Shown here: piece after piece, positions 1 through 64,000 of the stretch
Layout: the number at the start of each line of letters is the position of its first letter
Position numbering within the stretch: the stretch's first letter is position 1
Source: a virus
Strand: one strand, 5' to 3'
Length of the DNA stretch: 64,000 nucleotides
Virus record (IMG/VR): IMGVR_UViG_3300034782_000062
Location: 96,001-160,000 of that record
Position numbers and translations under genes: made by a program
Notes under the pieces: generated by a model
The model's database searches: none
What the model was told of the DNA's origin: nothing
What the model saw: only the letters and a program-made list of their open reading frames with translations

Positions 1-264
1 GAGAAAATCCTGAAGACGAAGAAAGAACTCAGCTCCCTGATGTCGACATCGAGCCACCTGAAGGGGCGGATATGTCGAACGCCAGCAAGGACTTGCGCAA
101 GTCGTTCTTTAAGAAGGCACGCTCGGCTGGATTCACCGACAGTGCAATCCGTGACTGGATGAGTGAGCTGTGGAACATCCAGTCCTCGGCCAAACTCCTC
201 ACCTGGCAGACGGAGGCGATGATCGCAGCCATCGACGGCCTGAAGAAATAGAACGGAGGCCCCA

Positions 265-921
265 ATGGCAAAAAAGTCCGGTCGTCACAAATCTGTCTAC
301 CTCCCCGAAGAGCTTGCCAAGAAGCTCGAAGGTCGATCGGATATCAACTTCAGCCGCGTCTGTCGCGCTGCCCTGGAGCAAGCGTGCAGCTCGGACGAAG
401 AACGTGAGACATCCGAAGCGGCTGCTCTCGCCAGCCTCTCCAAGGCTGAAGATGAGCTTCGCACCATCCGATCTGCAATGGAAGGCATCGCTCGGCGAGC
501 CGCCAGGCAGGCAGGAATGGTCGTCCTCACCGGAGACGAGGCAGAAACCTACAACAGCATCCTCGAAACGGGGATCAATGCCTTCGTCCTCAAGACGAAA
601 AAAGAGGGAGTGGAGGAATACAAGGAGGAAATCCAGAAAAAGAAACGAGCAACCATCAAGAAAACCCAGAGCAAAGCTGCGCGCCTCGCCAGACATAAAG
701 ACGTTGATGACACTTCGGACCCAGACGCAGTCCAAAGGACGCATGAGCTGACGGAAGAGGTCATGGCGGACCCGTCATCGAACTGTGTCGACTGTGGTGA
801 CGCCGCAGACGTTCACTGTAAAAACTGCGGCAAGCCGCTATGTTGGAGCTGCTGGACTGGCGACTCCCCAGACGAGGGGCTTACTGCTGTGCAGCTCTGC
901 TCCAACTGCCTGGGTGCGTAA
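265..921 (+). CDS. Ribbon-helix-helix (CopG/CcdA-like) DNA-binding protein with C-terminal Cys-rich zinc finger
   Basis: N-term SVYLPEELAKKLEGRSDINFSRVCRAALE fits the RHH pattern; C-term CxxC..CxxC..CxxC..CxxC; GGAGG RBS upstream. Confidence 0.6.
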   Translation: MAKKSGRHKSVYLPEELAKKLEGRSDINFSRVCRAALEQACSSDEERETSEAAALASLSKAEDELRTIRSAMEGIARRAARQAGMVVLTGDEAETYNSILETGINAFVLKTKKEGVEEYKEEIQKKKRATIKKTQSKAARLARHKDVDDTSDPDAVQRTHELTEEVMADPSSNCVDCGDAADVHCKNCGKPLCWSCWTGDSPDEGLTAVQLCSNCLGA

Positions 922-1011
922 CAACCTTGGGCGCGGTAGGCATCTCGCAACGCCTACCGCGCCCCCACCTTTTCCCATCCCGAATCATTTCACTCGGAGC
1001 GGCCGGTTGAT

Positions 1012-3726
1012 TCAGGAAGAATCCGGCGCCCCGGGATCTTCATCATCTGGAGGACTCGGCCCTCCATCACCTGAGGCAGCTTGGTGCGCCTCCTTGTAGT
1101 CTTTGTAGAACTTGTCGAAAAACTCTTTCTCAGGATATTGCGGCGTCGTACCGCCACCAGCGAACGGGTCTGGCATGTTATCGACCAGCGAGTCAGCATA
1201 CTCGTCTAGATCGAAGTCCATTTCATTCACTGGTTTTTCGTGCTCCTCCTGTGGAGGAGGTGTCTTCTCCTCATCGACATGGGCTGGCAGGAGAGACTCG
1301 ACTTCAGGCTGCGCCTGGGCCGTCTCCTCGGCATCGTCTTCGTAGTGCTCGTCATCGTCGATACCAGGCTCACGAGTAGCGGCCTTGAGCTGATCGAGAA
1401 CCTCGACTACTTTCTCAGAGTCTCCCCATATACGGATGTTTCGACGACCGTACTTGACCATCTGAGGGACGATTCCTCGCATCTCCTCCAGGTACTGCTG
1501 ACGGACTCCGGGATATACCCCCTGGGCACGAACCACGGCGACCATGTGAACCATGCTCTCGTAGCTGGTAAAGAACTCCTGGTCGGACTTGATACCTCCG
1601 ACCTCCCACCAATTCACGAACTGATGATGTCGGTTGATAAACGCCGAGAAGGCATCGGTCCACCCACCGACAGCCTTGAAGATCTTATGGATGGAGCTGT
1701 AGATGTCGTTCCGATTGACGTCAGGCTGATGCATCACCTTGTTGATGACGCCTGGCATCTCCAGGTAGATATTCAGTTTCATCGCCGAGAAGATGACAAT
1801 CCTTTGTGGCTTTTCTCTTGGCTTCGATGGTCTAATTCGGAACAGCGCCTGAAGTAGCTCCTTCTCCTGACGAGCCTCCTTGTGTACCCGAACCCTATCG
1901 TCGACCGGAGTAAATCCAGGCTTCTTCGTATCCCAATTGAGCGGCTCTTCACCAGCGAAGACAGCGTTACAGAAGTTGCGCTCGGCGATGACGTTTGAGA
2001 AAGGCGACCCCACGATGACGATTGCGTCATAGTCGCCGTAAGAGTCGTCACCACGGTCCATCCAAAACCACTTGATGACGTAGTTTGTCATCCCGTAGAC
2101 GTCTTTGTTCGCCTTGATCCTCTCTTCGAGCCATTCAGCATAGCGCTTCTGCGTGTAGAACAAGACCTTCATCCCCTTGAGCTGTCTCAGCTCGGGGTCG
2201 ACGTACTGATCGAAAATTTGATCCTTTTTCTTGTCCATCACAGCGCGCGACGTCTTGACATCAGGGTAGCGCTTGACCGTAACGTTCTTTCGCACCTTGC
2301 AATGAACTTCACGGACCTCGACCTCTCGGTTACACACACGGTCAGAAATTTCTTTCTCGCCGTAGGCATCGAGTAGGACAAGTGGGCCACCGTACTTGAT
2401 CCTCCGAACGCTGTCCCAGAAGTAGGTCCATCCCGTCGAGGCATCCCATCGGAGCGACACCTTATAGGCCGTCTCCTTGTCCTCGTTTGATTGGTTGACG
2501 ATGTTGAGAATCTCTGCGGCGACGTCGGGCTCCTTATGGTGCGGTAGGCGTTGAAAACGCCATTCCGGCATGTCGTTGAACTCGCCCTTTTTGACCCCTG
2601 TCTCACACGTCGCCGCCTCATTGAGTAACGGGATAAGATCTACCCCCAGCTCACCTGCGGCCTTCTTAAGGACAAGAGCAAGCGCCTTTCCCCACACGAT
2701 GCTGTTGTCGAATACCTTGCAATCAATCAGCGCCTTGAGCAGCTCAGCACCACCGGGCTCCTTCTTTTCCTTGTCTGCCATCCAGCTCATCGGAGCATTG
2801 GCTAGGTAGCGATACTTATCAGCAACGTTCTGCGCATGACGCAATAATGCCCTGAACTTCACCAGCGCATCGCCGTCAATATCTCGGTCAAGCTCCTCGG
2901 TGTTCCACCCGTATATCTCCCGGAACGCAGGAAGCGGATCCTCGTCGATAAGGACGAAGTCGATCGCCTCCTTCATGATCTCACCTTCACAGATCAGGTT
3001 GCCGAGCATGTGGTGCGTCGTCACGACGATGGGCTGCCATCCCCCATCACCCACCGGCACGAAGCCGGCAGCTCTGTAAATATTCTTGAAATATTCGCAG
3101 GCCCCACCGAATCCAGTCTTTTCTCCGTTATTGTCCTTGTAGTGCGGATAGAACGGGCACCGAGCGCAAACGAAGTGCTGTGCCGGGTAGCCCTTCTCTC
3201 TCGCTTTGCAGATTTTGTCGTAGTTGTGGCAGTTCGCGTGGACCTTGATCTCCTCGATATATCCTTCGTCGTCAAGACGACGACGAACATATCCATCGTG
3301 GCGACCTTCGAGCATGATGACAATGTGACCGTAGCCGTAGAATCCACCCTTCAGCCGCTCATATACCTGCCACGCCATGTTGCGAGTAGTTACGCCAATG
3401 AACGGACGGCGCTGCGTCTTGGCCAAATTTGATGCGAGATGAATACCTCCCTCGGTTTTACCAATCCCAGGGGTCGTAACGAAGAGAACGGGTTTGTCGA
3501 GCTGCTCGTCGGCGAGGCCGACAATCTGGTCATGCAGGTTACTGGAAGCACCTTCAAAGGTTTCATGAAGATTGACGTGCTTGAGCTTGGACGAGCCCTT
3601 TGGCTTCCACTTGTTGGAAGTCTTAGGTTTAACGCCGGATTTTTCGAGCTGTTTTTTAAACTCGCTCGCTATTGCCGCGTAGTTACCACCACCTTGCGGC
3701 ACCGACGATGCGGCGTCCTTGCTCAC
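1012..3726 (-). CDS. Helicase-like P-loop ATPase (putative replicative helicase/origin-binding protein) with acidic Pro-rich tail
   Basis: Walker A TTPGIGKT, LIDED Walker B-like motif, Cys cluster (C..C..CPFY..C), located directly downstream of the primase gene. Confidence 0.6.
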   Translation of the reverse strand: MSKDAASSVPQGGGNYAAIASEFKKQLEKSGVKPKTSNKWKPKGSSKLKHVNLHETFEGASSNLHDQIVGLADEQLDKPVLFVTTPGIGKTEGGIHLASNLAKTQRRPFIGVTTRNMAWQVYERLKGGFYGYGHIVIMLEGRHDGYVRRRLDDEGYIEEIKVHANCHNYDKICKAREKGYPAQHFVCARCPFYPHYKDNNGEKTGFGGACEYFKNIYRAAGFVPVGDGGWQPIVVTTHHMLGNLICEGEIMKEAIDFVLIDEDPLPAFREIYGWNTEELDRDIDGDALVKFRALLRHAQNVADKYRYLANAPMSWMADKEKKEPGGAELLKALIDCKVFDNSIVWGKALALVLKKAAGELGVDLIPLLNEAATCETGVKKGEFNDMPEWRFQRLPHHKEPDVAAEILNIVNQSNEDKETAYKVSLRWDASTGWTYFWDSVRRIKYGGPLVLLDAYGEKEISDRVCNREVEVREVHCKVRKNVTVKRYPDVKTSRAVMDKKKDQIFDQYVDPELRQLKGMKVLFYTQKRYAEWLEERIKANKDVYGMTNYVIKWFWMDRGDDSYGDYDAIVIVGSPFSNVIAERNFCNAVFAGEEPLNWDTKKPGFTPVDDRVRVHKEARQEKELLQALFRIRPSKPREKPQRIVIFSAMKLNIYLEMPGVINKVMHQPDVNRNDIYSSIHKIFKAVGGWTDAFSAFINRHHQFVNWWEVGGIKSDQEFFTSYESMVHMVAVVRAQGVYPGVRQQYLEEMRGIVPQMVKYGRRNIRIWGDSEKVVEVLDQLKAATREPGIDDDEHYEDDAEETAQAQPEVESLLPAHVDEEKTPPPQEEHEKPVNEMDFDLDEYADSLVDNMPDPFAGGGTTPQYPEKEFFDKFYKDYKEAHQAASGDGGPSPPDDEDPGAPDSS

Positions 3727-3749
3727 CGAAACCTACCATCCCCAAACAG

Positions 3750-4898
3750 CTACGCCGCGTGGTCAGCTACATCGTTCCCTACAAACCTCGGTATTGAGGC
3801 CGGGGCGCGCGGGCCTCGGCCAAAGTCGTTGCGGAATTTGTTGCAGACACCATCTTCCCCAAGCATAGGGCATCGCCATCCTTCTGAAGCGATGCGCTCA
3901 CACGTAATGGGTCCGCCCATAGTGCGAAGGATGTTTTCGTACTTTTTTTCTGTGGTTTCGTGATTGTAGCGGCCCTTGTCACAAGCAGATATCTTGTGAA
4001 AGAGCGCTCGGCCACCATGAGGGTCGTAGCACGCGAGATTCGCTGCCAACGCGATCCATTCGAAGTACGTGAGCCCACTCTCGCAGGCGTACTGAATGAA
4101 CTCGCAACCGCCAATGATCATGTCGAGGTCACTGGCGTTGCTGTCCTGAAAACTCTCTCTCCCATCGAAGGACCCACCTCGGCTTCTCTTCGCCGGGCTG
4201 TCCTCCAGCACATCCAACCTTCCGATTTCTCCAAGAGCATCAACCACGTCCAGCCGATTTACTGGATCGTAAAGCTCGATCATATCCCACGTCGGCTCGC
4301 CGAGAGGGACGGTATTGAACTGCTGATCGAGCAGCATAGAACCGTTTCGTGTATTCGCCGCTTCCATGTTGAGCGGCATGGCTATCTGGTTACCGATCGA
4401 TCGGCCACCAGGCAGCGTGTCTTGTGTTGGGAAAATTCTATCGAGTGCGCCACCCTCACCAAGGGTCGGCAACTCGCACATCTCTATAAACGCCTCCATG
4501 AAGCGCCTGGCCACCCAGACCTCCATGGGCTTCAAGTCGCCACGAGGGTCGTCAAAGATGATGCGAACGTGAACGCCACGCCCTGACTGGCTGGTGTTGC
4601 ACAGGGGGTCGATCCCGTACTCTCTAAAAGTGTCAGCGAGGGCCTTTGCGTGTTCGAAGGCGTTACCGTGATGACCATCGAAGTCAGCGGCAACCCACTC
4701 GCAGGTTCCGTCAGCCAAGAAGGGATAGGCACCAATCATGATATCGCCCTTCATATGTCGGACGATTACGTCGTTAGTTAGCTTGTACTCGGGAAGGCGC
4801 CGTGGTCTGTAGCTTCCATCAGCGATACGAAAAGCGTATACATCCGGTCGACCACAGAAAAATCTTTTAAAATAGAAGAGCTTCTCTTTCGGAACCAT
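3750..4898 (-). CDS. Archaeo-eukaryotic primase (TOTE-type AEP) with Cys-rich PriL-like C-terminal domain
   Basis: FCGRPDVYA, MIGAYP, CEWVAADFD (DxD), SQSGRGVHV and GNQIAMP motifs; C-terminal conserved cysteines. Confidence 0.75.
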   Translation of the reverse strand: MVPKEKLFYFKRFFCGRPDVYAFRIADGSYRPRRLPEYKLTNDVIVRHMKGDIMIGAYPFLADGTCEWVAADFDGHHGNAFEHAKALADTFREYGIDPLCNTSQSGRGVHVRIIFDDPRGDLKPMEVWVARRFMEAFIEMCELPTLGEGGALDRIFPTQDTLPGGRSIGNQIAMPLNMEAANTRNGSMLLDQQFNTVPLGEPTWDMIELYDPVNRLDVVDALGEIGRLDVLEDSPAKRSRGGSFDGRESFQDSNASDLDMIIGGCEFIQYACESGLTYFEWIALAANLACYDPHGGRALFHKISACDKGRYNHETTEKKYENILRTMGGPITCERIASEGWRCPMLGEDGVCNKFRNDFGRGPRAPASIPRFVGNDVADHAA

Positions 4899-4910
4899 CC
4901 CCTCCCCCGT

Positions 4911-6425
4911 TCACCGTTTTGACAGCCTCGCCTTTATGATTTCGACATTCTTCGGTTCCCTCTCGACAAGGATGAAGTTTCTCTTCAGCCGTTTACAGGC
5001 CAAGCCAGTAGTGCCAGTGCCGGCGAAGTTGTCGAGGACGAGGTCGCCAGGATTTGTAAGCCTCTCAACGAGCCACTTGAGCACAAACTCGGGACGCTCC
5101 CCTAGGTGCCGAAGAGCCTTGCGCCCCTTGACGGTCGCACCTTCAATGAAGTTGTGCATCTGCTTGGGACCCTTCCAATGGAAGGCGTTGCGCTTATCAG
5201 CGCCCATGCAGGCCGTCACGATAAACTGACACGTATCCAAAAACGTTGTTTTCTTCGAGCCAGTGTCGGGATTTGTTAGGTGCCAGGTTACAACCTGTAC
5301 CATGTCGAAGCCGTTGCTTATCAGAGCCTCACGAATAAAGCTCACGTAGCGCTCGTCACAAAAAACAGCGATATTCCCGCCCGTCTTGATGACGCGCGCC
5401 CACTCGTGCGCCCAGACTGAAACCTCATCCAGCTTCAGTTCGCTGTTCCAGTCCTCAAAGACGTCGAGCGCCTCGGTCTCTTCGAGCCGGTCACCGTAGC
5501 CAGTGTCCTCTTTGTAGTCGGGATCGACAATGATGTGATCTACCGATTCTCTTTCAATATCGTTGATATGATCTTGACATCGAATATCAGCATCGATGCT
5601 CTTGATACTTTTAGCTTCTTCGATCAGCTTGTCTTCGCGCTTCTGCTTATGCATCGCAAGAGCGGCGCTATTGATCGATGACTCACCCTTGAAAACTGCC
5701 TGCACCGCGGGATGTTCCATCCAGTTTTCGCCAAGTTCTTCCTTGGCCTGATTTATAATTGCAGCAGCACGCGCAACTTTCATCGGCGGCTGACCGATGG
5801 CCTTGCCGACTTCGTTGCGAGTCAAACGACGTTTCGGCTTGGGCTTCTTGGCGATCCTCAGTCCGCCCTCTTCCCGATCCTCGTCGTCCTCAGGATGTTC
5901 GATCTCAATCTCTGTGTCATCCGACTTTCGGTAGACGCTTGCTGGTCCGCGGCGCCCCTTGCGACCACCTTCTGCTTGCCGCTCCTTGTTCTTCTCGAAC
6001 TCTTTGTCCCAGATCGCCTCGACCTCCATCATGATCTGACGCTCCGACTTACGCCGGTAAGCGTTGTGCATGACGATGGCCTCAACGGTCTCGTCGTCGG
6101 TCTCGTAGTCACGCCAGACGACCGGAACTGTCGGCATCTTCAGGGTGATGGCGGCTTTATGGCGACGGCGACCGGAAATGATGAAGCACGTTGCACGATC
6201 GACAACGATGGGCTCGATCATGCCGCGCTTACTGATATCCGAGATCAGGTCTTTATCCGGCTCGTCACCGTAAATTTGCTGGTTGCGCGGGTGAGCCTTG
6301 ATCTCGTTCGGTGAGACCAGCTCGATTGTTTCTTTGCGGGGTGCTGGGGGTAGGTTCTTTTCGTGCGCGGATTTAATAATCCTACGACGGCCTGGATCGG
6401 CCTTGTTTTCCGCTCGCGCTGTCAT
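4911..6425 (-). CDS. ParB/Srx N-terminal domain fused to a beta-class N4/N6 DNA methyltransferase
   Basis: IKAHPRN..IEPIVV..IISGRRRHKAA (ParB); DPDY (motif IV variant) followed by DNFAGTGTT (motif I); start moved to MTARAE, which has a GGGGA RBS. Confidence 0.8.
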   Translation of the reverse strand: MTARAENKADPGRRRIIKSAHEKNLPPAPRKETIELVSPNEIKAHPRNQQIYGDEPDKDLISDISKRGMIEPIVVDRATCFIISGRRRHKAAITLKMPTVPVVWRDYETDDETVEAIVMHNAYRRKSERQIMMEVEAIWDKEFEKNKERQAEGGRKGRRGPASVYRKSDDTEIEIEHPEDDEDREEGGLRIAKKPKPKRRLTRNEVGKAIGQPPMKVARAAAIINQAKEELGENWMEHPAVQAVFKGESSINSAALAMHKQKREDKLIEEAKSIKSIDADIRCQDHINDIERESVDHIIVDPDYKEDTGYGDRLEETEALDVFEDWNSELKLDEVSVWAHEWARVIKTGGNIAVFCDERYVSFIREALISNGFDMVQVVTWHLTNPDTGSKKTTFLDTCQFIVTACMGADKRNAFHWKGPKQMHNFIEGATVKGRKALRHLGERPEFVLKWLVERLTNPGDLVLDNFAGTGTTGLACKRLKRNFILVEREPKNVEIIKARLSKR

Positions 6426-6487
6426 AGAACCACAGTCCCCTATTAAAAAGGCAGCAAGGTCCCGCGTGCCCGCCGCCAAGATGGCGG

Positions 6488-6640
6488 GGGTTTATATGAA
6501 ATCTCATCTTTTCCAACCGAAAGGCAAAAGGAAAAGATGGGGTTCCACCTTAGCGGACGGCACCCGAGGCCTTGCTGCGTTCGATTATCTTACGTTTGCT
6601 TTTCACCTTTCGGTTGTTGAGATTTCATATAACCCGTCCG
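6488..6640 (-). promoter_or_regulatory. Structured leader or inverted-repeat element upstream of the replication operon
   Basis: 15-bp perfect IR (6492-6506/6618-6632), 10-bp IR (6515-6524/6606-6615) and a competing 10-bp hairpin (6505-6514/6530-6539). Confidence 0.5.
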
Positions 6641-6842
6641 AACAGACTGCCTGAGATCGCACCGCCGCGTCAACTTAATTAATCCTGAGGACGGCATTAT
6701 TTCTCTAACAGCCCATTAATTTTGTTGGAAAAATTGCAGATCCCTCCTGGTGCGCTGGAAATGAATCCTGAGGACGAATATGGTAGGATGGCAGGGCTCC
6801 CTGTTGTGGGAAAACAAGGGTCAATTTTAAAGGAGGGATAGC

Positions 6843-7583
6843 ATGCCACCCCCAATCGCACAGGTTCTCGGCGTCGTTGGCGTCACAGGTTCTGCAGCCG
6901 CGATGCTGATGGTCCGCCTCATGGAAGGGCAGTACGCTGGCATCACCGATGGCTCGTTCGTCATGCAGTACACCGAAGGACACGGCCTTCGTGATCGCTG
7001 GGGGCCGCACATTGTAGACAACGGTCGCTTCTCACGCGGTTGGGGAATGCGAACCACCAGTGAAGGTGTGCAACGCCCTCATGGCGGCATCGACCTATGT
7101 GGGCCTCAAGGGACAGTCGTTCGGGCGATGCGCACAGGGCTCGTCGAGCACAGCGACCAAGGCAATGGCTATGGGGAATGCATCCTTCTTCGGCACGTCG
7201 ATGGAACGACGAGCTTCTACGCACATCTCAATGAACGAGCTGTGACCCAAGGGATGCTGGTCATGGGCGGCTCACCCATCGGAACGATGGGGCGCACCTC
7301 TGGAACTGGAAGCATCCCCAGCGAGCGCTTCCAGATGGGTGGCCCTATGGACCGTCGCTGCCGTCACTTCGCCAACATGGGTATCCACCTTCACTTCAGT
7401 ACCCATGGTTACGGTCAGGAGCGCCTGCCTCACCAGCGGCGAATGCGCCAAACCGTCAGTACCGACAAAGAGTGGCAGTACGGATCCGACCCCGTGCAGA
7501 TTCTCGGCGCCCACGGCACCAGACAAGTGGCCCAGCAAGCTATTGCCTGTTCACCGTGGAGCCGCGACTGGGCTACCGCTTGA
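6843..7583 (+). CDS. M23-family zinc metallopeptidase (cell-wall hydrolase) with N-terminal hydrophobic segment
   Basis: HGGID (HxxxD), FYAHL, HLHF (HxH). Confidence 0.85.
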   Translation: MPPPIAQVLGVVGVTGSAAAMLMVRLMEGQYAGITDGSFVMQYTEGHGLRDRWGPHIVDNGRFSRGWGMRTTSEGVQRPHGGIDLCGPQGTVVRAMRTGLVEHSDQGNGYGECILLRHVDGTTSFYAHLNERAVTQGMLVMGGSPIGTMGRTSGTGSIPSERFQMGGPMDRRCRHFANMGIHLHFSTHGYGQERLPHQRRMRQTVSTDKEWQYGSDPVQILGAHGTRQVAQQAIACSPWSRDWATA

Positions 7584-8086
7584 GCTTCCGCAGGCACCCA
7601 ACAATCGCCTGAAACACGTCACGACAGAATTTTAAAACCCCCCGGTCAAAAAGAATGCAGATCCCCCCTCGTTTGGTGTTGGGTCGTCGGCTGCTCTGAG
7701 TGTGTCGTTAAGATTTAAGTAAGTCGTACATGCCTAGTAGTATGATGCCCCTAACTAAGAGCAAAAGCCTAGGTACTGTTACTTAAAGATCTTAGGGGCA
7801 TGAAATACTTGAACAGTGTTCTTGGTATTTTAATCAGCAAGTAGTAGGCCAGACCTTGCTAAGAAAAGGACATGCTGGAGCTGTCAGCAGGGCTGAGGTC
7901 CCCACTGAGGTTTGAGCTAAGCAGAAGCCCCTTGTGCTGAACTTGGGGTCGACCACTAACCTTTCGGGGAGCTGAAGACCGAGAGGGTTGCTGTCCCAGA
8001 CCCCCAGATTGCTAAAGGGAGAGGCAGAAACATTTCGGAGAGCTAGAGACCCGAGGGTTGTCAGTCATCCTGACGATGCAAAAACC

Positions 8087-8115
8087 TTGACGTTGCAGAT
8101 GCCATATTGCAGAAT
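8087..8115 (+). promoter_or_regulatory. Sigma70-type promoter
   Basis: TTGACG-17 nt-CAGAAT upstream of the 8161 ORF. Confidence 0.5.
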
Positions 8116-8160
8116 GGCGCCATCCCAAAACCGCAACGTCAAAACGCGAGGTAGGTCAAA

Positions 8161-8715
8161 ATGGCAGAGGAAGAGACCAAGGCGACGGAAAAAAAGGAAG
8201 AAGCTCAGACCCCACCGAAGGCGCAGGTGACGCCGCCGCCGACAGGCCCAGGTGGAGCACTCGAAGAAATCCAGAAGCGAGCGGTAGGCGGGAAGGTCGC
8301 TGTCTTGGAGAAGGGCGACAAAGAGCCGAAGATCGTTGGCGGCAACGGCGAAGGCGAAACGCCGCCCGAGGCTGAAGCCGATGGCAAGACCGATGGTGAG
8401 GCCAAAGAGCCCGAGCCCCCCGCTGCTTCTCCAGGCATTCCAATCTCTCCCGACGCTGCAGAAGACCTGAAGATGGTCATGGATGAGATCGGCCAACTCG
8501 AACGGCAGGCCGGTCAAAACGCGATTCAGTTTCATAGTGCGATGAAGCAGATCGAAGAGAAGGCTTCCGAGCTGCGGACGGATTTCAATTCCATCGTGCG
8601 GCGACTCGGGAAGCGTTTCAACGTCCCTCAAGGCTGGGTGCTCAACCTCGACACCATGAGTTTCGTCCCTCAACAGCAGGGAGCGGGACAGACGGGGATG
8701 CCTCCGCTACAATAA
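8161..8715 (+). CDS. Hypothetical protein, acidic/Pro-rich N-terminus and coiled-coil C-terminus
   Basis: Open 184-aa frame with RBS, first gene after a promoter. Confidence 0.7.
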   Translation: MAEEETKATEKKEEAQTPPKAQVTPPPTGPGGALEEIQKRAVGGKVAVLEKGDKEPKIVGGNGEGETPPEAEADGKTDGEAKEPEPPAASPGIPISPDAAEDLKMVMDEIGQLERQAGQNAIQFHSAMKQIEEKASELRTDFNSIVRRLGKRFNVPQGWVLNLDTMSFVPQQQGAGQTGMPPLQ

Positions 8716-8730
8716 AGCTGGAGGTGGCCC

Positions 8731-9402
8731 ATGGCCGCATTTACCAGCGACGTTCTCCAGGAATACGTCAGGCTCTGCGAAACGGAGTTCAAGGTTAAGC
8801 TTGTCGAAAAAAAGACGAGCATTTTTATGAAGATGATCGCGGTGATCCTCTTCTTTAACAAGAACTTCATGACGAGCTATGTCACGACAATCGGGCGCAC
8901 TGTCTACTGGCCCGACCTGGAGGAGAGGTTCAGCAAATACCCGGAAAACTCTTTCAGAACGATGTTTCATGAGACGCAGCACGCTCATGATGGCAGCGTC
9001 TTCAAGATTGTTTACGAGTTGAGCTACCTCTCGCCTCAAATCGGGGGCCTGCTCTCGCTGCTCGCATTCATGGCGATTACGTTTAGCAATGCTTGGCTCC
9101 TCGCACTCCTCGCACTGGTCCTCATCGCGCCCTTCCCTGCATACTTTCGAGCGCATTGGGAGTTCCGCGGCTCGTCTTGCAACATGGCTTACAGAATTTG
9201 GACGGACGACAGGGTCAGCGACAGGTACAAGGACTTTCTTGTCCAGCGGTTCAAGGGTCCGGACTACTACTTCATGTGGCCCTTTCCAAAGAGCGTTCGC
9301 AAAAAGCTGGCGAAGATCGAACAGCGCATTCGCGCTGGCAAGCTGACAGAGGTGCAGAGAAAGACTCATGTCTTTCTTCAAAACCATGGTATCATCAGCT
9401 AG
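8731..9402 (+). CDS. Membrane protein with HExxH motif (putative metalloprotease)
   Basis: FHETQH motif, two hydrophobic segments, GGAGG RBS. Confidence 0.55.
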   Translation: MAAFTSDVLQEYVRLCETEFKVKLVEKKTSIFMKMIAVILFFNKNFMTSYVTTIGRTVYWPDLEERFSKYPENSFRTMFHETQHAHDGSVFKIVYELSYLSPQIGGLLSLLAFMAITFSNAWLLALLALVLIAPFPAYFRAHWEFRGSSCNMAYRIWTDDRVSDRYKDFLVQRFKGPDYYFMWPFPKSVRKKLAKIEQRIRAGKLTEVQRKTHVFLQNHGIIS

Positions 9403-9404
9403 TT

Positions 9405-9941
9405 ATGACCAACGGTGCTGGTCGATACGGTTCTGGCTCATCTTCAAAGCCTCAATCTTCTTCGACTGATGCAGTACTCGCAGCTATCGAAAATGAGCTA
9501 AAGAACCAAGGGCGCCAGCTCAAGACGATGAACCTAAAAGTTGACAGCGTGAGCGAGACCGTCACCAGGATGAATACTCAGATGGAGCACCTGGTGACAA
9601 AGGAAGCCTGCGCAGAGGGTCGCCAGCAGCTCGGCGATGATTTAAAAAGACGAATGGACGGGGACCGTGAAATCACGGGCACCAACATAAAGATACCGGC
9701 TCTGTGGCAGCAATTCCAAGAAGCGACCAAGCAAAAAAAAACGACTGTTCCCCCGCCTCCTGCTCCACAACAGAAACCTCAACGTGGGTTTTTATTTTGG
9801 CTCGGTGTCATCGCAGCCTGTGTCACCATCAGTGGTGGAATTGTCGGGGTGACCTTCGCGGCATACAAGGTGCTCGACGTTATTCAGGCCACCGAACAGA
9901 TGATGCAGGACATGCAGAGGCACCAGTCGTCCAATCAATGA
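9405..9941 (+). CDS. Coiled-coil protein with C-terminal TM helix (possible lysis/holin-like)
   Basis: Start at MTNGAG just after the upstream stop; hydrophobic FLFWLGVIAACVTISGGIVGV segment. Confidence 0.5.
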   Translation: MTNGAGRYGSGSSSKPQSSSTDAVLAAIENELKNQGRQLKTMNLKVDSVSETVTRMNTQMEHLVTKEACAEGRQQLGDDLKRRMDGDREITGTNIKIPALWQQFQEATKQKKTTVPPPPAPQQKPQRGFLFWLGVIAACVTISGGIVGVTFAAYKVLDVIQATEQMMQDMQRHQSSNQ

Positions 9942-10020
9942 CTCATTGACTTGGCAGGTTGCACGTGTTACATATTTTCCATCCTGAGGACTGAGCAATC
10001 ACAGACGCAAAGGACCAAAA

Positions 10021-10431
10021 ATGAGCGGAAAAATCTTTGGTGACGCGGACCTATCCATCAGCGTCATGCGCAACCCGAGGCGTGAGCGAGAAGACGGCAG
10101 CATCTTTGAGTTTGATGGGGTCGTTTACCAATTGGCTTGCCAAACCTGTGAGACTCCGATTCAGGTGGGGCTCTCCTGGAAGGAGGTGCGAGTCCTACTT
10201 GATGGAGGGGCTCTTCCCGGTGTCCAGCGTATCAGCGATGGTTGGCAGATCTCGGCGCAGTGCTCGAACAACAACGAGGGCTGCACTATGGTCAACAGTT
10301 TCAAGGTGTTGGATGAGGAGCTGGAAAAGGAAGCTGACCTGGAGGTTAAGCGGCGCCAGCGAGTGATGCGAGCGCAGCAGGCTCAGCGCAGTGGGAACGT
10401 TCTTCAGCGTGTTCCTCAGCGAAGACGCTAG
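10021..10431 (+). CDS. Hypothetical protein with CxxC zinc-binding motifs
   Basis: CQTC and C..C; RBS AAGGA. Confidence 0.6.
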   Translation: MSGKIFGDADLSISVMRNPRREREDGSIFEFDGVVYQLACQTCETPIQVGLSWKEVRVLLDGGALPGVQRISDGWQISAQCSNNNEGCTMVNSFKVLDEELEKEADLEVKRRQRVMRAQQAQRSGNVLQRVPQRRR

Positions 10432-10476
10432 AGATTCTGGACAAGCAGGACACCTCAGAATAGAATCGTCCCCAGG

Positions 10477-10668
10477 ATGGCTATCTTCGGACGACGACGC
10501 CGGCAGCCCAGCCTCCGGCAGATGATTGCTCAGGAAAGACTTAGCATCTGCGTGCGGTGCCCATACATCCGGCGCGTTCGTGGATACCTCAACTGCAGCC
10601 AGTGCGGCTGCTTCATGGATTTAAAGACAAAAATAATGTCCATGAACTGTCCAATGGGCTACTGGTAG
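10477..10668 (+). CDS. Small Cys-rich protein
   Basis: CxxC..CxxCGC..CP.G.W pattern. Confidence 0.6.
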   Translation: MAIFGRRRRQPSLRQMIAQERLSICVRCPYIRRVRGYLNCSQCGCFMDLKTKIMSMNCPMGYW

Positions 10669-10672
10669 AACA

Positions 10673-11425
10673 GTGGGACCTTGGGACACAAATCCTCGAC
10701 AGAAACACTGGTGGAACAAGGATAAAGCTACGGATGATTTTGTCCGTGGTTTTGTGTTAGACGTTTCGGATCAAAAATATTCAGAAAGACGTTATCGAAA
10801 CCTGTTCAGAACGAAGTTCGGAAAATGGCTTCGTGAACAAGTTCGTCCCATTGTTGATGACGTTCAAGGGCGCCCTGAGATTCTCAAGGAAGTGCTGTTG
10901 TACGACGTGAACCCATACATGGCTGGGATGGCGTTATCATTGGCTTTTCTGAAGGAAGACTTTGCTTTTGTGCAAGACTTTGGACCAGACAAGGTTGAGG
11001 TCTGGCCCGCTGAAATGCAGGTTATTGGCAAAGGCGATTACGAGGGGTGTCTTCAGTTTTATCTGGATCGATTCAATAATGAGCCGACTCGTCAGTTTCT
11101 GTCTCATATGGATAAGGATGAGAAGAGTGATGTTTATTCCGACATCTGGTCGCTGTGCACGTCTAATTTGGGAAATTTTTCGGAGGGAGATGTCATTGTT
11201 GATCCTCAGTATGACATGAAGTTTAAACAGGCGCGAGACGGCACCGTTGAGTCAGTCGTTCGCAGGCAAAAAATATTTCGTAAACGCGTTGCGGCAAGCA
11301 AGGCAAAGGGGCGTAAGGTTTACAGTCGACGGGCAGTCTTGCGATGGCGAGAGGTGATCAGGCAGGCCCACTGGAAAGACCTCGGACTTCTTTTCCACGC
11401 TGACGACCTTCCTCCTCCTCCTTGA
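10673..11425 (+). CDS. Hypothetical protein
   Basis: 250-aa ORF co-oriented in the operon; GTG start. Confidence 0.6.
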   Translation: MGPWDTNPRQKHWWNKDKATDDFVRGFVLDVSDQKYSERRYRNLFRTKFGKWLREQVRPIVDDVQGRPEILKEVLLYDVNPYMAGMALSLAFLKEDFAFVQDFGPDKVEVWPAEMQVIGKGDYEGCLQFYLDRFNNEPTRQFLSHMDKDEKSDVYSDIWSLCTSNLGNFSEGDVIVDPQYDMKFKQARDGTVESVVRRQKIFRKRVAASKAKGRKVYSRRAVLRWREVIRQAHWKDLGLLFHADDLPPPP

Positions 11426-11539
11426 AATTACAAATCATCCTCAGGACTGGTAACTTAATCGTCTTTGACCTATAATGACCTTCGCGGCCCCGTAGACCCA
11501 AGTCTATCCTCCCTAAGCATCCCGGTGCTCTAGGCACCA

Positions 11540-11938
11540 ATGAGAGTCAGGGGACTGCGAATGCCATCTTGTGTTCATCCTCCCGTCATCGAGACGACAG
11601 ACCCAGGTCTGATGACGTTGGATCAAATCGATAGCAGGAATGCGGAGCTGTTTGAGTGGGTGACGACGTGTGCCCGTCATGCAGACCCTTCCGTTGTCGA
11701 TGCTGTAAATCAACGGCGATATGCGCTGCTTGGTGCTCGCCGGGAGAAGATGGCAGACCAACGTAAAATGAAGTGGTTCGCCGCTGCTACTGTTCCCGGG
11801 GCTCTGATCGGGGCCTATGCCGGTCACAAGGCTCAGCGTGGAGCGCTCCCTGGTGCAGCCGTCGGAGCTTGGGCCAACTTCGTGATATTCGCAGCAGGGA
11901 CCAGTCTCCTTATGCGTATCCTGCCGGCGAGGTATTAG
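11540..11938 (+). CDS. Membrane protein (glycine-zipper TM segments)
   Basis: GALIGAYAG..GAAVGAWA hydrophobic segments; TATAAT at 11471 upstream. Confidence 0.6.
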   Translation: MRVRGLRMPSCVHPPVIETTDPGLMTLDQIDSRNAELFEWVTTCARHADPSVVDAVNQRRYALLGARREKMADQRKMKWFAAATVPGALIGAYAGHKAQRGALPGAAVGAWANFVIFAAGTSLLMRILPARY

Positions 11939-11940
11939 CG

Positions 11941-12402
11941 ATGACGAGCCCTTCGGTGACAATGGTAGCGGTAGAAATTGACCCGGAAGAGGCACGAGAG
12001 CGCTGGCTTCGAGACAACCCTCCTCTCGATCCGATGACCATCCCCGACATGAGGACGACGTCGCCCTCGATGATGACCCATGAGCAGATCGACGCGGAGA
12101 GGCAGATTTTGCATCAGCTTAATATGCACTTCCGCGAGAGGGTCGACCGAAACCACCCTCGTTTTCAAGCGATCGGTAATAGGGACGACGCGCTTCGAGA
12201 CGAGATGGTTCGCCGTCGAGATGTGAAAGGTTATGGAGAGCTTGCGGCGCTAGCAGCAGCTCCCGGAATAGCGCTCGGATCTGCATGGGCCTTTTTTAAA
12301 GGCCGCTCAGTGTATCGATATGGTCTTACAGGAGGAGTGCTGACTGTAGTCCTACCCGTAGCGCTTCTCTGGTTCTTCAGGGCGAGACAACAAAGAGGAT
12401 AG
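11941..12402 (+). CDS. Membrane protein, paralogous in architecture to the upstream gene
   Basis: C-terminal two-TM hairpin; start at MTSPSV two nt after the upstream stop. Confidence 0.6.
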   Translation: MTSPSVTMVAVEIDPEEARERWLRDNPPLDPMTIPDMRTTSPSMMTHEQIDAERQILHQLNMHFRERVDRNHPRFQAIGNRDDALRDEMVRRRDVKGYGELAALAAAPGIALGSAWAFFKGRSVYRYGLTGGVLTVVLPVALLWFFRARQQRG

Positions 12403-12406
12403 AGGA

Positions 12407-13222
12407 ATGCCTGATATTACACTGACACGTCGAACGTCACTTCGAGGCCGCGAGCTTCAAAACGCTGTTACGGCAGCGATTCAGGAAGTCTCTGGGCAAT
12501 CTCCCTATAGCACTGTCGGCCTGACGTCTCGCTGGGAAAGCGGAAGTCGGATGGTGTTGAGTGCTCCGGGGCACATGTCAGGATCCGTCGATATTCAAGA
12601 CGGAAATCCATCGACAGTCACAGTTCAGGTGGACCTTCTTTCTGGGATGGCGAGGATGGTGCGGAACAGCGCTATCCGAGATATCACGGCCGCTGCCAAC
12701 AGACACATCCCAGAGACGGGGGCTGCCCCGGCTCAACCGTCTGCTCCAGCGCAGCCGTCAGCGCCGGCTCAGCCGACTACGACAACGGCCGCGCCAGCTA
12801 CTACGAGGCCTCGTCGCCAATTCGATTGGGGTCTTTTCACGGACATCTTCTCCGGAATCGCAGGCGGAGCTGCTTCAAGCCTCACGGCCTATAACGAGGC
12901 CGTCGGATACACGGCTGGCGAGCAGGCAGTTATCATTGCTGCCGATGAGGCTACAGCCGCTGGCAAAGGCCCTGCGCAGCAGGCAGGTGTGCAGGTCGGG
13001 CCTGGTTTCGAGCTTGGCCCGGGCAAGGCTGTCGGACCCGACGAGCCGCCTCCAGGAGCAACAGTGGCAGCCCCTGGTGCACCTTCTCCGACGCTCGTTC
13101 GACCAAGCACTGGATTCCCGACCTGGGGCTGGTGGGCGATCGGTATCGCTGGCGTCGGTCTTCTTGGAGTCATCGTTCTTGCGACGCGAAAGCCCGAGTA
13201 CGAAGACGAAGAGGAGTACTGA
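12407..13222 (+). CDS. Membrane-anchored protein with PHA-granule-region-like N-terminal domain and AQP/T linker
   Basis: MPDITLTRRTSL..RWE..SGSVDI resembles the PHA_gran_rgn pattern (from memory); PAQPS repeats; C-terminal TM WGWWAIGIAGVGLLGVIVLA. Confidence 0.45.
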   Translation: MPDITLTRRTSLRGRELQNAVTAAIQEVSGQSPYSTVGLTSRWESGSRMVLSAPGHMSGSVDIQDGNPSTVTVQVDLLSGMARMVRNSAIRDITAAANRHIPETGAAPAQPSAPAQPSAPAQPTTTTAAPATTRPRRQFDWGLFTDIFSGIAGGAASSLTAYNEAVGYTAGEQAVIIAADEATAAGKGPAQQAGVQVGPGFELGPGKAVGPDEPPPGATVAAPGAPSPTLVRPSTGFPTWGWWAIGIAGVGLLGVIVLATRKPEYEDEEEY

Positions 13223-13596
13223 TGTACTACTACGAATACGCGCCACAAAGTCGGTGGCCAGCCGCGATGGGAGCTGCGGTCGCGCCTGATGATGTTCGTC
13301 CTGAGGATGAAGATGACGCTATTGTTCCCGTCGAGAACGGGGCCGAAGAGATCGACTTTGAGGAAGAACCCGAACAGGAAGAAATTACGGCTGAGCGCTG
13401 GATGTTTTCCTCGACGGTTGCTCAGCAGATTTTCTCTATCGTTCCGGGCGTCGCGGGTGGCCTGGCCGGATTCTTTCTCGCGCTGAAGCTCGCAAACACC
13501 AAGCGCGTGAACGCCTCCGAGGTTCTGTTGGCTTCTGGGATAGTCGCGGCTGTAACGTTCTCCGTCATCTTCCTTGTGCGCACAGTCGAGGAATAA
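13222..13596 (+). CDS. Small membrane protein, acidic N-terminus with two TM helices
   Basis: TGATG overlap with the upstream gene; hydrophobic C-terminus. Confidence 0.6.
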   Translation: MYYYEYAPQSRWPAAMGAAVAPDDVRPEDEDDAIVPVENGAEEIDFEEEPEQEEITAERWMFSSTVAQQIFSIVPGVAGGLAGFFLALKLANTKRVNASEVLLASGIVAAVTFSVIFLVRTVEE

Positions 13597-13599
13597 GCG

Positions 13600-14262
13600 A
13601 TGGCAAAGAAGAAGTCGCGAGGTCTCAAAGCTCTGGAAAAGACGCCAAGCGGGCGCAGTGCAGGTCCACGGGGCAAGCGTAGCGACTATCCTGGTGTCAG
13701 CTTCACTCCACCAAAAAGCGTTCAGGCTGCAGCTCGAAAGGGGATGAGGCTGCGTGAGAAGATGGCGAAGCGCCGATCTCGCCCTGGAGGCACTGAGATT
13801 GGTGTCGCTCGGGCAAGGCAGCTCGCAAGCGGAAAAGCCGTTTGGCCTCGAAGCGTCAGGCGGATGAAGGGATATTTTGCCCGGCATCGCGGCGATAAAA
13901 AAGCCAAGGGCTGGGGTGATAATAATAATCCGTCCCCAGGATACATTGCGTGGCTCCTTTGGGGGGGTGACGCTGGTGATCGCTGGGCCAAGAAGACCTG
14001 GGCGAAGATGCAGCGGGTCAAGAAAAACCCGGAGGGTGATATGGCAGTAGAAGCTCTGACAATCGTAGAAGGTCCGATGGCGAACTTCGAGGAGAACCCA
14101 GGACCATTGGACTGGATGCGAAACCGGGGCATCAACCCGGCATACGTCGGTGTCGGCGCTCTCGTCGGTGCCCTGTTCGATCGGAGTCTGGTTTGGGGTG
14201 GGCTCAAAGGAGCGCTTGTCGTTGCCGGCCTCAGCTACATCTGCGCTCAGTCTCGCCGTTAA
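13600..14262 (+). CDS. Basic phage protein with conserved 'FARH..IAWLLWGGD' domain and C-terminal TM
   Basis: Motif I recall from phage virion-associated proteins of unknown function; glycine-zipper C-terminus. Confidence 0.55.
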   Translation: MAKKKSRGLKALEKTPSGRSAGPRGKRSDYPGVSFTPPKSVQAAARKGMRLREKMAKRRSRPGGTEIGVARARQLASGKAVWPRSVRRMKGYFARHRGDKKAKGWGDNNNPSPGYIAWLLWGGDAGDRWAKKTWAKMQRVKKNPEGDMAVEALTIVEGPMANFEENPGPLDWMRNRGINPAYVGVGALVGALFDRSLVWGGLKGALVVAGLSYICAQSRR

Positions 14263-14266
14263 AGAC

Positions 14267-14291
14267 GAAAGCGGCCTTTCCGGCCGCTTTC
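14267..14291. terminator. Probable intrinsic terminator between convergent gene blocks
   Basis: GAAAGCGGCC-TTTCC-GGCCGCTTTC perfect 10-bp stem just after the 14262 stop. Confidence 0.6.
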
Positions 14292-14486
14292 TCCAGATCG
14301 TGATCCCTGATCAGCAGGGGATGCAAAATTTGGGGCGCTTGGGAGCCCTCCGGTACCCCTCAGCCGTGGCTTACGAGGAACCGCCCGGACGTACTCGCCC
14401 GTGGGCCTGGTCACTACCTAGGCGTCCTCGCGCCCCAACGAAAGAATGGCACGCGCTCATCTATAATGTCAAGAGGTCAGAATTGG

Positions 14487-15233
14487 TTAGACTTGGCCAT
14501 AGCCGCTTGGCGCGGCCTCGATGTAGAGGTATCCGTTGTTTGTGTCTCGCTCCCAACGATTCGCGGTGACGATGCCGTAGGGGGCGACAGGACCGAAGAT
14601 TCCCGGAGCAGGAGCAGGTGTTCCTGGGGGGCATGGCCATACGTACCGGGCTCTGAAAACGTTTCGCTTTCGGGTGTTGAGTATCCACGGATCCAATGAG
14701 ACGATCTGTCCATCGACGGGAAGGCGAAGGAAGCGTCGGTAGCGGTTACCAATGTGCGGAGGGTAGGGGAGGTCAGGTCTTCTTCGGTAAGTGGAGTACT
14801 TTCCAAGCTCGATCTGTGCGCCGGCCGGGATTGGAGCTTTGAACTGGACGACCTTTCCTCTGGAGTCCAGCCAGTCGATTTCAGGCCACTGGTGGTAAAA
14901 CTCATCCCCAGGACGAGCATCCTCGATGTTGATATCGCCGATACTGCTGATGCTGGGGTCGCCGAGAAGCTCGGCATTGAGCGCCGACCGAAGCTCCAAC
15001 ACCGATGGTATAATAGATCCATTGTAGAAGAATGTGCTCACGACGAAGGCAAGCTCGGGCGTTGTCGAGTTCTGAACGTCGACCACCAGCACCCGAGCAT
15101 CATCGAATTCGAGCCATAGGATGTTGTCGAGAAGTGCTGTGAGAGCAGCGGTCGCTGCTTCTGCCTCGGTTTCCGTCGTGGGGATGGAGAATTCGTTTTG
15201 CCCAACAACGTTTCGTATCGTAATCGAAGACAT
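14487..15233 (-). CDS. Putative virion protein, shared N-terminal module family, paralog 1
   Basis: MSSITIRNVVG..FSIPT N-terminus; basic C-domain similar to the next two genes. Confidence 0.6.
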   Translation of the reverse strand: MSSITIRNVVGQNEFSIPTTETEAEAATAALTALLDNILWLEFDDARVLVVDVQNSTTPELAFVVSTFFYNGSIIPSVLELRSALNAELLGDPSISSIGDINIEDARPGDEFYHQWPEIDWLDSRGKVVQFKAPIPAGAQIELGKYSTYRRRPDLPYPPHIGNRYRRFLRLPVDGQIVSLDPWILNTRKRNVFRARYVWPCPPGTPAPAPGIFGPVAPYGIVTANRWERDTNNGYLYIEAAPSGYGQV

Positions 15234-15242
15234 TCGATCCTC

Positions 15243-15971
15243 CTAGTGCTTCCCGAAGCCACAGGGTGATGGAACGACGATGAGTAGATTGCCTTGTAGT
15301 TGTTCCCTCGCCGAGGCAGTGGAAACGGTCACAGGGCTCAGTGGTCCCCGAACCCCGGCGCCTCCTGTGTTGTTTGCCAATGGCCATCTGAAAGCAAAAC
15401 GATAGTGAGCACGCCGCTTGGTCAGTATCTCCGTGCTGAGATCGCAGGTGGTTATGCCACGGGCCAACAGACGATCCGGCCTGTATCGCTTTCCTCGATG
15501 TGATGTGTAACCGGAGTGATCGCCCGTTGCATGACGAGTGTATTTGTGGACCTCGATCTGAGCCCCTGGCGGGATGTTGTCCTGAAGCTTGATGACACCA
15601 TTGACGGTATCGACGTATTCAAGGATCGGATAGCGGTTGTAGAAGCCACCCTCCGGTACCTTTTTGATGTCTATGCTTCCGATGCCTGTGACATCTGGGT
15701 AGCTGAGGAAAGCGTTTCGGATAGCCGACCGCAGGGACGCCGAGTTTGGGCAGATTGATCCCAGGTAGGTGATGCTTTCGACCACCGCAGCGATTTCTGA
15801 GGCAGCTCCTTCTGTGTTCACGACCTGGCAGGAGCAGCCGAGGTTGGTGAGATTGGCGATCCCGTTGATGATTCCGCTCACTGTGGTGTTGAGCGCGTCT
15901 ATTTCTTCATCGGTCGTAGGCATCTGGAAGACGCCTGTTCCGGTTATTTCTCGTATGAACAGGTTTGACAT
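15243..15971 (-). CDS. Putative virion protein, shared N-terminal module family, paralog 2
   Basis: Start at MSNLFIREITGTG with GGAGA RBS; RFAFRWP motif. Confidence 0.6.
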   Translation of the reverse strand: MSNLFIREITGTGVFQMPTTDEEIDALNTTVSGIINGIANLTNLGCSCQVVNTEGAASEIAAVVESITYLGSICPNSASLRSAIRNAFLSYPDVTGIGSIDIKKVPEGGFYNRYPILEYVDTVNGVIKLQDNIPPGAQIEVHKYTRHATGDHSGYTSHRGKRYRPDRLLARGITTCDLSTEILTKRRAHYRFAFRWPLANNTGGAGVRGPLSPVTVSTASAREQLQGNLLIVVPSPCGFGKH

Positions 15972-15985
15972 TGGTCTCCTCCAGC

Positions 15986-16732
15986 CTATGACGTCTCGTT
16001 GTTGTAGCTCGATGGCGAAGCGACAATAACGAGCAAGCATCCTTGCGATCGCTCGCGATTGTTCGCCGTCGAGATGGTGAAGGCCGAAAGCGGTCCCCGT
16101 TGCCCTGGCCCATTTGACGGTGGCGGGTCGGGCCATCTGTAGGCGAATCTGAAGTGTGTTCGTCCTCCAGACGATGGACTTCTTAGGTCGTCGCTTGCGT
16201 CGTACTGAAGTCCGCCGACGGGGAGAAGTTGGTCGGGTCTCCAGCGCTTTCCTACCCGTGTGTACGGTCCATGTGAGCTGTTGTGAAGCTTCCGAGCGTA
16301 TCGATACACCTCAATCTGGGCACCGGGCGGAATCTCGTCTTTGAAGTAGATGATTCCGTTTCGGTTATCGACTCGGTCCACCTGTGGAACGTAGGTGTAG
16401 AGACGTTTGGGCTCAACGAGGTTCATGTTGAAGTCGCCGAGCCCGTCGATATTGGGGTGTGCGATGAGGGCTGTCATGATGGCGGTCCTAAACGCCGACA
16501 GGTTGGCTGGTATCCATGAGCCGTTGTAGGTAAAGGCGTCAGCGACGAATGTCATTTCTTCTGGATTGGGCTCGATGTCAACGATTTGGACGAGCGCTGT
16601 TTCGTAGCGGAGGCCAGCGACGCCGTTGAGAATTGCCTGAAGAGCTGCTGCTGCGTCGTACAGCTCAGTGTCGCTGGTCGGTATGGCAAATACCCCCGTG
16701 CCCACGACGTTGCGGACGATAAAGTTCGACAT
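15986..16732 (-). CDS. Putative virion protein, shared N-terminal module family, paralog 3
   Basis: MSNFIVRNVVGTGVFAIPT; RFAYRWP motif. Confidence 0.6.
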   Translation of the reverse strand: MSNFIVRNVVGTGVFAIPTSDTELYDAAAALQAILNGVAGLRYETALVQIVDIEPNPEEMTFVADAFTYNGSWIPANLSAFRTAIMTALIAHPNIDGLGDFNMNLVEPKRLYTYVPQVDRVDNRNGIIYFKDEIPPGAQIEVYRYARKLHNSSHGPYTRVGKRWRPDQLLPVGGLQYDASDDLRSPSSGGRTHFRFAYRWPDPPPSNGPGQRGPLSAFTISTANNRERSQGCLLVIVASPSSYNNETS

Positions 16733-16741
16733 TTTCGTCTC

Positions 16742-17218
16742 CTAGTGGCGACGTCGCTCTTCGAGATACTTCAGTGCTTCTCGAAACGACCGGTTCCCAA
16801 GTGTGCAGCGATGCCGCTGCTTGATCTTTCTCAGGGCCTTCTTGTACGTCCACCCGAGCTGCATCAGGACCATGGCGACCATCAGGCCGCTCCGGTTCAT
16901 GCCCATGTTGCAGAAAACGACGACGCGGTGTCCTTGTTTTACGAGCGCCGCTATGGTGCTCGACGTTTCGATGAGCACTTCCATCGTTTCGGGATCGTTT
17001 CGGAAGTCCCAGTCCACGTCATCCATTTTGACCCACATGGACTCGAAGACTCCGAGGACGCTTTTCGGTGGTGGAATCTCTCGCGCCATGCTCACATAGA
17101 TGGTGAACAGTGGTTGGCTTGGGTCGATCGCCCGCTTGGACCCCATGTAGAGCCCATCGGTGATCTTAGAAAAGGCGGGGGCCGTGGCCATGTCCTCGAT
17201 GTAGCAGCTTTGTCCCAT
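16742..17218 (-). CDS. Dual-specificity/tyrosine phosphatase
   Basis: VVFCNMGMNRSG (CX5R), DV..D general-acid region; start uncertain (17218 or 17191). Confidence 0.8.
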   Translation of the reverse strand: MGQSCYIEDMATAPAFSKITDGLYMGSKRAIDPSQPLFTIYVSMAREIPPPKSVLGVFESMWVKMDDVDWDFRNDPETMEVLIETSSTIAALVKQGHRVVVFCNMGMNRSGLMVAMVLMQLGWTYKKALRKIKQRHRCTLGNRSFREALKYLEERRRH

Positions 17219-17305
17219 TTTCTGGTCCTTCCGCTCCTCGATCCAGGGGCCACGGACTGAGGATATGGTGCTGAGTTTACAATTATTTTGCCCGAACCTC
17301 AATTG

Positions 17306-17797
17306 TTACAGGATTGCGGCGTCCATCTTGGGGACATCTTCGAGTGGAATGTAGGCGAGACAAGTTTGTCTTCCCGCTGCGATGAAAGAGTGTATTCGGT
17401 GGCGTCCGTCAAGGAGAACGATGCCCTGCTCACCGGTCTTTTCGTCCTGGTCGGTGGCTCCAGCGATGATGATAGGTGTTGGGTCAAAGCCTCTTTGGAG
17501 AAGCGCGACGTACTTCGCGGTCAACGCCTTGTCCTTGTTGGACATCATCGGCTTCGCCTTCCCCTCGTGGTTGATGTAGACGTTGATGTACTGCTGCAAC
17601 TCCTTGGGGCGGACCTCGATGGTGACCCATTGTCCTGGTACGGGGGCGAAGTCATACATTACGTCGATGACTCCAGCCAGCTCGTCGGTGTCGATGTCCT
17701 GGGGCTTGCGAGTCTGTATCCATATGTCCAGGAATTCTGTTACAAGATCCATGGTTTGGTAGGCTTTGTCATCGATTCTACGGTACCAGAGTCCCAT
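17306..17797 (-). CDS. ParB/Srx-like domain protein
   Basis: PIII..VLLDGRHRI motif. Confidence 0.55.
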   Translation of the reverse strand: MGLWYRRIDDKAYQTMDLVTEFLDIWIQTRKPQDIDTDELAGVIDVMYDFAPVPGQWVTIEVRPKELQQYINVYINHEGKAKPMMSNKDKALTAKYVALLQRGFDPTPIIIAGATDQDEKTGEQGIVLLDGRHRIHSFIAAGRQTCLAYIPLEDVPKMDAAIL

Positions 17798-17820
17798 GTG
17801 TTTGCTCCGTGATGTTCAGA

Positions 17821-17849
17821 TCGTAGGGTGTTGCATGTGCAATGTCAAC
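17821..17849 (-). promoter_or_regulatory. Sigma70-type promoter
   Basis: TTGACA-17 nt-TACGAT on the minus strand upstream of 17797. Confidence 0.6.
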
Positions 17850-18128
17850 AGGTGTCCGTCTTCAGGATGGCTTGCTTTAAGTATGTTAATGTGAAAGGAT
17901 ACCGATGGAACGGCCTGGCTGCAGCCCCATGGCCAGCTCGTTAGTGAATCCCTCCTAAGTGTTTGAAAACAAAAATTTTGCTGCGTCAAACAGTGTTTGT
18001 TGTAGCAGATGATATACCGGGGAAAGCCTTGGATTCACAATTCGCGCACGCTCACTGCTTGGACGGCTCCGTGCCATGGTTTATCATCCTGAGGATTACT
18101 TATTGAGCTGAGCCAGGGGTGATCGTTC

Positions 18129-19733
18129 ATGTCGAACATCTTCATCACGGATATCGTTGGCTCGATCGGTATCCCGTCCAATGACACACAGCTCGCAAGC
18201 GCGACCTCGACCTTTGATGGCATTCTGAGCGGAGTCGCGAATCTCACCTACGATCGGGTCCTTGGCTGGGTTGAAGACCAGGCTGGTCCTGATGGGGCAG
18301 AGGGCGTCCGAACTCTCAACTGCATGGTCGAGAAGTTCACTTACCTCACCCAGGAGTGCCCCAGCGAAACCCAGGTCGATACGCTTGGTGCTGCTATTGA
18401 AGCCGCGCTCGAAGCAGACGCGAGCATCACGACCATCGGAGAGCAGCAGTACCACTTGTTTCAGACCGGCGCTTACTTTCTCTGGCAAAGAGACGCGGCG
18501 GGCGGGTTCCTCTATCCGGCGACGACGACTGATGATGTTGCGGTAGGTGGTCACGTCTCGCCGGCCGGTAAGTGGTTCGACGACGGAGACCTCGTCCTGG
18601 GGACGGACGCCATGGTCGGCGCCGAGCGGTTAAGAGTCGTGGGCGGTGGACGAATCGAGAAGTCCAGCTCGGATGCGATACCCGCTCTTTTTGTCCAAGC
18701 ATTCGGGAGTCACCCTGCGGCTCAGCAGGCTGCTTTGCTCGATGTTGATGTGAACTCGATTGCTTTGGACATTGATACCGAGGCGACGAGTAAGCCACTG
18801 ATCAATCTCCAGCCGCTTAATGCCAACACTCGCGGAGATATCGCCTTTGGTGTCACTAGGACGGCGGATCCGGCGAGCCCGATCGAAGGCGACCTCTGGT
18901 ACAACTCTACTGACAACTATTATCGATATTACGACGGTGCAGCAAATCGAACCATCGCCACGACGAGCGAGATCTACTGGAACCGTGATGGTGCGGGATT
19001 TATCTATGCAAAGACAGCAACTGACGACCTTTACATAGGTGGCTCCACCCCAAACGGTGTTTGGTTTGACGACGGAGATTTGGTAGTCGGTGGTTCGTCG
19101 ATGACGGGAACCGAGCGGCTCAAGGTCGTCGGCTCCGTTCTCGTCGACCAGGACAGCGACGCTTACGGCATCGATATCGACAGCGAGGCGACTGATAACC
19201 CGCTCATCAACCTTCAGCCCATCGTCACGAATGACCGCGGTGACATTGCCTTTGGCACGGCTCGAACATCCGACCCAGCGAACCCGGATGAAGGAGACGT
19301 CTGGTACAACTCGACGAACAAGTGTCTTTCCTACTGGGACGGCACTTACCGGCGTTGCCTTAACTCGCCTGGCCTGCTTGCTGGCGCCAACCAGGGCTAC
19401 TACGACGGCAACAACGACTACGCTCGTATCAGCGGGACGGGGTGGAAAGTCTACGGAAGCTGCTACTTCCCGGGGACGAATATTTCAACTCCTCAGCTAT
19501 TCCGCATCATCATGAGCCGAGCAGGCACAACGGGGAGCATCGACGTCAGGCTTTATGATTTTACGAACGCCCTGGAGATCGCGAGGGTGACCGTTAGCGC
19601 TAGCGGCAAGGCAACGTATACCGATACCACTCTCGCGAATCTTCCTGCAGCAGGAGCCATCTTTGAGGTGCAAGCTCAGAAGAGCGCAGGCGGCGCATCA
19701 AACGGTTACCTGCATTACTGGGAGTTCTACTGA
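18129..19733 (+). CDS. Putative fibre/structural protein with shared N-terminal module and repeated fibre modules
   Basis: MSNIFITDIVG start; two YP/YAKT..TDD..GKWFDDGDLV and RGDIAFG..EGDLWYN repeats. Confidence 0.7.
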   Translation: MSNIFITDIVGSIGIPSNDTQLASATSTFDGILSGVANLTYDRVLGWVEDQAGPDGAEGVRTLNCMVEKFTYLTQECPSETQVDTLGAAIEAALEADASITTIGEQQYHLFQTGAYFLWQRDAAGGFLYPATTTDDVAVGGHVSPAGKWFDDGDLVLGTDAMVGAERLRVVGGGRIEKSSSDAIPALFVQAFGSHPAAQQAALLDVDVNSIALDIDTEATSKPLINLQPLNANTRGDIAFGVTRTADPASPIEGDLWYNSTDNYYRYYDGAANRTIATTSEIYWNRDGAGFIYAKTATDDLYIGGSTPNGVWFDDGDLVVGGSSMTGTERLKVVGSVLVDQDSDAYGIDIDSEATDNPLINLQPIVTNDRGDIAFGTARTSDPANPDEGDVWYNSTNKCLSYWDGTYRRCLNSPGLLAGANQGYYDGNNDYARISGTGWKVYGSCYFPGTNISTPQLFRIIMSRAGTTGSIDVRLYDFTNALEIARVTVSASGKATYTDTTLANLPAAGAIFEVQAQKSAGGASNGYLHYWEFY

Positions 19734-21163
19734 TGGCCGATTTTAAGCATTATCGCATCTACTGCGAAACCGAGGCTCAGTGGGTCCCTGAATGGGCTGA
19801 TACGCCGCCGACTGTGTGTCCGAACAATCCGGCTCATACGGTGAGGGCAGAGAGCGCTGCCGAGTTTGAGACAAAGCTGATTGTTCTTGTGGCTGAGCCA
19901 GATGGTCAGGGAGTCTTGGGTGGCCTGACAGGCTCTGGTGATGAAATGGAGCGCGTCATAGGTGCGGCGCGCGTCGAAAAGAGTACAGCCGAGACAGTTC
20001 CAGCTTTGACTCTCCAGTGTTCGACGGGCCATCCGACTGGCTATGGCTGCATGAAGCTGGACATGGATGTCGATGGTCCAACGCTTGAGCTGGACAGCGC
20101 TGCAACGGGTTATCCCGTTTTGGGGATCACATCACTGAACGGGAACACCCGCGGAGATATTGCTTTTGGAACGGGTCGTTCATCAGACCCATCTTCTCCA
20201 ACCGAGGGTGATCTCTGGTACAACGCGACGGACGATTACTACCGTTACCATGACGGCACCGAGGTCCAGACTCTCGGCCGGTTGAATGATATTCATTGGT
20301 CGCGTAACGCCGCTGGTTACGTCTATCCCAAGGTTGCGACGGACGACCTCTACATCGGTGGTTCCACACCAAACGGTGTTTGGTTTGATGACGGCGATCT
20401 GGTTCTTGGTGGCTCAGCAATGACCGGCACCGAGCGCCTGAAAGTTGTCGGTAGCCAGCTTATCGACCAGGATTCAAACGCTGTTTCTCTCGATATTGAT
20501 AGCGAGGCAACTGGAAGCCCGCTGATTAATCTTCAGCCCATCAACGCAAATACGCGTGGTGACATAGCCTTCGGTGTTACCAGGACGGCAGATCCAACGA
20601 CGCCGTCCGAAGGAGACTTCTGGTACGAGTCGACCTCGAAGGAGCTGAAGTTCAGAAAAGATTCTTCGACCGTCGAGGTTCGTGACGCGATCAAGCTGCA
20701 GGGCTACGCCGTCGCCACGACGGCGCCAACTGACGAGTATGTCCTTGCTTGGAATGCGACAGCTTCAGAATGGCAGCCGACCGCGATGGACGCTCTTCCT
20801 GGGCCTGACTATACCCAGGTTACATCAACGACAAACACCACGACGACATCTACAACGGATGTGCTGATGGCTGGCATGACGATGACGCCGGTAGCCGGTC
20901 AGTACACAGTGTTTTTCTCGACGACTTTGCAGCACTCAAATAACAACCAAACGGTTTATTTGTCGATCTATGCTGGAGGCGTTCAGGAAGCCTACTCAGA
21001 AAAAATGGTCCAAAGCCCTCGGTGGGTTAACGCGGGGTATGCTGGTTTTACTCAAGCCATCGTTACAGTGAACGGTTCGCAATCAATTGAGCTTCGATGG
21101 AGAACCACCAGCGGAACGGCGACGGCTCTTAGGCGATCGATGATGATCGTGAGGGTGTCCTAA
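19733..21163 (+). CDS. Putative fibre/structural protein
   Basis: Same RGDIAFG..EGD.WY and WFDDGDLVLGG modules; Thr-rich C-terminal domain; TGATG coupling. Confidence 0.7.
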   Translation: MADFKHYRIYCETEAQWVPEWADTPPTVCPNNPAHTVRAESAAEFETKLIVLVAEPDGQGVLGGLTGSGDEMERVIGAARVEKSTAETVPALTLQCSTGHPTGYGCMKLDMDVDGPTLELDSAATGYPVLGITSLNGNTRGDIAFGTGRSSDPSSPTEGDLWYNATDDYYRYHDGTEVQTLGRLNDIHWSRNAAGYVYPKVATDDLYIGGSTPNGVWFDDGDLVLGGSAMTGTERLKVVGSQLIDQDSNAVSLDIDSEATGSPLINLQPINANTRGDIAFGVTRTADPTTPSEGDFWYESTSKELKFRKDSSTVEVRDAIKLQGYAVATTAPTDEYVLAWNATASEWQPTAMDALPGPDYTQVTSTTNTTTTSTTDVLMAGMTMTPVAGQYTVFFSTTLQHSNNNQTVYLSIYAGGVQEAYSEKMVQSPRWVNAGYAGFTQAIVTVNGSQSIELRWRTTSGTATALRRSMMIVRVS

Positions 21164-21164
21164 A

Positions 21165-22604
21165 ATGGCTGATACCAAGTACACCTACAGCATCTCATCG
21201 GACTTTCCGAACAGGCAGGTGGACTCTGATAGCCTGACTGCGCAGATTGAAGAAAGCTCGATAAGCTCTGCCGCTCTCCTCTATATCGAAACAAACGGGG
21301 ATGACTGCGATATCTGGTTTGACGACCCTCTTTCTGGTGCAGACCAAACAACGCTCGCTGGAATTGTTTCGACTCATACCGGTTACCCTGGGGCATCACC
21401 AGAAAAAGGTGGCATTGTTTTCGTTCCGTTGGATAGCCCATCAGCTCCAACTGTGACACCTCAGGGCACACCGGGAACGACAACGTGGGGTTATAAAATC
21501 ACGGCGTTTAGTTCGTCTGGGGAGACGCTTGCTTCAACGGAGGGACAAACGACAACTGGGAACGCTACGCTCGACGCGACAAACTTTAACAGGGTGACAT
21601 GGGACGAGATCTCTGGTGCTGTAAAGTATGGAGTATACAGGGTTACAGCCGGTGGAACACCGTCGAGCACTGGAAAATTGGCCGAGACTACCGCGGCTGA
21701 TGGAGAGACTTTTGATGACACAGGTCAATCAGCTTATGATGCCGAACCGAGTGAAGATCGTTCGAGCGCAGTAACAATCGGTTCTGGTGATGCAACCCCC
21801 GGCAAGCTTCTGACGTTGCGCGAAGAGACGACCGACGATTCGACAGTGACAAGCCTGATTACTCTCGCACGTAGGTCACTCAACACTGTTCTCGCCGGTT
21901 TTGGAACAGGACTCTACACGAAGCTCGAAGACGAGGATGGGGATGATCGAGCTGCAGGCTCGCTGCACTTTCTCTGGGAGGACCCAGCGTCGACTGCGCT
22001 CGAAGCGGCATTTCGCGTCATGTTGCGTGATGGAGGATCTCAGACCGTCGAGCGCTTTCGCGTAACGCCTCAGGGTGGCATTCAGCTTTCCGGCACAGAT
22101 GTCATTGACGCCGGAACGTGCCGTCAGGTGCTTCCTGTCGATGGTGGTATTCGAGGCGGTACGACGTCGGGTTCGACAAACAACGACATCGCGGCGATTC
22201 GGTTCGATAACGGGGGCGATGGTTGGAACCGCGTCAATATCGAGCCGCCGACTCGGTATATCAGTGGAGACTTGACCTTCAGACTTTTTTGTTCGGTGCC
22301 ATCGTCGGTGCCGGCTAGTCGTGGGACGAGGTGGAGGCTCAACTGGAGTCTCAAGGATATTGGAGACGCGCTCGGCTCGTGGAGCTATACAAACGAGTTT
22401 ACCTACGACATCTCGGGTCAGACTCTCGATCAGATATTTGCGATCGATTTTACGATCCAGGCGTCTCAGTTCGACAAAACAAAAGACCTGCTGTGCATGA
22501 AGATGACACGGCTTGGAACGGACGCAGCCGATGACTGTGGAGTGCACATCTACGTGCACGGATTGGAGCTGCGTTTTAGTGGGTTTCGGTTTGCCGGCCA
22601 GTAG
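21165..22604 (+). CDS. Putative structural protein
   Basis: Thr/Gly-rich, beta-rich composition; position in the structural operon. Confidence 0.6.
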   Translation: MADTKYTYSISSDFPNRQVDSDSLTAQIEESSISSAALLYIETNGDDCDIWFDDPLSGADQTTLAGIVSTHTGYPGASPEKGGIVFVPLDSPSAPTVTPQGTPGTTTWGYKITAFSSSGETLASTEGQTTTGNATLDATNFNRVTWDEISGAVKYGVYRVTAGGTPSSTGKLAETTAADGETFDDTGQSAYDAEPSEDRSSAVTIGSGDATPGKLLTLREETTDDSTVTSLITLARRSLNTVLAGFGTGLYTKLEDEDGDDRAAGSLHFLWEDPASTALEAAFRVMLRDGGSQTVERFRVTPQGGIQLSGTDVIDAGTCRQVLPVDGGIRGGTTSGSTNNDIAAIRFDNGGDGWNRVNIEPPTRYISGDLTFRLFCSVPSSVPASRGTRWRLNWSLKDIGDALGSWSYTNEFTYDISGQTLDQIFAIDFTIQASQFDKTKDLLCMKMTRLGTDAADDCGVHIYVHGLELRFSGFRFAGQ

Positions 22605-22620
22605 GCCGGAAGGTGGAGAG

Positions 22621-23514
22621 ATGGCGGTCAGAATTGATGTTTTAAAAGCGCTTAGCTCGCAGACCTATCTTCTCGGATACGAGGAGAGGATCAGTATGGA
22701 TCCTGAGCTTGCTCAGAACAACGGCGTCGTCGTTGGTCAGCAAGTCCGGATCAAGAGCAAGAAGAAGCCTGAAAGATATGCAGCGTACACGGTGCACCAG
22801 TTCATGCAAGACGGCACCGATGATAACGACGTTCGGATGGCCCTCGCTGGTCGTCAGCGTATGGACTACTCTGACAGCTTCAGCGGCTACCTGGAGGGCT
22901 GTGACGAGGTTGCCCTTCAGGGTAAGACCGAGCAGTGGCTCGACGACAACAACGAGTTCGGAGAGTTTCTCGACGAGACGTCGACAAATCATACAAAGAT
23001 CGTCGTGTGCGCGCCTCATGGCGGCATCATTGAAAACTACACCGACGAAGAGGCCGAGCGCGTCTACTCGGAGCTTGATGGTCAGGGTAAGGATGTTTCG
23101 TCCTGGCGATGCAAAGGATGGCAGGACGCCATTGGCGCCTACGATGCCTGGCACATCACCTCGACAGAAATCAGCCCTGAGAGCTTCCCGCTTCTTGGGT
23201 CGATCCAGAATCGCGGCTTCGATTACGCCGTGTCTTTTCATGGTTACGGCGAGGCGGACATTGCGGTCGGAGGAGGCGCCCCTGTGGCGCTTAAGCAGGA
23301 AATCGCCGACGCCATCGCGGCAATTTCGGGGCTCCCCTACGACGTGTCGGTGCTCACCGGTGGCGAGTATAGCGGAACGAGTCCTGACAACTTCGTCAAC
23401 TGGCTGACATCCGCTGGAAACGGAATTCAGATCGAGCAGCCCTATGGCGCCCGACGGGACTACTGGCAGCAGATAGCTGACGCTGTCGCTAGCGTCTTCG
23501 CGTCGAAGATCTGA
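22621..23514 (+). CDS. Poly-gamma-glutamate hydrolase family protein (PghP/DUF867-like)
   Basis: APHGGIIE, HITST, VSFHG and IQIEQ motifs; start MAVRID with GGAG RBS. Confidence 0.75.
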   Translation: MAVRIDVLKALSSQTYLLGYEERISMDPELAQNNGVVVGQQVRIKSKKKPERYAAYTVHQFMQDGTDDNDVRMALAGRQRMDYSDSFSGYLEGCDEVALQGKTEQWLDDNNEFGEFLDETSTNHTKIVVCAPHGGIIENYTDEEAERVYSELDGQGKDVSSWRCKGWQDAIGAYDAWHITSTEISPESFPLLGSIQNRGFDYAVSFHGYGEADIAVGGGAPVALKQEIADAIAAISGLPYDVSVLTGGEYSGTSPDNFVNWLTSAGNGIQIEQPYGARRDYWQQIADAVASVFASKI

Positions 23515-23526
23515 TTCGGAGGGTCC

Positions 23527-23811
23527 ATGGCCGAGGAACGACATGCTCATCAGGAGAATTACCCCTACCACGAGGAGCATTACGACGGTGGGAAGCTGGC
23601 GCACGAGATTTTTGCCGCTGGCTATGAGTCAAGCGCTATCGTTCATCCGTCGTCGCGCGTGGACTACAACTACCAAGGGAATGTCCTGATCGGTGAGACT
23701 GTGACTACGAGGGATGAGGATGGAAACGTCGTTTCGACGGTCGAGTACGAGTGGTACACCGAAAAGGTCGGCAATAAAGAGACACGACGCAAAGTGAGGG
23801 TGCAGCCATGA
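23527..23811 (+). CDS. Hypothetical protein
   Basis: 94-aa ORF coupled to the next gene by ATGA overlap. Confidence 0.55.
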   Translation: MAEERHAHQENYPYHEEHYDGGKLAHEIFAAGYESSAIVHPSSRVDYNYQGNVLIGETVTTRDEDGNVVSTVEYEWYTEKVGNKETRRKVRVQP

Positions 23812-24575
23812 CGGCAGGAATACCAGGAACGAGAGGCATCGTCCTCCCGACGATGACTGATGACGGTCGTCTGACTGTCGCGGCTCGACCTCACTACAAT
23901 AACATGGACTGGCCCGATTTCTGGGCAGACCGTGGAGACGATCTCGATGCTGTTGCTCCGGCTCGAAGTGTTTCGATGGGCCAGGATATGTTCGTCAGCG
24001 GGAGTTCCGAAGGTGATCACGATATTGCTTTCAGGTTCAACGAGGCGGTCCAGGTCCGTGGAGGAGAGGCTTGGCTATTAACTCCGTTTAACAGGCTCGA
24101 CTTTGCAAGCGTTGAGCTTTTTGCATCGGCGACACCTGTGGTTGAAAACGCTGGATCAGGTAACTGCAACCTAATTCCGACTGGAGCTGGGTTCAACGTT
24201 ATCGTACCGGATGCTGAGGGCGATGGGTCGCACGACGTTGACTTGGAAGCCAAGATTGGGACCTCCGCGGTGCATCAAGCGTCTATCGTTCCAGCATCTG
24301 CTGGCAACGGATTTTTTGACTACGACCTGGACACGAACGTGATCACCCCGAATGAATCGCAGGAAGGTGGCTACAATCTCTACGATGCTGAGATCCGTCT
24401 CCAGCGTTTTTTGAACCACGTTCGGATTCGAGAGGAGCTTACGAGCTTTATGGGGCAAGAAGCGAAGTTGGTGCTGCCCCATTGGAGCTGGCGCGTCATT
24501 CTTCATCATGGTGCAGGAAGTCACAACGTTGAGCTGTGCTTCCGCCTCATGATGTACAGGCAGACTTCGTACTAG
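23808..24575 (+). CDS. Hypothetical (probable structural) protein
   Basis: 255-aa ORF within the structural operon. Confidence 0.55.
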   Translation: MTAGIPGTRGIVLPTMTDDGRLTVAARPHYNNMDWPDFWADRGDDLDAVAPARSVSMGQDMFVSGSSEGDHDIAFRFNEAVQVRGGEAWLLTPFNRLDFASVELFASATPVVENAGSGNCNLIPTGAGFNVIVPDAEGDGSHDVDLEAKIGTSAVHQASIVPASAGNGFFDYDLDTNVITPNESQEGGYNLYDAEIRLQRFLNHVRIREELTSFMGQEAKLVLPHWSWRVILHHGAGSHNVELCFRLMMYRQTSY

Positions 24576-24588
24576 ACAGGTAATATCG

Positions 24589-26556
24589 ATGAGCAACATC
24601 TTCATAACAGGAATAAGTGGCAGTGGCATCTACGCGGTTCCGGAAGACGCTGCGGCGCTTCAGTCCGCTGAGGCCGGGCTCCAGACCCTTCTCTCGGGTG
24701 TAATGGGGCTCTCCTTCGATAAGGCGTATTCCTGGGTGAAGACGTCGGATGGGGCTGGTGCATCGAGGACGCTCAACTGTCTCCTCGTCAACGCTCAATA
24801 CATGGGCGTTATGTGCCCAAGCTCTGCTCAGATAGCGGCCATGACCGCAGCCATTCAGACGCAGCTCCTTGGTGACCCAAACATCGTTTCTGTATCCGTG
24901 CAGGACGTCAACCTTGTCATCGATTCAGGGGGCGCCGGTATCTGGCTTCGTAACTCGGCCACCGGCAGGGTCGAGCTGGTAGACCCTGGTGACTTTGTGT
25001 CGCTTGGCGGAATCGGTGATCCATCAAGTCTCTTTGTCGGAGAGGGTTCAAGTGAGGAGCCGTCCGCTCCGACGTCGTATCTGTACGAGTATGATAGCTC
25101 TGCTCCTTCTGGTTCGAGGTTTACACAGATCGATCCTTCAAGCGGATTCCCATGGACACAGCTCGGCGGAATCAATGACGCTCTCTACATTGGCGTAGAT
25201 AGCAAGCACTACGCGTGGATATTCGAGGTGGCGACGGCAAAGGATTCTACGCCTGTAGTAGTGGAGATTTGGAATGGGGCGAGCTGGGATCCGTTTGACA
25301 AAGCAACCTATCCCCAAGGCGTTGATACAAACAGGGGTCCAAATTTCTGGGAGAACATTGAGATCCAAGTCGTGCAGGTTGACAAATATGTCGAGCAGTC
25401 CACCTGGGCGCAGGCAGATAATGTTTTGGATGAGGTTCCCAATACGGGCACCTCACTGTATTGGGTGAGGTTCCGCAATACAGCAGTTGTCGGTACCTCG
25501 GCCGTAATCGCAAGCATCAATCTCCGGGGGAGCGGATTTGAGTACAACGGTGTCGCCGAGGCAATGAGGCTTTGGGGCACCGCCCGGAAGCGAGTCCGAG
25601 AAAGATTCTTTCTTGCAAACATGGTTCTCGGCGAGCCCCCATGGGTGAATTTTTCTGATATCACCGCGGTGACGTCGTCGATGCCAAACCCGGGAAGCAC
25701 ATCGCGACGAATCCATGTCTTCGGAACCTCGCAGCCGAGCAATCTCAACGCTCAGTGGAAGGGGTATGCGGTTCACCAATCAGGAAGCTGGACATGGATA
25801 GATGGAAATGCTGGACACCGTCGGTGGATGGTACTCTGTTTTATTGCGGGGTCGGGGCCTGGGGCGTGGCATATCAATGCTGGTGACAACATAACACTCA
25901 CGGTTGATGGTAATCCGTTTACCGTTTACCTGCCTGAGCTAGAGATCGTAGAGGGGCAAGAGGTATATCTCTATGTGGACCAGAACGGTAGCACATACAA
26001 TGCCGCTGGAATCTACGCTCCCGACTTCTTCTCGCTCGCCTATCAGGCGCCGACTGGCTATTCGCCAGCAAGGAGGGGGCTCGGTCCAGCCGCTGGTGCC
26101 CCTGACGGAGAACTCCAGTCCGGAGGAATGAGCTACGAGAACGATCACAGGATGGGTGTTTCGTTCACCTATGTGCTTCCACCGGCACTTGATAACGGCT
26201 CGAAGCTGAGAATCTTTCTTGGCCTGGCCCCGGGCGGAACGGGCAACTACGACTGGCACGTCGATGCCAAGGCACTGAGTTTGGGAGATCAGGTCGGGGC
26301 TATTTTTCCGCCTGATATATCGTTTGACACGATTATCACCTACACGCCTGCCGAGTCTGGACGAGTCCAATCGACGCTTCTGTCGACCGACTACTCAAGA
26401 ATGATTTCGGTTGAAGGAATCGATGATCGAGGCGGTGTAGTAATCAGGCTTGCCAGGGACGCAACGATTGCGAACCCCAATGATACTGGTGGAGATATCG
26501 TGATCGTCGAGTTTGGGGTCGAGTACGTTGTACAAGACCTTGGCCGTGCATCATAA
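24589..26556 (+). CDS. Putative virion protein with shared N-terminal module
   Basis: MSNIFITGISGSGIYAVP start; beta-rich body. Confidence 0.65.
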   Translation: MSNIFITGISGSGIYAVPEDAAALQSAEAGLQTLLSGVMGLSFDKAYSWVKTSDGAGASRTLNCLLVNAQYMGVMCPSSAQIAAMTAAIQTQLLGDPNIVSVSVQDVNLVIDSGGAGIWLRNSATGRVELVDPGDFVSLGGIGDPSSLFVGEGSSEEPSAPTSYLYEYDSSAPSGSRFTQIDPSSGFPWTQLGGINDALYIGVDSKHYAWIFEVATAKDSTPVVVEIWNGASWDPFDKATYPQGVDTNRGPNFWENIEIQVVQVDKYVEQSTWAQADNVLDEVPNTGTSLYWVRFRNTAVVGTSAVIASINLRGSGFEYNGVAEAMRLWGTARKRVRERFFLANMVLGEPPWVNFSDITAVTSSMPNPGSTSRRIHVFGTSQPSNLNAQWKGYAVHQSGSWTWIDGNAGHRRWMVLCFIAGSGPGAWHINAGDNITLTVDGNPFTVYLPELEIVEGQEVYLYVDQNGSTYNAAGIYAPDFFSLAYQAPTGYSPARRGLGPAAGAPDGELQSGGMSYENDHRMGVSFTYVLPPALDNGSKLRIFLGLAPGGTGNYDWHVDAKALSLGDQVGAIFPPDISFDTIITYTPAESGRVQSTLLSTDYSRMISVEGIDDRGGVVIRLARDATIANPNDTGGDIVIVEFGVEYVVQDLGRAS

Positions 26557-26577
26557 CGAGGCGTTTGGAGAGATACG

Positions 26578-29500
26578 ATGAGTAACATTTTCGTCACAGA
26601 CATCATCGGTACCGGAACCTATGCCGTTCCTACGGACGATACGGAGCTTGCCTCTGCGTCCTCAGGACTTAACACGTTGCTTGGTGGCGTCGCGAACTTG
26701 ACCTACGATCGCGTTTTGGCGTGGGTCGAGGACTCCGGTGGTCCAGGTGGCGCTGAAGGCAATCGAACCCTGAACTGCCTCATCGAAAAATTCACCTATC
26801 TAACAGACGAATGTCCGTCTGAGGCCAACGTCGACACGATGATCGCCGCGATTGAGTCGACGCTTGAAGCCGATGCCAACATCACGTCCGTCGACAGGCA
26901 GGATGTACACATCTTCCAGGCGGGCGCCTACTTCTTGTGGAATCGAGACTCCGCCGGTGGGTTCCTCTATCCGAACACGGCGACCGACGATGTCGCGGTT
27001 GGGCCGTTCGCAAGTCCAAACGGTAAGTGGTTCGACGATGGTGACCTCGTCCTGGGGACGGACGCCATGGTCGGCGCCGAGCAGCTCTATATCCTCGATG
27101 ACGATGAGACGGCGAACAACGTTGGTGCGAGGGCTCGTACCGAGAAGGATTCGACCGGAACAAAAGCCGGATGGACAGGCTTCGTTTCAGAGGTGCAGCA
27201 CACAGGAGCAGGCCCCGGAACCCTCTATCTTGGCTTCGCTTCCTCGAACACCTACAACAACGCTGCTGCTGATATCGATGATGACATCGGATTTGTCTGT
27301 AACCCAACCGTCACGGCTGTCAATTCCTTCGATAGGCTGACTGGGTTCTTCTCACAGCCTACGATTGCGGCCGGGCAGACGGTCACTCGATATAAGGGTG
27401 TGTCGATCGATGGCATCAATGGCGCAGGCACGGTAACGACGTCGACAGGGATCGAGGTCAACGACGTCGGTCTCAACTCGACGACGACCTACGGAATCGA
27501 GATTGACGCTCAGACCGGAACGACAGCACGCGGCATCTACTGCGATGACTCCATCGAGCTGACGGGCACCATCGTTATCGGAGAGAACGCCGACCATACG
27601 GTGGCTCCAGCGGCCGGAACAGGGCTGCTGTGGGTGCGGAGCGATACACCGAACCGGGTTATTTTCACAGATGACGCCGGCACTGATCAGGTGCTCCAGT
27701 TTGGCTGGACCGAGTCCGAGGTCATCTACGTCGCAAAGTTCGGAAGTGACGCGAACGATGGCCAGTCGCTCACCGAGCCAAAGTTGACGGTTGGTGCGGC
27801 TATTACAGCCGCTGCGGCTCTGACTCCAAGCGCAACGAACCCGATCGTTATCTACGTATACCCAGGTGTCTACTCCGAGCAGATTGTTCTGTCGAGCGAT
27901 TATGTATCGCTGTTCGGTGTTGGTGGTCCTGACAGCGTGATCATTGAAGACGATACGGATGCGAGCCAAGTCCTCAGGATGGGGGCTTGTGACAATATCG
28001 AGGTGCGAAACATTCACTTCCGTGGCATCACGAACAACGTTGACGCTATTACCTGTGCTCAATTCACACTGAACAACATTTTCAGGAATTGCAAGTTTAC
28101 GTCAAAGGGGACCGGGCGATCGGAGCTTGATGGTGGGTTCGCAAGCAACCGCCTGGTCATGGATTTTTATAACTGTGTATTCACACACGCGGACAATGAT
28201 GGTGTGAACGATCCTGTCGCCATCTTTATGGATGACGCGACCCTCAACTTCAACGACTGCACCTTCGAGGGTCGAGGCACCGTGAATAACGGTGTCATCA
28301 GCGTTTACAAGAGCTGCAAGTTCAGAGCCGCGACAAGTGCAGCGGCGACGCCTATATGGACGTTTACTAGCGCGGTTACGATGCTGGGGTGTGACGCCGA
28401 AAACACCAACGTTGGTAACGTCTTCGAGCTTGATGTAGCTGGATGCCAATTCCTTGGTGGACGACTATGGGCGGGCAGTGATGCCTCGGCGCGCGAGCTT
28501 TCTTCGACATTCACAACAAAATGGAGGGTCGCCTGCTCCGGTGTCGTGATGAACAACGGCATGGCAGGCACCATCTACCGGGACGAGCTGATTCACTACG
28601 TCGGTGACTCCGGGGACTGCGACTTCCACGTCTCGCTCGAAGCTGCTTGCGACGGCCTGCTCAACACAGGTGGGACCGTCTACCTCATGCGCGATGTGAC
28701 GGTTGGCTCGAACATCGACAACCAGCATCAGTCTCTGACCATCGACGGGATGAACAACTACAGCATTGACCGTGGAAGCGATGCGCTGTTGTTCGAGCAG
28801 AACGGCTTCGACCCCCAGGTCTTCACGCTGAAGAACGTCGAGATTATCCAGGGCCGGATCGAGTGGGACAGGGTACAGGCCGGAGTGCTTAACCTAGTAC
28901 AGGTTACTGGTGGAACGCGCATCATTATCGACAACTACGTCGCCGGCAAAGAGGTCAATATCCAGAACTGCGATATCACCGTCGCGGCGACGGACCAGCC
29001 ATTTATCGACTTCATCGGGGGCGCTGCCTGCCCGCTGATTATCCGGCAGTCGAGACTGGAGGGTAATGGTACGCAGCCGGCGATCGATCTTGATGTCTCC
29101 GCGACAGCTCTGGATGTGTCCTACTCGGTGCTGACCGAGGGCTCAACGGCGGGGACACCGATCTCGAATCCTCCTGGCGCTGTATCGATGATCAGTCATC
29201 ACAATCTTTACAGCACAAGCCCGTTCGGAGGTAACCTCTCAAACAGTGTTACGAACCCCTACGATTCTCCGATCGGATCGGCTGGAGCAAGCCCGTGGAC
29301 GAGTGCCGCTGGCGTCATCTATCCGGCGACGGGTACCGATGATGTCGCAATTGGCTCGACGACGATGGCGGGAGCTGAGCGTCTCTACATCCTTGATGAG
29401 GATGAGACAGGGAATATCGTCGGGGCCAGGGCGCGAGTAGAGAAGGACTCGACGGGAACGAAGGCCCAGTGGACTGGGTATGTAGCCGAAGTGCAGCACA

Positions 29501-31431
29501 CAGGCACAGGCGCTGGGACTCTGTACATTGGTTTCGCCTCGTCGAACACTTTCAATAATGCCTCGGCCGACATCGACGACGACATCGGGTTCGTTTACAA
29601 CCCGACGATTACGGCGGTCAACTCCTTCGACCGTGCGGCTGGTCTGCTTGTTCAGCCGACGGTCGCGGCTGGTCAGACCCTCACGACATACAAGGCTGTT
29701 TCTATTGACGGAGTCAATGGTACAGGAACGATCACGACATCGACGGGTGTCGATATCAACGACATCGGGCTCAATTCGACGACGACCTACGGGATTTATA
29801 TTGCCGCTCAGACTGGAACGACGACTTGGGGCATTTACCAAGCCGGCACGGGAGAGCAAAACTACTTCGCGGGTCAGGCGACCTTTGGAACGACGTCTCC
29901 TCTGACTACCCGCAGGGTCTATGTCGAGGTGGATGACGGTGAGTCGTACACTCGGGGTGTCGAGGCGAGGTTTGTCAAGAATGGGGCCTCGGGCGCGCAA
30001 TCCTTTACCGGCTTTGAAGCATCGGTAAGGCACACAGGTAATCAGGCTGGCTTGTCCTATTTCGGGTATTCGATGGACATCAACTTCTCGCCGAGCGCTA
30101 CTCAGAACTTGACGAGGCTTGTTGGTTACGAGTCTGCTCCTGGCTCAGGAAGTAACGCGACGATCTCAGAAATCGTCGGATTCCGGGCCACCACTGACGA
30201 GCTTGATGGCGCCATTACCAACTGGTATGGGCTCGAAGTCGAGCAGCCGAATACCGTCGGAACTGGCATCACGAACGCCTACGGTGTCTACATCGAGGAT
30301 CAGAGTGGAAACACTCTTTCCTACGGGATCTATCAGGAGGCTGCGACGGACAGTAACTACTTTGCTGGACACATCGGCGTGGCGGTTACGCCGAGTGCCA
30401 GCTACTACGTCGCAGTTCAGGACAACGAGGACACCGCTATCAGAGCCGGTTTCCGTTCTGAGCTTGTCAAGGACGGAGCTGGTAACAACAAAGACTTCAC
30501 CGGCTATCAGGCTTTTTTGACCCATAGCGGAACAGGGAGCATGTCGAATGCGAGAGGTTATGTGTTTAGCCTCTCGCAGTCGAACACCGGTGATATTTCA
30601 AGCTGCATCGCTTTTCAGGCTACGGCGACATCTTCTGCTTCTGGTGGAACCATTACGACCTATCAGGCATTTCGGGCTGATGGCTCTGTTACGTCTGGAC
30701 AGATCGCGACGGCTTATGGTTTTCGTGCCGCAAGCATGGAGGGGAATGCTGGTCAGTCTTGGGGCTTCTATCAAGAAGGAGCGAGCGACAGAAACTACTT
30801 CGCTGGTGATACTGGACTCGGAGAGTCAAATCCGCAGTACATTCTGGACGTTGATGGAGACGTGAGATTCCAGGACCATATGAGCATTGGTCCTGTTGTC
30901 ACGCCGGATAGCGAGAGAGGGATTGATCTTCGAATAGAGGCGGGCTCGGCTCCGGCTTCTACTTACGGCGTAGATGTTCTTTGCTATAAGAATACCACCG
31001 GCACCGCTACCTCGATGTACGGCTTCCGTGCAGATGGTCTTGTGAACGCTGGTACGGCTAATGACTTCCGTCATTTCGCTGCGGCGGGTGTGGGTGGTTC
31101 TGGAACGTACACGGCGGTATATGGCCTCTTCATAGATAGCCAATACTCGACATCGAACCCAACTGCGACAAACACTTACGGTATCTACCAGATCGGTTCG
31201 AATGATAAGAACTTCTTCCAGGGAAGTACTGGCTTCGGAGTTGGTGTGACTTCTCCAAGTTACACAATAGACGTGAACGGAGACATCAACGTTCAGAGCG
31301 GAAATGTTTATCGTTTCAACGGTTCTGCCGGACTGACTGGAACCTATACGTTTGGCGGTGGGTCGTCAGGTGACATCGCCTCCATGACATTTGCTGGAGG
31401 TATTCTCATAGGTGTAACGACGGTTCCGTAG
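26578..31431 (+). CDS. Giant fibre/spike-like protein (1617 aa) with central beta-helix (pectin-lyase-like) region
   Basis: Shared N-terminal module; YVAKFGSDAN..VYPGVYSEQI beta-helix entry motif; repeated YGIYQ...NYFAG modules; internal duplication. Confidence 0.7.
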   Translation: MSNIFVTDIIGTGTYAVPTDDTELASASSGLNTLLGGVANLTYDRVLAWVEDSGGPGGAEGNRTLNCLIEKFTYLTDECPSEANVDTMIAAIESTLEADANITSVDRQDVHIFQAGAYFLWNRDSAGGFLYPNTATDDVAVGPFASPNGKWFDDGDLVLGTDAMVGAEQLYILDDDETANNVGARARTEKDSTGTKAGWTGFVSEVQHTGAGPGTLYLGFASSNTYNNAAADIDDDIGFVCNPTVTAVNSFDRLTGFFSQPTIAAGQTVTRYKGVSIDGINGAGTVTTSTGIEVNDVGLNSTTTYGIEIDAQTGTTARGIYCDDSIELTGTIVIGENADHTVAPAAGTGLLWVRSDTPNRVIFTDDAGTDQVLQFGWTESEVIYVAKFGSDANDGQSLTEPKLTVGAAITAAAALTPSATNPIVIYVYPGVYSEQIVLSSDYVSLFGVGGPDSVIIEDDTDASQVLRMGACDNIEVRNIHFRGITNNVDAITCAQFTLNNIFRNCKFTSKGTGRSELDGGFASNRLVMDFYNCVFTHADNDGVNDPVAIFMDDATLNFNDCTFEGRGTVNNGVISVYKSCKFRAATSAAATPIWTFTSAVTMLGCDAENTNVGNVFELDVAGCQFLGGRLWAGSDASARELSSTFTTKWRVACSGVVMNNGMAGTIYRDELIHYVGDSGDCDFHVSLEAACDGLLNTGGTVYLMRDVTVGSNIDNQHQSLTIDGMNNYSIDRGSDALLFEQNGFDPQVFTLKNVEIIQGRIEWDRVQAGVLNLVQVTGGTRIIIDNYVAGKEVNIQNCDITVAATDQPFIDFIGGAACPLIIRQSRLEGNGTQPAIDLDVSATALDVSYSVLTEGSTAGTPISNPPGAVSMISHHNLYSTSPFGGNLSNSVTNPYDSPIGSAGASPWTSAAGVIYPATGTDDVAIGSTTMAGAERLYILDEDETGNIVGARARVEKDSTGTKAQWTGYVAEVQHTGTGAGTLYIGFASSNTFNNASADIDDDIGFVYNPTITAVNSFDRAAGLLVQPTVAAGQTLTTYKAVSIDGVNGTGTITTSTGVDINDIGLNSTTTYGIYIAAQTGTTTWGIYQAGTGEQNYFAGQATFGTTSPLTTRRVYVEVDDGESYTRGVEARFVKNGASGAQSFTGFEASVRHTGNQAGLSYFGYSMDINFSPSATQNLTRLVGYESAPGSGSNATISEIVGFRATTDELDGAITNWYGLEVEQPNTVGTGITNAYGVYIEDQSGNTLSYGIYQEAATDSNYFAGHIGVAVTPSASYYVAVQDNEDTAIRAGFRSELVKDGAGNNKDFTGYQAFLTHSGTGSMSNARGYVFSLSQSNTGDISSCIAFQATATSSASGGTITTYQAFRADGSVTSGQIATAYGFRAASMEGNAGQSWGFYQEGASDRNYFAGDTGLGESNPQYILDVDGDVRFQDHMSIGPVVTPDSERGIDLRIEAGSAPASTYGVDVLCYKNTTGTATSMYGFRADGLVNAGTANDFRHFAAAGVGGSGTYTAVYGLFIDSQYSTSNPTATNTYGIYQIGSNDKNFFQGSTGFGVGVTSPSYTIDVNGDINVQSGNVYRFNGSAGLTGTYTFGGGSSGDIASMTFAGGILIGVTTVP
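29883..30323 (+). repeat. 441-bp direct repeat, copy 1 (inside the 1617-aa gene)
   Basis: No mismatches to 34750-35190 seen by eye. Confidence 0.9.
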
Positions 31432-31489
31432 AGAACAGCATAAACCAATCGTCTTTAGGACGGTATGTTAGGGCGCGAAGGGGAATAAA

Positions 31490-34400
31490 ATGAGCAACGA
31501 CTATGTTACCGAAATCGTCGGCACCGGTACTTACGCCATTCCGTCGGATGACACGGAGCTGGCAGCCGCAACCTCGGGGCTCGATACCCTGATCAGTGGC
31601 GTCGCGAACTTGACCTACGATCGCGTGCTCGCGTGGGTCGAGGACTCAGGTGGTCCTGGTGGCGCCGAAGGGGTCCGCACTCTCAACTGCGTCATAGAAA
31701 AGATTACCTACCTGGCGAACGAGTGCCCATCGGAGACCGAAATTGATACGATGACAGCGGCCATCGAGTCAGCACTTGAGGCTGACGCGAACATTACTTC
31801 GGTCGGCCGACAGAACTTCTCGTGCTTCGCTGCAACCGGTTCGAGCCAGCTCTGGCTCCAGGATCCTGGTGGGTTCCTCTATCCATCGACAACGACTGAT
31901 GACGTAGCTGTAGGCGGCGCGATACCGAATGGCAAGTGGTTCGACGATGGCGACCTGGTCCTCGGCGGAAACGTCATGTCCGGGACCGAGCGACTTAGGG
32001 TTTTTGGCGATGTGCTTGTAGATCAGGACGGCTCTGGCCGTGGAAATATTAATTTGCCAGCGACGGATACAGCGCTTACGCGGGGAGTTTACGAGATCAA
32101 CGGGTCACCCGCGCTAAGGGTTGAGAGTAATGCTCTTTACGTGGGCAATAGCGGGGCGTCGGGCGTATCCAAGGCAAGAAGTGTAGCTGTTGGCGAAGGC
32201 GCCCTGTCGTCAGTAGTTAACGGATCTGAGGAGAATGTTGCGGTTGGTTATCAGGCTCTGCAATCCCTGACACTGAATAACGGCGAGTCTATCGCAGTTG
32301 GTTATCGGGCAGCACAGTCGGTTGTTCGTGCAGATCAGACTGTTGTCATTGGCTACGATGCCATGCAAAACGCATCCATAACTGCAAATGAAAACGTTGT
32401 TGTTGGTGCGCGGGCATGTGAGAACAGTTCTCTAACATTCAACTCTAGCGTCATAATAGGCCACAGCGCAGCATTCACCGGCGGCGGTCCAACCCGTGGT
32501 GTATTTATTGGTCATCAGGCTGGTTACAGCATAACGAGTAACCCGACCGAAACCGTTGCTGTTGGATACCAGTCTCTCTACAACATTATCGGAACGGGCG
32601 GTCTTGGGGGCGACTATAATACGTGCGTCGGTTCCGAGTCAGGCCGTTCTCTTACAACTGGATCATATAACACGTTTATTGGGTGGGAGTGCGGGCGAAA
32701 TGCTGCGACGAACACTCAATCCAATGTAGCTGTTGGTTCGGGCGCCTTCCAGACCGTGGCGACGCCGAGTCGATGGAATATTGCAATCGGAAATAACTCT
32801 TTGGGTAATACCGGAGGTTCTGCTGTTGAGGGCAATGTTTCTATTGGGCACTCTGCTGGATCGACAGCAACGGCTGGATACTGTGTTTACCTGGGATACA
32901 ATGCAGGACAGGCAAACGCTACCAACAACCGGCTCTTCATCGAAAACTCAAGCGACCTAAATAACCCGCTAATCTATGGCGAGTTTGATGGCGGCGGTTA
33001 TCTACGGGTTGGCGGCGGTATGACCATCGGAAACCCCAAGAGCGCTGCTCCGACCGGCGAGAGCGTGGATGCCGTTTATCTCGACGATGGCACCAATACC
33101 ACTTCGGGTAATCCAGGCTGGCGTTATCTTGTCAGCACTGGCCCCGACGTCTGGGCAGATGTCGGAGGAGGCGGCGGTGGGTCGAGCCCCTGGACGTCGG
33201 CCGCAGGTGTTATTTATCCGGCAACGATAACAGATGACGTAGCGATCGGAAGCAGCACCTTGAGTGGCGCTGCCAATGAGCACCTTTTTATAAAGGACAC
33301 TGTAGAATCTGGTCTGTCGACAGGCGCATATATTCTGTTCGAAAAGAATGCAGCCGATGTCAAGGGGGCGTGGAACGGTGTCTACGTCCAGATCGATCAT
33401 ACTGGCAACTCAGGGCTTGCCACGGGTGGGTATACCAGTTTTTGGTCAGACGTTAACTGGAGCCCAGCCCAGACACTCAATAGTAATAAGGGATTTCTTA
33501 GTCAGCTCGATGTGGCGAACGCGAGCGGGGTGGTTAGTGATCATAAAGCTTTCCAGGCGGCGAGCCCGACGGGTAGTGGAACGATCACGACCTCATATGG
33601 ACTTTTCATCGACTCTATGAATGGGTCGACCAATAGTTATGGTGTCTACCAGAGCGGCACATCGGATCAGAACGTTTTTCGAGGCGACACCGTAGTTGGC
33701 GCTCTGACGATGTCGGGCACAGAACTGCTGAGAGTCGCAGGCAACTTGCGAGTCGATAACGACGCCGTATTCGTAGAGCAATCTGACCATTCTACGACGC
33801 CCGCTGCGGGTATCGGCCTTCTTTGGGTGCGAAACGACTCGCCAAACGTGCTTGTCTTCACGGATGATGCTGGGACAGACACTGTTCTTGGTGCTGCAGG
33901 ATCCTCTCCGTGGACATCTGCTGCAGGTGTGATCTATCCAAGTACTCTGACGGATACTGTTGCTGTCAATTCAACCTCGATGTTGAGCAGTGAAAAGGTC
34001 TTTGTAAAAGACGATACAGAGGGCGGCTCCTCGGAGGGTCTCATTGTTCAGCTCGAAAAGGATGCAGCGACGGCAAAAACGAACTGGACTGGTGTTGAGG
34101 TCGACACACTTCTAACGGGATCGTCGACGACCATTGTATCACCCACTTCGTTCCTGTCGGATATTAATCTCAACGTCGGAACTGCGTCGGTTACAGGTGT
34201 TGCGACAGGCTATCGTACTCAGTTGAACGTAGCCGGTTCTGCATCTGTTGCCTCATACATGGCCTTCCGATCGGAGAGTCCTACTGTCTTCGGGACTTTG
34301 ACCAACTCGTATGGGCTCTATATCGAGTCGATGAATGGAGGAACGAATAGTTACGGTGTTTTCCAGCAGGGATCCGGAGACATAAACTACTTTGCGGGTA

Positions 34401-35872
34401 ATACTGCAATTGGTATTACAACACCAACGTCCTCCGATATTCTATTGGTGAATAATGGCGTTGCGTCAGGTATCGGAACGGACACGGCGATTCTTGCGGC
34501 CATCACCAAGACTGCTGCGGGTACTGTTGCAGACTGGAGGACTATAGAATCCCAAATCAACGTCACAACAGGGTCTATTACAAATGCAAGGCACCTGAGG
34601 GCATTCTCTCCCGCTGGAGCAGGTTCTATCGGAACGATTTATGGCATCTATGTCGATACCCAGAAGACGGGGCCTGCTGCGGCGGCAACGTCCTATGGCT
34701 TTTATCAGGAGGGAACCGACGACGATAACTACTTCGCTGGTCAGACAAGCTTTGGAACGACGTCTCCTCTGACTACCCGCAGGGTCTATGTCGAGGTGGA
34801 TGACGGTGAGTCGTACACTCGGGGTGTCGAGGCGAGGTTTGTCAAGAATGGGGCCTCGGGCGCGCAATCCTTTACCGGCTTTGAAGCATCGGTAAGGCAC
34901 ACAGGTAATCAGGCTGGCTTGTCCTATTTCGGGTATTCGATGGACATCAACTTCTCGCCGAGCGCTACTCAGAACTTGACGAGGCTTGTTGGTTACGAGT
35001 CTGCTCCTGGCTCAGGAAGTAACGCGACGATCTCAGAAATCGTCGGATTCCGGGCCACCACTGACGAGCTTGATGGCGCCATTACCAACTGGTATGGGCT
35101 CGAAGTCGAGCAGCCGAATACCGTCGGAACTGGCATCACGAACGCCTACGGTGTCTACATCGAGGATCAGAGTGGAAACACTCTTTCCTATGGCATCTAT
35201 CAGGCGTCGTCTAATGACGTCAATTATTTTGCCGGCAATGTGGGTATCAACCAAACAGCGCCCCCCACTGCGAATTATTTGGACATAACCGACACCGATG
35301 ATTCGGCGCAGAAGCGTGGCGTCAACGTTTATCTTCCGAAGGATGGATCAAGCAATGGAAAGGTGTTCTTGGGATTCCGATCCAATATCGACCATACCGG
35401 AACGGGAAACGCGCTAGGATACTATGGCTTCCGATCGGATCTGCTTCTCAATAATGCGTCGGCGACTATTACGTCGATGTATGGTCTCTATGCTCAGCAT
35501 TTTACGACCGGCGGAACCATTACGAGTAACTACGGCCTCTGGACTGGAGCTACAGCGAGCGGTAGCGGATCAATTACCAACTCTTACGGTGTTTATATCG
35601 ACTCCATGGGGGGGGCGACTCTTAGCTTTGGTGTCTACCAGGCGAGCGCCGCGGACACCAACTACTTTGCTGGAGACATCGGAATCGGAACAACGTCTCC
35701 TGCAACGAGCGCAGGTCTTGAGATTTCATCGACAACGAGAGCGCTTCTTGTCTCCAGAATGAACACGACCCAGAGGAACGCGCTGACCGCAGCAGCCGGC
35801 ATGATCATATTCAACACCACGACATCGAAGTTCCAGGGCTACGACGGGTCCGCGTGGCAGGACTTCCACTAG
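31490..35872 (+). CDS. Giant fibre/adhesin-like protein (1460 aa) with trimeric-autotransporter-head-like repeats
   Basis: Shared N-terminal module; ~14-aa NVAVGYQAL/VVIGHSA repeats; C-terminal GMIIFNTTTSKFQGYDGSAW motif typical of phage fibres. Confidence 0.7.
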   Translation: MSNDYVTEIVGTGTYAIPSDDTELAAATSGLDTLISGVANLTYDRVLAWVEDSGGPGGAEGVRTLNCVIEKITYLANECPSETEIDTMTAAIESALEADANITSVGRQNFSCFAATGSSQLWLQDPGGFLYPSTTTDDVAVGGAIPNGKWFDDGDLVLGGNVMSGTERLRVFGDVLVDQDGSGRGNINLPATDTALTRGVYEINGSPALRVESNALYVGNSGASGVSKARSVAVGEGALSSVVNGSEENVAVGYQALQSLTLNNGESIAVGYRAAQSVVRADQTVVIGYDAMQNASITANENVVVGARACENSSLTFNSSVIIGHSAAFTGGGPTRGVFIGHQAGYSITSNPTETVAVGYQSLYNIIGTGGLGGDYNTCVGSESGRSLTTGSYNTFIGWECGRNAATNTQSNVAVGSGAFQTVATPSRWNIAIGNNSLGNTGGSAVEGNVSIGHSAGSTATAGYCVYLGYNAGQANATNNRLFIENSSDLNNPLIYGEFDGGGYLRVGGGMTIGNPKSAAPTGESVDAVYLDDGTNTTSGNPGWRYLVSTGPDVWADVGGGGGGSSPWTSAAGVIYPATITDDVAIGSSTLSGAANEHLFIKDTVESGLSTGAYILFEKNAADVKGAWNGVYVQIDHTGNSGLATGGYTSFWSDVNWSPAQTLNSNKGFLSQLDVANASGVVSDHKAFQAASPTGSGTITTSYGLFIDSMNGSTNSYGVYQSGTSDQNVFRGDTVVGALTMSGTELLRVAGNLRVDNDAVFVEQSDHSTTPAAGIGLLWVRNDSPNVLVFTDDAGTDTVLGAAGSSPWTSAAGVIYPSTLTDTVAVNSTSMLSSEKVFVKDDTEGGSSEGLIVQLEKDAATAKTNWTGVEVDTLLTGSSTTIVSPTSFLSDINLNVGTASVTGVATGYRTQLNVAGSASVASYMAFRSESPTVFGTLTNSYGLYIESMNGGTNSYGVFQQGSGDINYFAGNTAIGITTPTSSDILLVNNGVASGIGTDTAILAAITKTAAGTVADWRTIESQINVTTGSITNARHLRAFSPAGAGSIGTIYGIYVDTQKTGPAAAATSYGFYQEGTDDDNYFAGQTSFGTTSPLTTRRVYVEVDDGESYTRGVEARFVKNGASGAQSFTGFEASVRHTGNQAGLSYFGYSMDINFSPSATQNLTRLVGYESAPGSGSNATISEIVGFRATTDELDGAITNWYGLEVEQPNTVGTGITNAYGVYIEDQSGNTLSYGIYQASSNDVNYFAGNVGINQTAPPTANYLDITDTDDSAQKRGVNVYLPKDGSSNGKVFLGFRSNIDHTGTGNALGYYGFRSDLLLNNASATITSMYGLYAQHFTTGGTITSNYGLWTGATASGSGSITNSYGVYIDSMGGATLSFGVYQASAADTNYFAGDIGIGTTSPATSAGLEISSTTRALLVSRMNTTQRNALTAAAGMIIFNTTTSKFQGYDGSAWQDFH
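34750..35190 (+). repeat. 441-bp direct repeat, copy 2 (inside the 1460-aa gene)
   Basis: No mismatches to 29883-30323 seen by eye. Confidence 0.9.
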
Positions 35873-35892
35873 AAACAGGACAGGGGATAAAA

Positions 35893-36117
35893 ATGGCAAC
35901 GAACGTTTCGATTTGGAGATCGGAGTACTCTGGAAAACAGTTTTCCTCAGAGGAAGAGGCTAACGCCCATGACGAACGAGTCCTCGATGTCATGGTCGCG
36001 TGGCTGAGAGAGAACATGGAAGCAGGCTGGCTGAACGAAGGTCAGCTCAGGGAAATCGCCGGCAGGTTCGCCGGCAAGATGACAGAGCTTCGAAAATTGA
36101 TGTCCAAGGTCGATTAG
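35893..36117 (+). CDS. Small protein after the fibre genes (possible chaperone)
   Basis: GGGGA RBS; F.SEEEA..H motif; function inferred from position only. Confidence 0.5.
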   Translation: MATNVSIWRSEYSGKQFSSEEEANAHDERVLDVMVAWLRENMEAGWLNEGQLREIAGRFAGKMTELRKLMSKVD

Positions 36118-37436
36118 GGTCGCACATCGTAGTTGTGCCCGGCCGGGGCTTCGCCGAGATGCGCTCCTCGAATGAATGGCGCTATCCACTTCAGCTTTCG
36201 CAAAGAACGTTTCGGGCCGTAGGGCTGGTTTCTCCAGTGCCCGCGGGTGATCGAAGGCCTTGTTAGCTTTCGTCCTGAGGACGATGGCCTTTCTCCGCTG
36301 GGGGCCGCTGGCGCCTCAGGGTTGATGACAATGTTCGTCCCCAGAAGCCAGTGAGGCACATGTTTCAGATCCCGTATCGTCTTGAGGATGCGGTTTCGTG
36401 CTATTGCTCCGCCCTTCTTCTTCTTACGAGCCCGCTTTTCGAGACCATCGATCTGGTCTTGGTGGATGTGACGCTTGTGGGCACCCGATGAGTTGATGTA
36501 GAGGATGGTGTTTGTTGCAATCCTCAGGATAGCGCGCTTGAATTCTCGGCCATATATCGTATCGCCAAAGATGGTGCCGTAGGCTGTGATTCTTGGATCG
36601 TCCTGTGGCGCCTTGCCATCTCGAACCCTTTTGGAACTTCGAGAAAATATTTCAGCGGCTTGATCTCGTGTCATGGGCATGTGGACGTTGAGTCTGCCGT
36701 CTTGGGCCATCTCCCGGCCGATGTCACTCGCGTGCTCGACAAAGTCAATGACCTCGTCGAGCGGCTGGTCAGGGTTGAACATTGGGAGCCAGACGTCCAT
36801 GACATGGTCGTCGCCGAGGTTGATGCTCTTCTCATTGGGCTCACAGAAAACGCCGACGAGAAGAGCATCTTTCCACATGGGCTCGGTGCCTTCAGCGATC
36901 GCCATGTAGCGCGCCTCGTGCAAACCTGTGACCTCATCGTTGCAGTAAACGGCCCCCTGGGGAAGCTCGATGAAGAACGCAGGAAAGGGCATTTTTATGT
37001 GCTCGACGAAGGTGTTCTTGAGGTCGGTGTTGTGGAGCCCCCAGAGCAGCCCCTCAGAAAGCGTGAACCACGAAGGGGTTGCTGACTGTTCGATGGTTTT
37101 GAGGTGCGTGTAGGATGTCACGCAGGTTGCTCGTGTGGAGTCGTGTTCATTCGCGGCTGGGATCGGTCTGAAGGGAAGGATGCTGAAGCCGTCATTCTCG
37201 AATTCGTCGAAGATGGCTTTGAAGGGCTCAAGGTATTGAAATTCGCTCCACCATCTTAGCTCTTCGAGGGGCATCCCGACGGTCAGGGCTTGATGAAGAG
37301 CGAGCTGCGCATCACATTGTTGCCTGAAGCACTCTTTGCCTTCGATCCGTCGCTGGTCGCCCTCGTTGTAGCGCCGTTGATGCTCCTCGATGAGCTTCAT
37401 CCGTAGCTTGTGCTGGTCTCCCGTGAGCCGTCGCAT
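36114..37436 (-). CDS. Hypothetical phage protein with basic C-terminal RGHWR motif
   Basis: 440-aa ORF; RGHWRNQPYGP..WIAPF tail. Confidence 0.65.
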   Translation of the reverse strand: MRRLTGDQHKLRMKLIEEHQRRYNEGDQRRIEGKECFRQQCDAQLALHQALTVGMPLEELRWWSEFQYLEPFKAIFDEFENDGFSILPFRPIPAANEHDSTRATCVTSYTHLKTIEQSATPSWFTLSEGLLWGLHNTDLKNTFVEHIKMPFPAFFIELPQGAVYCNDEVTGLHEARYMAIAEGTEPMWKDALLVGVFCEPNEKSINLGDDHVMDVWLPMFNPDQPLDEVIDFVEHASDIGREMAQDGRLNVHMPMTRDQAAEIFSRSSKRVRDGKAPQDDPRITAYGTIFGDTIYGREFKRAILRIATNTILYINSSGAHKRHIHQDQIDGLEKRARKKKKGGAIARNRILKTIRDLKHVPHWLLGTNIVINPEAPAAPSGERPSSSGRKLTRPSITRGHWRNQPYGPKRSLRKLKWIAPFIRGAHLGEAPAGHNYDVRP

Positions 37437-37439
37437 GTA

Positions 37440-37471
37440 GGTAGCATATGCAACGTGTGGATGGTTGTCAA
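37440..37471 (-). promoter_or_regulatory. Promoter with overlapping palindromic operator
   Basis: TTGACA-17 nt-TATGCT on minus strand, 6 nt from the ATG; GGTAGCATATGCAAC at 37440-37454. Confidence 0.65.
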
Positions 37472-37479
37472 CTGTTCAA

Positions 37480-37938
37480 TCAGGTAAGGCCGCGAGGTCG
37501 TGGACGACGACCTCGGGCGCCAGGCCCGGCGCGTTGTAGGCGCTCGCTGTCGTAATAGATTCGGATGCCAGTGACGGCTTCGACCTTGTGGTCGCAATCC
37601 TGCTCGTAGTCGCGTCCACCCTGGTCGACAACTCCAGTTATCGCCTTTTCGTAGTTCTGGAGCAGGTGACCGAACTCGTGGTAAAGGATGCCGCGTATTC
37701 TGGTGATGGGCTCATCGGCGAGATCCGGGCATAGGTAGATAATCGCCGGCCGAAAACCCTCTTGAGCTGCGAAGTGACGAGGTTTTGTCGCGAAGAAGCA
37801 GGTCATCCTGATCGAGATCGGCGGAAGCGGCAACCCGAGCCCTTCTTGAACCTCCTCGGAGATGACTCGAAGCTCTCGGCCGAGGATCGGCGGAACCTTG
37901 TCTGGGTGAGGAGACTTGAGCCTGACGGGCGGCAACAT
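37480..37938 (-). CDS. HExxH zinc metallopeptidase-like protein
   Basis: ILYHEFGHLL followed by EQDCD. Confidence 0.6.
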   Translation of the reverse strand: MLPPVRLKSPHPDKVPPILGRELRVISEEVQEGLGLPLPPISIRMTCFFATKPRHFAAQEGFRPAIIYLCPDLADEPITRIRGILYHEFGHLLQNYEKAITGVVDQGGRDYEQDCDHKVEAVTGIRIYYDSERLQRAGPGARGRRPRPRGLT

Positions 37939-37980
37939 GCGCCCATTTTACAACGTCTTGAGGATGGATGAAAGCTGGAG

Positions 37981-38352
37981 CTACTCGGTCGCGGGGTTTT
38001 CGGTCGTCGTAGTCTCGGTCGTCGTCTCGGTCTCGGTCTTGGTGTCCTTCGGCTTGTTCTTCGAGCCCTTGGGGCGACCGCGCCTCTTCGCGGGCTCCTG
38101 CGTCTTCGACTCGGCCTTGGACGCGGGGCGCCGCTTGCGCTTCTTGGACGCCGGGGGCGAGAGGAGGCTGCGGTTGTAGCGGACGAGTGCCTTGGCGATC
38201 TCCACCCCGTTGCCTTCCTTGGCGTCCTTGGTGATGAGGCCACCGGTCCTCTCTTTGAGCAGTGCGAAGTCGACATCGGGGTCTTCCGAGAGGAGTCGGA
38301 CGAGCTGGTCGTTGACTTCGTTGATTCGCTCTTCGGCCGTTTGGGTTGTCAT
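37981..38352 (-). CDS. Small DNA-binding protein with AT-hook
   Basis: KRRGRPKGSKNKPK; start MTTQ with GGAG RBS; overlaps the recombinase stop. Confidence 0.65.
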   Translation of the reverse strand: MTTQTAEERINEVNDQLVRLLSEDPDVDFALLKERTGGLITKDAKEGNGVEIAKALVRYNRSLLSPPASKKRKRRPASKAESKTQEPAKRRGRPKGSKNKPKDTKTETETTTETTTTENPATE

Positions 38353-39404
38353 GGTGTGTTCTCCTTCTTTCGGCCTCCCGGCCAATTGAGTTTTATGGAG
38401 CGGCCCGGCGACCTGCCGACCTGCTCGATTGCGCGATAATATCTGTAGGTCGTGTCGGTGCTGGAATGTCCCATCGAGGTTTGCACCTCTTGAATTGGGA
38501 CACCGGCGAGTAGTGAGAGCGTCGCATATGTATGTCTGAGACTATGGGGGTGGATGTTTTTGGTTATTCCAGCTTGCCCGATTCGAGCCTTGATAATGTC
38601 GTAGACCCCATCTGGTGTCAAACGGTTTTTGGTGACCTTTTCCCGCCCATTGCGGAATTTTCTGATTCTCCTGAAGACCGGCCCTTCGGTTATATTCGCA
38701 TCGACAAGCCACCTGTCAATAACGGCCCAGACCTTGGGTATAAACTCGATGGTGAGGTCTTTTCCTCGCTTGATGGTCAGTTTTACTGTTGGGGTGCCTT
38801 GAACGAAGCGAATCTTGTCGACATCGACCTGGATGACCTCGCTGCGGCGAAGGCCGTTGAAAATCATGACGGCGAACAGCGCGAGGTCTCGCTTGCCCAT
38901 GAACGAGTCGTCCTCGTAGCAAAGGGTGAGCATCGCCTCCGCCTCTTTGTCTTCAAGGCCCTCGGTATCGCTTCGGCTCGAAGTTCGCATCCTGGCGACA
39001 AGGTCTGACGACGCAGGGTTATCGTCAATGAGACCGAGCCGCATCATGCGTTTGAAAAGAGCGTTTAGGGCGGCAAGGCGCACGTTGATGGTTCGAGGGG
39101 CGTATTTCCTCTCTCTCAGTTGCTCTCGATATTCAGAGATGAGTGTGAATTTTACCTGGGGGAGAAGCGGTGTGGCGATCTTGAGAGTCTCAATATCACC
39201 CTCTGGCACTGTGGTTTCGGCTCGTTCGAGGATGTAGCGAGCGAAGTCGACCATCGCGTTTTTATAGGCGCGCTTGCTGTTGTTGCTGATGACGCCGGTG
39301 AGCGCAACATCCCAGACATCTTCGATGCCAGGGGTCGGCACTGTAAGCTTGGTCGCAGGAGTGTTGACGACCTCAATGCTCTCATTATCGTCACGCTGGG
39401 GCAT
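38349..39404 (-). CDS. Tyrosine recombinase (XerC/D-Cre-like) with SAM-like N-terminal domain
   Basis: Catalytic set GLRRSE, KRGK, HSLRH, MGH and YRY all present. Confidence 0.9.
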   Translation of the reverse strand: MPQRDDNESIEVVNTPATKLTVPTPGIEDVWDVALTGVISNNSKRAYKNAMVDFARYILERAETTVPEGDIETLKIATPLLPQVKFTLISEYREQLRERKYAPRTINVRLAALNALFKRMMRLGLIDDNPASSDLVARMRTSSRSDTEGLEDKEAEAMLTLCYEDDSFMGKRDLALFAVMIFNGLRRSEVIQVDVDKIRFVQGTPTVKLTIKRGKDLTIEFIPKVWAVIDRWLVDANITEGPVFRRIRKFRNGREKVTKNRLTPDGVYDIIKARIGQAGITKNIHPHSLRHTYATLSLLAGVPIQEVQTSMGHSSTDTTYRYYRAIEQVGRSPGRSIKLNWPGGRKKENTP

Positions 39405-39933
39405 CTGCGGTTACTTCAGCCGGCTCGTGGTCCTCTAGGGCTGGGGGTTCGTCCTCTTGCTCTTCCTCGGGATTATCCTGCGTCGTCTCATAGGGGGGGT
39501 CCTGGAGTAAGAATTGAAGGACAGACCCCTTATCCTTGAATGCGGCGTCGCGAATCTGTTCGAGGGTGCGAACCAGGGTGATTGACTGCTTTTTGGGGTC
39601 AGCCTGGTCGTGGGCAATCTTTCCAATTGAATCGAGCGTCTCCAGGATGAATTCACAGACCGAGCGCATGTGCCGGTTCTCGGTGATGAGCTTGTTGTTC
39701 TCGATTGATTTTTCCGTCGCCAGTTCGGCCCATTTCTCTCGCTCGGCCTCGACGGCTTGAAGCCACTCCCGCCACTGGTTAATAACGTCTGGGTCGACGC
39801 TGCTAGTGGTTGAGAGGTCAAATCGAAGTTGTGTGTTGTCTCTTTCGAGACTTTCCATGGCCTGGGCAGCGCTGATGGCGAACTTCTCCAGCTCGTCGCG
39901 CGTCATACCCTTAATGCCTACTTCATATTCCAT
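39391..39933 (-). CDS. Coiled-coil hypothetical protein
   Basis: Heptad pattern, acidic tail, overlaps neighbouring genes. Confidence 0.55.
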   Translation of the reverse strand: MEYEVGIKGMTRDELEKFAISAAQAMESLERDNTQLRFDLSTTSSVDPDVINQWREWLQAVEAEREKWAELATEKSIENNKLITENRHMRSVCEFILETLDSIGKIAHDQADPKKQSITLVRTLEQIRDAAFKDKGSVLQFLLQDPPYETTQDNPEEEQEDEPPALEDHEPAEVTADAPA

Positions 39934-40745
39934 CCGCGTAGCTCCTTGATCAGGTCGAAGGCTCCGTTGATTTCTTTGGCCTTTTTTTCATCGCCTTCGG
40001 CTTGGTTGTCTGGGTGATATTTGCGGGCGAGAACCTTGTGAGCGGCCTTGACGACCTCATCTGGTGCGTCAGGGCTGATGCCGAGTATTTTGTAGGCTTC
40101 ATGTCCAGGATGCTCCCGAGGTGGATCCGGCTCGTCCTCCTCCTCGTAGCGTTGTCGTTGTTTGGTGTCTCGCTTTTTTGCTCGTTGTTTGGTGCGTTGT
40201 CGAGCTTTTTTTCTTGCGGCGGCTTTTCGCTTCTTTTTCTTCCTTTCCTCTTCTTCAAAACGCTCTTCCTGCTCTTCATCGTTGGCGATCTGCTCGCACA
40301 TGCGGATCGCGCGGTCGGTGTAGTGCCTGTCCAGGTGCGGGTAATGTTTAGAAAGAAGAGCTTGAGCATTCCCGAACCAATAACAGTCGACACGCCAGCA
40401 ACGATCACTCGGGTCCCAGCGGCGAGCGCTGCGTGGAATCTGGCGTTTTAAATCTTCGATGTAGTCTTCGTTGAATGGGGACCAGATCTTGAAGTGTGTT
40501 CGGTCTGTGCTCAGCTCGATGGCAATCTTACTGATACTCATGTCATCGAGTCCTATGTCTGACAGCCCAGCCTCGCCTTCGTATCGTCCATAGTTTACGA
40601 ACTCCTCATCGGGGTGATGCCGAGTGCGAAGCTGGGCCGCTTGCGGCGGCGCGACACCGGGGACGGGCTGAACAAACGCGTCGGAGAGTGATTCCATGAA
40701 ACGCGCAATGTTAGCGGCATGCCTGAGGAATTGGAATTTATCCAC
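39918..40745 (-). CDS. J-domain (DnaJ-like) protein
   Basis: C-terminal AYKILGISPDA..KYHPD with intact HPD; charged linker. Confidence 0.8.
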   Translation of the reverse strand: MDKFQFLRHAANIARFMESLSDAFVQPVPGVAPPQAAQLRTRHHPDEEFVNYGRYEGEAGLSDIGLDDMSISKIAIELSTDRTHFKIWSPFNEDYIEDLKRQIPRSARRWDPSDRCWRVDCYWFGNAQALLSKHYPHLDRHYTDRAIRMCEQIANDEEQEERFEEEERKKKKRKAAARKKARQRTKQRAKKRDTKQRQRYEEEDEPDPPREHPGHEAYKILGISPDAPDEVVKAAHKVLARKYHPDNQAEGDEKKAKEINGAFDLIKELRGWNMK

Positions 40746-40780
40746 GGTGCACCCCCGAGATTTTTTTGTTGACCCTCAGA

Positions 40781-40796
40781 GGTAACATATGCTACC
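40781..40796. promoter_or_regulatory. Palindromic operator in a divergent intergenic region
   Basis: GGTAACATATGCTACC near-perfect 16-bp palindrome next to TTGACC. Confidence 0.6.
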
Positions 40797-41121
40797 CATG
40801 TTCACCTGGCCCCGGAGAACGAGCGAGATGGGTAAGCGTCGAGGTGGTGGACGGTTGAAAGGTGCGAACGCAACGTGCTGTTCGTGCGGAAAATGGGCGG
40901 ACAAAGTGTGCTCGCAGTGCGGGCGTTTGGTTTGTGAATCGTGCGCCAGGCAGTGGCCTGTGTCGCAGCGGAAAAAGGTCAAAGGTGAATTGAAGATCGT
41001 CGGCACGGCAACCATCATAACGTGCCCAGCAAACAAGTGCCAGTCAAGATTGCCGCTTCAGGTTAAGGCGGATGCCCTCGAACTGTTGAAGGTTCCAGGG
41101 GATTTCCAAGACGCCACATAA
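40789..41121 (+). CDS. Zinc-finger protein
   Basis: CCSC..CSQC..CESC..C..C; exact start uncertain. Confidence 0.55.
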   Translation: MLPMFTWPRRTSEMGKRRGGGRLKGANATCCSCGKWADKVCSQCGRLVCESCARQWPVSQRKKVKGELKIVGTATIITCPANKCQSRLPLQVKADALELLKVPGDFQDAT

Positions 41122-41642
41122 TGGTTCCCGACGGCGTCAACCAGGTCCGCCTCATGGGTCGAATCTACGATCGGCCTATCGCTCGCAAGGCGAAGGGGCA
41201 GCAGCTTATCAAGGCTGTCCTCGAAGTGGACGAGCCAAAATTCGAGGACGGCCAGTGGACCAAACGGACTTCCTATCACACGGTTTCGCTCTTCGGGACA
41301 ATAGCCAGGGTTTTTGATAAAAAATTAGACCATGGCGTTTTTATTTACGTCGAGGGGCGCCTTCATAATTTCCCCTATAAGGATGGCGAGGGGAAACAAC
41401 ATCTTCGCACTGAGGTCATGGCCTCACGCATTATCATCACCCCTCATCAGGAGGAGGAGGAGCAGGCTGAGCCCGAAGAGAGGGTGGAGCCTGCAGCCGA
41501 GGCAGAGGCTCAGCCAGTTCAACAGTCTCCAGAGCCTCCAGAAGAGCTGTCTGATGAGGACTTTGAGCACATGAAAAAGGTTGTTCCGCTCTTTCCTGAA
41601 AAAGATGAAGAGGTCGAAGACGAAGACCTTTTGCCGTTCTGA
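41121..41642 (+). CDS. ssb: Single-stranded DNA-binding protein
   Basis: NQVRLMGRI, YHTVSLFG, IYVEGRL and TEVMA OB-fold motifs; acidic tail ending DLLPF. Confidence 0.9.
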   Translation: MVPDGVNQVRLMGRIYDRPIARKAKGQQLIKAVLEVDEPKFEDGQWTKRTSYHTVSLFGTIARVFDKKLDHGVFIYVEGRLHNFPYKDGEGKQHLRTEVMASRIIITPHQEEEEQAEPEERVEPAAEAEAQPVQQSPEPPEELSDEDFEHMKKVVPLFPEKDEEVEDEDLLPF

Positions 41643-41650
41643 GGAGAATC

Positions 41651-42124
41651 ATGTCCAAAAGAAAGAATTCAGTCGCGCTCCTTTCCGTTGGCACGACCAT
41701 TTTTAATGGCGAAGGGAACAGGTGGCTGTGCTTCGCGATTGAGGTGAGACCCTCTGGAAAGGATCTTGAAAACGCGCCGCGGATGCTTCGCGACATGGGC
41801 CGCGCCATCAAGACCTTCGAGCTGATAGCGGATCTTGAAGACGAGCACGTATTCGTGCCTGGCTCGAACCACTGCTTTGGGCCGTTCGTCTATCCGGATG
41901 GCAAGGACTTCTTCGGTTTCGTCGTCTTCCAGACGCAAGAAGAGCTGGGAGACAAGGTCCCGTCCAAGGTTCGGGCTGGACTCAACGGAGCAATTGGTGT
42001 CCTCAAGCAGAGTGAAGTCCGGTGCCGTCAGCGAATCAAGCCAATCGAGCAGCTCATGCTTCCAGGGATGGAGATGATCCCTACAATGAAGCCCGAATCG
42101 GAAGAATCGGAGAGCGAAGAATGA
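41651..42124 (+). CDS. Hypothetical protein
   Basis: GAGGAG RBS; operon context. Confidence 0.6.
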   Translation: MSKRKNSVALLSVGTTIFNGEGNRWLCFAIEVRPSGKDLENAPRMLRDMGRAIKTFELIADLEDEHVFVPGSNHCFGPFVYPDGKDFFGFVVFQTQEELGDKVPSKVRAGLNGAIGVLKQSEVRCRQRIKPIEQLMLPGMEMIPTMKPESEESESEE

Positions 42125-42288
42125 TGTACGAATACGAGTGCACGGACCAGAAGTGCGGGCACAGGTTCGATTGGATAGTGGATAGTGAAGACGAAAAGGT
42201 CTCCTGCGAGAAGTGTGGCGCAGAGGCCAAGCGCGTAAAGATCGCGCTGTCCAAGCACGCCAGGCGGCAAGACTGGCGTGTGACGTGA
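42121..42288 (+). CDS. FmdB-family zinc-ribbon protein
   Basis: MMYEYECTDQKCGHRF..CEKCG. Confidence 0.75.
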   Translation: MMYEYECTDQKCGHRFDWIVDSEDEKVSCEKCGAEAKRVKIALSKHARRQDWRVT

Positions 42289-42398
42289 CAACCAACGAGC
42301 TGCCAGGGCTCCGGGGGCCGAACCGAGCCCCGTGCTCGGGGTCTGATGAGCGGTTCGTTACAGCATAATCCGTCCTGGGGACGGATATCGGAGGCAAG

Positions 42399-42992
42399 AT
42401 GGCGAAGGCACGCGGATCACCATCCGCCATGCAGGTGGAGGAGTTCGAGGTGACCATCGAGGGGACGTCCCCTCTCGTGTTGTTACCTTTGGGCTTCTTC
42501 AAGGACTGTCCTGACGACGAAGACGGCCAGCTCGAACGCGCGCTCGACCTGTATCGTCGCGAGGATGGCAATCCTGGGTTCCCGGCTGGCGGGCTCAAGG
42601 ACGCGATTCTGGAGGGCTGCAAGAAGCTCGACGCGGACACTCGTTACCGAGTCGCATCCGGTTTTCACATCGTCGGGGAGAACGCCACAAATCGAGTCCT
42701 CCTCAACGGGGACTCGGAAGGAGTCGACTTCGACTTCAACTTCAAGAGACCGAAACGCACCGTAACCAGGACGCTCCCACAACTCGACAAGTGGACTTGT
42801 GTCTTTCCGGTGCAGCTCGTGACCGGGAGCCTGGACTCGAAAGAGTTCAATGAGTTCCTCGGGGTGGCCGGAGAGAAGATCGGCATCGGACATCGCCGAC
42901 CTGAGATGGGCACCTTCAAGGTCACAAACATCGTTTCCAAGAATGGAATCAACAACCGCTCAAAGCGCAAAAGCAACAACAACAAGAGGTAA
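42399..42992 (+). CDS. Cas7/RAMP-fold-like protein, short paralog
   Basis: IEGTSPL, GFPAGGLKDAI and G-rich loop AGEKIGIGHRRPEMGTFKV; GGAGG RBS. Confidence 0.7.
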   Translation: MAKARGSPSAMQVEEFEVTIEGTSPLVLLPLGFFKDCPDDEDGQLERALDLYRREDGNPGFPAGGLKDAILEGCKKLDADTRYRVASGFHIVGENATNRVLLNGDSEGVDFDFNFKRPKRTVTRTLPQLDKWTCVFPVQLVTGSLDSKEFNEFLGVAGEKIGIGHRRPEMGTFKVTNIVSKNGINNRSKRKSNNNKR

Positions 42993-42997
42993 TCGAG

Positions 42998-43738
42998 ATG
43001 CCCGCGAAGAAGAAGAAAGATGAAAAGATCAAGATTGAGCCGCTGGAGTTCGAGATCGCCGTCCTCCAGATCATCGGTACCCGGCCACTGATCGTTCACG
43101 CCTGGGACCCCAAGACCCAGGCCGAGATGTTGGCGAAGCAGATGAAGCTGCCTGTCGCCGGGGCCAAGCAGAAGGTTCGCAACCCAGACGCCGAGTACGA
43201 GGCAGCACTCTACCGCATCCCCGAGGACATGGGAGGCGGATACGGGGTGCCCGCGGCGGCGTTCAAGCAGAGCTTCGTTGACGCCTGCCGTCATGTCGAC
43301 ATCGCAATGACGATGGCCACCGGAGCCTTCCACGTTCGAGGTGTCGAGGTGGACATGCCTCCTGTCATCCTCAACGACAAGGAGGGCAACCAGATCGAGA
43401 CGGGCGACAAGTCGATGGAGATGATCCCCATCTACGGCTCGGAGCCTCGTCGCCGGATGGATATGGTTCGCCTCGAAGGTGGTAGTGCCGATATGCGGTT
43501 CAGGCCGCAGTTCGACAAGTGGTACTGCCTGGTGCCCGTCCAGATCGCCAAGGGTACGCTCACGGTTCAGCAGGTCACCGACCTGGCAAACCGCGCCGGC
43601 TTCCACTGCGGCATCTGCGAGTGGCGCCCATTCTCGAAGAAGTCGAAGAACGGCTCCTATGGGATGTTCAAGGTCGCGACGACCAAGGAGGAGCAGAAGC
43701 TCTTCAAGTCGCTGAAGCCACCAACGTTTATCCTCTGA
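42998..43738 (+). CDS. Cas7/RAMP-fold-like protein, full-length paralog (Vipr-like)
   Basis: IIGTRPLIVH, GVPAAAFKQSF, RFRPQFDKW and G-rich loop AGFHCGICEWRP..GSYGMFKV. Confidence 0.75.
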   Translation: MPAKKKKDEKIKIEPLEFEIAVLQIIGTRPLIVHAWDPKTQAEMLAKQMKLPVAGAKQKVRNPDAEYEAALYRIPEDMGGGYGVPAAAFKQSFVDACRHVDIAMTMATGAFHVRGVEVDMPPVILNDKEGNQIETGDKSMEMIPIYGSEPRRRMDMVRLEGGSADMRFRPQFDKWYCLVPVQIAKGTLTVQQVTDLANRAGFHCGICEWRPFSKKSKNGSYGMFKVATTKEEQKLFKSLKPPTFIL

Positions 43739-43770
43739 TCGAGGAAAACTGACGGGGAAGGGACGCTCTT

Positions 43771-44274
43771 ATGGCCAAAGGAAGAATCTTCAAGTGGAAA
43801 AAGGGCTCGACCTTCAAGGTTGATGCCCAGACGGCTGGGACGTTTCTCGAAAATCTGAAGGCGGAGAATGACGGAATTCTTCAGCCTGACGACGTCGTCG
43901 AGGCAGCGAAGGACCCAGAATCTCCGATTCATGACGAGTTCGAGTGGGACCTTCAGAAGGCCGCAAATAATCACTGGAAGGACCGGGCGCGCAATCTTAT
44001 GAATCACCTCGCGGTGGTTCGTGTGTACGCCGAAGATGCCAGTGAGGGCGTCTCAGCCTTCGTCAATGTCGAGGTCGCTCAGTCGACACGTGGTTACGTG
44101 GCGATGTCTCAGGTCGTCGCAAACGATGACTGGCGTCAGCAGATGGTCGATGACGTGCTCAATCGTCTGAAAGCTCTTCAGAAGAAGTATGAGCAGCTCG
44201 ACGAGCTGGATGGCGTTTGGGCCGCGATCAAAAAAGCTGAGACGCGTCGAGCGAAGGGCTCGGCAGCAGCCTGA
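43771..44274 (+). CDS. Accessory protein of the RAMP/array locus, function unknown
   Basis: LQPDDVVEAA..SPIHDEFEWD..AA..W..RAR motif; lies between the RAMP genes and the array. Confidence 0.7.
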   Translation: MAKGRIFKWKKGSTFKVDAQTAGTFLENLKAENDGILQPDDVVEAAKDPESPIHDEFEWDLQKAANNHWKDRARNLMNHLAVVRVYAEDASEGVSAFVNVEVAQSTRGYVAMSQVVANDDWRQQMVDDVLNRLKALQKKYEQLDELDGVWAAIKKAETRRAKGSAAA

Positions 44275-44321
44275 CCAGGCTGAAACGATGCTCTTTGACA
44301 ATCTGGTTTTCTGAAGCAAAA

Positions 44322-44590
44322 GGCAGCAAGCTCCTGCTTAGGCGGCGAGTGTCTTCCTGTTCTTAGGTGGGTCGGGTTTTGTCCCGCCAGCCGAGTTGGG
44401 CCACGGTTAGCCATGGACCGACTAGCTGGGTCGGGTCGCGTCTCGGCCGGCGGGTCTGTTAAGGATTTGTCTTGAAAGAGATGGTCTCGGCAGTCACGGA
44501 TAGGAATGGGACGGCCAGGGGGCGGAGCATTGGCAACGATGGCTCCGTCAAGCACCGAATAGGCAGTCACGTCGAGGCGAAAGACGTGAT
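44322..44590 (+). ncRNA. Proximal mini-array of pentamer-repeat units (~5 units)
   Basis: Delimiters GGCAG/GCCAG/GGCCG at 44322, 44386, 44445, 44489 and 44562; spacings 64, 59, 44, 73; G-led pentamers. Confidence 0.65.
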
Positions 44591-44607
44591 ACATTACATT
44601 TACTCTT

Positions 44608-44703
44608 GTAGGTGTCGGGTGCCAGTTTTTTTTTGGGCGGCATGGGGTCGTCCGATGTCATCAGTTGCTGATGAGGTAGTGGGCACTGGCACCCGCCACC
44701 TAC
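44608..44703. other. Long stem-loop separating the mini-array from the main array
   Basis: 19-bp IR with one mismatch (44608-44626/44685-44703), inner 7-bp hairpin 44658-44674, followed by TTTT. Confidence 0.7.
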
Positions 44704-44723
44704 TTTTCATTCATCTTGAGGAT

Positions 44724-47700
44724 GGCAGCCAAGCCATGTCGAGCACAGGCGGCGACGGCAACGTTCCGCACTGCGAAGGCATGGAGAGCACAGCCCTGGC
44801 AGTCATGCTAGGGAGCGCTTTGCTCAGCGTTGGCTTGCTAAGCACCGCCGTTGATCGCAACGTCGCGGCAGCCGAGTTCTGAAGTGTTGAGTGGTGCCGG
44901 GGAGGGGCGGTGCGTGTCTGCGCGCACCTTGCCTTTGTAAGCGGTGACCTGGCAGTCGTGTCGAGGCGAGAAGCGGCACGTTGGGTCTATCACAGCGTAG
45001 GCGAAGCCGGGCAGCCGTGTCGCGGATGTGTAGCCTAGGGGCGGCACGTCAGTGAGGGGATATCCCGGTCCAGGCAGCTTTGCGTTGCTGTGCATCGTCA
45101 GTCGGCGGAAGCCAACGCGATCCCACGGAACGGCAGCGATGGAGAGCAGGAGAGGGTCCACGCGGCGCAAACCGGGGTGGGCCAAGGTGCGATTGGAATG
45201 GCAGTCGAGGCGAATATCGACTACAGCCATCGCGGCTCGCCTCTACTGGTTGTGGCAAACAATGTTTTGCGACGGCCATGGTGGGGCAGCCTAGGTGAGC
45301 AGAGTGCTGGTGAGCATGGGCCAGTCGCGCTTGAGAACGTCTTGTCGCGGCAGCCGGTCAACGGTATGGGTAGGAGTGTCATTCACTGTCGCTCCCGTCA
45401 ATGCCGAGTCGAGGCAGTCGGGTCATGTTGGAGTCGGGATAGCCGGTCATAGCGGGCGCCTGCCCCGTCAGAGCAGCCGCGGAAATCATAGGATCGCACG
45501 GGGTCGGAATTTAGTGGTTCGGCAGCCGTGTCAGGGTCCGCTCTGCTTGGGATCCGAGCGCCAAGCTCAGGCGCAGATGGCCGAGGCAGCCATGTCGAGT
45601 TGGTTATGGTTGTGCAGGTCACGCTGAGTCGTGCAGCACCGAGGCAGTCGGTCAGTGCCCCGTCGATGCCGGTTACGCGATGCGTAGGTGGTGATGGGAC
45701 TGCCGAGGCAGCCGAGGACAGGACGGTCCCGCCCTGGACAGTCATAGCCAGGGGTGCTTTGTCAAGACGAGGCAGCCGAGGATGCATGGGTGCGCTGGGT
45801 CAGGTTTCGCCATTCAGGTGAGTGCGCTGTCGTGGCGTTATTACGGCAGCAGTGCCCTGTCGGGATCCGTCACACCGGGGAACTCAGGGGTAACCAGAGG
45901 TTTGCTCTGGCAGTCGGGCAATGTCAGCGTCTGCTCAGCAGCCGCTTGTCCTGCTGATGAGAGCCCAGCCCTGGCAGTCGGGCCTAGCACGGGACCGTTG
46001 AGCAATTCCATGGAGCGTCGTTGCAGGCGTTGCGGGGAGTGGTCGTCCGGTCACTCAACGCGATGGAACGCTAAGGTGTGCTGAGGCAGCGGTGCCTGGG
46101 AGCGTTGAGTCCAGCCATTATGGGCTTGGCCGAGGCAGCGGTGTTGAGGCGAGCTTGGCAGTGGCCCGTCCGGTCGAATAGATCCTTGTCGATCAGCGGC
46201 AGCCCTGCTGGGGAGTGGCCAGTCGCGTTCTGAACGCTATTGCTCGCAAAGCGTGGGTGAGGCAGCGGTGCCTCGTCGAGGTCAGCAACGCAATGGAAGG
46301 CAAAGGCCGAGAATGGACAGGATCGGCAGCGAGGTCGTGGCGATATACGGTCTGGCAGCAGTGTCTAGGTCGGTCGGGCTAGCTCAGTCATGGCCAACAA
46401 GGTCATGGTCGGGAGAGTCGAGGCCGGCATGTTTAGTCCGGCCCTTTGAGGCACAGGATTGGAAAGGTGAGGCAGTCGAGTCGAGTCGTTGTGGGGCCTT
46501 CAGGGGCAAACAACGGTGTGGCAGTCACGCGATGGTAGGTTCAGTCGCGTCCTGCTCAGCAATTCCTAGGAGAGCCTGGGGATGCAATGGCAGCTTTGCC
46601 AAGGGTGGGTGAGCACAGGCCTTCAGCGAAAAGTCGTTTCGCGTCGCGGCAGCCTGGTTGAGTTGAGGTCTCGCATGACGGTCCTTGGACCGCCGAGTCC
46701 CGACGCGGCAGCTATGCCCTGTCGTGTCATTCCCAGTCATTCAATGCAGAGGATTGGAAAGGGTGGCCGAGGCAGCAAAGCACCGGACGGGAGAGCCGTG
46801 TGACGTAAGGGGGAGCACCGCAGGTCAGAGCTAAGGTCCGGTTTGGCGAAATAAACCGACTAAGGCAGCTTTGCCGGTGTAGGCGATGGTTGTTTTTGGT
46901 GAGCTTGGTTGATCAGAGTAAGGGCAGCCGAGCAGAGGAACGTCATCGGATGCCTGGTCGTCCTAAGGACGGACGAGTCTAGGCAGCACCGCAGAGCGGG
47001 GGACAGCGATGCGGCTCAGAGCATAGCAAGGGCTAGTCGCGGCAGCCTTGCTCTGTCCAGCTCGGGCGAGTCAACTCTGCGAGAGGACCGCTCGGGCCGG
47101 GATAGCGCCGGCAGCCGGGTCACGGCCTGGATCTCCAAGCAATGGATTCGCAGTGTGGGTCCGGTTATGGCAGCAACGCACAGCGAAGGCAGGCATTGGA
47201 ATACCATGTCAGTCTTAGGTCCGCCACGATCAGGCAGTAAAGCTGGGGATTGAAGCGTCGCGGAGAATTGTGTTGCGCAATTGCGAGGCGAAAAAGCATT
47301 TGCGTTACGGCAGCGGTGCATAGGCTTGTTCAGCAAGCGCGTGCCAAGCCCGCGGGCGTCGTGGCAGCCGGGCACTGAAACGTCCAGGATCGGAGCAGCC
47401 TGCTTCCGCAGGTGGTGCCGAACCCGGTTGGGTCCTGGCAGCCGGGGATGGTTGTTCTGGGGCCAGGAGCCCCTGGTTATTCAGAACAGGGGTTTGGCAG
47501 CCGGCGTGAGCTGGGGCCAGGAGCCCCTGGTCGTCGCGAACGTTGGCCCGAAGAGGCAGCAGGGCTGAGGATGGGGGAGCTGAGGCCAGACGCCGCATGT
47601 CTTGATCTGCATAGTCACGTCCTGGCGATATCAGATGTGACTTTGCTTTGCCGAATGGGGGAGCGTGTTGGTTTGGCAGCCCTGCGTTGGGTAGGACCGG

Positions 47701-48365
47701 TTAGTCCGGGACTTCCACGTCGGGCCGCTCATTGGACTGGCCGTCGAGTTGGGCCGGGGCACAATGGACCGCAGAGTTACGTCTCGTCCCGCCAAGGCAG
47801 CCGCGGTTCGTCACCGAACTCCATGCGACAGTTTGGGAGTCCGGGGACGGCAACGGATCGGCAGCCATGTCGCCGAGGGGCTTGCGATGCAGGGCACTGC
47901 AGGGGCATTCAGGTGCGCACCCTGGCAGCGATGCTGCGGAGGGGTGGGTCATTGAATGCTGGGCACTGCCGCCGCGCTGCGGGCCGTATCCTGGATAGGC
48001 AGGCGCCCCCCGGACTGGGGAGCCTTGACCTCCAATGGCGCTCTCAGGAGAGAAACGCCGTGGCAGCCGTGCTGATCCAAGGAGCGGAGCGCTTCGGAGA
48101 GGTGGGTCCGTCATGTCCATGGATTCGCTTAGGGAAGGACCGGCAGCAGCGTCTTGGTGACGAGTGGATTGTTCTGCTCGGCCCAAGCAAACATTGTCGC
48201 GGCAGCCATGTCCAGGTCCGTCACGTTTCGTCTTGCTTCTCAAAGCAATGGGGAGAGCGGGCGGGTCGGCGCCAGGCAGCAGCGGGTTGGGGTGCACAGC
48301 CGCGCCGCTGAGGGGAGTACCTCGGAGATCTACGGATAGGCAGTCACGACCTGGCGATATAGGAG
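44724..48365 (+). ncRNA. Main non-coding pentamer-repeat array (~56 units), putative guide-RNA array
   Basis: GGCAG recurs about every 49-84 nt; 43 of 55 intervals equal 5n+4; units parse as GGCA followed by G-led pentamers; no credible ORF. Confidence 0.85.
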
Positions 48366-48399
48366 TGGCTTGAAAACATCTTGAGGATGGAGGGTTTTT

Positions 48400-48621
48400 G
48401 TGGGTAGAGGAACAACGAAAAAGGCTCTCAAACAGATCGAGAGCTTCAACAAGAAAAATCCGGTCGGAACGCCGGTGCGCTACTGGCCTGGTGTCAAGCA
48501 GGGCGCCGGTGTCGAGTCCAAGACGAGGTCCGAGGCATGGGACCTCTGCGGTAGCCCGTCGGTCATGGTCGAGGGCTACAGCGGTGGCATCGCTTTGACG
48601 CATGTCGAAGTTATGCAGTAA
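48400..48621 (+). CDS. Small phage protein
   Basis: PVGTPVRYWP..TRSEAW..VMVEGYSGGIAL; GGAGG RBS; GTG start. Confidence 0.6.
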   Translation: MGRGTTKKALKQIESFNKKNPVGTPVRYWPGVKQGAGVESKTRSEAWDLCGSPSVMVEGYSGGIALTHVEVMQ

Positions 48622-48630
48622 GACAACGAT

Positions 48631-49098
48631 ATGCCTCGAAAAAAGAAGCCAGCGATCTATCTCTCTAACTGGTCGAGCCACAGGACCAAGGGACACCACG
48701 GTCCCGGCCGAAAATTCAGCATCATGGTCCGGACATCGAGGTTTGCGAAGCCCGATGGAAAAGTTCCGGTTCTCGTCCCATTGTCGAAAGACCTGTGGGA
48801 GCTGAAAGGCGAAACCATTACGGTCGATGAGTATCGAGAGCGATACTTCAAGCACGTTCTTCAAAAAAAGGATGAGCTGGCGCCCGGAAAGCTGCTCTGG
48901 AATCCCTTTAACTTCTTTAAGGAGAAGGATCGCAAGCCTGTCGAGGACGGCGACACGCTCTGCTGCGTCTGCTCTCGCGAGCAGGCGGCAAGGGGAGAGT
49001 GTCACCGGGTCTGGGTGGCCGTAATGCTTCAGGAAGCCGGATGGAAAGTCATCCTGGACGGAAAAGAAATTCCACCTCCAAGACCAGATTCTGGTTGA
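48631..49098 (+). CDS. DUF488-like protein
   Basis: LVPLSKDLW..DEYRERYF..TLCC..CHRVWVA pattern. Confidence 0.55.
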   Translation: MPRKKKPAIYLSNWSSHRTKGHHGPGRKFSIMVRTSRFAKPDGKVPVLVPLSKDLWELKGETITVDEYRERYFKHVLQKKDELAPGKLLWNPFNFFKEKDRKPVEDGDTLCCVCSREQAARGECHRVWVAVMLQEAGWKVILDGKEIPPPRPDSG

Positions 49099-49131
49099 CC
49101 TGCCCCCTCCCAAAAAGTAACATATGCAACC
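49095..49131 (+). promoter_or_regulatory. Promoter with overlapping palindromic operator
   Basis: TTGACC-17 nt-TAACAT; AGTAACATATGCAACC at 49116-49131, directly before the ATG at 49132. Confidence 0.65.
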
Positions 49132-49410
49132 ATGCCGAAGAACCCGCACAACTCGTTGGTTGCTCTCGATCCACCAAGAAAACATCCACCTCGCAGGTGG
49201 CGGTGTCGATATTGCGGCATCGAGGGAACCTATGACGAGGTCGAAGCCATCGAGTGCAGTTACGAATATCCACCCTGCGAATTCTGCGGACAGACGCCGA
49301 CCTGCGCGCTTGACTGTCCAGGCATTGCTTTGGCGCTCTCGGGAGCGTTGACACCCGAGGTCGACCTTCACGTCGTTGGCTCGGTCGATCCGGAGGGCGA
49401 GACAAACTGA
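49132..49410 (+). CDS. Small zinc-binding protein
   Basis: CRYC, CEFC and further cysteines. Confidence 0.6.
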   Translation: MPKNPHNSLVALDPPRKHPPRRWRCRYCGIEGTYDEVEAIECSYEYPPCEFCGQTPTCALDCPGIALALSGALTPEVDLHVVGSVDPEGETN

Positions 49411-49417
49411 GGGGGAG

Positions 49418-50839
49418 ATGTCCAGGAAGAAAAAAAAGAAGAAGCGCGTGACGGGAGTGCCCAAGCGCACCAAGAAGCCCGACCACGTCTTCCCGATGAA
49501 GCTGGATATTCCCGACGACATTATCGAGGAGCTGGGTCCAGATCGGGAGCTTGGTGTTCACCTGGTTCGTGAAAAGGGCGAGCTACGAATGAAGCCAAAT
49601 CCTGAGGATGAAGACATCTGGGAGAAGCTTCTTCGGCACAAAGATTTCGACGTCAGCAGCCTCGTCGTCGATGAGAGCCAAATTACCCTTGTTGACAAGG
49701 TCACGGGCGAGCCCATCAAGGCTTCTCCCGGCCGAGCGGCTGTCGACTCGTGCATGTTCCTGATGAGCTGGCTGCGCAAGAATTCGCAGACAGAGATGAG
49801 GCACGTCAATCACGACAAGGAGTGGTTCGATCTGCTTGCTCACTGGCGGGCGCTGTGGGCTACCATGCAGCTCGCTCGTGTCATAGAATTCCCGCTCTCG
49901 TCATGGTGGCGTCTTGAGGAGCAGCTCGAAGCCACGCTCTGGACGCCCTTCGTCAAACAGGAAGGTGAAGACGCTTTCCATTCCTATCTCCAAACGTTCT
50001 ATCGGCGCCCAGAGTGCGTGCCACCGGAAAAGGTGCCGTTCAATGTTATGTGGATCGGTATTGAGCGTGGCGTCGACATGAAACGACACGACTCGACGTG
50101 GCTCAAGCGCATCTATCAAGAAAAGGTCTTCCACGACGTCGAAGACGATATCATTCTGCTGGGCTACCACGTTCAGTACAACAGCCCCGATAAATATGAC
50201 GAGAGATCAGCGTCGTTCATTATCCAGGAGCTGTACTACATCGAGAAGAACGGCAAGGTCGCGATCATCCCGAAGGTATTCATCTACAACTTTGCCGAGA
50301 AGCGATGGAACATCACGGAGGACGGTCCAGGGATGCTCATCGTCCAGATGATCATCGACATCATCAATGATCACAAGCGCTTTATCGTCGAGAAGGGGAA
50401 GGGTAAGAAGTCCCAGAAGGCTCTTCGCAAGGCGAGCAAGAAGGCAGGGAGCATTGGCTACGTGCCGGCACCCTACTACGTCGTTCGTCTGAAGGATGAA
50501 TTGGTCGAGGACATAGCTCGCGACGAGCATGGCTCCCGGCCTCGGTTCCTGAGCCACCGCTACGACCGTCGTGGTCACGAACGTTGTTACGTTCGTCGCG
50601 GGCCACTTCCGCTCGACCCGGAGCTGTACGCGAAGCTTCAGAAGGCCGGATACAAGATCTTCACGACGGCTGACCCGGACGCCGAGACCTATCGTCGGCT
50701 GATGCGCCGGCAGATGAAGCCCAAGTCTCACGATGAATGGCTGGCGATCCTGACGAAGTGGATCGAGGCGACGGTCTGCGGCGATGAGTCACTGCCCTAC
50801 GTGCCAGCGGTGCGAGTACCGACCAAGCTGGCCGGATAG
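49418..50839 (+). CDS. Hypothetical phage protein with C-terminal RRGHER motif
   Basis: GGGGGAG RBS; basic N-terminus; HRYDRRGHER..WIE tail. Confidence 0.65.
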   Translation: MSRKKKKKKRVTGVPKRTKKPDHVFPMKLDIPDDIIEELGPDRELGVHLVREKGELRMKPNPEDEDIWEKLLRHKDFDVSSLVVDESQITLVDKVTGEPIKASPGRAAVDSCMFLMSWLRKNSQTEMRHVNHDKEWFDLLAHWRALWATMQLARVIEFPLSSWWRLEEQLEATLWTPFVKQEGEDAFHSYLQTFYRRPECVPPEKVPFNVMWIGIERGVDMKRHDSTWLKRIYQEKVFHDVEDDIILLGYHVQYNSPDKYDERSASFIIQELYYIEKNGKVAIIPKVFIYNFAEKRWNITEDGPGMLIVQMIIDIINDHKRFIVEKGKGKKSQKALRKASKKAGSIGYVPAPYYVVRLKDELVEDIARDEHGSRPRFLSHRYDRRGHERCYVRRGPLPLDPELYAKLQKAGYKIFTTADPDAETYRRLMRRQMKPKSHDEWLAILTKWIEATVCGDESLPYVPAVRVPTKLAG

Positions 50840-50848
50840 AGAGGTTCG

Positions 50849-51382
50849 ATGCCCGCGTTGTGCTACGGAGCACCTCCGTTCAATTGTCCCGGCACCAGCG
50901 ATGACGACCACTGCCCGAAGTGCGGCCAGTGTCGTCATCATGTTCTTGTCGGAGGCGGAGACTCGCTCGTCAAGGCGTTCATCGACGGGCTGTACATGCG
51001 CGATCCCAGCTCGATGGACCCGGAGAACTTCGGGAACCGCGAGTACAAGGGTGCCTGCGAGGAGTGCGGCCGACCGATCTACTCTGGGTGGATGAAGGTC
51101 TACCTCGATGATGAACGCGAGGCACCAGAGGGCTGGTTCAGGGTGCACTGGCCCGAGGAGGCGATTGTTCTGCTTGAGCGGGGGCTCGTTGCGCACATCA
51201 GCCTCGATCATGACTTGGGAGACGACGAACACGGTACCGGGTATGACGTGATCCTCTGGTTGGAGGAGGCTGTCGCGACCCGCGGTTTCGAGCCTCCAGA
51301 GATATCGATTCACACGGCGAATCCGTCGGCTCGAAAGCGTATGGAGGCTGGAGCTGAGAGGATTCGGAGGTTGGCAGAATGA
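50849..51382 (+). CDS. Cyclic-phosphate-processing receiver-like domain (cREC) with N-terminal zinc-binding region
   Basis: MKVYLDDERE..ISLDHDLG..GTGYDV..W.E..HTANP. Confidence 0.75.
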   Translation: MPALCYGAPPFNCPGTSDDDHCPKCGQCRHHVLVGGGDSLVKAFIDGLYMRDPSSMDPENFGNREYKGACEECGRPIYSGWMKVYLDDEREAPEGWFRVHWPEEAIVLLERGLVAHISLDHDLGDDEHGTGYDVILWLEEAVATRGFEPPEISIHTANPSARKRMEAGAERIRRLAE

Positions 51383-52029
51383 AGGACTACCCTTCGATTC
51401 CATACATAGCCGACGGCCTCCCTTCTGGCGAGTTTTGGTACGTCTTCGATAAGCTCGACGGCTCGAATATCCGGGCCGAGTGGAGCCGTAAGAAAAAAGG
51501 TGGCAAGGCGACATGGCGCTTCGGTCGTCGCCACGGACTGCTCGACGACACCAACGAGTTTTTACCCGAGGCTCAGGATCTGATCCGTAAACAGTGCTGC
51601 GGCATCCTGGAGAAGCTGTTCTGGGACCGCATGTGGGAGCGCGCCACGGCATTTTTCGAGTTCCGAGGCGAAAACTCCTTCGCCGGTCATCATCAGAACG
51701 AGGAGCATACGGTCACGCTGATCGACGTAGCCGTCTACAAGAAGGGGTTGCTGGAACCCGGCAAGCTCATCAAGATGTTCGGTGACCTGCCATTGCCCGG
51801 AATACTGTTTCGTGGCCAGCTCGACGAGGACGATGAGCGAGAGCTTATCGAACGCATTCACGCGGACGAACTCGAAGGGGTCACCTCCGAGGGCGTCGTC
51901 TTCAAGTCGGCCCGCTTCGAGCGCAAGCTGGGCCACCCGCTGATGTTCAAGGTCAAGACTGAGGCGTGGAAGCAGCGACTCAAAGAGTTCGTCGGTGGCG
52001 ATGAGTATAAGTTCAAGAAGCTGCTCTGA
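51379..52029 (+). CDS. RNA ligase-like nucleotidyltransferase
   Basis: DKLDGSN (KxDG motif I), FFEF (III), EGVVFK (IV), FKVK (V). Confidence 0.75.
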   Translation: MKDYPSIPYIADGLPSGEFWYVFDKLDGSNIRAEWSRKKKGGKATWRFGRRHGLLDDTNEFLPEAQDLIRKQCCGILEKLFWDRMWERATAFFEFRGENSFAGHHQNEEHTVTLIDVAVYKKGLLEPGKLIKMFGDLPLPGILFRGQLDEDDERELIERIHADELEGVTSEGVVFKSARFERKLGHPLMFKVKTEAWKQRLKEFVGGDEYKFKKLL

Positions 52030-52036
52030 GGGCGTG

Positions 52037-52435
52037 ATGGAAGAGGAATCCAAAGCAATTGTCGCTGAATGTGAAGAGTGTGACATCCTCGGAAGCGAGG
52101 TCGAACGACTGACGGCTGAGCTGGAGAGAGTACCCGAGAAACCGAAGTCGAACGGCAGGCCCCGGCCCATCAAAAAGCTGTTCGAGTGGTTTTTTGGCCC
52201 GCTGGTTTACGACGGTCCTCGGGACTGTGGTCACTGCAAGTTCTGGAAGCCTCCTCGGAAGCTGAGGGACTGGTACTGGGATAATGATAATCACAAGAAG
52301 GTCTGGTACGACTGCAAAGGCGACTGCAAGCTCATCTTCGGAGAAAAAGACACCACCAAGAGTGACGACTGTCACCGATTCACACCGAGGCGAAGGTACA
52401 TGCGCCGCATCATGCCCTGGAAGTCGGAGGCTTAG
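52037..52435 (+). CDS. Hypothetical Cys-containing protein
   Basis: CxxC motifs; operon context. Confidence 0.5.
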   Translation: MEEESKAIVAECEECDILGSEVERLTAELERVPEKPKSNGRPRPIKKLFEWFFGPLVYDGPRDCGHCKFWKPPRKLRDWYWDNDNHKKVWYDCKGDCKLIFGEKDTTKSDDCHRFTPRRRYMRRIMPWKSEA

Positions 52436-52437
52436 TA

Positions 52438-52830
52438 ATGAGACACGCAGACCCACAACACTACCCCGAGGAAATTCGTGAGTGCTGGGCCGTTCATCAG
52501 GCGCTCAGGTCACTTGGTTTTTCTCCAGACGATATATACGTTGCTCTCGGCGCTGATGCTCGTAATCCTGAATTCGCGGCGGCGCTGTTTGTCGTTCTGA
52601 AGGCCCAGGGCAAGGAATTCATCGTTACCCTCGCTGGATATGAGAGCGAGGAGCGGGCAGAGGCAATGCTAGGTAAGTGGACAGAGTTCGTTACGCTATG
52701 GAAAGACGAAGTATTCGACGATGATGTGATGGGTAGAATCTACGAGAAGTCGAACGTCATTCAGAACAAGGTCGAGTTCGTCATCGCCTTGCACAACAAG
52801 GGTATCCGACCCACCGAAGAGTGGTCGTGA
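52438..52830 (+). CDS. Hypothetical protein
   Basis: GGAGG RBS; contiguous operon. Confidence 0.55.
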   Translation: MRHADPQHYPEEIRECWAVHQALRSLGFSPDDIYVALGADARNPEFAAALFVVLKAQGKEFIVTLAGYESEERAEAMLGKWTEFVTLWKDEVFDDDVMGRIYEKSNVIQNKVEFVIALHNKGIRPTEEWS

Positions 52831-53093
52831 TGACCAAGAACATCCACGTCGACACCGACGAGAAAGCGCCAGAGGGTTGGTCAGAGGCGAAGAAGGCCCT
52901 CGCCGTCGTCAAATACTGGTTTAGCTGGTCCGAGGCGACGAGAGGGGAGCTGATCCGCACACTGGAGTGCCAACCGAACTACTGGTGCGATCCTGTTCTC
53001 GGCATCAACGTAGCGGTTCTGAAGAGTCTTCAGGATGTCGACTTGGAGAAGCTTGCCGTGGAGCTGGAACCGATACTGGAGGAGTCTCCATGA
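52830..53093 (+). CDS. Hypothetical protein
   Basis: TGATG/ATGA coupling on both sides. Confidence 0.5.
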   Translation: MTKNIHVDTDEKAPEGWSEAKKALAVVKYWFSWSEATRGELIRTLECQPNYWCDPVLGINVAVLKSLQDVDLEKLAVELEPILEESP

Positions 53094-53632
53094 CGGTCTA
53101 TCATCGCGTCTTCGGCGGGGGCTACCTTTTCTACAAGGATGAGGACCAGCGGTCGGTTCCGCGCCCGGTGCAACCCGAGATGGATTTTTTCGAGCCTGTC
53201 GAAGGCGTTGACGATCCGCGCGTCTGCATGACATCTGCGATCCCAGGAATTCTTGCCGAGGAGAAGCTGCTCGTTGCCCGTGTTGTTAGGGTCGAAATTC
53301 AAGATACGTACAACGTTCTCGGCCCTGATGCCATCAGGCACTTCGACTTCGCTCTGATGCTCGGGAATGATGAGCTGTGGCGAGCTGGCACGTACATACT
53401 TCACGCGGTGCGTGACGGTAGAACGCTCTGGACGAGAGAAGTCTTCTTTGATGGCTACGAAGCTATCAACATAGGCCCGATAAAGGGAGAGGGGCCACTC
53501 AGGATGATCGTTCGTCCTGACGACTTTATGCTCGAAAAGCTACGTAGCCTGGAAACTGAAGCAGATGGGTCCGGTACAAGGCTCTTTCTGGTCAGTGTTC
53601 TGCTGGACTGCGCGACAGATGTGAGGGATTGA
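53090..53632 (+). CDS. Hypothetical protein
   Basis: GGAGG RBS; ATGA overlap. Confidence 0.5.
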   Translation: MTVYHRVFGGGYLFYKDEDQRSVPRPVQPEMDFFEPVEGVDDPRVCMTSAIPGILAEEKLLVARVVRVEIQDTYNVLGPDAIRHFDFALMLGNDELWRAGTYILHAVRDGRTLWTREVFFDGYEAINIGPIKGEGPLRMIVRPDDFMLEKLRSLETEADGSGTRLFLVSVLLDCATDVRD

Positions 53633-53841
53633 TGACGAGATTTACAAAAAGAAAGCGTCTCGTCGAGGTCAAGGTCTTTGCCGTGGATGAAACTCTGCTG
53701 GCGCTCCGCGTCTCTAACGGTACAGTGACGAGATGGGTGCCGAAGTCGCTGATCGGCGATACCAGCGAGGTTAAGCACGTAGGCGACGAGGGGATGCTCC
53801 TCATTCCCGAGTTCAAGGCGAAAGACAAGGGCCTCATTTGA
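53629..53841 (+). CDS. Small beta-rich hypothetical protein
   Basis: ETLLAL..WVPKSLI motif; coupled to neighbours. Confidence 0.55.
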   Translation: MMTRFTKRKRLVEVKVFAVDETLLALRVSNGTVTRWVPKSLIGDTSEVKHVGDEGMLLIPEFKAKDKGLI

Positions 53842-54689
53842 AACAGGGCAGCGGTGGGGTGGCGGCGATGATGTTGGAGCCTGTCTTTGAGACGCAGCTC
53901 GGAAAGCTGTTTCGAGCGGACTGCGTTAAGCTGATGCCCTTTTGGGTTGAGGATGGGGAGGAGTTCGACCTCATCTTCGTCGATCCTCCATTTAACCTGG
54001 AGAAGCAGTACGGCAGGCACGTCAACGATGGCGTTCCCGAGCGCGACTATGTGAAGTGGATGCACCTATGGTTGATGCAGTGTAGCTCGCTGCTCACACC
54101 TGGTGGCTCGCTCATGATCTACAATCTTCCTAAGTGGAACATCATGGCCGCGTCGTTCCTAATGGGCAGCAACGCCGAACTCGATTTCATCGACTGGATC
54201 TCGGTGCGAGTCACCCAGGGCTTTCCCCGCGCTAAGGGTCTCTATCGCGCGCACTACGGCATCATCCACTTCTCGAAGGGCAAGCCGCGCGTGCTCAACA
54301 AGGTGCGGATGCCTATCGAGGTGTGCCGCCACTGCAAGAAGGATCTTCGAGACTACGGCGGTCACCGAGGTAAGATGAAGGAGGGCGTCACGGTCTCCGA
54401 TATCTGGACCGATGTCCCAACGGTGCGGCATCCCAAGTACAAGGCCGAGGGCTGGAGCGGACCCCAGCTCAGTACAAAGCTCATTCGCCGGTGTCTTCTT
54501 CTGGCGACGAATCCTGGTGACAGGGTCCTCGATCCCATGGCTGGTAGCGGAACGATGCCTGCTGTCTGTGAATCCGAGGAGCGCCAGTGGTTCGCCATCG
54601 AGAAAGGTGACACCGACCTCATAAAGAAACGGCTCGAAAAGCCAATAGCTTTTCATGACAGCAAGGATTGGGTCGATGAAAAGGGGTAA
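53838..54689 (+). CDS. Beta-class N4/N6 DNA methyltransferase
   Basis: DLIFVDPPFN (motif IV) before VLDPMAGSGT (motif I); start may be ~30 nt downstream. Confidence 0.9.
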   Translation: MKQGSGGVAAMMLEPVFETQLGKLFRADCVKLMPFWVEDGEEFDLIFVDPPFNLEKQYGRHVNDGVPERDYVKWMHLWLMQCSSLLTPGGSLMIYNLPKWNIMAASFLMGSNAELDFIDWISVRVTQGFPRAKGLYRAHYGIIHFSKGKPRVLNKVRMPIEVCRHCKKDLRDYGGHRGKMKEGVTVSDIWTDVPTVRHPKYKAEGWSGPQLSTKLIRRCLLLATNPGDRVLDPMAGSGTMPAVCESEERQWFAIEKGDTDLIKKRLEKPIAFHDSKDWVDEKG

Positions 54690-55362
54690 GTTCATAGTCC
54701 TCGAAGGGATTGACGGATCCGGAACCACAACAGTCGCTCAACGGTTATACGGCTACATGCAGGTATCTGTCGAAAGTGGAAAATATCCGGGAGTTGCTTC
54801 AGAACATCAGCCGACGGAGCGACCATGCGGAAAGCTTATTCGTAAGATTCTGAGAGGGATCATTCCTTGTGATGGTCAGGGTGGCTGGAAGCCACCGGCT
54901 GAGACGATGGCCCTTTTGTTTGTGGCCGATCGAATGGACCATATCGCTCACGTCATCGAGCCTGCTCTGGCCAAAGGGAAGTGGGTGTTGTGCGATCGCT
55001 ACATGTATTCGACATTGGCCTACCAGTCGTTGACCTCTGACCACGTCGATAAGGAGTCATTTCTCAAGTGGCTGATGAAGCTCCACAGTTATGCCATCGA
55101 ACCCGACCTGGTCCTGGTTCTCAACGTTGATTGTGACGAGGCAGCGAATCGGCGCGAGTGCCGTCATAAGATGAAAGAAATCTACGAGCTGGACGAGCTT
55201 CAAGTACGGCTCGCCGAGTTCTATCGCCGGCTTCCGAAGATGGGCGGCTCGTCCTATGTCGCGCCTGGCAAGCACTTTGTTCACATAGATGCAAACCATC
55301 CTGAGGATGAGGTGTTTGAGGCGTGCGTCGCCGCCATCGAAGACAACCTTAGATCCTTCTGA
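54676..55362 (+). CDS. tmk: Thymidylate kinase
   Basis: FIVLEGIDGSGTTT, LLFVADR..H, VLCDRY..STLAYQ, PDLVLVL. Confidence 0.85.
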   Translation: MKRGKFIVLEGIDGSGTTTVAQRLYGYMQVSVESGKYPGVASEHQPTERPCGKLIRKILRGIIPCDGQGGWKPPAETMALLFVADRMDHIAHVIEPALAKGKWVLCDRYMYSTLAYQSLTSDHVDKESFLKWLMKLHSYAIEPDLVLVLNVDCDEAANRRECRHKMKEIYELDELQVRLAEFYRRLPKMGGSSYVAPGKHFVHIDANHPEDEVFEACVAAIEDNLRSF

Positions 55363-55979
55363 TGGGCAATAAAAAGCGCAAGCGCAAGCCGCTTACCCCC
55401 GCGGCTCTCAAGGACAAGCTGAAGCGGATGCTGGACAGCTACGGTTTTACCCGTGAGGGGCTTTCGGGCTGCGACGAGCGGCAATTCTCTTGGGTGTTCG
55501 CCAGTCTGGAGGAAGCCTTCAATCTCGCGCTCATGGATAAGTGGGACGAGGTCCGCAAGAAGCTGGAATTCATTGCGAAGTTCTCGAAGGGCGAGGTCGA
55601 GTTGGTACTTGATGCCGAGGTCGCAGACTGGGTCAGCGAATACCTACCCAAGATCCTTCCTCCCCACTGGCAGGTGCTCGATACGAACCTCAACGGCGCC
55701 CGGTATCAGTCCGTCAGGGGGCAGCGAGTCATCCTCTCCGGCGATCGCGAGGAGGACGGCCGGCGCTGGATGCACCTGTCGACGTCGTTCCAGGATCGTC
55801 TTCCCACCTGGGAAGAGCTTCGGGACGTCAAAGAGCTTTTCCTGGGCGATAGAACCGCCCTCCAAGTGCTTCCAAAGAAAGAAAATTACGTAAACGTTCA
55901 TCCCTACGTGCTGCATCTTTGGGTCTGCCTCGACGAGGAGGTTATCCCCGACTTTACCCGCGGCGCCGGAACAATCTGA
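55362..55979 (+). CDS. Conserved phage protein
   Basis: WMHLSTS..RLPTWEEL..YVNVHPYVLHLW domain that I recall as common in phages. Confidence 0.65.
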   Translation: MGNKKRKRKPLTPAALKDKLKRMLDSYGFTREGLSGCDERQFSWVFASLEEAFNLALMDKWDEVRKKLEFIAKFSKGEVELVLDAEVADWVSEYLPKILPPHWQVLDTNLNGARYQSVRGQRVILSGDREEDGRRWMHLSTSFQDRLPTWEELRDVKELFLGDRTALQVLPKKENYVNVHPYVLHLWVCLDEEVIPDFTRGAGTI

Positions 55980-56041
55980 AGAATATATTCTCTGTTCATC
56001 CTCGGTGTTAAGAGGTTATTATCGTCCGTTGGGGCGAATTT

Positions 56042-56533
56042 TTGAGCTGGATTGAAAACGACGAGCTGTTCAAAAAAGAGCTGCTCGAAGGATACCGCTG
56101 GCAGCAATATGTCGCTGATTATTTTGGAGCGAATGGTTTTGAGGCGGTGCTTCCTGAGTTGGCGTTTCGAAATAATATCAGCGAGATAAAGACCTTTGCC
56201 AATAGACCGGATCTTCTCTTGTCCGGAAGGTATTTCGAGGTAAAAAGCCGCAGACTTCCATTTACATGTCCTCAGGATTTTCCTTATAGAAATATTTTGG
56301 TGGACACTGTGTCGAGCTGGGAAGTTAAAGATCCAAAGCCTCGCGGCTATATCTGCGTGAGTACCATCACCGGTAAAATAATATGCCTGAGCGACAAGAC
56401 TTATTCGAAGTGGACGACGCGAGAGCAGTACGATCGCGTGAGGTGTATCACTGACACATTCTACCTTGCCGACCGGGCGCTGTGGGTGCCCGTCACGAGG
56501 ATGGTGGATTCGATCCGGAAACACGGCATCTGA
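56042..56533 (+). CDS. PD-(D/E)xK nuclease-like protein
   Basis: E..W..RPDLL..FEVKSR; TTG start; visibly AT-richer DNA. Confidence 0.55.
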   Translation: MSWIENDELFKKELLEGYRWQQYVADYFGANGFEAVLPELAFRNNISEIKTFANRPDLLLSGRYFEVKSRRLPFTCPQDFPYRNILVDTVSSWEVKDPKPRGYICVSTITGKIICLSDKTYSKWTTREQYDRVRCITDTFYLADRALWVPVTRMVDSIRKHGI

Positions 56534-56562
56534 CCATCCTTTGGGGCCATCAAACTTTTAAG

Positions 56563-56590
56563 TTGACCAAGGTAGCATATGCTATATTAT
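56563..56590 (+). promoter_or_regulatory. Promoter with palindromic operator
   Basis: TTGACC-16 nt-TATTAT; GGTAGCATATGCTAT at 56571-56585. Confidence 0.55.
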
Positions 56591-56825
56591 GACTACCATG
56601 ACACCTGCACAATTGCGCCTACTATTGGCGGTCGCACAAGGCAAGATCAGTGAGCTTCAGATGGGCATCCAGTCTATCGATCAAGCGCTCGGCACGAATC
56701 TGAGCGAGGAGGAAAAGGCGTTTCTGTCGATGCAACGGGGGCAGCTCGCACACGCTATGAACGATTTGCTTGAGGCCTACAAGGCAGTGGAGGCGGAATC
56801 GCCACAGGTGGTTTCGGGTGGGTAA
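56589..56825 (+). CDS. Small coiled-coil protein
   Basis: 78-aa ORF after a promoter; start could be 56598. Confidence 0.55.
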   Translation: MTTMTPAQLRLLLAVAQGKISELQMGIQSIDQALGTNLSEEEKAFLSMQRGQLAHAMNDLLEAYKAVEAESPQVVSGG

Positions 56826-56956
56826 TGTGGGGCAATGGGTTCGCAAAGCGAGTCGTCTTATACGTCTTTCTCTGGGTGCTCATCGTGTCGCTTGTTACTT
56901 GGGTTCTCTACAGTTGCTTGCCTGAGCCACCGTCTCACGCGTTATGGAGATGAGCG

Positions 56957-57496
56957 ATGGTCACCATTGACGACGGAAGGCACCCTCTGCCTGAGATGAG
57001 GGTCAGTGTTGCTGATATGGTCTCAGTGTTTAGGGCGTTTGATCGCTATCGTTCAGTCGTGTGCTTCGCCGACGACGTCTTTGAGGCTCTCTATCTGGCC
57101 AAACGCATCGACTATAGCGGCGACCACGTGAAGCTGCCCAAGGTACGTCCGGGTCAGTATGAGTTTGTTCTCGAAGATGGATTTGAGGGCACCGCCTACA
57201 TCCGCAAGCCTGGCATCGTCGAGGTATTCCCTGGCGTTGGCCGGGAACGCCTTTTCGACCAGTGCCCCCTTCCAATCCTTTCTGTCCAGAGGGCGGAGGT
57301 AGTGAAGGAGGGACTCGTCCACGAGACATTCCTTCTCCTAAAGGGTAATGCCATCGGAAAAAGCGGGTCGAACTGGTGCTTTCTGATGCATAAGAACCGT
57401 CTTTCTGGGGAAATGGAAGCCTACGCCCCGGAGCATGGCGGTTTGGTGCGGTGGGCAAAGGACAAGCTCTGGCCCAGGAAGAAGAACGCAGCCTGA
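56957..57496 (+). CDS. Hypothetical protein
   Basis: GGAG RBS; TGATG coupling to the next gene. Confidence 0.55.
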   Translation: MVTIDDGRHPLPEMRVSVADMVSVFRAFDRYRSVVCFADDVFEALYLAKRIDYSGDHVKLPKVRPGQYEFVLEDGFEGTAYIRKPGIVEVFPGVGRERLFDQCPLPILSVQRAEVVKEGLVHETFLLLKGNAIGKSGSNWCFLMHKNRLSGEMEAYAPEHGGLVRWAKDKLWPRKKNAA

Positions 57497-58599
57497 TGGG
57501 CGATCGGACAAAAATAGAATACGTCGACGCGACGCTCAACCCTGTGAAGGGCTGTTCACACGAAGACGAGGAGGAATTCTACAACAACCTCGGCGGTTGT
57601 GATAACTGCTGGGCCGAACGTCAGGCAGCGCGTTTTTCGAAGCCTGGAGAGCACTTTCACGGGCTGACTAAAGACGGCAATTGGACCGGTCAGGCCAAGC
57701 TCTTCGAGAAGGAGCTGGAGAAGCCGAATCGGTGGACCCGCTCTCGCCGCATCGCTATCTGCCTGATGGGCGACCTGTTCCATCAATCGGTGCCAGACGA
57801 GTGGATCGACAAGGTCTTCGAAATGATGTTCGAGGCCGACCATCACGTCTATCTCATCCTGACCAAGCGCCCCGAGCGCATGGCGAAGTACGTTCAGAAA
57901 TGGGTCACGCCCTACGAGCCCAAGGGTCCTGTCGAGATCTGTGTTGGGCTCGACGAGATCGAAGAGCGCGATGCTCGTGTCAGAAAGGCGTGGCTCCCTC
58001 CTCACATCTGGTGCGGCGTCTCCGTCGAAAATCAGGAAGCAGCCGACCTGCGCATCCCCCACCTGCTCAGGGTGCCGGCTCGAATTCGATTCCTCTCCCT
58101 CGAACCGCTGCTCGGGCCGGTCAAGCTACGGATGCCAGGGATCGGCGAGGTAGAAGAGGACGCTACATACCCAATCGCCAATCCGGGAGAGTGGGACGAC
58201 TTCAAGTATTGGGCAGCTCGTGACCGCGGCATCCAGTGGGTGATCGTGGGCGGAGAGAGTGGCCCTGGTGCTCGTCCCATGCACCCCCGGTGGGTCCACG
58301 ACATCAAAGAGCAGTGCGAGAAGTCGCACGTCAGTTTTTTCTTCAAACAGTGGGGTGCCTGGATCGCCGGCTCCGAGTACGGCCACATTGTCAAGTCTCG
58401 TGGTTTTTATGGGCCGGACATCGTCACGTCTCGGTTCGGTTCATTGACATCAGATGGCCAGTGGGAACCTGATGTTTATCCTGGGCGCAAGAACGGAAAG
58501 GGTCCCCATCTCGAAGAGATGTATCTTCTTGGTAAGAAAAAAACCGGGAAGATGCTGGGAGGGGAGTTTTATAATGCCATCCCAGAAGTCCCTAGCTAG
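57496..58599 (+). CDS. Phage Gp37/Gp68 (DUF5131) family protein
   Basis: MGDRTKIEY..NPVKGC..GCDNCWAE, MGDLFH, LTKRPER, RFLSLEPLLG, WVIVGGESG, FFKQWG. Confidence 0.9.
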   Translation: MGDRTKIEYVDATLNPVKGCSHEDEEEFYNNLGGCDNCWAERQAARFSKPGEHFHGLTKDGNWTGQAKLFEKELEKPNRWTRSRRIAICLMGDLFHQSVPDEWIDKVFEMMFEADHHVYLILTKRPERMAKYVQKWVTPYEPKGPVEICVGLDEIEERDARVRKAWLPPHIWCGVSVENQEAADLRIPHLLRVPARIRFLSLEPLLGPVKLRMPGIGEVEEDATYPIANPGEWDDFKYWAARDRGIQWVIVGGESGPGARPMHPRWVHDIKEQCEKSHVSFFFKQWGAWIAGSEYGHIVKSRGFYGPDIVTSRFGSLTSDGQWEPDVYPGRKNGKGPHLEEMYLLGKKKTGKMLGGEFYNAIPEVPS

Positions 58600-59002
58600 T
58601 AAGCCACTCAATAAAAAAATTGTCTCCAAGACGACCAAGGCGGCAGCAAGAATGCTGAACCCACGGATCGGGACCTCGATCCGTCTCATCCCCGGCCTGC
58701 GCCTTTACGTCTCATGGGGTGCGAGTGGGTTTCATTTCAACATGGGCGGCAACCCGGCGACGATTGCCAGGGGGATCAGGAAGAAGCTCGCGGACAGCAG
58801 CTCTCGCAAGGCGGTGGACGCCGAGGCCGAGATGCTCGACGCGATGCTAGACGAGGAGAGATATGAGCACGATGGAGACCCCGGAGTCGATGCGCGAAGA
58901 GATCATGAAGATCCGTGTTTGGAGGCGTCTGAAGGACGCGATGCTGAACAACGCGGTCTCGACGGAGAGGGAGCTGACGCTCGCCTCGGGGCGAAAAAGT
59001 AA
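58574..59002 (+). CDS. Possible small basic protein (DUF4236-like)
   Basis: IRLIPGLRLYVS..GFHFNMG; overlaps both neighbours, so uncertain. Confidence 0.35.
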   Translation: MPSQKSLASKPLNKKIVSKTTKAAARMLNPRIGTSIRLIPGLRLYVSWGASGFHFNMGGNPATIARGIRKKLADSSSRKAVDAEAEMLDAMLDEERYEHDGDPGVDARRDHEDPCLEASEGRDAEQRGLDGEGADARLGAKK

Positions 59003-59498
59003 GTTCTACGTCGACTGCCGTCTGGCTGCCTGCCACCCCTCGGTGGGTGAGCACCTCGGGGGCGCTCTCCACTTCGGCCTGGACTGCGTCACACCGTCGG
59101 GGGTGAACTGGGCGCTCGCTCCTGTGCCGCTGGGAGGTCTCCTGCTCGTTGCGCGACTGATGGGCGTCGGCGGACCCTTCGCGAAGAAGATCCCATGGCT
59201 CATACCTCGTCTGGACAAGAAGGGCCACGGGCGCAAGCAGTCTGTCGAGGGTCTCTACGATCTCGACGGAGAGCGGATGGTCTCGAACGATTGCCGCGTC
59301 CTTGCCATCGAGGACGTCGTCACGTCCGGTGGCTCGTCGCTCAAGGCGGTCGAGACGCTTCGCGAGGAGAATCTCAACGTCGTGGGCGTCCTCGCCGTCG
59401 TCGACCGTCAGGAAGGCGGAGAGGAGCTGCTCCGTGAGAACGGGCTGCAGCTCTGGTCCATCTTCAGAAAAGAGGATTTTTTACCCGGAGAAGAATGA
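58863..59498 (+). CDS. pyrE: Orotate phosphoribosyltransferase
   Basis: LTLASGRKSKFYVDCR; PRPP loop IEDVVTSGGS; VVDRQEGG. Confidence 0.85.
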   Translation: MSTMETPESMREEIMKIRVWRRLKDAMLNNAVSTERELTLASGRKSKFYVDCRLAACHPSVGEHLGGALHFGLDCVTPSGVNWALAPVPLGGLLLVARLMGVGGPFAKKIPWLIPRLDKKGHGRKQSVEGLYDLDGERMVSNDCRVLAIEDVVTSGGSSLKAVETLREENLNVVGVLAVVDRQEGGEELLRENGLQLWSIFRKEDFLPGEE

Positions 59499-60538
59499 TG
59501 TCCGAAGAAGAACTACCGGAGGGCTGGGGGGTCCACATTACACACTGCTGCCCCGTCCACGGCTGCAAATATGAATCGATAGAAGTGACCAAGGAAACGT
59601 CTGAATGCCCTGTTTTTAAGGGGCTAGTCGAGCGAGAAAAGAATTCCGGTTGGTGTCAAGAGCCGCATCTTGTCGATGACCCAGAGGCTTGTCGAAAGCC
59701 TGGCGAGCACATGCCTGCCACGAAAGAGCAACTGGCCCAGTGGGACCGCGACTACGAGGCCGAGAAGCAGCGACAGAAGGAAGAGATCGACGCTCTCTTG
59801 AAGCATGAAGAAGAAGGTGATGACGCCCCGCTGGATGTAGGCTTCATGGAGCGGCTCGGCGGTGACTATCCTGCGTCGCCTCCGTTTAGCGATCCAGTGC
59901 CCGACTCAATCTCCGTCGAGGAGACGGTGGAGCTGATGGGCGCGGATCCAGAACGTGTCTATCCAGTGGGCGATCGAAATGTTTTAGTAGGTGCTCCTGA
60001 CAAGACGCTGGAGATGTTCAGGCGCCGACATGAAAAGCGTGAGCCCGTCGAGCACGAGTTGAAGACGTGGCCAGCCGAATTCCGCGCAATGAAGTCGGGT
60101 GAGAAGACCTTCGACGTTCGCAAGAACGATCGTGACTTCGAGAAGGGCGACATTCTCGTTCTGAAGGAGTGGAACCCAGGGACGACAGGTGCCGGTGTAA
60201 CGGCTGACGAGACCTACTTTGGTCCTCCTGACCAGGGATACACTGGGAACGTCCTGAGGATGAAGGTTGCCTACATCCTTCGTGGCCCGATCTACAGCAT
60301 TCCCAAAGATGTGGTCGTCATGTCCGTCGTGCCCGAGAAGAAAAAAATGTTCGATGTGTTTGATGCCGTCCAAGCCGTTGACGAGCTGGAATTTGAGGCC
60401 AATAAAGTGCTCGGCAGTATCGATGACAAGGACAACTGGCCAAAGACGACAAGGGATCGCGTTAGGAAAATATTCCAGGGCGTTGATGGGCTGCTCCAAA
60501 AGATCCGTTCGCTCCAGTTCGAGATGAGGCGTCTATAG
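59495..60538 (+). CDS. ASCH/DUF3850-domain protein
   Basis: HELKTWP..GEKTFDVRKNDRDFEKGDILVLKEW. Confidence 0.75.
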   Translation: MMSEEELPEGWGVHITHCCPVHGCKYESIEVTKETSECPVFKGLVEREKNSGWCQEPHLVDDPEACRKPGEHMPATKEQLAQWDRDYEAEKQRQKEEIDALLKHEEEGDDAPLDVGFMERLGGDYPASPPFSDPVPDSISVEETVELMGADPERVYPVGDRNVLVGAPDKTLEMFRRRHEKREPVEHELKTWPAEFRAMKSGEKTFDVRKNDRDFEKGDILVLKEWNPGTTGAGVTADETYFGPPDQGYTGNVLRMKVAYILRGPIYSIPKDVVVMSVVPEKKKMFDVFDAVQAVDELEFEANKVLGSIDDKDNWPKTTRDRVRKIFQGVDGLLQKIRSLQFEMRRL

Positions 60539-60937
60539 ATGCCGAAGTGTAGAGCATGTGGCGCTGAGAACGTCGAGGTCGGGGGTTGCTTCGAGTGCAT
60601 GGTCGAGGGCTGCGAGAAGTGCATTCACGAGAAGAAGTGGGTCAACCCCAGACTCATGACCTGTAGGGGCTGTGGCGACGTCAGAAAGCTACATGGCCTG
60701 AAGGGTATGGTCGGTATGCAGTGCGCCCTCTGTCGCGCGACGGCCGCAGAGCGCTCGTGGGTGCTGTGGCATGGTTACATCGACTGGGCTGACGACGGGG
60801 ACATGCTCTACAAGTACGAGCCCATCTGCGACGAGTGCCTCATGCGGCGTCACGAAATCTCGAAAGAGCGTTTTAAGGAGGTTCATGGTCACCCCATGGG
60901 TTACTACCTGGACCGGGAGAAGAGAAATGGGTGTTGA
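60539..60937 (+). CDS. Cys-rich zinc-binding protein
   Basis: Multiple CxxC motifs. Confidence 0.55.
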   Translation: MPKCRACGAENVEVGGCFECMVEGCEKCIHEKKWVNPRLMTCRGCGDVRKLHGLKGMVGMQCALCRATAAERSWVLWHGYIDWADDGDMLYKYEPICDECLMRRHEISKERFKEVHGHPMGYYLDREKRNGC

Positions 60938-61346
60938 TAAAAACGGACAGCCGCACATCTACTGGCGAGTGTGGAAGAAGGGGATGTCCAATCTATTTTT
61001 CCCAGCCGGACGTTACGAGAAAGCTGAGGCGCGCAAGCAGTATCGCGATCGTCACAAGCTCAAGAACATGCGCGGCGTAGAGGCAATCCCGTGTACCTGC
61101 GATGTCGACGGCTGCTGGAACTTCGCGACGTCTGTGTTCAATCAGGAAGTCGAGGGGGTGCAGCCAGGATTCGTCGATGAGAACAGCATAATCGTTGACG
61201 GCGGGAAGTTTACCGCTCTCTGCGTGAAGCACACCGAGCGCTTCGCCAAAAGCTTGGCGGCGAGGGTGACGGAGCTGGAGGATCGCGTCGATGACATGCA
61301 GAAGCAGCTCGACGAGCTGTCGTGTCAGGTGGCAGGGTTGGATTGA
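60927..61346 (+). CDS. Hypothetical protein
   Basis: GGGAG RBS; coiled-coil C-terminus. Confidence 0.5.
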   Translation: MGVDKNGQPHIYWRVWKKGMSNLFFPAGRYEKAEARKQYRDRHKLKNMRGVEAIPCTCDVDGCWNFATSVFNQEVEGVQPGFVDENSIIVDGGKFTALCVKHTERFAKSLAARVTELEDRVDDMQKQLDELSCQVAGLD

Positions 61347-61759
61347 TGAAACAGGAAGACGTCGATTTCTGGGCAGAGCTGGAGAAGGTGAAGGCGTCGC
61401 TACGACAGGGGGCTGTCGGGCGCGCTTTGGAAATAATCGAGCAGATGGAAGAGATCCAGAAGCACATGCCGCAAGCGATTGACCCCTTGGTGGTCAACGC
61501 AAACGGGACCGGTCCCGACAGCGGCCTTGAACTTCAATTTGACCACACTGCCGATGACATCCCGGAGTTCTACTTCGAGGGGGACGAGCTGTGCGTCAAC
61601 GATGAGGGCTGGGACATCGACCCTGAATTCATCGATGAGATAACCACCGCGGCCATGACAAACACTGTGCTGGGGGTGAGCCAGATCGATCTGGGAAAGC
61701 ATGTAGAAGGGCTTTTTCGGTCAGCGATCAAGCAAGGAAGGGTTCGGAGGGAAAAGTAA
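61346..61759 (+). CDS. Hypothetical acidic protein
   Basis: TGATG coupling. Confidence 0.5.
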   Translation: MKQEDVDFWAELEKVKASLRQGAVGRALEIIEQMEEIQKHMPQAIDPLVVNANGTGPDSGLELQFDHTADDIPEFYFEGDELCVNDEGWDIDPEFIDEITTAAMTNTVLGVSQIDLGKHVEGLFRSAIKQGRVRREK

Positions 61760-62091
61760 TGCCGAAGAGGTTCAGTGGGGAGGTTCGTCTGACGGTGACG
61801 GGGGGGCACGCGGGATTGGTCGACGAGTACGATGTCCGGATTAAAGCACCGGGGTGCTCGCCGCATGAAGGGGTGGCCGCATTACAGAATGGCTACACGG
61901 GATTGAATGGCGCTGACGCGGCTATTGATGAAGCGGCGCGTCAGTACATGAGGTTACTCGAAAAAGACCCAGAACTCGCTCAGTTTGTGAAGCACGCCGC
62001 GAAGGATGGCGAGAGCTTTCACGTCGGACGAGGGAAGGCCGACCGATGGCCTGGTGGCAAGTCGAATACAAAGACTAAGAAGGGTCGTTGA
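61759..62091 (+). CDS. Hypothetical protein
   Basis: GGAGG RBS; TAATG coupling. Confidence 0.5.
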   Translation: MPKRFSGEVRLTVTGGHAGLVDEYDVRIKAPGCSPHEGVAALQNGYTGLNGADAAIDEAARQYMRLLEKDPELAQFVKHAAKDGESFHVGRGKADRWPGGKSNTKTKKGR

Positions 62092-62097
62092 TGGCTT

Positions 62098-62916
62098 ATG
62101 GTCATCATGCTCACATATCGGTGCTCCCTCGATTGTGATCACTGCCTGGTGTCGAAGACCGGTCCCGGTGCCGAGCACATGAGCAAGGAGACGCTCGAAG
62201 AAACGCTTCGCGTCTTCAAAAAGATCGGCTCGAACGACCTGGGCATAGCTGGTGGCGAGCCGCTCGAACATCCGCTTTTTTGGGAAGTCGTGAAGACCCT
62301 TCGTGACGCTGCGCTGGAGCATGGTTTTATCGTGAGGGTCGGGACGAGTGGCGCCCTGCTCAGAGGGCGCCTCGCAGAGATCAAGTCCTTGGCGCCTGTC
62401 GCATTCCAGGTGACCGCTGACTTTCGGTTCTATCCGCAGCTCGACTTCGTTGATGAGCTGCGAGCGTTGAAGAACGTGAAGGTTATCAGCTATCTAAGTT
62501 CAATATACGTCGGAGAGAAGGCGAAAAGGCGCGGCTGGAAACCTCCTCCTGGAACGAAAATCAGAGAAAAGAATCGCTACTGCGTGCACGCGAACAGACT
62601 ATTGAAGCGCGGAGCAGGCGATGCAAACTTCCGGTCGTTCGTTCGCATGTGGGAAGCGTTGGACGGAACGTGCAGCATTCACGTGCATCCCGGGGGAGAG
62701 GTCCGAATGGGGCCGCTTGATTGCTGCATGAAGGTGACGACGATCGATGAGCTGCGCGCCGACTGGAAATCGGCGTCAAGGGCGGCGATGGAGAGAATAC
62801 GAACAATACTCCCCTGCGGAAAGTGCGGGTTGAAGGATGTTGAAAAAAGTCATATCAGGCGGTCAGACAGGGGTCGATCGAGGTGGTCTCGATGCGGCGC
62901 TGAAGCTGGGCATTGA
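62098..62916 (+). CDS. Radical SAM protein
   Basis: TYRCSLDCDHC (CxxxCxxC), GGEPL, TSG. Confidence 0.8.
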   Translation: MVIMLTYRCSLDCDHCLVSKTGPGAEHMSKETLEETLRVFKKIGSNDLGIAGGEPLEHPLFWEVVKTLRDAALEHGFIVRVGTSGALLRGRLAEIKSLAPVAFQVTADFRFYPQLDFVDELRALKNVKVISYLSSIYVGEKAKRRGWKPPPGTKIREKNRYCVHANRLLKRGAGDANFRSFVRMWEALDGTCSIHVHPGGEVRMGPLDCCMKVTTIDELRADWKSASRAAMERIRTILPCGKCGLKDVEKSHIRRSDRGRSRWSRCGAEAGH

Positions 62917-63313
62917 GATAGGGGGCTGGTGTCCCCTGGGACGTCGAGCTGAGGACGGCAAGATCCCCCAGAAATACCGCAGGCTCCAGGAGGCGCCGAC
63001 GTCGAACTATCCTCAGCGCACGGAGTGGAACGTCCGGGACTCGGACGCGACTCTCATCCTCTGTCCCAGCATCCCTGATTCGACGGGAACAGCTCTCACG
63101 GTGCGCTTGTGCCGCAAACTGGAAAAGCCCTGGTTCGACATCATCAACGAGCTGCACATGTTTCCCAACGAGAGCGATGGCTACGACCACCTTGCCTCGC
63201 TGCTAACCAACTTTGAGGTCATCAACGTCGCCGGCCCCCGTGAGAGTGGATTTCCAGGTGCTCAGGAGACAGCAAAGTTCCGGTGCATGGAAATCTTCAA
63301 GAGGCTGAGATGA
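62837..63313 (+). CDS. SLOG-superfamily protein (putative molybdenum-carrier/YpsA-like)
   Basis: KVISGGQTGVDRGGLDAA..RTEWNVRDSDATL..INVAGPRES. Confidence 0.85.
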   Translation: MLKKVISGGQTGVDRGGLDAALKLGIEIGGWCPLGRRAEDGKIPQKYRRLQEAPTSNYPQRTEWNVRDSDATLILCPSIPDSTGTALTVRLCRKLEKPWFDIINELHMFPNESDGYDHLASLLTNFEVINVAGPRESGFPGAQETAKFRCMEIFKRLR

Positions 63314-63855
63314 TTGTCGTTGGATTCAGCAGGTCGAACAACTTTCTCGGTTGGCTCATTCGCAAGGCGACGGGAGGTAACTGGAACCACGCCTGGGTGG
63401 GTTACACGGATCCGGTGTGGGGAGGCCAGTGGGTCACCCATGCTATTTCCGACGGCGTCATTCCCCAGCGAGTCGAGCTTCTCAAAAAAAACTACGACGA
63501 CTGGATGTGCTTCGAGGTCGTCGGACTGGATATCGAGGAGGGGATGCGAAAGGCGCGTAACTACGTTAACAAGAAATACGATTTCAAGGCCGTCATCCTG
63601 AACGGCATCCTCCTTGCGCTCTACAAGGTGACGGGAGTCGAGTGGTTCAACCCCATCATCAATCACAACAAGGTCTCCTGTTCTGAGTTTGTGGCCCTGA
63701 TCCTTCAGGGCTGCAACTTCGAGCCCGTCATGGGCAAGGACGCCGAGATGTTTCCGCCCGATGGACCCATGGGTCTTTTTCCCATCTTTAAGAAGAGCGG
63801 TCACATGCGAGAGGTCGACTTCGAACGGTGGGCACAGGGAGGCGCAAGTGGGTGA
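63310..63855 (+). CDS. Permuted papain-like amidase (YaeF/YiiX, NlpC/P60-related)
   Basis: WNHAWV (His), KYDF and SCSEFV (Cys) in permuted order. Confidence 0.75.
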   Translation: MIVVGFSRSNNFLGWLIRKATGGNWNHAWVGYTDPVWGGQWVTHAISDGVIPQRVELLKKNYDDWMCFEVVGLDIEEGMRKARNYVNKKYDFKAVILNGILLALYKVTGVEWFNPIINHNKVSCSEFVALILQGCNFEPVMGKDAEMFPPDGPMGLFPIFKKSGHMREVDFERWAQGGASG

Positions 63856-64000
63856 CGCTCTCGTCGTTGCTGTGATTCCCGAGGAATACATGATGCCAGG
63901 CTTTTTGCGTATTCGGCGAGGCGGAAAGATTCGTCCTCTTCTTGAGGTCTACAAAGAAGAACATCCTGAGGACGACAAAGAGTGGGGACCTCCAACGCAC

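What the first reader, a model, noticed from the sequence alone, without database searches (positions are those of the whole stretch)
42399..48389. Candidate RNA-guided system: two Cas7/RAMP-like genes, one accessory gene and a ~4-kb pentamer-coded array, with no Cas1/Cas2, nuclease or CRISPR repeats
Seen: three co-oriented genes (42399-44274) run directly into ~4 kb with no credible ORF and a strict repeat grammar. Both first proteins carry RAMP-like motifs (I.GT.PL, [FV]PA..[LF]K, C-terminal G-rich loop). Established: Cas7-type RAMPs polymerise on guide RNA with a fixed nucleotide step per subunit. Inference: the proteins coat processed array units, one subunit per 5 nt, and the variable bases specify a target. 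With no nuclease in the locus, the likely outcome is binding or silencing, for example of competing phages. The architecture matches my recollection of recently reported phage VIPR systems (Vipr RAMP plus GGY/NN RNA), which I cannot verify here. This copy differs in having two paralogs, ~60 units and a relaxed pentamer.
Basis: partly seen in the sequence, partly recalled or inferred. Interest (0 to 1): 0.95.

Follow-up and report, generated by a model that had tools for sequence, protein, structure and literature searches.

The report
Giant two-protein phage VIPR guide array
A 183-kb uncultured wetland phage carries a genuine VIPR system (a CRISPR-like RNA-guided DNA silencer first described in 2026) with an unusually large array of about 60 guides, a second Cas7-like protein, and guides that spell conserved motifs of rival-phage helicase genes and of a bacterial anti-phage defence gene.

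Summary
Three co-oriented genes (42399-44274) run into about 4.1 kb with no real ORF. That stretch has 59 GGCAG junctions on one strand, spacings mostly 5n+4, and a G every fifth base.

The 246-aa protein is a Vipr: its family profile matches the solved SUSP1 Vipr (E 3.5e-12) and its model has a Cas7/Csm3 fold. The 197-aa protein is a diverged paralog lacking the guanine-reading residues. The 167-aa protein is the accessory partner conserved next to vipr.

The array is a 'staggered' VIPR array (1-nt overlap, no 3' tail) with a relaxed G-B-H-N-N pentamer.

Two results show that it works by the published code:
- Guides shared between diverged arrays keep N4/N5 (87/96%), while scaffold bases are near random.
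- Two guides read as NNx match coding DNA with x at the wobble base. One gives 60 hits in viral contigs (control 2), 59 of them at SNF2 helicase motif I. The other gives 9 of 9 hits at the ATP lid of a GHKL ATPase gene directly upstream of druA.

It is a new variant of a known kind. The paralog, giant arrays and relaxed scaffold co-occur in 5 of 5 close relatives and 0 of 80 distant ones. This scan has noted VIPR loci in other genomes, including a 57-guide array and a dual-RAMP form. No RNA data exist.

The parts
42371..42383 (.). Copy (1 mismatch) of the phage's genome-wide 13-bp palindrome CRTCYT-S-ARGAYG, 16 nt before the first gene. Probable operator at the operon promoter.
   Evidence: 40 sites in the window, 1.7 expected; the same position in relatives L084 and L086
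42399..42992 (+). Short Vipr paralog (P0001, 197 aa). It has the RAMP core but lacks the HAW...KQM segment that holds the SUSP1 His17 equivalent. Its thumb is shorter, and its G-loop reads G-I-G-H-R-R-P instead of G-I-C-E-W-R-P plus an 8-aa insertion.
   Evidence: BLASTP against P0002: 26% identity, E 2e-14; phrog_4652 E 1.9e-11; alignment A2; present in 5/5 giant-array loci and 0/80 small-array loci
42998..43738 (+). Vipr (P0002, 246 aa), the filament-forming RAMP
   Evidence: Family profile against PDB 36pp 'SUSP1 Vipr protein': E 3.5e-12, nearly full length. AF2 pLDDT 88.7. Foldseek top hits are all Cas7/Csm3/Cmr6. It keeps the equivalents of SUSP1 H17, R138, D177 (as E), W178 and R179.
43771..44274 (+). 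Vipr-accessory protein (P0003, 167 aa): helical, with a beta hairpin and a C-terminal helical hairpin. No enzymatic domain was recognised.
   Evidence: A homolog lies directly after vipr in 76 of 80 distant loci and in all close loci tested. phrog_15946. AF2 pLDDT 85. No informative fold match. Virus-only clusters in the Atlas.
44275..44723 (+). Leader: degenerate units (GGCAG at 44322, 44489 and 44562) plus a long hairpin at about 44608-44706 that is followed by a U-rich run
   Evidence: fold z-score -3.45
44712..44724 (.). Exact copy of the 13-bp palindrome, abutting the first clean unit
44724..48389 (+). Staggered vrRNA array. It holds about 55 GGCAG-delimited units of 9-16 pentamers with a G-B-H-N-N lattice. 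Each unit is closed by a 4-nt GGCA step, so successive units overlap by 1 nt.
45413..45471 (+). Guide with NN string GG AT GG CG TA GG TA GG CT CC AG. Read as NNx it spells G-[I/M]-G-R-Y-G-Y-G-L-P-S, the ATP lid of a GHKL ATPase gene that lies directly upstream of druA.
45845..45908 (+). Guide that spells V-L-G-P-T-G-T-G-K-[D/E]-[F/L]-L, an AAA+ Walker A motif. Only near matches were found.
46471..46519 (+). Guide with NN string GA GA GT GG CT GG AA AC GT. Read as NNx it spells D-[D/E]-V-G-L-G-K-T-V, motif I of phage SNF2-type DNA helicases (phrog_62).
48377..48389 (.). Exact copy of the 13-bp palindrome at the array's end
   Evidence: the same placement in L083
48400..48621 (+). First conserved gene after the array (73 aa). 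It marks the fixed genomic slot in which the arrays vary.

Best explanation
This is a phage VIPR system. The operon vipr-paralog, vipr, vap and the array are most likely transcribed rightward from an operator-controlled promoter (inferred). Vipr (P0002) most likely polymerises on the transcript with one protomer per pentamer. It would hold the scaffold bases (G1, and loosely positions 2-3) and expose positions 4-5 (inferred from the SUSP1 structures). Each unit ends in a 4-nt GGCA step. That step shifts the lattice by -1, so it ends one filament and starts the next, giving about 60 separate guide RNPs of 9-16 protomers (the grammar is shown; processing is inferred). Each RNP would recognise double-stranded DNA by pairing its NN dinucleotides with the target while skipping every third base, so the skipped base falls on codon wobble positions. 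The code is shown here for two guides by target matches. Binding and silencing themselves are inferred. No nuclease was recognised in the locus, so the likely outcome is transcriptional silencing. The guide set is aimed at the most conserved, motif-encoding stretches of genes. Targets include SNF2-type helicases of other phages and a GHKL ATPase-DruA (Druantia-related) module on bacterial contigs. The short paralog P0001 has lost the guanine-reading residues and occurs only with giant, relaxed-scaffold arrays. It most likely caps, phases or cuts units at the GGCA junction. This last point is speculative.
For: Protein identity:
- The P0002 family profile matches the solved SUSP1 Vipr (E 3.5e-12) over residues 4-192 of 202.
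- The model is confident and its best matches are all Cas7-family RAMPs.
- Residues that read GGY in SUSP1 are conserved.

Architecture:
- vipr, vap and a downstream period-5 tract are found in nearly all of 80 distant IMG/VR relatives. Three arrays inspected are canonical GGY/NN with the same GGCA|GGC junction.
- Homologs also occur in cultured Mycobacterium and Gordonia phages and a cyanophage.

Grammar.

Selection on the code:
- 13 guide pairs are shared between arrays of phages whose Vipr is 66-82% identical. Identity is 0.87/0.96 at N4/N5 but 0.46/0.36 at positions 2/3.
- Other non-G1 position pairs give only 0-4 such pairs.
- Mismatches between homologous units fall on scaffold positions (59 against 7).

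Targets:
- Guide 46471 read as NNx gives 60 exact hits in viral contigs, against 2 for the reversed pattern. 59 are in frame at D[DE]VGLGKTV of phrog_62 helicases.
- Guide 45413 gives 8 metagenome hits and 1 genome hit, all in frame at GGTHRE.[DN]R.G[MI]GRYGYGLP of a GHKL ATPase, with x at the wobble base. One target matches 22/22.
- That gene is followed by a full-length DruA in 4 of 4 loci that reach far enough.
- Both guides have the sense of the mRNA, so they cannot pair with it. This favours DNA as the target.
- No self-target was found in the phage genome, as published for other VIPRs.
Against: - No RNA data exist for this phage. Transcription, unit ends and RNP formation are untested.
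- The published staggered arrays were themselves not confirmed by small-RNA sequencing.
- Only 2 of 7 guides scanned gave exact targets.
- Many units have a poor lattice (G1 in 5-8 of 11-14 pentamers) and may be dead.
- The scaffold is much looser than the GGY that SUSP1 Vipr reads, although P0002 keeps the reading residues. How it is held is unexplained.
- The host is unknown, so neither matched gene family is shown to be present in an infected cell.
- Motif-directed matches could partly reflect how common these motifs are.
- A later check of a similar claim elsewhere in this scan lowered its odds.
- The Vap fold is uninformative.
Confidence: 0.85

Rival explanations
1. The Vipr genes are real, but the 4-kb tract is a decaying or neutrally drifting relic of a canonical GGY/NN array. 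On this view the relaxed pentamer means loss of function, and the target matches are accidents of common protein motifs.
For: GGY is present in only 0.31 of pentamers, against 0.79-0.97 in canonical relatives. About a third of the units have an irregular phase or a poor G1. Five of seven scanned guides had no exact hit.
Against: The same relaxed lattice and junction are kept in five diverged phages. N4/N5 are conserved where scaffold bases have randomised. This is the opposite of decay and needs selection on the guide letters. There were 60 in-frame hits against 2 for the control. The array is identical in contigs from several other wetland samples.
Confidence: 0.04
2. The complex targets RNA, like type III, type VII or gRAMP Cas7 assemblies, rather than double-stranded DNA.
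For: The closest solved folds outside VIPR are RNA-targeting Csm3, Cmr and type VII Cas7. No DNA-binding domain was recognised in Vap.
Against: Both decoded guides have the same sense as the target mRNA, so they cannot pair with it. The match obeys the 1-nt skip that the SUSP1 structures explain by a DNA triplex. The homology is to a DNA-binding Vipr.
Confidence: 0.04
3. Target destruction rather than silencing: the RNP recruits a nuclease or helicase encoded elsewhere in the 183-kb genome or by the host. The published types III-V do this with enzymatic vap genes.
For: Only about 10 kb around the locus was screened, and many neighbouring genes have no family match. A ParB-nuclease-like/methyltransferase fusion and RNA-repair genes lie elsewhere in the window.
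Against: The conserved partner is a small protein with no enzyme domain recognised, found in 76 of 80 distant loci and in the close relatives tested. No nuclease gene is syntenic with the locus in relatives. The published nuclease-bearing types are cellular and sit in defence islands.
Confidence: 0.08
4. The short paralog P0001 is not a subunit of this system. It would be an anti-VIPR decoy: a defective RAMP that poisons or caps the filaments of competing phages' VIPR systems.
For: It has lost the His17, Asp177 and Trp178 equivalents and the thumb insertion but keeps the core and helix-1 motif. Published work shows VIPR systems and solo vrRNAs aimed at rival VIPRs.
Against: It is the first gene of the operon, 5 nt upstream of vipr. 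It is conserved at 49-58% identity in all five giant-array loci and absent from 80 canonical loci. This links it to the array type rather than to competitors.
Confidence: 0.1

Closest known systems
VIPR systems with 'staggered' vrRNA arrays (bioRxiv 10.64898/2026.04.26.720920, fig. S18 legend and type classification)
   Same: A Vipr RAMP plus a small vap gene plus a downstream array of 9-16-pentamer units with no CRISPR repeats. [quoted passage not shown] Viral setting. Relaxed pentamers (NNNGG, YNNNG, NNNNG) are mentioned as variants.
   Different: This locus has about 60 units over 4.1 kb, whereas most of 80 distant relatives have a period-5 tract of about 0.4-0.8 kb. It has a second, diverged Vipr paralog; the paper counts 670 Viprs in 667 systems. 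Only one scaffold base is strongly kept. The type (I-VII) cannot be assigned because the paper's tables are not held. Staggered arrays were not confirmed experimentally in the paper.
Type II VIPR of Escherichia phage SUSP1 (PDB 36pp; bioRxiv 10.64898/2026.04.26.720927 and 10.64898/2026.10.15.759431)
   Same: Vipr is homologous at the sequence-profile level, with the GGY-reading residues conserved. Targets follow the 1-nt skip rule with the skip at codon wobble positions. Guides sit on conserved coding segments. A small vap with no enzyme domain recognised. No PAM is evident.
   Different: SUSP1 has four vrRNAs of about 100 nt, each with an invariant 3' tail and pseudoknot. Here there is no tail, only the GGCA step. 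SUSP1 guides converge on one satellite. Here the two decoded guides hit unrelated gene families, one of them a bacterial defence-type operon.
Class 1 CRISPR-Cas effector backbones (Cas7/Csm3 filaments with Cas5 and Cas6)
   Same: An RRM/RAMP fold with a G-rich loop and thumb. The subunit repeats at a fixed step along a guide RNA. A second, specialised RAMP sits beside the backbone RAMP, as Cas5 and Cas6 do.
   Different: No repeat-spacer array, no Cas1 or Cas2, a 5-nt step rather than 6-nt, a gapped guide rather than a contiguous one, and no large subunit or nuclease.
Non-canonical VIPR arrays found by genomic language model (bioRxiv 10.64898/2026.10.21.760802, section 2.3)
   Same: Period-5 arrays beside Vipr-like folds whose fixed trinucleotide departs from GGY.
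   Different: Those have other fixed or singly degenerate trinucleotides (GAC, CAC, WGT, TGH) with about 10 repeats. Here two of the three scaffold positions are only negatively constrained (not A; not G).

Membership tests
VIPR system | Vipr protein: a minimal RAMP (RRM core, G-loop, thumb) homologous to described Viprs | tested here: met
   Profile against PDB 36pp SUSP1 Vipr: E 3.5e-12. AF2 model pLDDT 88.7 with Cas7-family top hits.
VIPR system | Residues that read the GGY scaffold (SUSP1 H17, R138, D177, W178, R179) | tested here: met
   P0002 has H34, R167/R169, E208, W209 and R210 at the aligned places, conserved in the family. P0001 lacks the H, D and W equivalents.
VIPR system | Adjacent vipr-accessory (vap) gene | tested here: met
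   A P0003 homolog lies directly after vipr in 76/80 distant loci and in all close loci tested. Which of vap1-6 it is could not be tested.
VIPR system | vrRNA made of 9-16 tandem pentamers with fixed scaffold and variable NN | tested here: met
   Clean units have 9-16 pentamers. The scaffold is relaxed to G-B-H, and N4/N5 are unconstrained across guides.
VIPR system | Targets matched by NN with a 1-nt skip, mostly at codon wobble positions | tested here: met
   Two guides: 60 hits against 2 for the control, 59 in frame; and 9 of 9 in frame. In the fetched loci only skip-1 reproduced these matches.
VIPR system | No CRISPR array or cas adaptation genes in the locus; viral genome | tested here: met
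   No Rfam or CRISPR-type repeat in the array. Neighbours are SSB, DnaJ, integrase and small unknown genes. 183-kb virus record.
VIPR system | vrRNAs expressed, processed and co-purifying with Vipr; guide-dependent transcriptional repression | not testable with these tools
   No RNA run holds the locus.
Staggered vrRNA array subtype | Adjacent vrRNAs overlap by 1 nt, with no tail or ribozyme between them | tested here: met
   Spacings are 5n+4 (38/58). 74 of 77 phase shifts are -1, and 62 fall at GGC^AG. No hammerhead or other Rfam family. No tRNA.
VIPR types I-VII | Placement in the Vipr phylogeny and vap class of the paper | not testable with these tools
   The paper's data files are not held.
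CRISPR-Cas | Repeat-spacer array with contiguous spacers, and Cas1-Cas2 | tested here: not met
   There is no repeat longer than the GGCAGYC junction, and units are pentamer lattices. No cas gene was found among the neighbours screened.

The most novel reading that the evidence does not exclude
A clade of huge wetland phages has expanded VIPR into a library of about 60 guides directed at conserved motifs. The library would silence rival phages' replication helicases and also bacterial anti-phage defence operons (here a GHKL ATPase-DruA, Druantia-related module). That would make it an RNA-guided, escape-resistant, broad-spectrum counter-defence. The expansion would depend on a second specialised RAMP that caps or cuts units at the 4-nt GGCA junction and allows a nearly free scaffold. 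This would be a natural intermediate between single-RAMP VIPR and multi-RAMP CRISPR effector complexes.
Probability: 0.25. Interest if true: 0.85.

Novelty: new variant of a known kind. Interest (0 to 1): 0.6.

Why it matters
VIPR was first described in 2026, and its natural range is barely charted. This locus adds four testable points:
- A staggered, tail-less array can be scaled to about 60 guides.
- The scaffold can be relaxed to one conserved G while the information-bearing N4/N5 stay under selection. This gives an independent comparative confirmation of the code.
- A second RAMP paralog appears exactly where arrays become giant, which bears on how multi-RAMP CRISPR complexes arose.
- Guides may be aimed at host defence genes as well as at rival phages, which would widen the biological role proposed so far (inter-element competition).

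The relaxed scaffold and the simple 4-nt punctuation could also inform design of compact multiplexed guide arrays.

Tried and rejected
- Pfam gave nothing for the two RAMPs. PADLOC gave nothing for P0001 or P0003.
- Megablast of the locus against cultured phages: no match.
- Rfam at a permissive threshold: no hammerhead or other family in the array.
- ARAGORN: no tRNA.
- The promoter/terminator consensus scan was not above shuffles.
- Self-targets in the 183-kb genome under skip 0-3: none above background.
- All clean guides against 1.4 Mb of related loci: only array-to-array homology.
- Exact NNx scans of viral contigs for guides 45413, 47110, 45845, 47363 and 44867: 0 hits each.
- Guide 45845 in 401 genomes of the class of G001 (an Alphaproteobacteria MAG by its record title): only 3-mismatch matches to Walker A of AAA+/enhancer-binding-type genes. 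These are suggestive, not a target.
- No other guide of five arrays matched the 69 target loci fetched.
- Relatives cannot be drawn for a virus record.
- No RNA holder is listed for the locus. Laying DNA contigs of four other wetland samples showed identical array pieces but no informative unit gain or loss.
- Vap fold: Foldseek found nothing at E <= 0.001, VIA found only a generic helical hairpin, and the Atlas held only unnamed viral clusters.
- The 606-aa antisense ORF over the array end was rejected as spurious.
- A 'second RAMP of a CRISPR type' reading was rejected because P0001's nearest relative is P0002 itself.
- VIPR type assignment was not possible.

Full report
**What is there**

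The window is bases 96001-160000 of a single 182,770-bp virus record with 56.7% G+C. Public wetland metagenome runs hold this stretch.

Three co-oriented ORFs lie at the stated coordinates: P0001 (42399-42992, 197 aa), P0002 (42998-43738, 246 aa) and P0003 (43771-44274, 167 aa). They are followed by about 4.1 kb up to 48389.

- GGCAG occurs 58 times in that stretch on the + strand, a tenfold excess over the rest of the window. Its complement is not enriched.
- Of 58 spacings, 38 equal 5n+4 (49, 59, 64, 69, 74, 84; p 7e-14).
- Counting from each junction, every fifth base is G in 75-90% of units. The next base avoids A, the one after avoids G, and the last two are unconstrained.
- A five-state phase-tracking model that knows nothing of GGCAG finds 77 phase shifts. 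74 of them are -1 shifts and 62 fall at GGC^AG. The punctuation is therefore a 4-nt GGCA step.
- Clean units hold 9-16 pentamers, the published vrRNA range.
- Longer 'units' fit fusions with mutated junctions. For example, the 108-nt unit equals 59+49, with AGCAG at 45475.
- The long minus-strand ORF 47701-49521 is an antisense shadow of conserved plus-strand genes.

**The proteins**

Pfam is blank for the two RAMPs. P0001 and P0002 both match phrog_4652 and match each other at 26% identity (E 2e-14).

A profile of P0002 and 32 homologs matches one solved protein: 36pp, 'SUSP1 Vipr protein'. The match has E 3.5e-12 and covers residues 4-192 of 202. The AlphaFold model (pLDDT 88.7) finds only Cas7-family RAMPs at the top: Csm3, type VII Cas7, Cmr6 and gRAMP.

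The SUSP1 structure paper names H17 and D177 (reading G1), R138 and W178 (reading G2) and R179 (the Y3 pocket). P0002 has H34, R167/R169, E208, W209 and R210 at the aligned positions, conserved across the family.

P0001 and its four orthologs keep the core but differ in three ways:
- they lack the segment carrying the His;
- they lack most of the thumb insertion;
- their G-loop reads G-[IL]-G-H-[RD]-R-P, without the 8-residue insertion.

P0003 is the conserved partner. A homolog lies directly after vipr in 76 of 80 distant loci and in the close relatives tested. Its confident model has no informative structural neighbour.

**Relatives**

IMG/VR holds 482 relatives of P0002. The best 80 (33-41% identity, mostly 30-70-kb viral contigs) each have one vipr. 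Nearly all also have the vap homolog and a period-5 tract on the same strand, about 0.4-0.8 kb long in most and up to 1.6 kb. Three of these arrays were inspected. They are strict GGY/NN, with a junction reading GGCA|GGC or GGCY|GGC, which gives the same 1-nt stagger. Cultured homologs are in Mycobacterium and Gordonia phages, a cyanophage and a Pseudomonas phage.

Close relatives (Vipr 66-82% identical, on contigs up to 290 kb) show the same set of features:
- all carry the extra paralog;
- all have arrays of 2.6-3.7 kb with 44-59 GGCAG junctions;
- all have the same relaxed G-B-H-N-N lattice, with GGY in 0.31 of pentamers here against 0.79-0.97 in three canonical arrays.

The paralog, the giant array and the relaxed scaffold therefore co-occur in 5 of 5 close loci and 0 of 80 distant ones.

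**Is it VIPR?**

VIPR was reported in bioRxiv 10.64898/2026.04.26.720920, with structures in .720927 and biology in 10.64898/2026.10.15.759431. The paper describes seven types, alternative pentamers (NNNGG, YNNNG, NNNNG) and 'staggered arrays' in which vrRNAs derive from 1-nt-overlapping positions. Staggered arrays were not among the layouts confirmed there by small-RNA sequencing. A further preprint reports non-canonical scaffolds. The type of this locus cannot be assigned because the data tables are not held.

**Evidence that the array is functional and uses the published code**

*Selection on N4/N5.* Arrays of different phages share almost no units by overall identity. Matching on N4/N5 alone, however, finds 13 shared guides. 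Identity in these is 0.87/0.96 at N4/N5, against 0.72 at G1, 0.46 at position 2 and 0.36 at position 3. Selecting on any other non-G1 pair of positions gives only 0-4 pairs, and in those N4/N5 identity is random. Among units chosen by overall identity, unique mismatches fall 59 to 7 on scaffold positions. Shared guides are not collinear between arrays. The slot between vap and a conserved 73-aa gene is fixed.

*Target of guide 46471.* Read as NNx (18 specified bases), it has 60 exact matches in IMG/VR, against 2 for the same pattern reversed. 59 of the 60 are in frame as D[D/E]VGLGKTV, motif I of SNF2-type phage DNA helicases (phrog_62).

*Target of guide 45413.* Its NN string is identical in relative L001. 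Read as NNx (20 bases), it has 8 matches in metagenome contigs and 1 in a genome.
- All nine are in frame at GGTHRE.[DN]R.G[MI]GRYGYGLP, with the skipped base at the wobble position. One target matches 22/22.
- The gene encodes a GHKL ATPase of about 600 aa (PF13589), with remote similarity to MzaB and BbrUII-type restriction enzymes.
- It is followed on the same strand by a full-length DruA (PADLOC DruA1, E 1e-228 and 3e-252) in all four loci that extend far enough. A second GHKL paralog often lies upstream, and in one locus a patatin gene lies nearby.

Both guides have the sense of the mRNA, which argues for DNA rather than mRNA as the target. The phage has no self-match and no GHKL or DruA homolog. 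Several other guides translate to motif-like peptides (Walker A, methyltransferase motif I, an XRE-type helix), but these gave no exact hits.

The ninth GHKL hit (L095) and one Walker-A near match (L100) lie in genome G001, which the tool flags as unpublished. The claims do not depend on them.

**Mechanism**

*Shown here:* the homology, the grammar, selection on N4/N5, and skip-1 in-frame matches for two guides.

*Inferred from SUSP1:*
- one protomer binds per pentamer;
- NN bases are presented to double-stranded DNA in a triplex;
- the outcome is transcriptional silencing.

*Inferred here:*
- The -1 step ends one filament and starts the next, so the array yields about 60 RNPs without a tail or ribozyme.
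- Copies of the phage's global 13-bp palindrome lie before P0001 (one mismatch) and, as exact copies, at both ends of the clean array. This suggests control by a phage regulator.

*Speculative:* P0001 caps, phases or cuts at GGCA, and its presence permits the loose scaffold.

**Limits**

- No RNA evidence exists.
- The host is unknown.
- Only 2 of 7 guides were decoded.
- Many units may be dead.
- Other agents of this scan made similar claims of motif- or defence-directed guides on other genomes, and a later check cut the odds of one of them.

I therefore put the counter-defence reading at roughly even odds for this one guide, and at 0.25 for the full bold case.

**Verdict**

It is a new variant of a known kind: a giant staggered array, a relaxed scaffold and a second RAMP. 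Interest is 0.6.

The scan has seen VIPR loci before on other DNA. There are 344 notes in at least 253 genomes, including a 57-guide giant-phage array and a dual-RAMP form.

Noticed in passing
window 42371-42383, 44712-44724, 46959-46971, 48377-48389: The phage's genome-wide 13-bp palindrome (40 sites in the window against 1.7 expected) sits just before the first VIPR gene (1 mismatch). Exact copies lie at both ends of the clean array, and a 1-mismatch copy lies inside it. The placement is partly the same in relatives L083, L084 and L086.
   Followed up: partly
window 44608-44706: A long hairpin (an 18-bp outer stem enclosing two small hairpins and a T9 run), followed by a U-rich stretch, lies between the degenerate leader units and the first clean unit. 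The region folds better than shuffles (z -3.45). It could be a terminator, an attenuator or a processing signal.
   Followed up: partly
window 50849-52029: A cyclic-phosphate-processing receiver-domain gene (PF20274) and an RNA ligase gene lie 2.5 kb downstream of the array. This is an RNA-repair pair whose link to vrRNA ends, if any, is unknown.
   Followed up: no
window 47437-47555: Two adjacent 59-nt units share a GGGGCCAGGAGCCCCTGGT palindromic core. Their NN strings overlap with a one-pentamer shift, as if they tiled one target or arose by duplication.
   Followed up: no
window 38349-41642: Upstream neighbours, conserved in relatives: a tyrosine integrase (minus strand), a DnaJ-domain protein (minus strand), and an SSB and a zinc-ribbon gene on the plus strand.
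   Followed up: partly
L001 3789-5036 (minus strand); L086 3382-4005: Relatives carry an AcrVA2-like gene (precomputed Pfam PF26125) about 5 kb upstream of their VIPR locus, which hints at a counter-defence neighbourhood.
   Followed up: no
window 4911-6479 (minus strand): A 522-aa fusion of a ParB-like nuclease/partition domain with a DNA methyltransferase domain.
   Followed up: no
window 24589-35872: Three very large ORFs (655, 1617 and 1460 aa) have no Pfam or PHROG match at all.
   Followed up: no
L087 2434-5489; L088, L093, L094: The targeted bacterial module is often three genes: two paralogous GHKL ATPases (30-33% identical) followed by DruA. In one locus (L089) no further same-strand gene of at least 120 aa follows druA; the other loci end soon after it or were not read there. 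This may be an undescribed Druantia-related system.
   Followed up: partly
same genome, about 11 kb before the window start: Another note of this scan reports a Cas12m-like effector with a 9-spacer array in the same phage. If that is right, the phage carries two RNA-guided DNA-binding systems. I did not check it.
   Followed up: no

What the first reader, a model, noticed from the sequence alone, without database searches (positions are those of the whole stretch)
42399..43738. Two unequal RAMP paralogs suggest a heteromeric filament
The 197-aa copy lacks the PLIVH-linked insertion and has RTLPQLDKW where the 246-aa copy has RFRPQFDKW. Its G-loop is GIGHRRP versus GICEWRP, and it ends in a basic tail. 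The longer copy has a basic N-terminus. Inference: the short paralog may be a cap or terminal subunit that reads the 4-nt GGCA delimiter, in the way Cas5 caps Cascade, or it may broaden tolerance of the degenerate scaffold.
Basis: inference. Interest (0 to 1): 0.7.

Follow-up and report, generated by a model that had tools for sequence, protein, structure and literature searches.

The report
Phage VIPR system with two Viprs
The two adjacent genes are diverged copies of Vipr, the guide-RNA-binding protein of the phage VIPR DNA-silencing system described in 2026; the shorter copy has replaced every residue that normally reads the repeat's two guanines, so it is probably a specialised extra subunit, a form the VIPR papers I could search do not describe.

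Summary
ORFs 42399-42992 (197 aa) and 42998-43738 (246 aa) are true paralogs, and all the quoted motifs are present.

**What they are.** Both are Vipr proteins, the Cas7-like RAMPs of VIPR systems. They lie in a 183-kb phage, upstream of a vap gene and a 4-kb "staggered" guide-RNA array.

**Long copy.** It keeps all four residues that read the repeat's GG in the solved SUSP1 Vipr.

**Short copy.**
- It has replaced all four GG-reading residues, and three of the four replacements never vary in its family.
- It is under purifying selection (dN/dS about 0.2-0.3).
- It is predicted to dock on the long copy (score 0.68, best control 0.00).

**Distribution.** The pair occurs in every locus of one small clade. 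The 80 nearest single-Vipr phage loci have the same vap and the same GGCA delimiter.

The delimiter is not what the short copy was added to read. Three things do track the pair: a changed base after the delimiter (G to C/T), a relaxed repeat (GGYNN to GNNNN) and arrays about ten times larger.

**Best reading (about 0.45).** The short copy is a specialised boundary or register-setting subunit, one per guide.

The three VIPR preprints and a fourth preprint that covers VIPR arrays do not describe this form in their searchable text. This scan has noted two-Vipr loci before on other DNA; I did not check those notes.

The parts
42399..42992 (+). Short Vipr paralog (197 aa): RAMP fold, with the GG-reading residues replaced (L29, L126, H165, R166)
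   Evidence: Profile A1 hits PDB 36pp_D, SUSP1 Vipr, at E 3.6e-8. The model has pLDDT 81.8 and its top Foldseek hits are Csm3/Cas7 at E 5e-6. dN/dS is 0.15-0.44.
42998..43738 (+). Long Vipr paralog (246 aa): canonical guide-RNA filament subunit that keeps H34, R169, E208 and W209
   Evidence: Profile A2 hits SUSP1 Vipr over its full length at E 4.9e-11. The model has pLDDT 87.6 and its top hits are Cas7-family proteins. dN/dS is 0.05-0.40.
43771..44274 (+). vap (Vipr-accessory protein, 167 aa, phrog_15946); the same family follows vipr in the single-Vipr relatives
   Evidence: a vap HMM hits the ORF right after vipr in 74 of the 80 single-Vipr loci and in every two-paralog locus long enough to reach it.
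44322..48344 (+). Staggered vrRNA array: about 58 units of GGCA + n x (G-N-N-N-N), with lengths mostly 5n+4
42121..42288 (+). Small Zn-ribbon (PF09723) gene that precedes the pair in every related locus whose gene calls reach upstream of it; its role is unknown

Best explanation
Shown: the locus is a phage VIPR system, an RNA-guided, CRISPR-related DNA silencer. It is of the same kind as its single-Vipr relatives, with the same vap and the same GGCA-delimited staggered guide array, plus one extra upstream Vipr gene. Inferred: the long protein is the ordinary filament subunit, one protomer per 5-nt repeat, and it keeps the four residues that hold G1 and G2 in the solved SUSP1 complex. Shown: the short protein is an old, fast-diverged and then conserved Vipr copy in which all four of those residues are replaced, and which lacks the basic segment after strand 1. 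Inferred: the short copy docks with its helix-1 face on the thumb/G-loop face of a long protomer and sits once per guide at the unit boundary. That boundary is where these arrays carry a motif of their own (GGCAG followed by C/T-C-G instead of G-G-C-A-A). Inferred: a fixed boundary subunit that sets the register would let the remaining repeats lose the GGY scaffold and let arrays grow. This is the same division of labour as Cas5 (handle) and Cas7 (backbone) in Cascade.
For: Identity:
- Both profiles hit SUSP1 Vipr.
- Both models have a Cas7/Csm3 fold.
- vap and a 5-nt-periodic array lie downstream.
- The record is a 182,770-nt virus.

Residue swap:
- In SUSP1, H17 and D177 read G1, and R138 and W178 read G2. 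D177A or R138A abolishes silencing (bioRxiv 10.64898/2026.04.26.720927).
- The long copy has H34, E208, R169 and W209.
- The short copy has L29 (L or I across the family), H165, L126 and R166 (D or G in one subclade). H165 and L126 are invariant in 16 homologues.

Conservation:
- The order short-long-vap-array holds in every related locus with enough DNA: 11 distinct loci with DNA and one more known only from its gene calls.
- dN/dS of the closest pair is 0.21.

Contact:
- Complex score 0.68 against a best control of 0.00. That mark was reached by 58 of 80 solved complexes and 2 of 110 mismatched pairs.
- The runs agree in at least 81% of contacts, and the partner's pLDDT is at least 83.
- All three runs give the same single orientation.

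RNA correlates:
- The base after GGCAG is G in 263 of 292 cases in single-Vipr arrays. In two-paralog arrays it is G in 8 of 250 and C/T in 232 of 250.
- G at repeat position 2 is 0.03 in the first repeat and about 0.4 in the later repeats. It is 0.66-0.96 in single-Vipr arrays.
- Units are otherwise homogeneous, with no excess variance between units and no alternation. The boundary is therefore the only special site in a unit.
- The long copy's G-reading residues are the same as in the single-Vipr relatives. The relaxed scaffold therefore tracks the extra paralog and is not explained by a change in those residues.
Against: - No RNA or protein data exist for this clade, and no RNA run holds the locus.
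- The two proteins are paralogs of a filament former. The predicted contact may only echo the homotypic filament interface, and only one complex job was allowed, so neither the reverse orientation nor the homomers were tested.
- Single-Vipr relatives manage the same GGCA delimiter without a second Vipr.
- The long copy of this clade also carries a clade-specific insertion of about 25-30 aa (residues 113-146). That insertion could be the real cause of the relaxed scaffold.
- All two-paralog loci descend from one event, so the correlations count as n = 1.
- By my reading of the published protomer polarity, the predicted orientation puts the short copy 3' of a long protomer. The clade-specific RNA motif lies 3' of GGCA, at the 5' start of the next unit. 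The end at which the short copy sits is therefore unresolved.
Confidence: 0.45

Rival explanations
1. The short copy is a pre-vrRNA processing endoribonuclease, in the manner of Cas6 or Cas5d. It would cut the long array transcript at each boundary and perhaps stay bound as a cap.
For: The arrays have neither ribozymes nor 3' tail structures between units. With up to about 60 units, they need many precise cuts. The short family has invariant His, Tyr and Lys residues (Y52, H90, K116, H165), the residue kinds used by metal-independent RAMP nucleases (my own knowledge). The changed motif sits at the boundary.
Against: Single-Vipr relatives with the same delimiter and no second RAMP must be processed some other way. 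Boundaries have no stem-loop of the kind Cas6 enzymes usually grip. No catalytic geometry was tested.
Confidence: 0.15
2. The two paralogs form separate homomeric filaments, each on its own set of guide RNAs, as two systems that share one operon.
For: The short copy keeps a complete RAMP core with thumb and G-loop, both conserved. Different RNA-reading residues could mean a different repeat code. The published VIPR complexes are homo-oligomers.
Against: Units in nine arrays show no second class. The variance between units of G at position 1, G at position 2 and Y at position 3 is no greater than binomial expectation. No second kind of periodic array was seen in the locus. The short copy lacks the basic segment after strand 1 that the long copy and SUSP1 Vipr have. 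A heterotypic contact is predicted.
Confidence: 0.15
3. The short copy is an interspersed filament subunit that fills repeats the long copy cannot read (those lacking G). This would give a mixed filament whose subunit order is written in the RNA.
For: About 20-25% of repeats lack G at position 1 and about 60% lack G at position 2. The short copy lacks the G readers. Non-G repeats are slightly less often adjacent than chance would give (lag-1 r = -0.10).
Against: There is no positional or alternating pattern. The single-orientation prediction gives no sign that a long protomer can follow a short one, although the reverse arrangement was not tested. The short copy's faster evolution fits an accessory better than a bulk DNA-reading subunit.
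Confidence: 0.12
4. The short copy is a regulator or weapon and not a part of the effector. For example, it could be a capping decoy that poisons rival phages' Vipr filaments or limits the phage's own.
For: VIPR systems target each other in inter-phage conflict. A Vipr that binds a Vipr face but cannot read GG has the properties expected of a dominant-negative cap.
Against: It is strictly syntenic and closely spaced with its own long partner across the clade. It coincides with expanded arrays, not reduced ones.
Confidence: 0.05

Closest known systems
VIPR systems with staggered vrRNA arrays (bioRxiv 10.64898/2026.04.26.720920; structures in 10.64898/2026.04.26.720927)
   Same: Phage-encoded, with a Vipr RAMP protein followed by vap and then a 5-nt-periodic guide array. 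Neighbouring units are offset by one base (a 4-nt GGCA step), which matches the published 'staggered arrays with overlapping vrRNAs'. Relaxed repeats (NNNNG) are also mentioned there.
   Different: [quoted passage not shown] The dataset has 670 Viprs in 667 systems, and the solved complexes are homo-oligomers. Here a second, RNA-contact-altered Vipr is a fixed part of the operon (a third is present in one relative), and the arrays hold about 20-70 units against a median of about 3.5 delimiters in the single-Vipr relatives.
Nearest single-Vipr phage loci in IMG/VR (L001-L080; 33-41% identical to the long copy)
   Same: Same vap family, same GGCA delimiter, and the same G-reading residues as the long copy.
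   Different: They have one Vipr only. Their repeats are canonical GGY-NN (G at position 2 about 0.75, Y at position 3 about 0.95), the base after the delimiter is G, and their arrays span 591 nt or less.
Cas5/Cas7 division of labour in type I Cascade (and Csm3/Csm4/Csm5 in type III)
   Same: Paralogous RAMPs in one operon: a backbone subunit present in many copies, and a diverged copy with altered RNA contacts proposed to sit at a fixed guide end.
   Different: No Cas1/Cas2, large subunit or nuclease is present. The guide is not a repeat-spacer unit. The short copy is closer in sequence to Vipr than to any Cas5. Its position and copy number are not shown.

Membership tests
Vipr (VIPR RAMP protein) | Sequence homology to an experimentally characterised Vipr | tested here: met
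   Against PDB 36pp_D, 'SUSP1 Vipr protein': the long-family profile scores E 4.9e-11 over the full length and the short-family profile E 3.6e-8 over the C-terminal half.
Vipr (VIPR RAMP protein) | RRM/RAMP fold with a glycine-rich loop and a thumb hairpin | tested here: met
   The models have pLDDT 81.8 and 87.6. Their top Foldseek PDB hits are Csm3/Cas7-family chains, with probability 1.0 and E 5e-6 (short) and 9e-5 (long).
Vipr (VIPR RAMP protein) | Encoded next to a vap gene and a tandem 5-nt-repeat vrRNA region, mostly in viruses | tested here: met
Vipr (VIPR RAMP protein) | Residues that read G1/G2 of the repeat (SUSP1 H17, D177, R138, W178) | tested here: met
   The long copy has H34, E208, R169 and W209. 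This row refers to the long copy only.
Vipr, canonical repeat-reading subunit (short copy) | Residues that read G1/G2 of the repeat | tested here: not met
   The short copy has L29, H165, L126 and R166 at these four positions. H165 and L126 are invariant in its family, L29 is L or I, and R166 is D or G in one subclade. It is a Vipr by descent and fold but not a canonical GG reader.
Vipr (VIPR RAMP protein) | Binds vrRNA and oligomerises along it | not testable with these tools
   No RNA-protein modelling or RNA data were available. Only a protein-protein prediction was made.
Cas5-like terminal (cap) subunit | One copy per complex, bound to a fixed handle at one end of the guide | not testable with these tools
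   Only indirect hints exist: a single special motif per unit and a one-orientation docking prediction.
Cas6/Cas5d-like processing endoribonuclease | Catalytic His/Tyr/Lys site that cuts the repeat transcript | not tested
   Invariant Y52, H90, K116 and H165 exist, but their geometry and activity were not examined.

The most novel reading that the evidence does not exclude
Inside a phage VIPR system, the ancestral single RAMP has already duplicated and split. One copy became a sequence-specific boundary or handle subunit, and the other a backbone that tolerates nearly any sequence between single G marks. That is the step the VIPR discovery paper proposes on the way from VIPR to Cascade-type CRISPR effectors. 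A further diverged third copy in one relative would show the process continuing.
Probability: 0.3. Interest if true: 0.8.

Novelty: new variant of a known kind. Interest (0 to 1): 0.62.

Why it matters
VIPR was described only in 2026, as a one-protein, homo-oligomeric RNA-guided DNA binder and a proposed ancestor of CRISPR effectors. A conserved two-Vipr form in which one copy has given up reading the repeat would be the first heteromeric VIPR.

- It offers a natural test of how register is set on a guide with a non-contiguous code.
- It may explain how the GGY scaffold can be relaxed, which would free more guide positions.
- It gives a living example of RAMP duplication and specialisation, the step proposed to lead to Cas5/Cas7.

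The pair goes with the largest arrays in this sample, about 60 guides.

Tried and rejected
- **Family searches:** Pfam gave nothing for either protein. Rfam at gathering threshold gave nothing in the window, and no tRNA was found.
- **Short-paralog relatives:** none in IMG/VR viral contigs, in the GTDB species genomes or in 50,697 GenBank phage records. There were only 6 metagenome loci. In 1.84 billion representatives, only 4 scored E <= 1e-30, followed by a gap to 1e-16.
- **Strict alternation of the two subunits:** no period-10 signal by repeat index, and lag-1 r = -0.005 for G at position 2.
- **Two classes of guide units:** no excess variance between units.
- **Protein-RNA covariation:** the GIGHDRP subclade (L091, L099) tends to GGCAG-C-A, whereas the GHRRP loci tend to GGCAG-C/T-C. 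This rests on only two related loci, so I do not use it.
- **Origin of the short copy:** the quick tree places it on a very long stem among single-Vipr lineages without resolving a sister group. The careful search did not finish.
- **Possible hammerhead:** the CTGATGAG string at 42345-42352 looked like a hammerhead core, but there is no GAAA partner and no Rfam hit.
- **Expression:** no RNA holder was listed.
- **Laying DNA contigs of four wetland runs:** this showed only that the same sequence occurs there in short, low-depth pieces.
- **Supplementary tables of the discovery paper:** not held, so the VIPR type (I-VII) of this clade could not be looked up.

Full report
**1. The observation**

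Shine-Dalgarno-like GGAGG and AGAGG motifs lie before each start.

They are real paralogs. BLASTP gives 26% identity with E 2e-14. The profiles of the two families match at 99.4% probability, E 1e-21.

The basic C-terminal tail is peculiar to this phage and its nearest relatives and is missing from most homologues. The basic N-terminus of the long copy is conserved.

**2. What the genes are**

Pfam is blank for both proteins, and both hit one PHROG of unknown function, phrog_4652.

A note from an earlier agent of this scan about the neighbouring array named VIPR systems. I checked this against the papers themselves. They describe:
- a single small RAMP protein (Vipr) plus an accessory protein (vap);
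- guide RNAs made of 5-nt repeats (GGY/NN, with relaxed variants down to NNNNG);
- one protomer per repeat in a homo-oligomeric filament;
- several array styles, including 'staggered arrays with overlapping vrRNAs'.

My own tests agree:
- The long-family profile (32 sequences) hits the solved 'SUSP1 Vipr protein' (PDB 36pp_D) over its full length at E 4.9e-11.
- The short-family profile (16 sequences) hits the same chain at E 3.6e-8.
- Both AlphaFold models are confident (pLDDT 81.8 and 87.6), and their best PDB matches are Csm3/Cas7 backbone subunits.
- The next gene, 43771-44274, belongs to the vap family that follows vipr in related loci.
- Downstream, 44322-48344 holds about 58 units of GGCA + n x (G-N-N-N-N), with lengths mostly 5n+4. 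This is the published staggered layout, in which the 4-nt step offsets neighbouring units by one base.
- The window is part of a 182,770-nt virus record judged 95% complete, and these are its only two Vipr genes.

**3. How the two copies differ**

The cryo-EM paper names the contacts that hold the repeat. H17 and D177 read G1, and R138 and W178 read G2. D177A or R138A abolishes silencing. R179 helps hold Y3.

| SUSP1 residue | Role | Long copy | Short copy |
|---|---|---|---|
| H17 | reads G1 | H34 | L29 |
| D177 | reads G1 | E208 | H165 |
| R138 | reads G2 | R169 | L126 |
| W178 | reads G2 | W209 | R166 |
| R179 | helps hold Y3 | R210 | R167 |

This mapping was made motif by motif.

The long copy's residues are the same as in the single-Vipr relatives. 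In the short family H165 and L126 never vary. L29 is L or I. R166 is D or G in one subclade.

The short copy also lacks the basic segment that follows strand 1 in SUSP1 Vipr and in the long copy. It has an acidic stretch there instead.

The short copy is therefore a Vipr by descent and fold, but it cannot read the repeat in the published way.

**4. Is the short copy alive and part of the system?**

- Every related locus with enough DNA has the same order: Zn-ribbon gene, short copy (called genes 174-204 aa), long copy (245-252 aa), vap (165-186 aa), then a multi-kb array. The loci are the window, L081-L084, L087-L092, L095-L097, L099 and L100 (11 distinct loci with DNA once duplicate copies are merged), plus one contig known only from its gene calls.
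- Pairwise dN/dS is 0.15-0.44 for the short copy (0.21 for the closest pair) and 0.05-0.40 for the long copy (0.07 for the closest pair). The short copy is under purifying selection but changes about twice as fast.
- A search of 1.84 billion representative proteins finds only four clusters of the short family at E <= 1e-30, then a gap to 1e-16 where ordinary Viprs begin.
- On a quick tree the short family is one clade (support 100) on a very long stem of 4.2 changes per site. Its sister group is unresolved.

**5. Do the two proteins touch?**

The complex prediction supports binding, with a score of 0.68 against a best control of 0.00. That mark was reached by 58 of 80 solved complexes and 2 of 110 mismatched pairs. 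The runs agree in at least 81% of contacts, and the partner's pLDDT is at least 83.

In all three runs the long copy's thumb (153-166) and G-loop/C-terminal region (190-228) meet the short copy's helix-1 face (63-71) and its family-specific PLG.F and GFHxxGE..TN motifs.

Because these are paralogs of a filament former, a pass may only reflect likeness to the homotypic interface. It shows compatibility, not binding. I could not test the reverse orientation or the homomers.

**6.

IMG/VR holds 541 relatives of the long copy. In the best 80 (33-41% identical) there is only one Vipr ORF within 8 kb on either side. Of these, 74 have the same vap family right after it. These loci are a well-matched comparison group.

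| Feature | Single-Vipr loci | Two-paralog loci |
|---|---|---|
| Delimiter | GGCA | GGCA |
| Base after GGCAG | G in 263 of 292 | G in 8 of 250; C/T in 232 of 250 |
| First repeat after the delimiter | GGCAA | G-C/T-C-G-N (G at position 2 only 0.03) |
| G at repeat position 2 | median 0.75 | 0.28-0.49 |
| Y at repeat position 3 | median 0.95 | 0.50-0.75 |
| Array size | median 3.5 delimiters, at most 16, span 591 nt or less | up to about 60-70 delimiters, about 4 kb |

The delimiter itself is therefore not tied to the second paralog.

Within two-paralog arrays the units are homogeneous, and nothing alternates from repeat to repeat. The boundary is the one special site in each unit.

There are two caveats. 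All two-paralog loci are one clade, so this is a single evolutionary event. The long copy of that clade also has its own insertion of about 25-30 aa, which is an equally good correlate.

**7. Reading**

Taken together, the most economical model is a heteromeric VIPR. The long copy forms the repeat-by-repeat backbone. The short copy sits once per guide at the unit boundary, on the face offered by a long protomer. It fixes the register, so the other repeats no longer need the full GGY mark. I give this model about 0.45.

The rivals are:
- a processing nuclease that may stay bound (0.15);
- separate homomeric filaments (0.15);
- an interspersed subunit (0.12);
- a regulator or decoy (0.05).

Which end the short copy occupies is open. 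My reading of the published polarity puts it 3' of a long protomer, while the clade-specific RNA motif lies just 3' of GGCA, at the start of the next unit.

**8. Novelty**

I searched the text of the three VIPR preprints, and of a fourth that mines VIPR arrays, for words about paralogs or heteromers. Nothing turned up.

The discovery paper counts 670 Viprs in 667 systems. It says loci typically have only vipr and vap, and that the system needs a single small protein. Figures and supplementary tables were not available to me, so a drawn but undiscussed example cannot be excluded.

This scan has noted two-Vipr VIPR loci before on other DNA (e1-1192850 and e1-988355, both with a DinG-like helicase, one with about 40 guides). 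I could not check them. If they hold, double Viprs with large arrays arose more than once.

I rate this a new variant of a known kind.

Noticed in passing
L081:6003-6674: One relative carries a third Vipr paralog (223 aa) between the long copy and vap. It branches with the long clade on a long branch, and the two positions that read G1 are changed (H to P, D/E to V). L088 is 99.6% identical upstream but has only about 50 nt at that place, so the third copy is a recent gain or loss.
   Followed up: partly
P0058 (336 aa): A protein that looks like two Vipr domains fused head to tail in one chain, each with its own strand-1 motif and G-loop (GIGDHRP and GIGDLRP).
   Followed up: no
L099:9839-14200 and L091:9371-13100: In the subclade whose short copy has the G-loop GIGHDRP, many array units are 5n+3 long. 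They show an extra one-base frame slip a few repeats after the delimiter, which suggests a second internal 4-nt step.
   Followed up: partly
L088:8828-9366: The vap gene of this relative is split into two overlapping ORFs. This is either a frameshift or an assembly error.
   Followed up: no
window 42121-42288: A small Zn-ribbon gene (PF09723, FmdB-like) precedes the Vipr pair in every related locus whose gene calls reach upstream of it. It may belong to the operon.
   Followed up: no
L087:1789-3036 and L088:1382-2005: Related phages carry a gene that hits PF26125 (AcrVA2-like) about 5 kb upstream on the opposite strand, next to the integrase/DnaJ block. The equivalent place in the window (about 36114-37436, - strand) was not checked.
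   Followed up: no
window 42345-42384: Just upstream of the short gene there is a CTGATGAG string and a 15-nt hairpin, CCGTCCTGGGGACGG. There is no Rfam hammerhead hit.
   Followed up: partly
window 42300-48500: Short contigs identical to this stretch occur in several wetland metagenome runs from different studies, so the phage seems widespread in that habitat.
   Followed up: partly

Follow-up and report, generated by a model that had tools for sequence, protein, structure and literature searches.

A probable staggered VIPR guide array with a relaxed pentamer scaffold in an uncultivated 183-kb phage

Our analysis of the window, a 64,000-nucleotide stretch of an uncultivated 183-kb phage (positions 96,001 to 160,000 of IMG/VR record IMGVR_UViG_3300034782_000062), indicated that 3.6 kb of sequence with a five-base periodicity within it is very probably the staggered vrRNA guide array of a VIPR (Viral Interference Programmable Repeat) system, a CRISPR-related RNA-guided silencer of DNA first described in 2026 (bioRxiv 10.64898/2026.04.26.720920). 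This identification follows from the homology to Vipr and the RAMP fold of the product of a gene upstream of the array. A first-pass annotation had described the same DNA as a GGCA delimiter followed by a variable number of G-B-N-N-N pentamers, in units of 5n+4 nucleotides; this grammar was correct, and it equals that of the published staggered vrRNA arrays. No new code and no new class of system emerged from the analysis.

Array structure and pentamer grammar

The main array occupies positions 44724..48343 (+ strand) and is made of units of 9-16 variable pentamers closed by a terminal GGCAG, the units abutting without a 3' tail. A short run of units lies upstream (44322..44600, +), with GGCAG anchors at 44322, 44489 and 44562, and RNA folding predicted a stable stem-loop between this run and the main array (44608..44703, +; -57.9 kcal/mol, z = -5.8; 0 of 200 shuffles as stable). 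A 14-bp direct repeat, CATCTTGAGGATGG, was read directly at 44712..44725 and again at 48377..48390 (both +), and the next open reading frame starts just after the right copy, with a GTG at 48400. GGCAG occurs 58 times between 44322 and 48339, a density of 14 per kb, compared with 1.5 per kb elsewhere in the window, and the raw intervals, mostly of 59, 64, 69 and 74, equal 4 modulo 5 in 38 of 57 cases (binomial p = 2.9e-14 for an expectation of 0.2). Curation removed two within-unit GGCAG and admitted a variant with one mismatch as a delimiter dividing one long interval, leaving 54 delimiters in the main array, with 41 of the 53 intervals following the 5n+4 rule and 12 departing from it; the first-pass count of 56 delimiters, with 43 of 55 intervals on the rule, leads to the same conclusion. 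Unit lengths take the form 5n+4 because neighbouring guides share one G, which closes the terminal GGCAG of one and opens the first pentamer of the following one.

Autocorrelation, which the first-pass annotation had proposed as a check, bore out the periodicity: base identity was 0.32-0.34 at lags 5, 10, 15 and 20 and approximately 0.25 at other lags. The lag-5 excess was restricted to 44001-48500, both within the window and across the 182,770-bp phage genome, with an onset at about 44000-44500. No period-3 signal was found in the array stretch, implying that it is non-coding. A Fourier test at period 5 over the whole region gave no signal; since each unit moves the phase by 4, this test is blind to such an arrangement and autocorrelation is the appropriate one. 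Tandem Repeats Finder reported no repeat array within 43000-50000, the window had no Rfam or tRNA matches, and the array had no DNA similarity to GenBank phages. Guide-to-guide similarity inside the array was at chance level, and we therefore do not claim growth by duplication.

The pentamers of 35 clean units have the consensus G-B-H-N-N. Position 1 is G in 78%, about one fifth of the pentamers thus being without it; A makes up just 4% of position 2 and G only 32%; at position 3, G accounts for only 10% and pyrimidines for only about 61%; and base usage at positions 4-5 is near even. In the first pentamer 3' of the delimiter, 97% of the bases at position 2 are C or T. The annotators had noted the same tendencies, with position 1 mostly G, position 2 rarely A and positions 4-5 seemingly free in five tallied units, and the first pentamer usually starting GC or GT. 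By its composition, this consensus falls within the "related consensus" that the preprint allows for VIPR.

The vipr gene and its neighbours

Three intact genes precede the array on the + strand. The second, the vipr gene (42998..43738, +), encodes a Cas7-like effector of 246 aa whose family profile matched PDB 36pp_D, "SUSP1 Vipr protein", over residues 26-218 (E = 2.8e-12), direct single-sequence similarity to SUSP1 Vipr being weak (E = 0.039). The AF2 model of this protein has a pLDDT of 88.8, and its top Foldseek matches in the PDB were all Cas7, Csm3 or type VII RAMPs. Its G-loop, CGICEWRP, aligns with CGVGDWRP of SUSP1, and the thumb Arg-Pro aligns too; the residues that hold G2 in SUSP1 (thumb Arg and G-loop Trp) appear conserved here despite the relaxed position 2. 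Profile and model together identify the product as a Vipr protein with a Cas7/RAMP fold in its model.

The first gene (42399..42992, +) encodes a short RAMP paralog of Vipr of 197 aa that belongs to the same family, phrog_4652 (E = 1.9e-11), with 25% identity to the Vipr family. It is without the PLIVHAW...KQM segment and has GIGHRRP in place of the Vipr GICEWRP. As a separate gene, this paralog occurs only in a large-phage clade comprising the window and the metagenomic loci L004-L012. The third gene (43771..44274, +) encodes a vap-like accessory protein of 167 aa (phrog_15946, E = 1.5e-18), a homolog of which adjoins vipr in most clade loci checked, including those of Mycobacterium phage Saal, Gordonia phage Ecliptus and Cyanophage Cy-LDV1. 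Its AF2 model is poor (pLDDT 62.6), it had no Pfam match, and the locus proteins gave no convincing one. Cas1 was not found in the 183-kb genome in a search whose positive controls worked.

Relatives and selection on guide positions

Every vipr relative checked that had enough flanking DNA (the three named phages and the metagenomic loci L004-L012, L013-L015 and L017-L019) has a period-5 stretch adjoining the gene, and GGCA delimiters are present in all arrays examined among these relatives. The same grammar and relaxed composition recur in related phage arrays of four lineages, as does the 5n+4 rule.

Comparison of orthologous guides revealed uneven change along the pentamer. Between the window and L009, divergence at positions 1 to 5 was 0.10, 0.19, 0.25, 0.10 and 0.11; against L004 and L010 it was 0.18, 0.30, 0.47, 0.05 and 0.07. 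The rate of change at positions 2-3 thus exceeds that at positions 4-5 two- to ninefold. Guide 47114 and its ortholog in L004 are identical at 24 of 24 position-4/5 bases and differ in the scaffold triplets of 8 of 12 pentamers. This pattern of substitution indicates that, across lineages, purifying selection acts strongly on positions 4-5.

Targets of two guides

A gapped search for targets against controls, also suggested in the first pass, succeeded under one pattern only, in which positions 4-5 are read and one target base is skipped after each pair; this code is not new, having been published for VIPR. The P63C guide (44955..45014, +) carries GT GA GA GC AC GG TA CA TA GA CG at positions 4-5 and, read with one-base skips, spells VDEATGYQY(D/E)R, a conserved motif of P63C-domain genes. 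Its seed of nine dinucleotides with one-base skips matched at least 101 viral contigs, all in-frame, and over the full length of the guide 41 matches agreed at 22 of 22 bases and 55 at 21 of 22. The proteins so matched are PF10546 / phrog_2384, and the orthologs of this guide in L009 and L004 keep 96-100% of the dinucleotides. The SNF2 guide (46475..46524, +; GA GA GT GG CT GG AA AC GT) spells D(D/E)VGLGKTV, motif I of SNF2 helicases, in the same manner. Its exact seed was found in 60 viral contigs, 59 of them with in-frame D[DE]VGLGKTV, and PF00176 (SNF2-rel_dom) was detected in two sampled target ORFs; the register of this guide holds even with G missing at position 1 of three pentamers.

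For both guides, the targets vary at wobble bases, the extension bases beyond the seed also match, and the first dinucleotide, counted from the shared G, is that of the first target codon. Among 49 and 57 distinct target strings, agreement between guide position 3 and the base skipped on the target was 25% and 33%, no more than chance would give. Both targets were found in viral and proviral contigs. From these sequence matches, the NN dinucleotides would specify the targets, one base being skipped between them.

Searches with other guides

Clear targets were obtained for two of the nine guides tested in collection scans, which demanded exact seed matches, so that mismatched targets would escape them. 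Five equal-sized seeds from guides 45647, 47114, 46593, 45849 and 44728 gave 0, 1, 1, 0 and 0 matches; among these guides, 45849 looks like a P-loop. The viral match of guide 47114 was out-of-frame, and this guide had three chance-like matches in bacterial genomes and none in metagenomes; that of guide 46593, FNCDHLANKA in L122, was in-frame and no better than chance. Guide 47367, with its resemblance to an Xre-type helix-turn-helix, had no match in bacterial genomes, and guide 45353 had none in metagenomes. Scans of bacterial genomes and metagenomes with three conserved guides yielded nothing convincing; two of the scans, those with guides 47367 and 47114, covered 185,579 species genomes.

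With skips of 0-3 allowed, neither the phage's own genome nor the loci of its relatives gave self-targets in excess of shuffled controls, and both the SNF2 motif I and the P63C motif are absent from the phage's own genome. When all 183 guides from the window and its relatives were compared with five whole SNF2-bearing proviruses, no convergence was found, implying that no single competitor is singled out.

Proposed mechanism and alternative explanations

By analogy with what has been published on SUSP1, transcription, processing, filament assembly and silencing may proceed as follows. The short RAMP paralog, vipr, the vap-like gene and the array, in this order and all on the + strand, would form an operon, and cutting of the array transcript would presumably release about 55 guides, each 50-85 nt long. 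Each guide would be a run of pentamers closed by the constant GGCAG, whose last G doubles as the first base of its successor. One Vipr protomer would bind each pentamer, holding positions 1-3 (G, not-A, not-G) and presenting positions 4-5, and the presented dinucleotides would pair with DNA while every third target base is skipped. With the skipped base at the codon wobble, a guide would in effect read an amino-acid motif. The guides would target genes of other mobile elements, such as those for P63C-domain proteins and SNF2 helicases, and silence them.

Three possible readings of the loose scaffold had originally been offered, and the data support only one of them, relaxed scaffold recognition. 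A different code, using more than two information bases per step, either three (positions 3-5) or four (positions 2-5), would fit the varied composition of positions 2 and 3. Yet these are the fastest-evolving positions between orthologs, the opposite of what is expected of information-bearing bases; position 3 agrees with the skipped base at chance; and the depletion of A at position 2 and of G at position 3 is strand-asymmetric, as for protein contact and not pairing, leaving such a code very improbable and largely refuted. Drift in an old, decaying and non-functional VIPR array could likewise explain the pentamers without G at position 1 and the 12 of 53 intervals that break the rule. Decay is nevertheless extremely improbable: positions 4-5 are kept at 93-95% across lineages whose scaffold has diverged by 30-47%, the relaxed composition is common to four lineages, all three genes of the locus (vipr, paralog and vap) are intact, and perfect matches to live genes are made even by the guide with three non-G pentamers.

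It is also conceivable that the VIPR array works, and that its main targets are host chromosomal genes (e.g., SNF2-type or defence genes) or concern the phage's own timing. Targets were found for few guides only, and SNF2 motif I occurs in bacterial proteins too, both of which would suit such a role. We consider it unlikely given that own-genome matches stayed at the level of shuffled controls, that both identified targets lie in viral and proviral contigs, and that the two other guides run against the 185,579 species genomes returned nothing convincing.

The locus provides sequence-level support that the published two-base, one-skip code also works in staggered, tail-less arrays. The scaffold triplet can apparently loosen far while the information bases stay selected, which bears on guide design for VIPR tools, and the natural targets named here, the SNF2 motif I and the P63C motif, suggest aiming at protein motifs common to many rivals. 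Only tentatively, and with some doubt, the large-phage clade might be regarded as a distinct VIPR subtype in which a scaffold-tolerant Vipr and the short RAMP paralog provide an innate, broad-spectrum silencing panel. If so, the paralog would be without the residues by which SUSP1 Vipr holds G1 and G2, positions 2-3 would be freed to allow a multi-kilobase library of about 55 guides, and these guides would read conserved amino-acid motifs rather than the sequence of one rival, hitting whole gene families of competing mobile elements.

Comparison with known systems

The system shares the RAMP fold with the backbones of class 1 CRISPR systems (Cas7, Csm3, Cmr4), the best structural matches of the model, and VIPR resembles them in the filament along the guide RNA with periodic base flipping. 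In CRISPR, by contrast, the backbone has a period of 6, in which five contiguous bases pair, and comes with repeat-spacer arrays and an adaptation module; all of these are absent here, and the locus has neither the repeat-spacer array nor the Cas1/Cas2 module that define CRISPR-Cas. Non-canonical pentamers (GAC/NN, CAC/NN, WGT/NN and TGH/NN) have been described (bioRxiv 10.64898/2026.10.21.760802) in systems that, like this one, have Vipr-like genes adjoining period-5 arrays with a trinucleotide other than GGY. Those motifs are fixed or degenerate at one position, whereas the present scaffold is loose at two of its three positions, and G occupies position 1 in only about 80% of pentamers.

The type II VIPR of Escherichia phage SUSP1 (bioRxiv 10.64898/2026.04.26.720920; cryo-EM structure in 10.64898/2026.04.26.720927, PDB 36pp) has a homologous effector, one protomer per pentamer, informative positions 4-5 and a one-base skip on the target that falls on the wobble, all as proposed here. 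The four SUSP1 guides, each about 100 nt long, adhere strictly to a GGY scaffold and carry a 3' tail that contains a pseudoknot, whereas in the window the tail is absent, the scaffold is G-B-H and the guides abut with a shared G; the array is thus without the strict GGY and the conserved pseudoknot tail per guide that mark type II.

As described in the text of the preprint (bioRxiv 10.64898/2026.04.26.720920), VIPR includes staggered arrays, in which neighbouring vrRNAs overlap by 1 nt (fig. S18 legend), and relaxed consensus forms such as NNNGG, YNNNG and NNNNG; that text gives the staggered arrays without RNA-sequencing confirmation and natural targets for types II, III and V only. The array of the window differs in its approximately 55 guides and constant GGCAG terminal pentamer, and in the second short RAMP paralog, paralogs being unmentioned in the same text. 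It otherwise resembles the staggered VIPR systems described there: it is phage-borne and without Cas1/Cas2, with a Vipr RAMP, a putative accessory gene and tandem pentamer guides that follow the 5n+4 rule. The effector has the minimal RAMP organization of Vipr, with an RRM core, G-loop and thumb; the tandem pentanucleotide-repeat RNA genes adjoin vipr, with 9-16 repeats per guide; and the 5n+4 spacing together with the target register points to the 1-nt overlap of successive guides that characterizes a staggered array.

Array grammar and effector operon

The array is a real and visually striking feature: GGCAG occurs 58 times in 44322-48339, roughly tenfold more densely than elsewhere in the window, and 38 of the 57 raw intervals between copies equal 4 modulo 5, mainly 59, 64, 69 and 74 (binomial p = 2.9e-14). 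Setting aside two GGCAG copies internal to units and dividing one long interval at a one-mismatch variant left 54 delimiters in the main array (44724-48343, plus strand), with 5n+4 spacing in 41 of 53 intervals, in agreement with the first-pass annotation, which had proposed this rule from its own count of 43 of 55. Base identity within the array was 0.32-0.34 at lags 5, 10, 15 and 20 versus about 0.25 at other lags, and a window scan limited the lag-5 excess to 44001-48500, with none in the rest of the 182,770-bp genome. No period-3 signal was found in the array stretch, which is therefore non-coding. Among in-register pentamers, position 1 is G in 78%, position 2 is A in just 4%, position 3 is G in just 10% and positions 4-5 are near-free, while a pyrimidine lies directly 3' of the delimiter in 97% of units.

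Between a short upstream run of units and the main array lies a very stable stem-loop (44608-44703; z = -5.8) whose loop region includes a T9 run; it may act as a terminator, in processing or as a leader element. The main array is flanked on both sides by an identical 14-bp direct repeat, CATCTTGAGGATGG (44712-44725 and 48377-48390), whose right copy provides the ribosome-binding region for the next ORF.

Upstream on the same strand lie a short paralog (42399-42992, 197 aa), vipr (42998-43738, 246 aa) and a vap-like accessory gene (43771-44274, 167 aa); a Pfam search gave no convincing match for any of the three. The first two match phrog_4652 and are its only members in the whole genome; the third matches phrog_15946 (AlphaFold model pLDDT 62.6). 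The family profile of the 246-aa protein matched PDB 36pp, 'SUSP1 Vipr protein' (E = 2.8e-12), and the top structural matches of its AlphaFold model (pLDDT 88.8) were exclusively Cas7, Csm3 and type VII RAMPs. Cas1 was not found in the 182,770-bp phage genome. From sequence and predicted structure, the stretch is very probably a staggered Viral Interference Programmable Repeat (VIPR) array of the phage, encoding guide RNAs (vrRNAs). Two genes farther downstream (50849-52029) encode a cyclic-phosphate-processing receiver domain (PF20274, E = 2.6e-27) and then an RNA ligase-like protein (phrog_548; PF09414 just below cut-off), which together look like an RNA repair pair.

Relatives and scaffold divergence

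With the 246-aa protein as query, tblastn recovered homologs in Mycobacterium phages (Saal), Gordonia phages (Ecliptus), Cyanophage Cy-LDV1 and a Pseudomonas phage. At the three loci inspected (Saal, Ecliptus and Cy-LDV1), a run of strict GGCNN pentamers some 250 nt long, interrupted by 4-nt GGCA steps, adjoins the homolog; a Saal unit is GGCA plus 11 pentamers, or 59 nt. Cy-LDV1 carries one period-5 stretch between vipr and vap and an additional one 3' of the vap-like gene (L002:6201-6500). Close protein relatives (67-94% identity), on metagenomic phage contigs up to 290 kb, all share the order short paralog, vipr, vap-like gene and multi-kilobase period-5 array, with GGCAG delimiters, 5n+4 spacing and preferred unit lengths varying by lineage from 49/54 to 59/64. 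Most of the clade has the vap-like gene together with vipr, and the separate short paralog was found only in the large-phage clade. More distant loci retain the GGCA delimiter with a different scaffold; one (L015:8170-8740) has GGANN pentamers, so that position 3 is a purine there. In two large-phage relatives, an AcrVA2-like gene (PF26125) and a tyrosine integrase lie a few kilobases upstream of the VIPR operon (L004:3789-5036, L010:3382-4005).

Per-position divergence in BLAST-aligned array segments, from position 1 to 5, was 0.10, 0.19, 0.25, 0.10 and 0.11 against one metagenomic large-phage relative (L009), and 0.18, 0.30, 0.47, 0.05 and 0.07 against two others pooled (L004 and L010); positions 2-3 differed from positions 4-5 at Fisher p = 3e-7 (L009 counts). 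Since orthologous guides keep 86-100% of their position-4/5 dinucleotides while their scaffold triplets are rewritten, positions 4-5 are, judging from these alignments, under selection and positions 2-3 nearly free. The first-pass annotation had offered three explanations for the loose triplet, and this pattern favours relaxed scaffold recognition. Selection on positions 4-5 across orthologous guides argues against an old, drifting array, and a code with more than two information bases per step is disfavoured by the near-freedom of positions 2-3 and by the agreement of guide position 3 with the skipped target base, which was at chance level.

Potential targets

Guides, named by start coordinate, were read at positions 4-5 with a one-base skip and searched against IMG/VR as exact nine-dinucleotide seeds, each fixing 18 bases; every guide was also translated to a degenerate peptide. 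This gapped search, as the first-pass annotation had proposed, gave at least 101 contigs for guide 44955 and 60 for guide 46475, versus 0, 1, 1, 0 and 0 for five other seeds of equal size. Among the matches listed for guide 44955, all were in-frame VDEATGYQY, and two extra dinucleotides also matched (22/22 in 41, 21/22 in 55); the target genes encode P63C-domain proteins. Guide 46475 had been predicted from its degenerate peptide, before the seed scan, to spell SNF2 motif I; D[DE]VGLGKTV was in-frame in 59 of its contigs, and PF00176 was present in two sampled target ORFs. Three pentamers of this guide lack G at position 1, and register with the target is kept. Skipped wobble bases vary freely among the target matches of both guides. 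Even with so loose a scaffold, the canonical VIPR code (NN with a one-base skip) appears to hold. The terminal AG of GGCAG has no match in the targets, so GGCAG would be a constant handle outside the guide address.

Both target motifs are absent from the phage's own genome, where no self-targets were found. Exact-seed scans of viral contigs, bacterial genomes or metagenomes gave no clear target for seven of nine guides, and no single competitor emerged from them or from a comparison of all 183 guides from the window and related phages with five whole SNF2-bearing proviruses. The sole viral match of guide 46593 (L122:955-983; in-frame FNCDHLANKA in an open frame of a 64% GC contig) may be genuine or may have arisen by chance. 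Adjacent guides 47864 and 47928 (47864-48001), the only neighbouring pair with raised dinucleotide similarity, translate to glycine-zipper-like IAG.IGLG.GAL and IAGGIIGLAAGVLY, which suggests a membrane-protein target.

Comparison with published VIPR systems

The VIPR preprints describe Vipr as a minimal RAMP, one protomer per pentamer, that polymerises on a vrRNA of 9-16 GGY/NN repeats whose NN bases pair with DNA, each third target base being skipped; alternative repeat consensuses given in the discovery paper include NNNGG, YNNNG and NNNNG (bioRxiv 10.64898/2026.04.26.720920), and a later preprint catalogues more non-canonical pentamers (bioRxiv 10.64898/2026.10.21.760802). By analogy with the work on Escherichia phage SUSP1, the array would be transcribed and processed, and would form ribonucleoproteins that silence their targets. 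A staggered VIPR array is an already-known kind of system; what this locus adds is evolutionary and target evidence for the canonical code despite a very loose scaffold, two named targets (the P63C-domain motif and SNF2 motif I) and the two-RAMP architecture of the large-phage clade. Guides in the published 'staggered arrays' overlap by 1 nt (bioRxiv 10.64898/2026.04.26.720920), which yields a unit length of exactly 5n+4, the same spacing as in the array described here.
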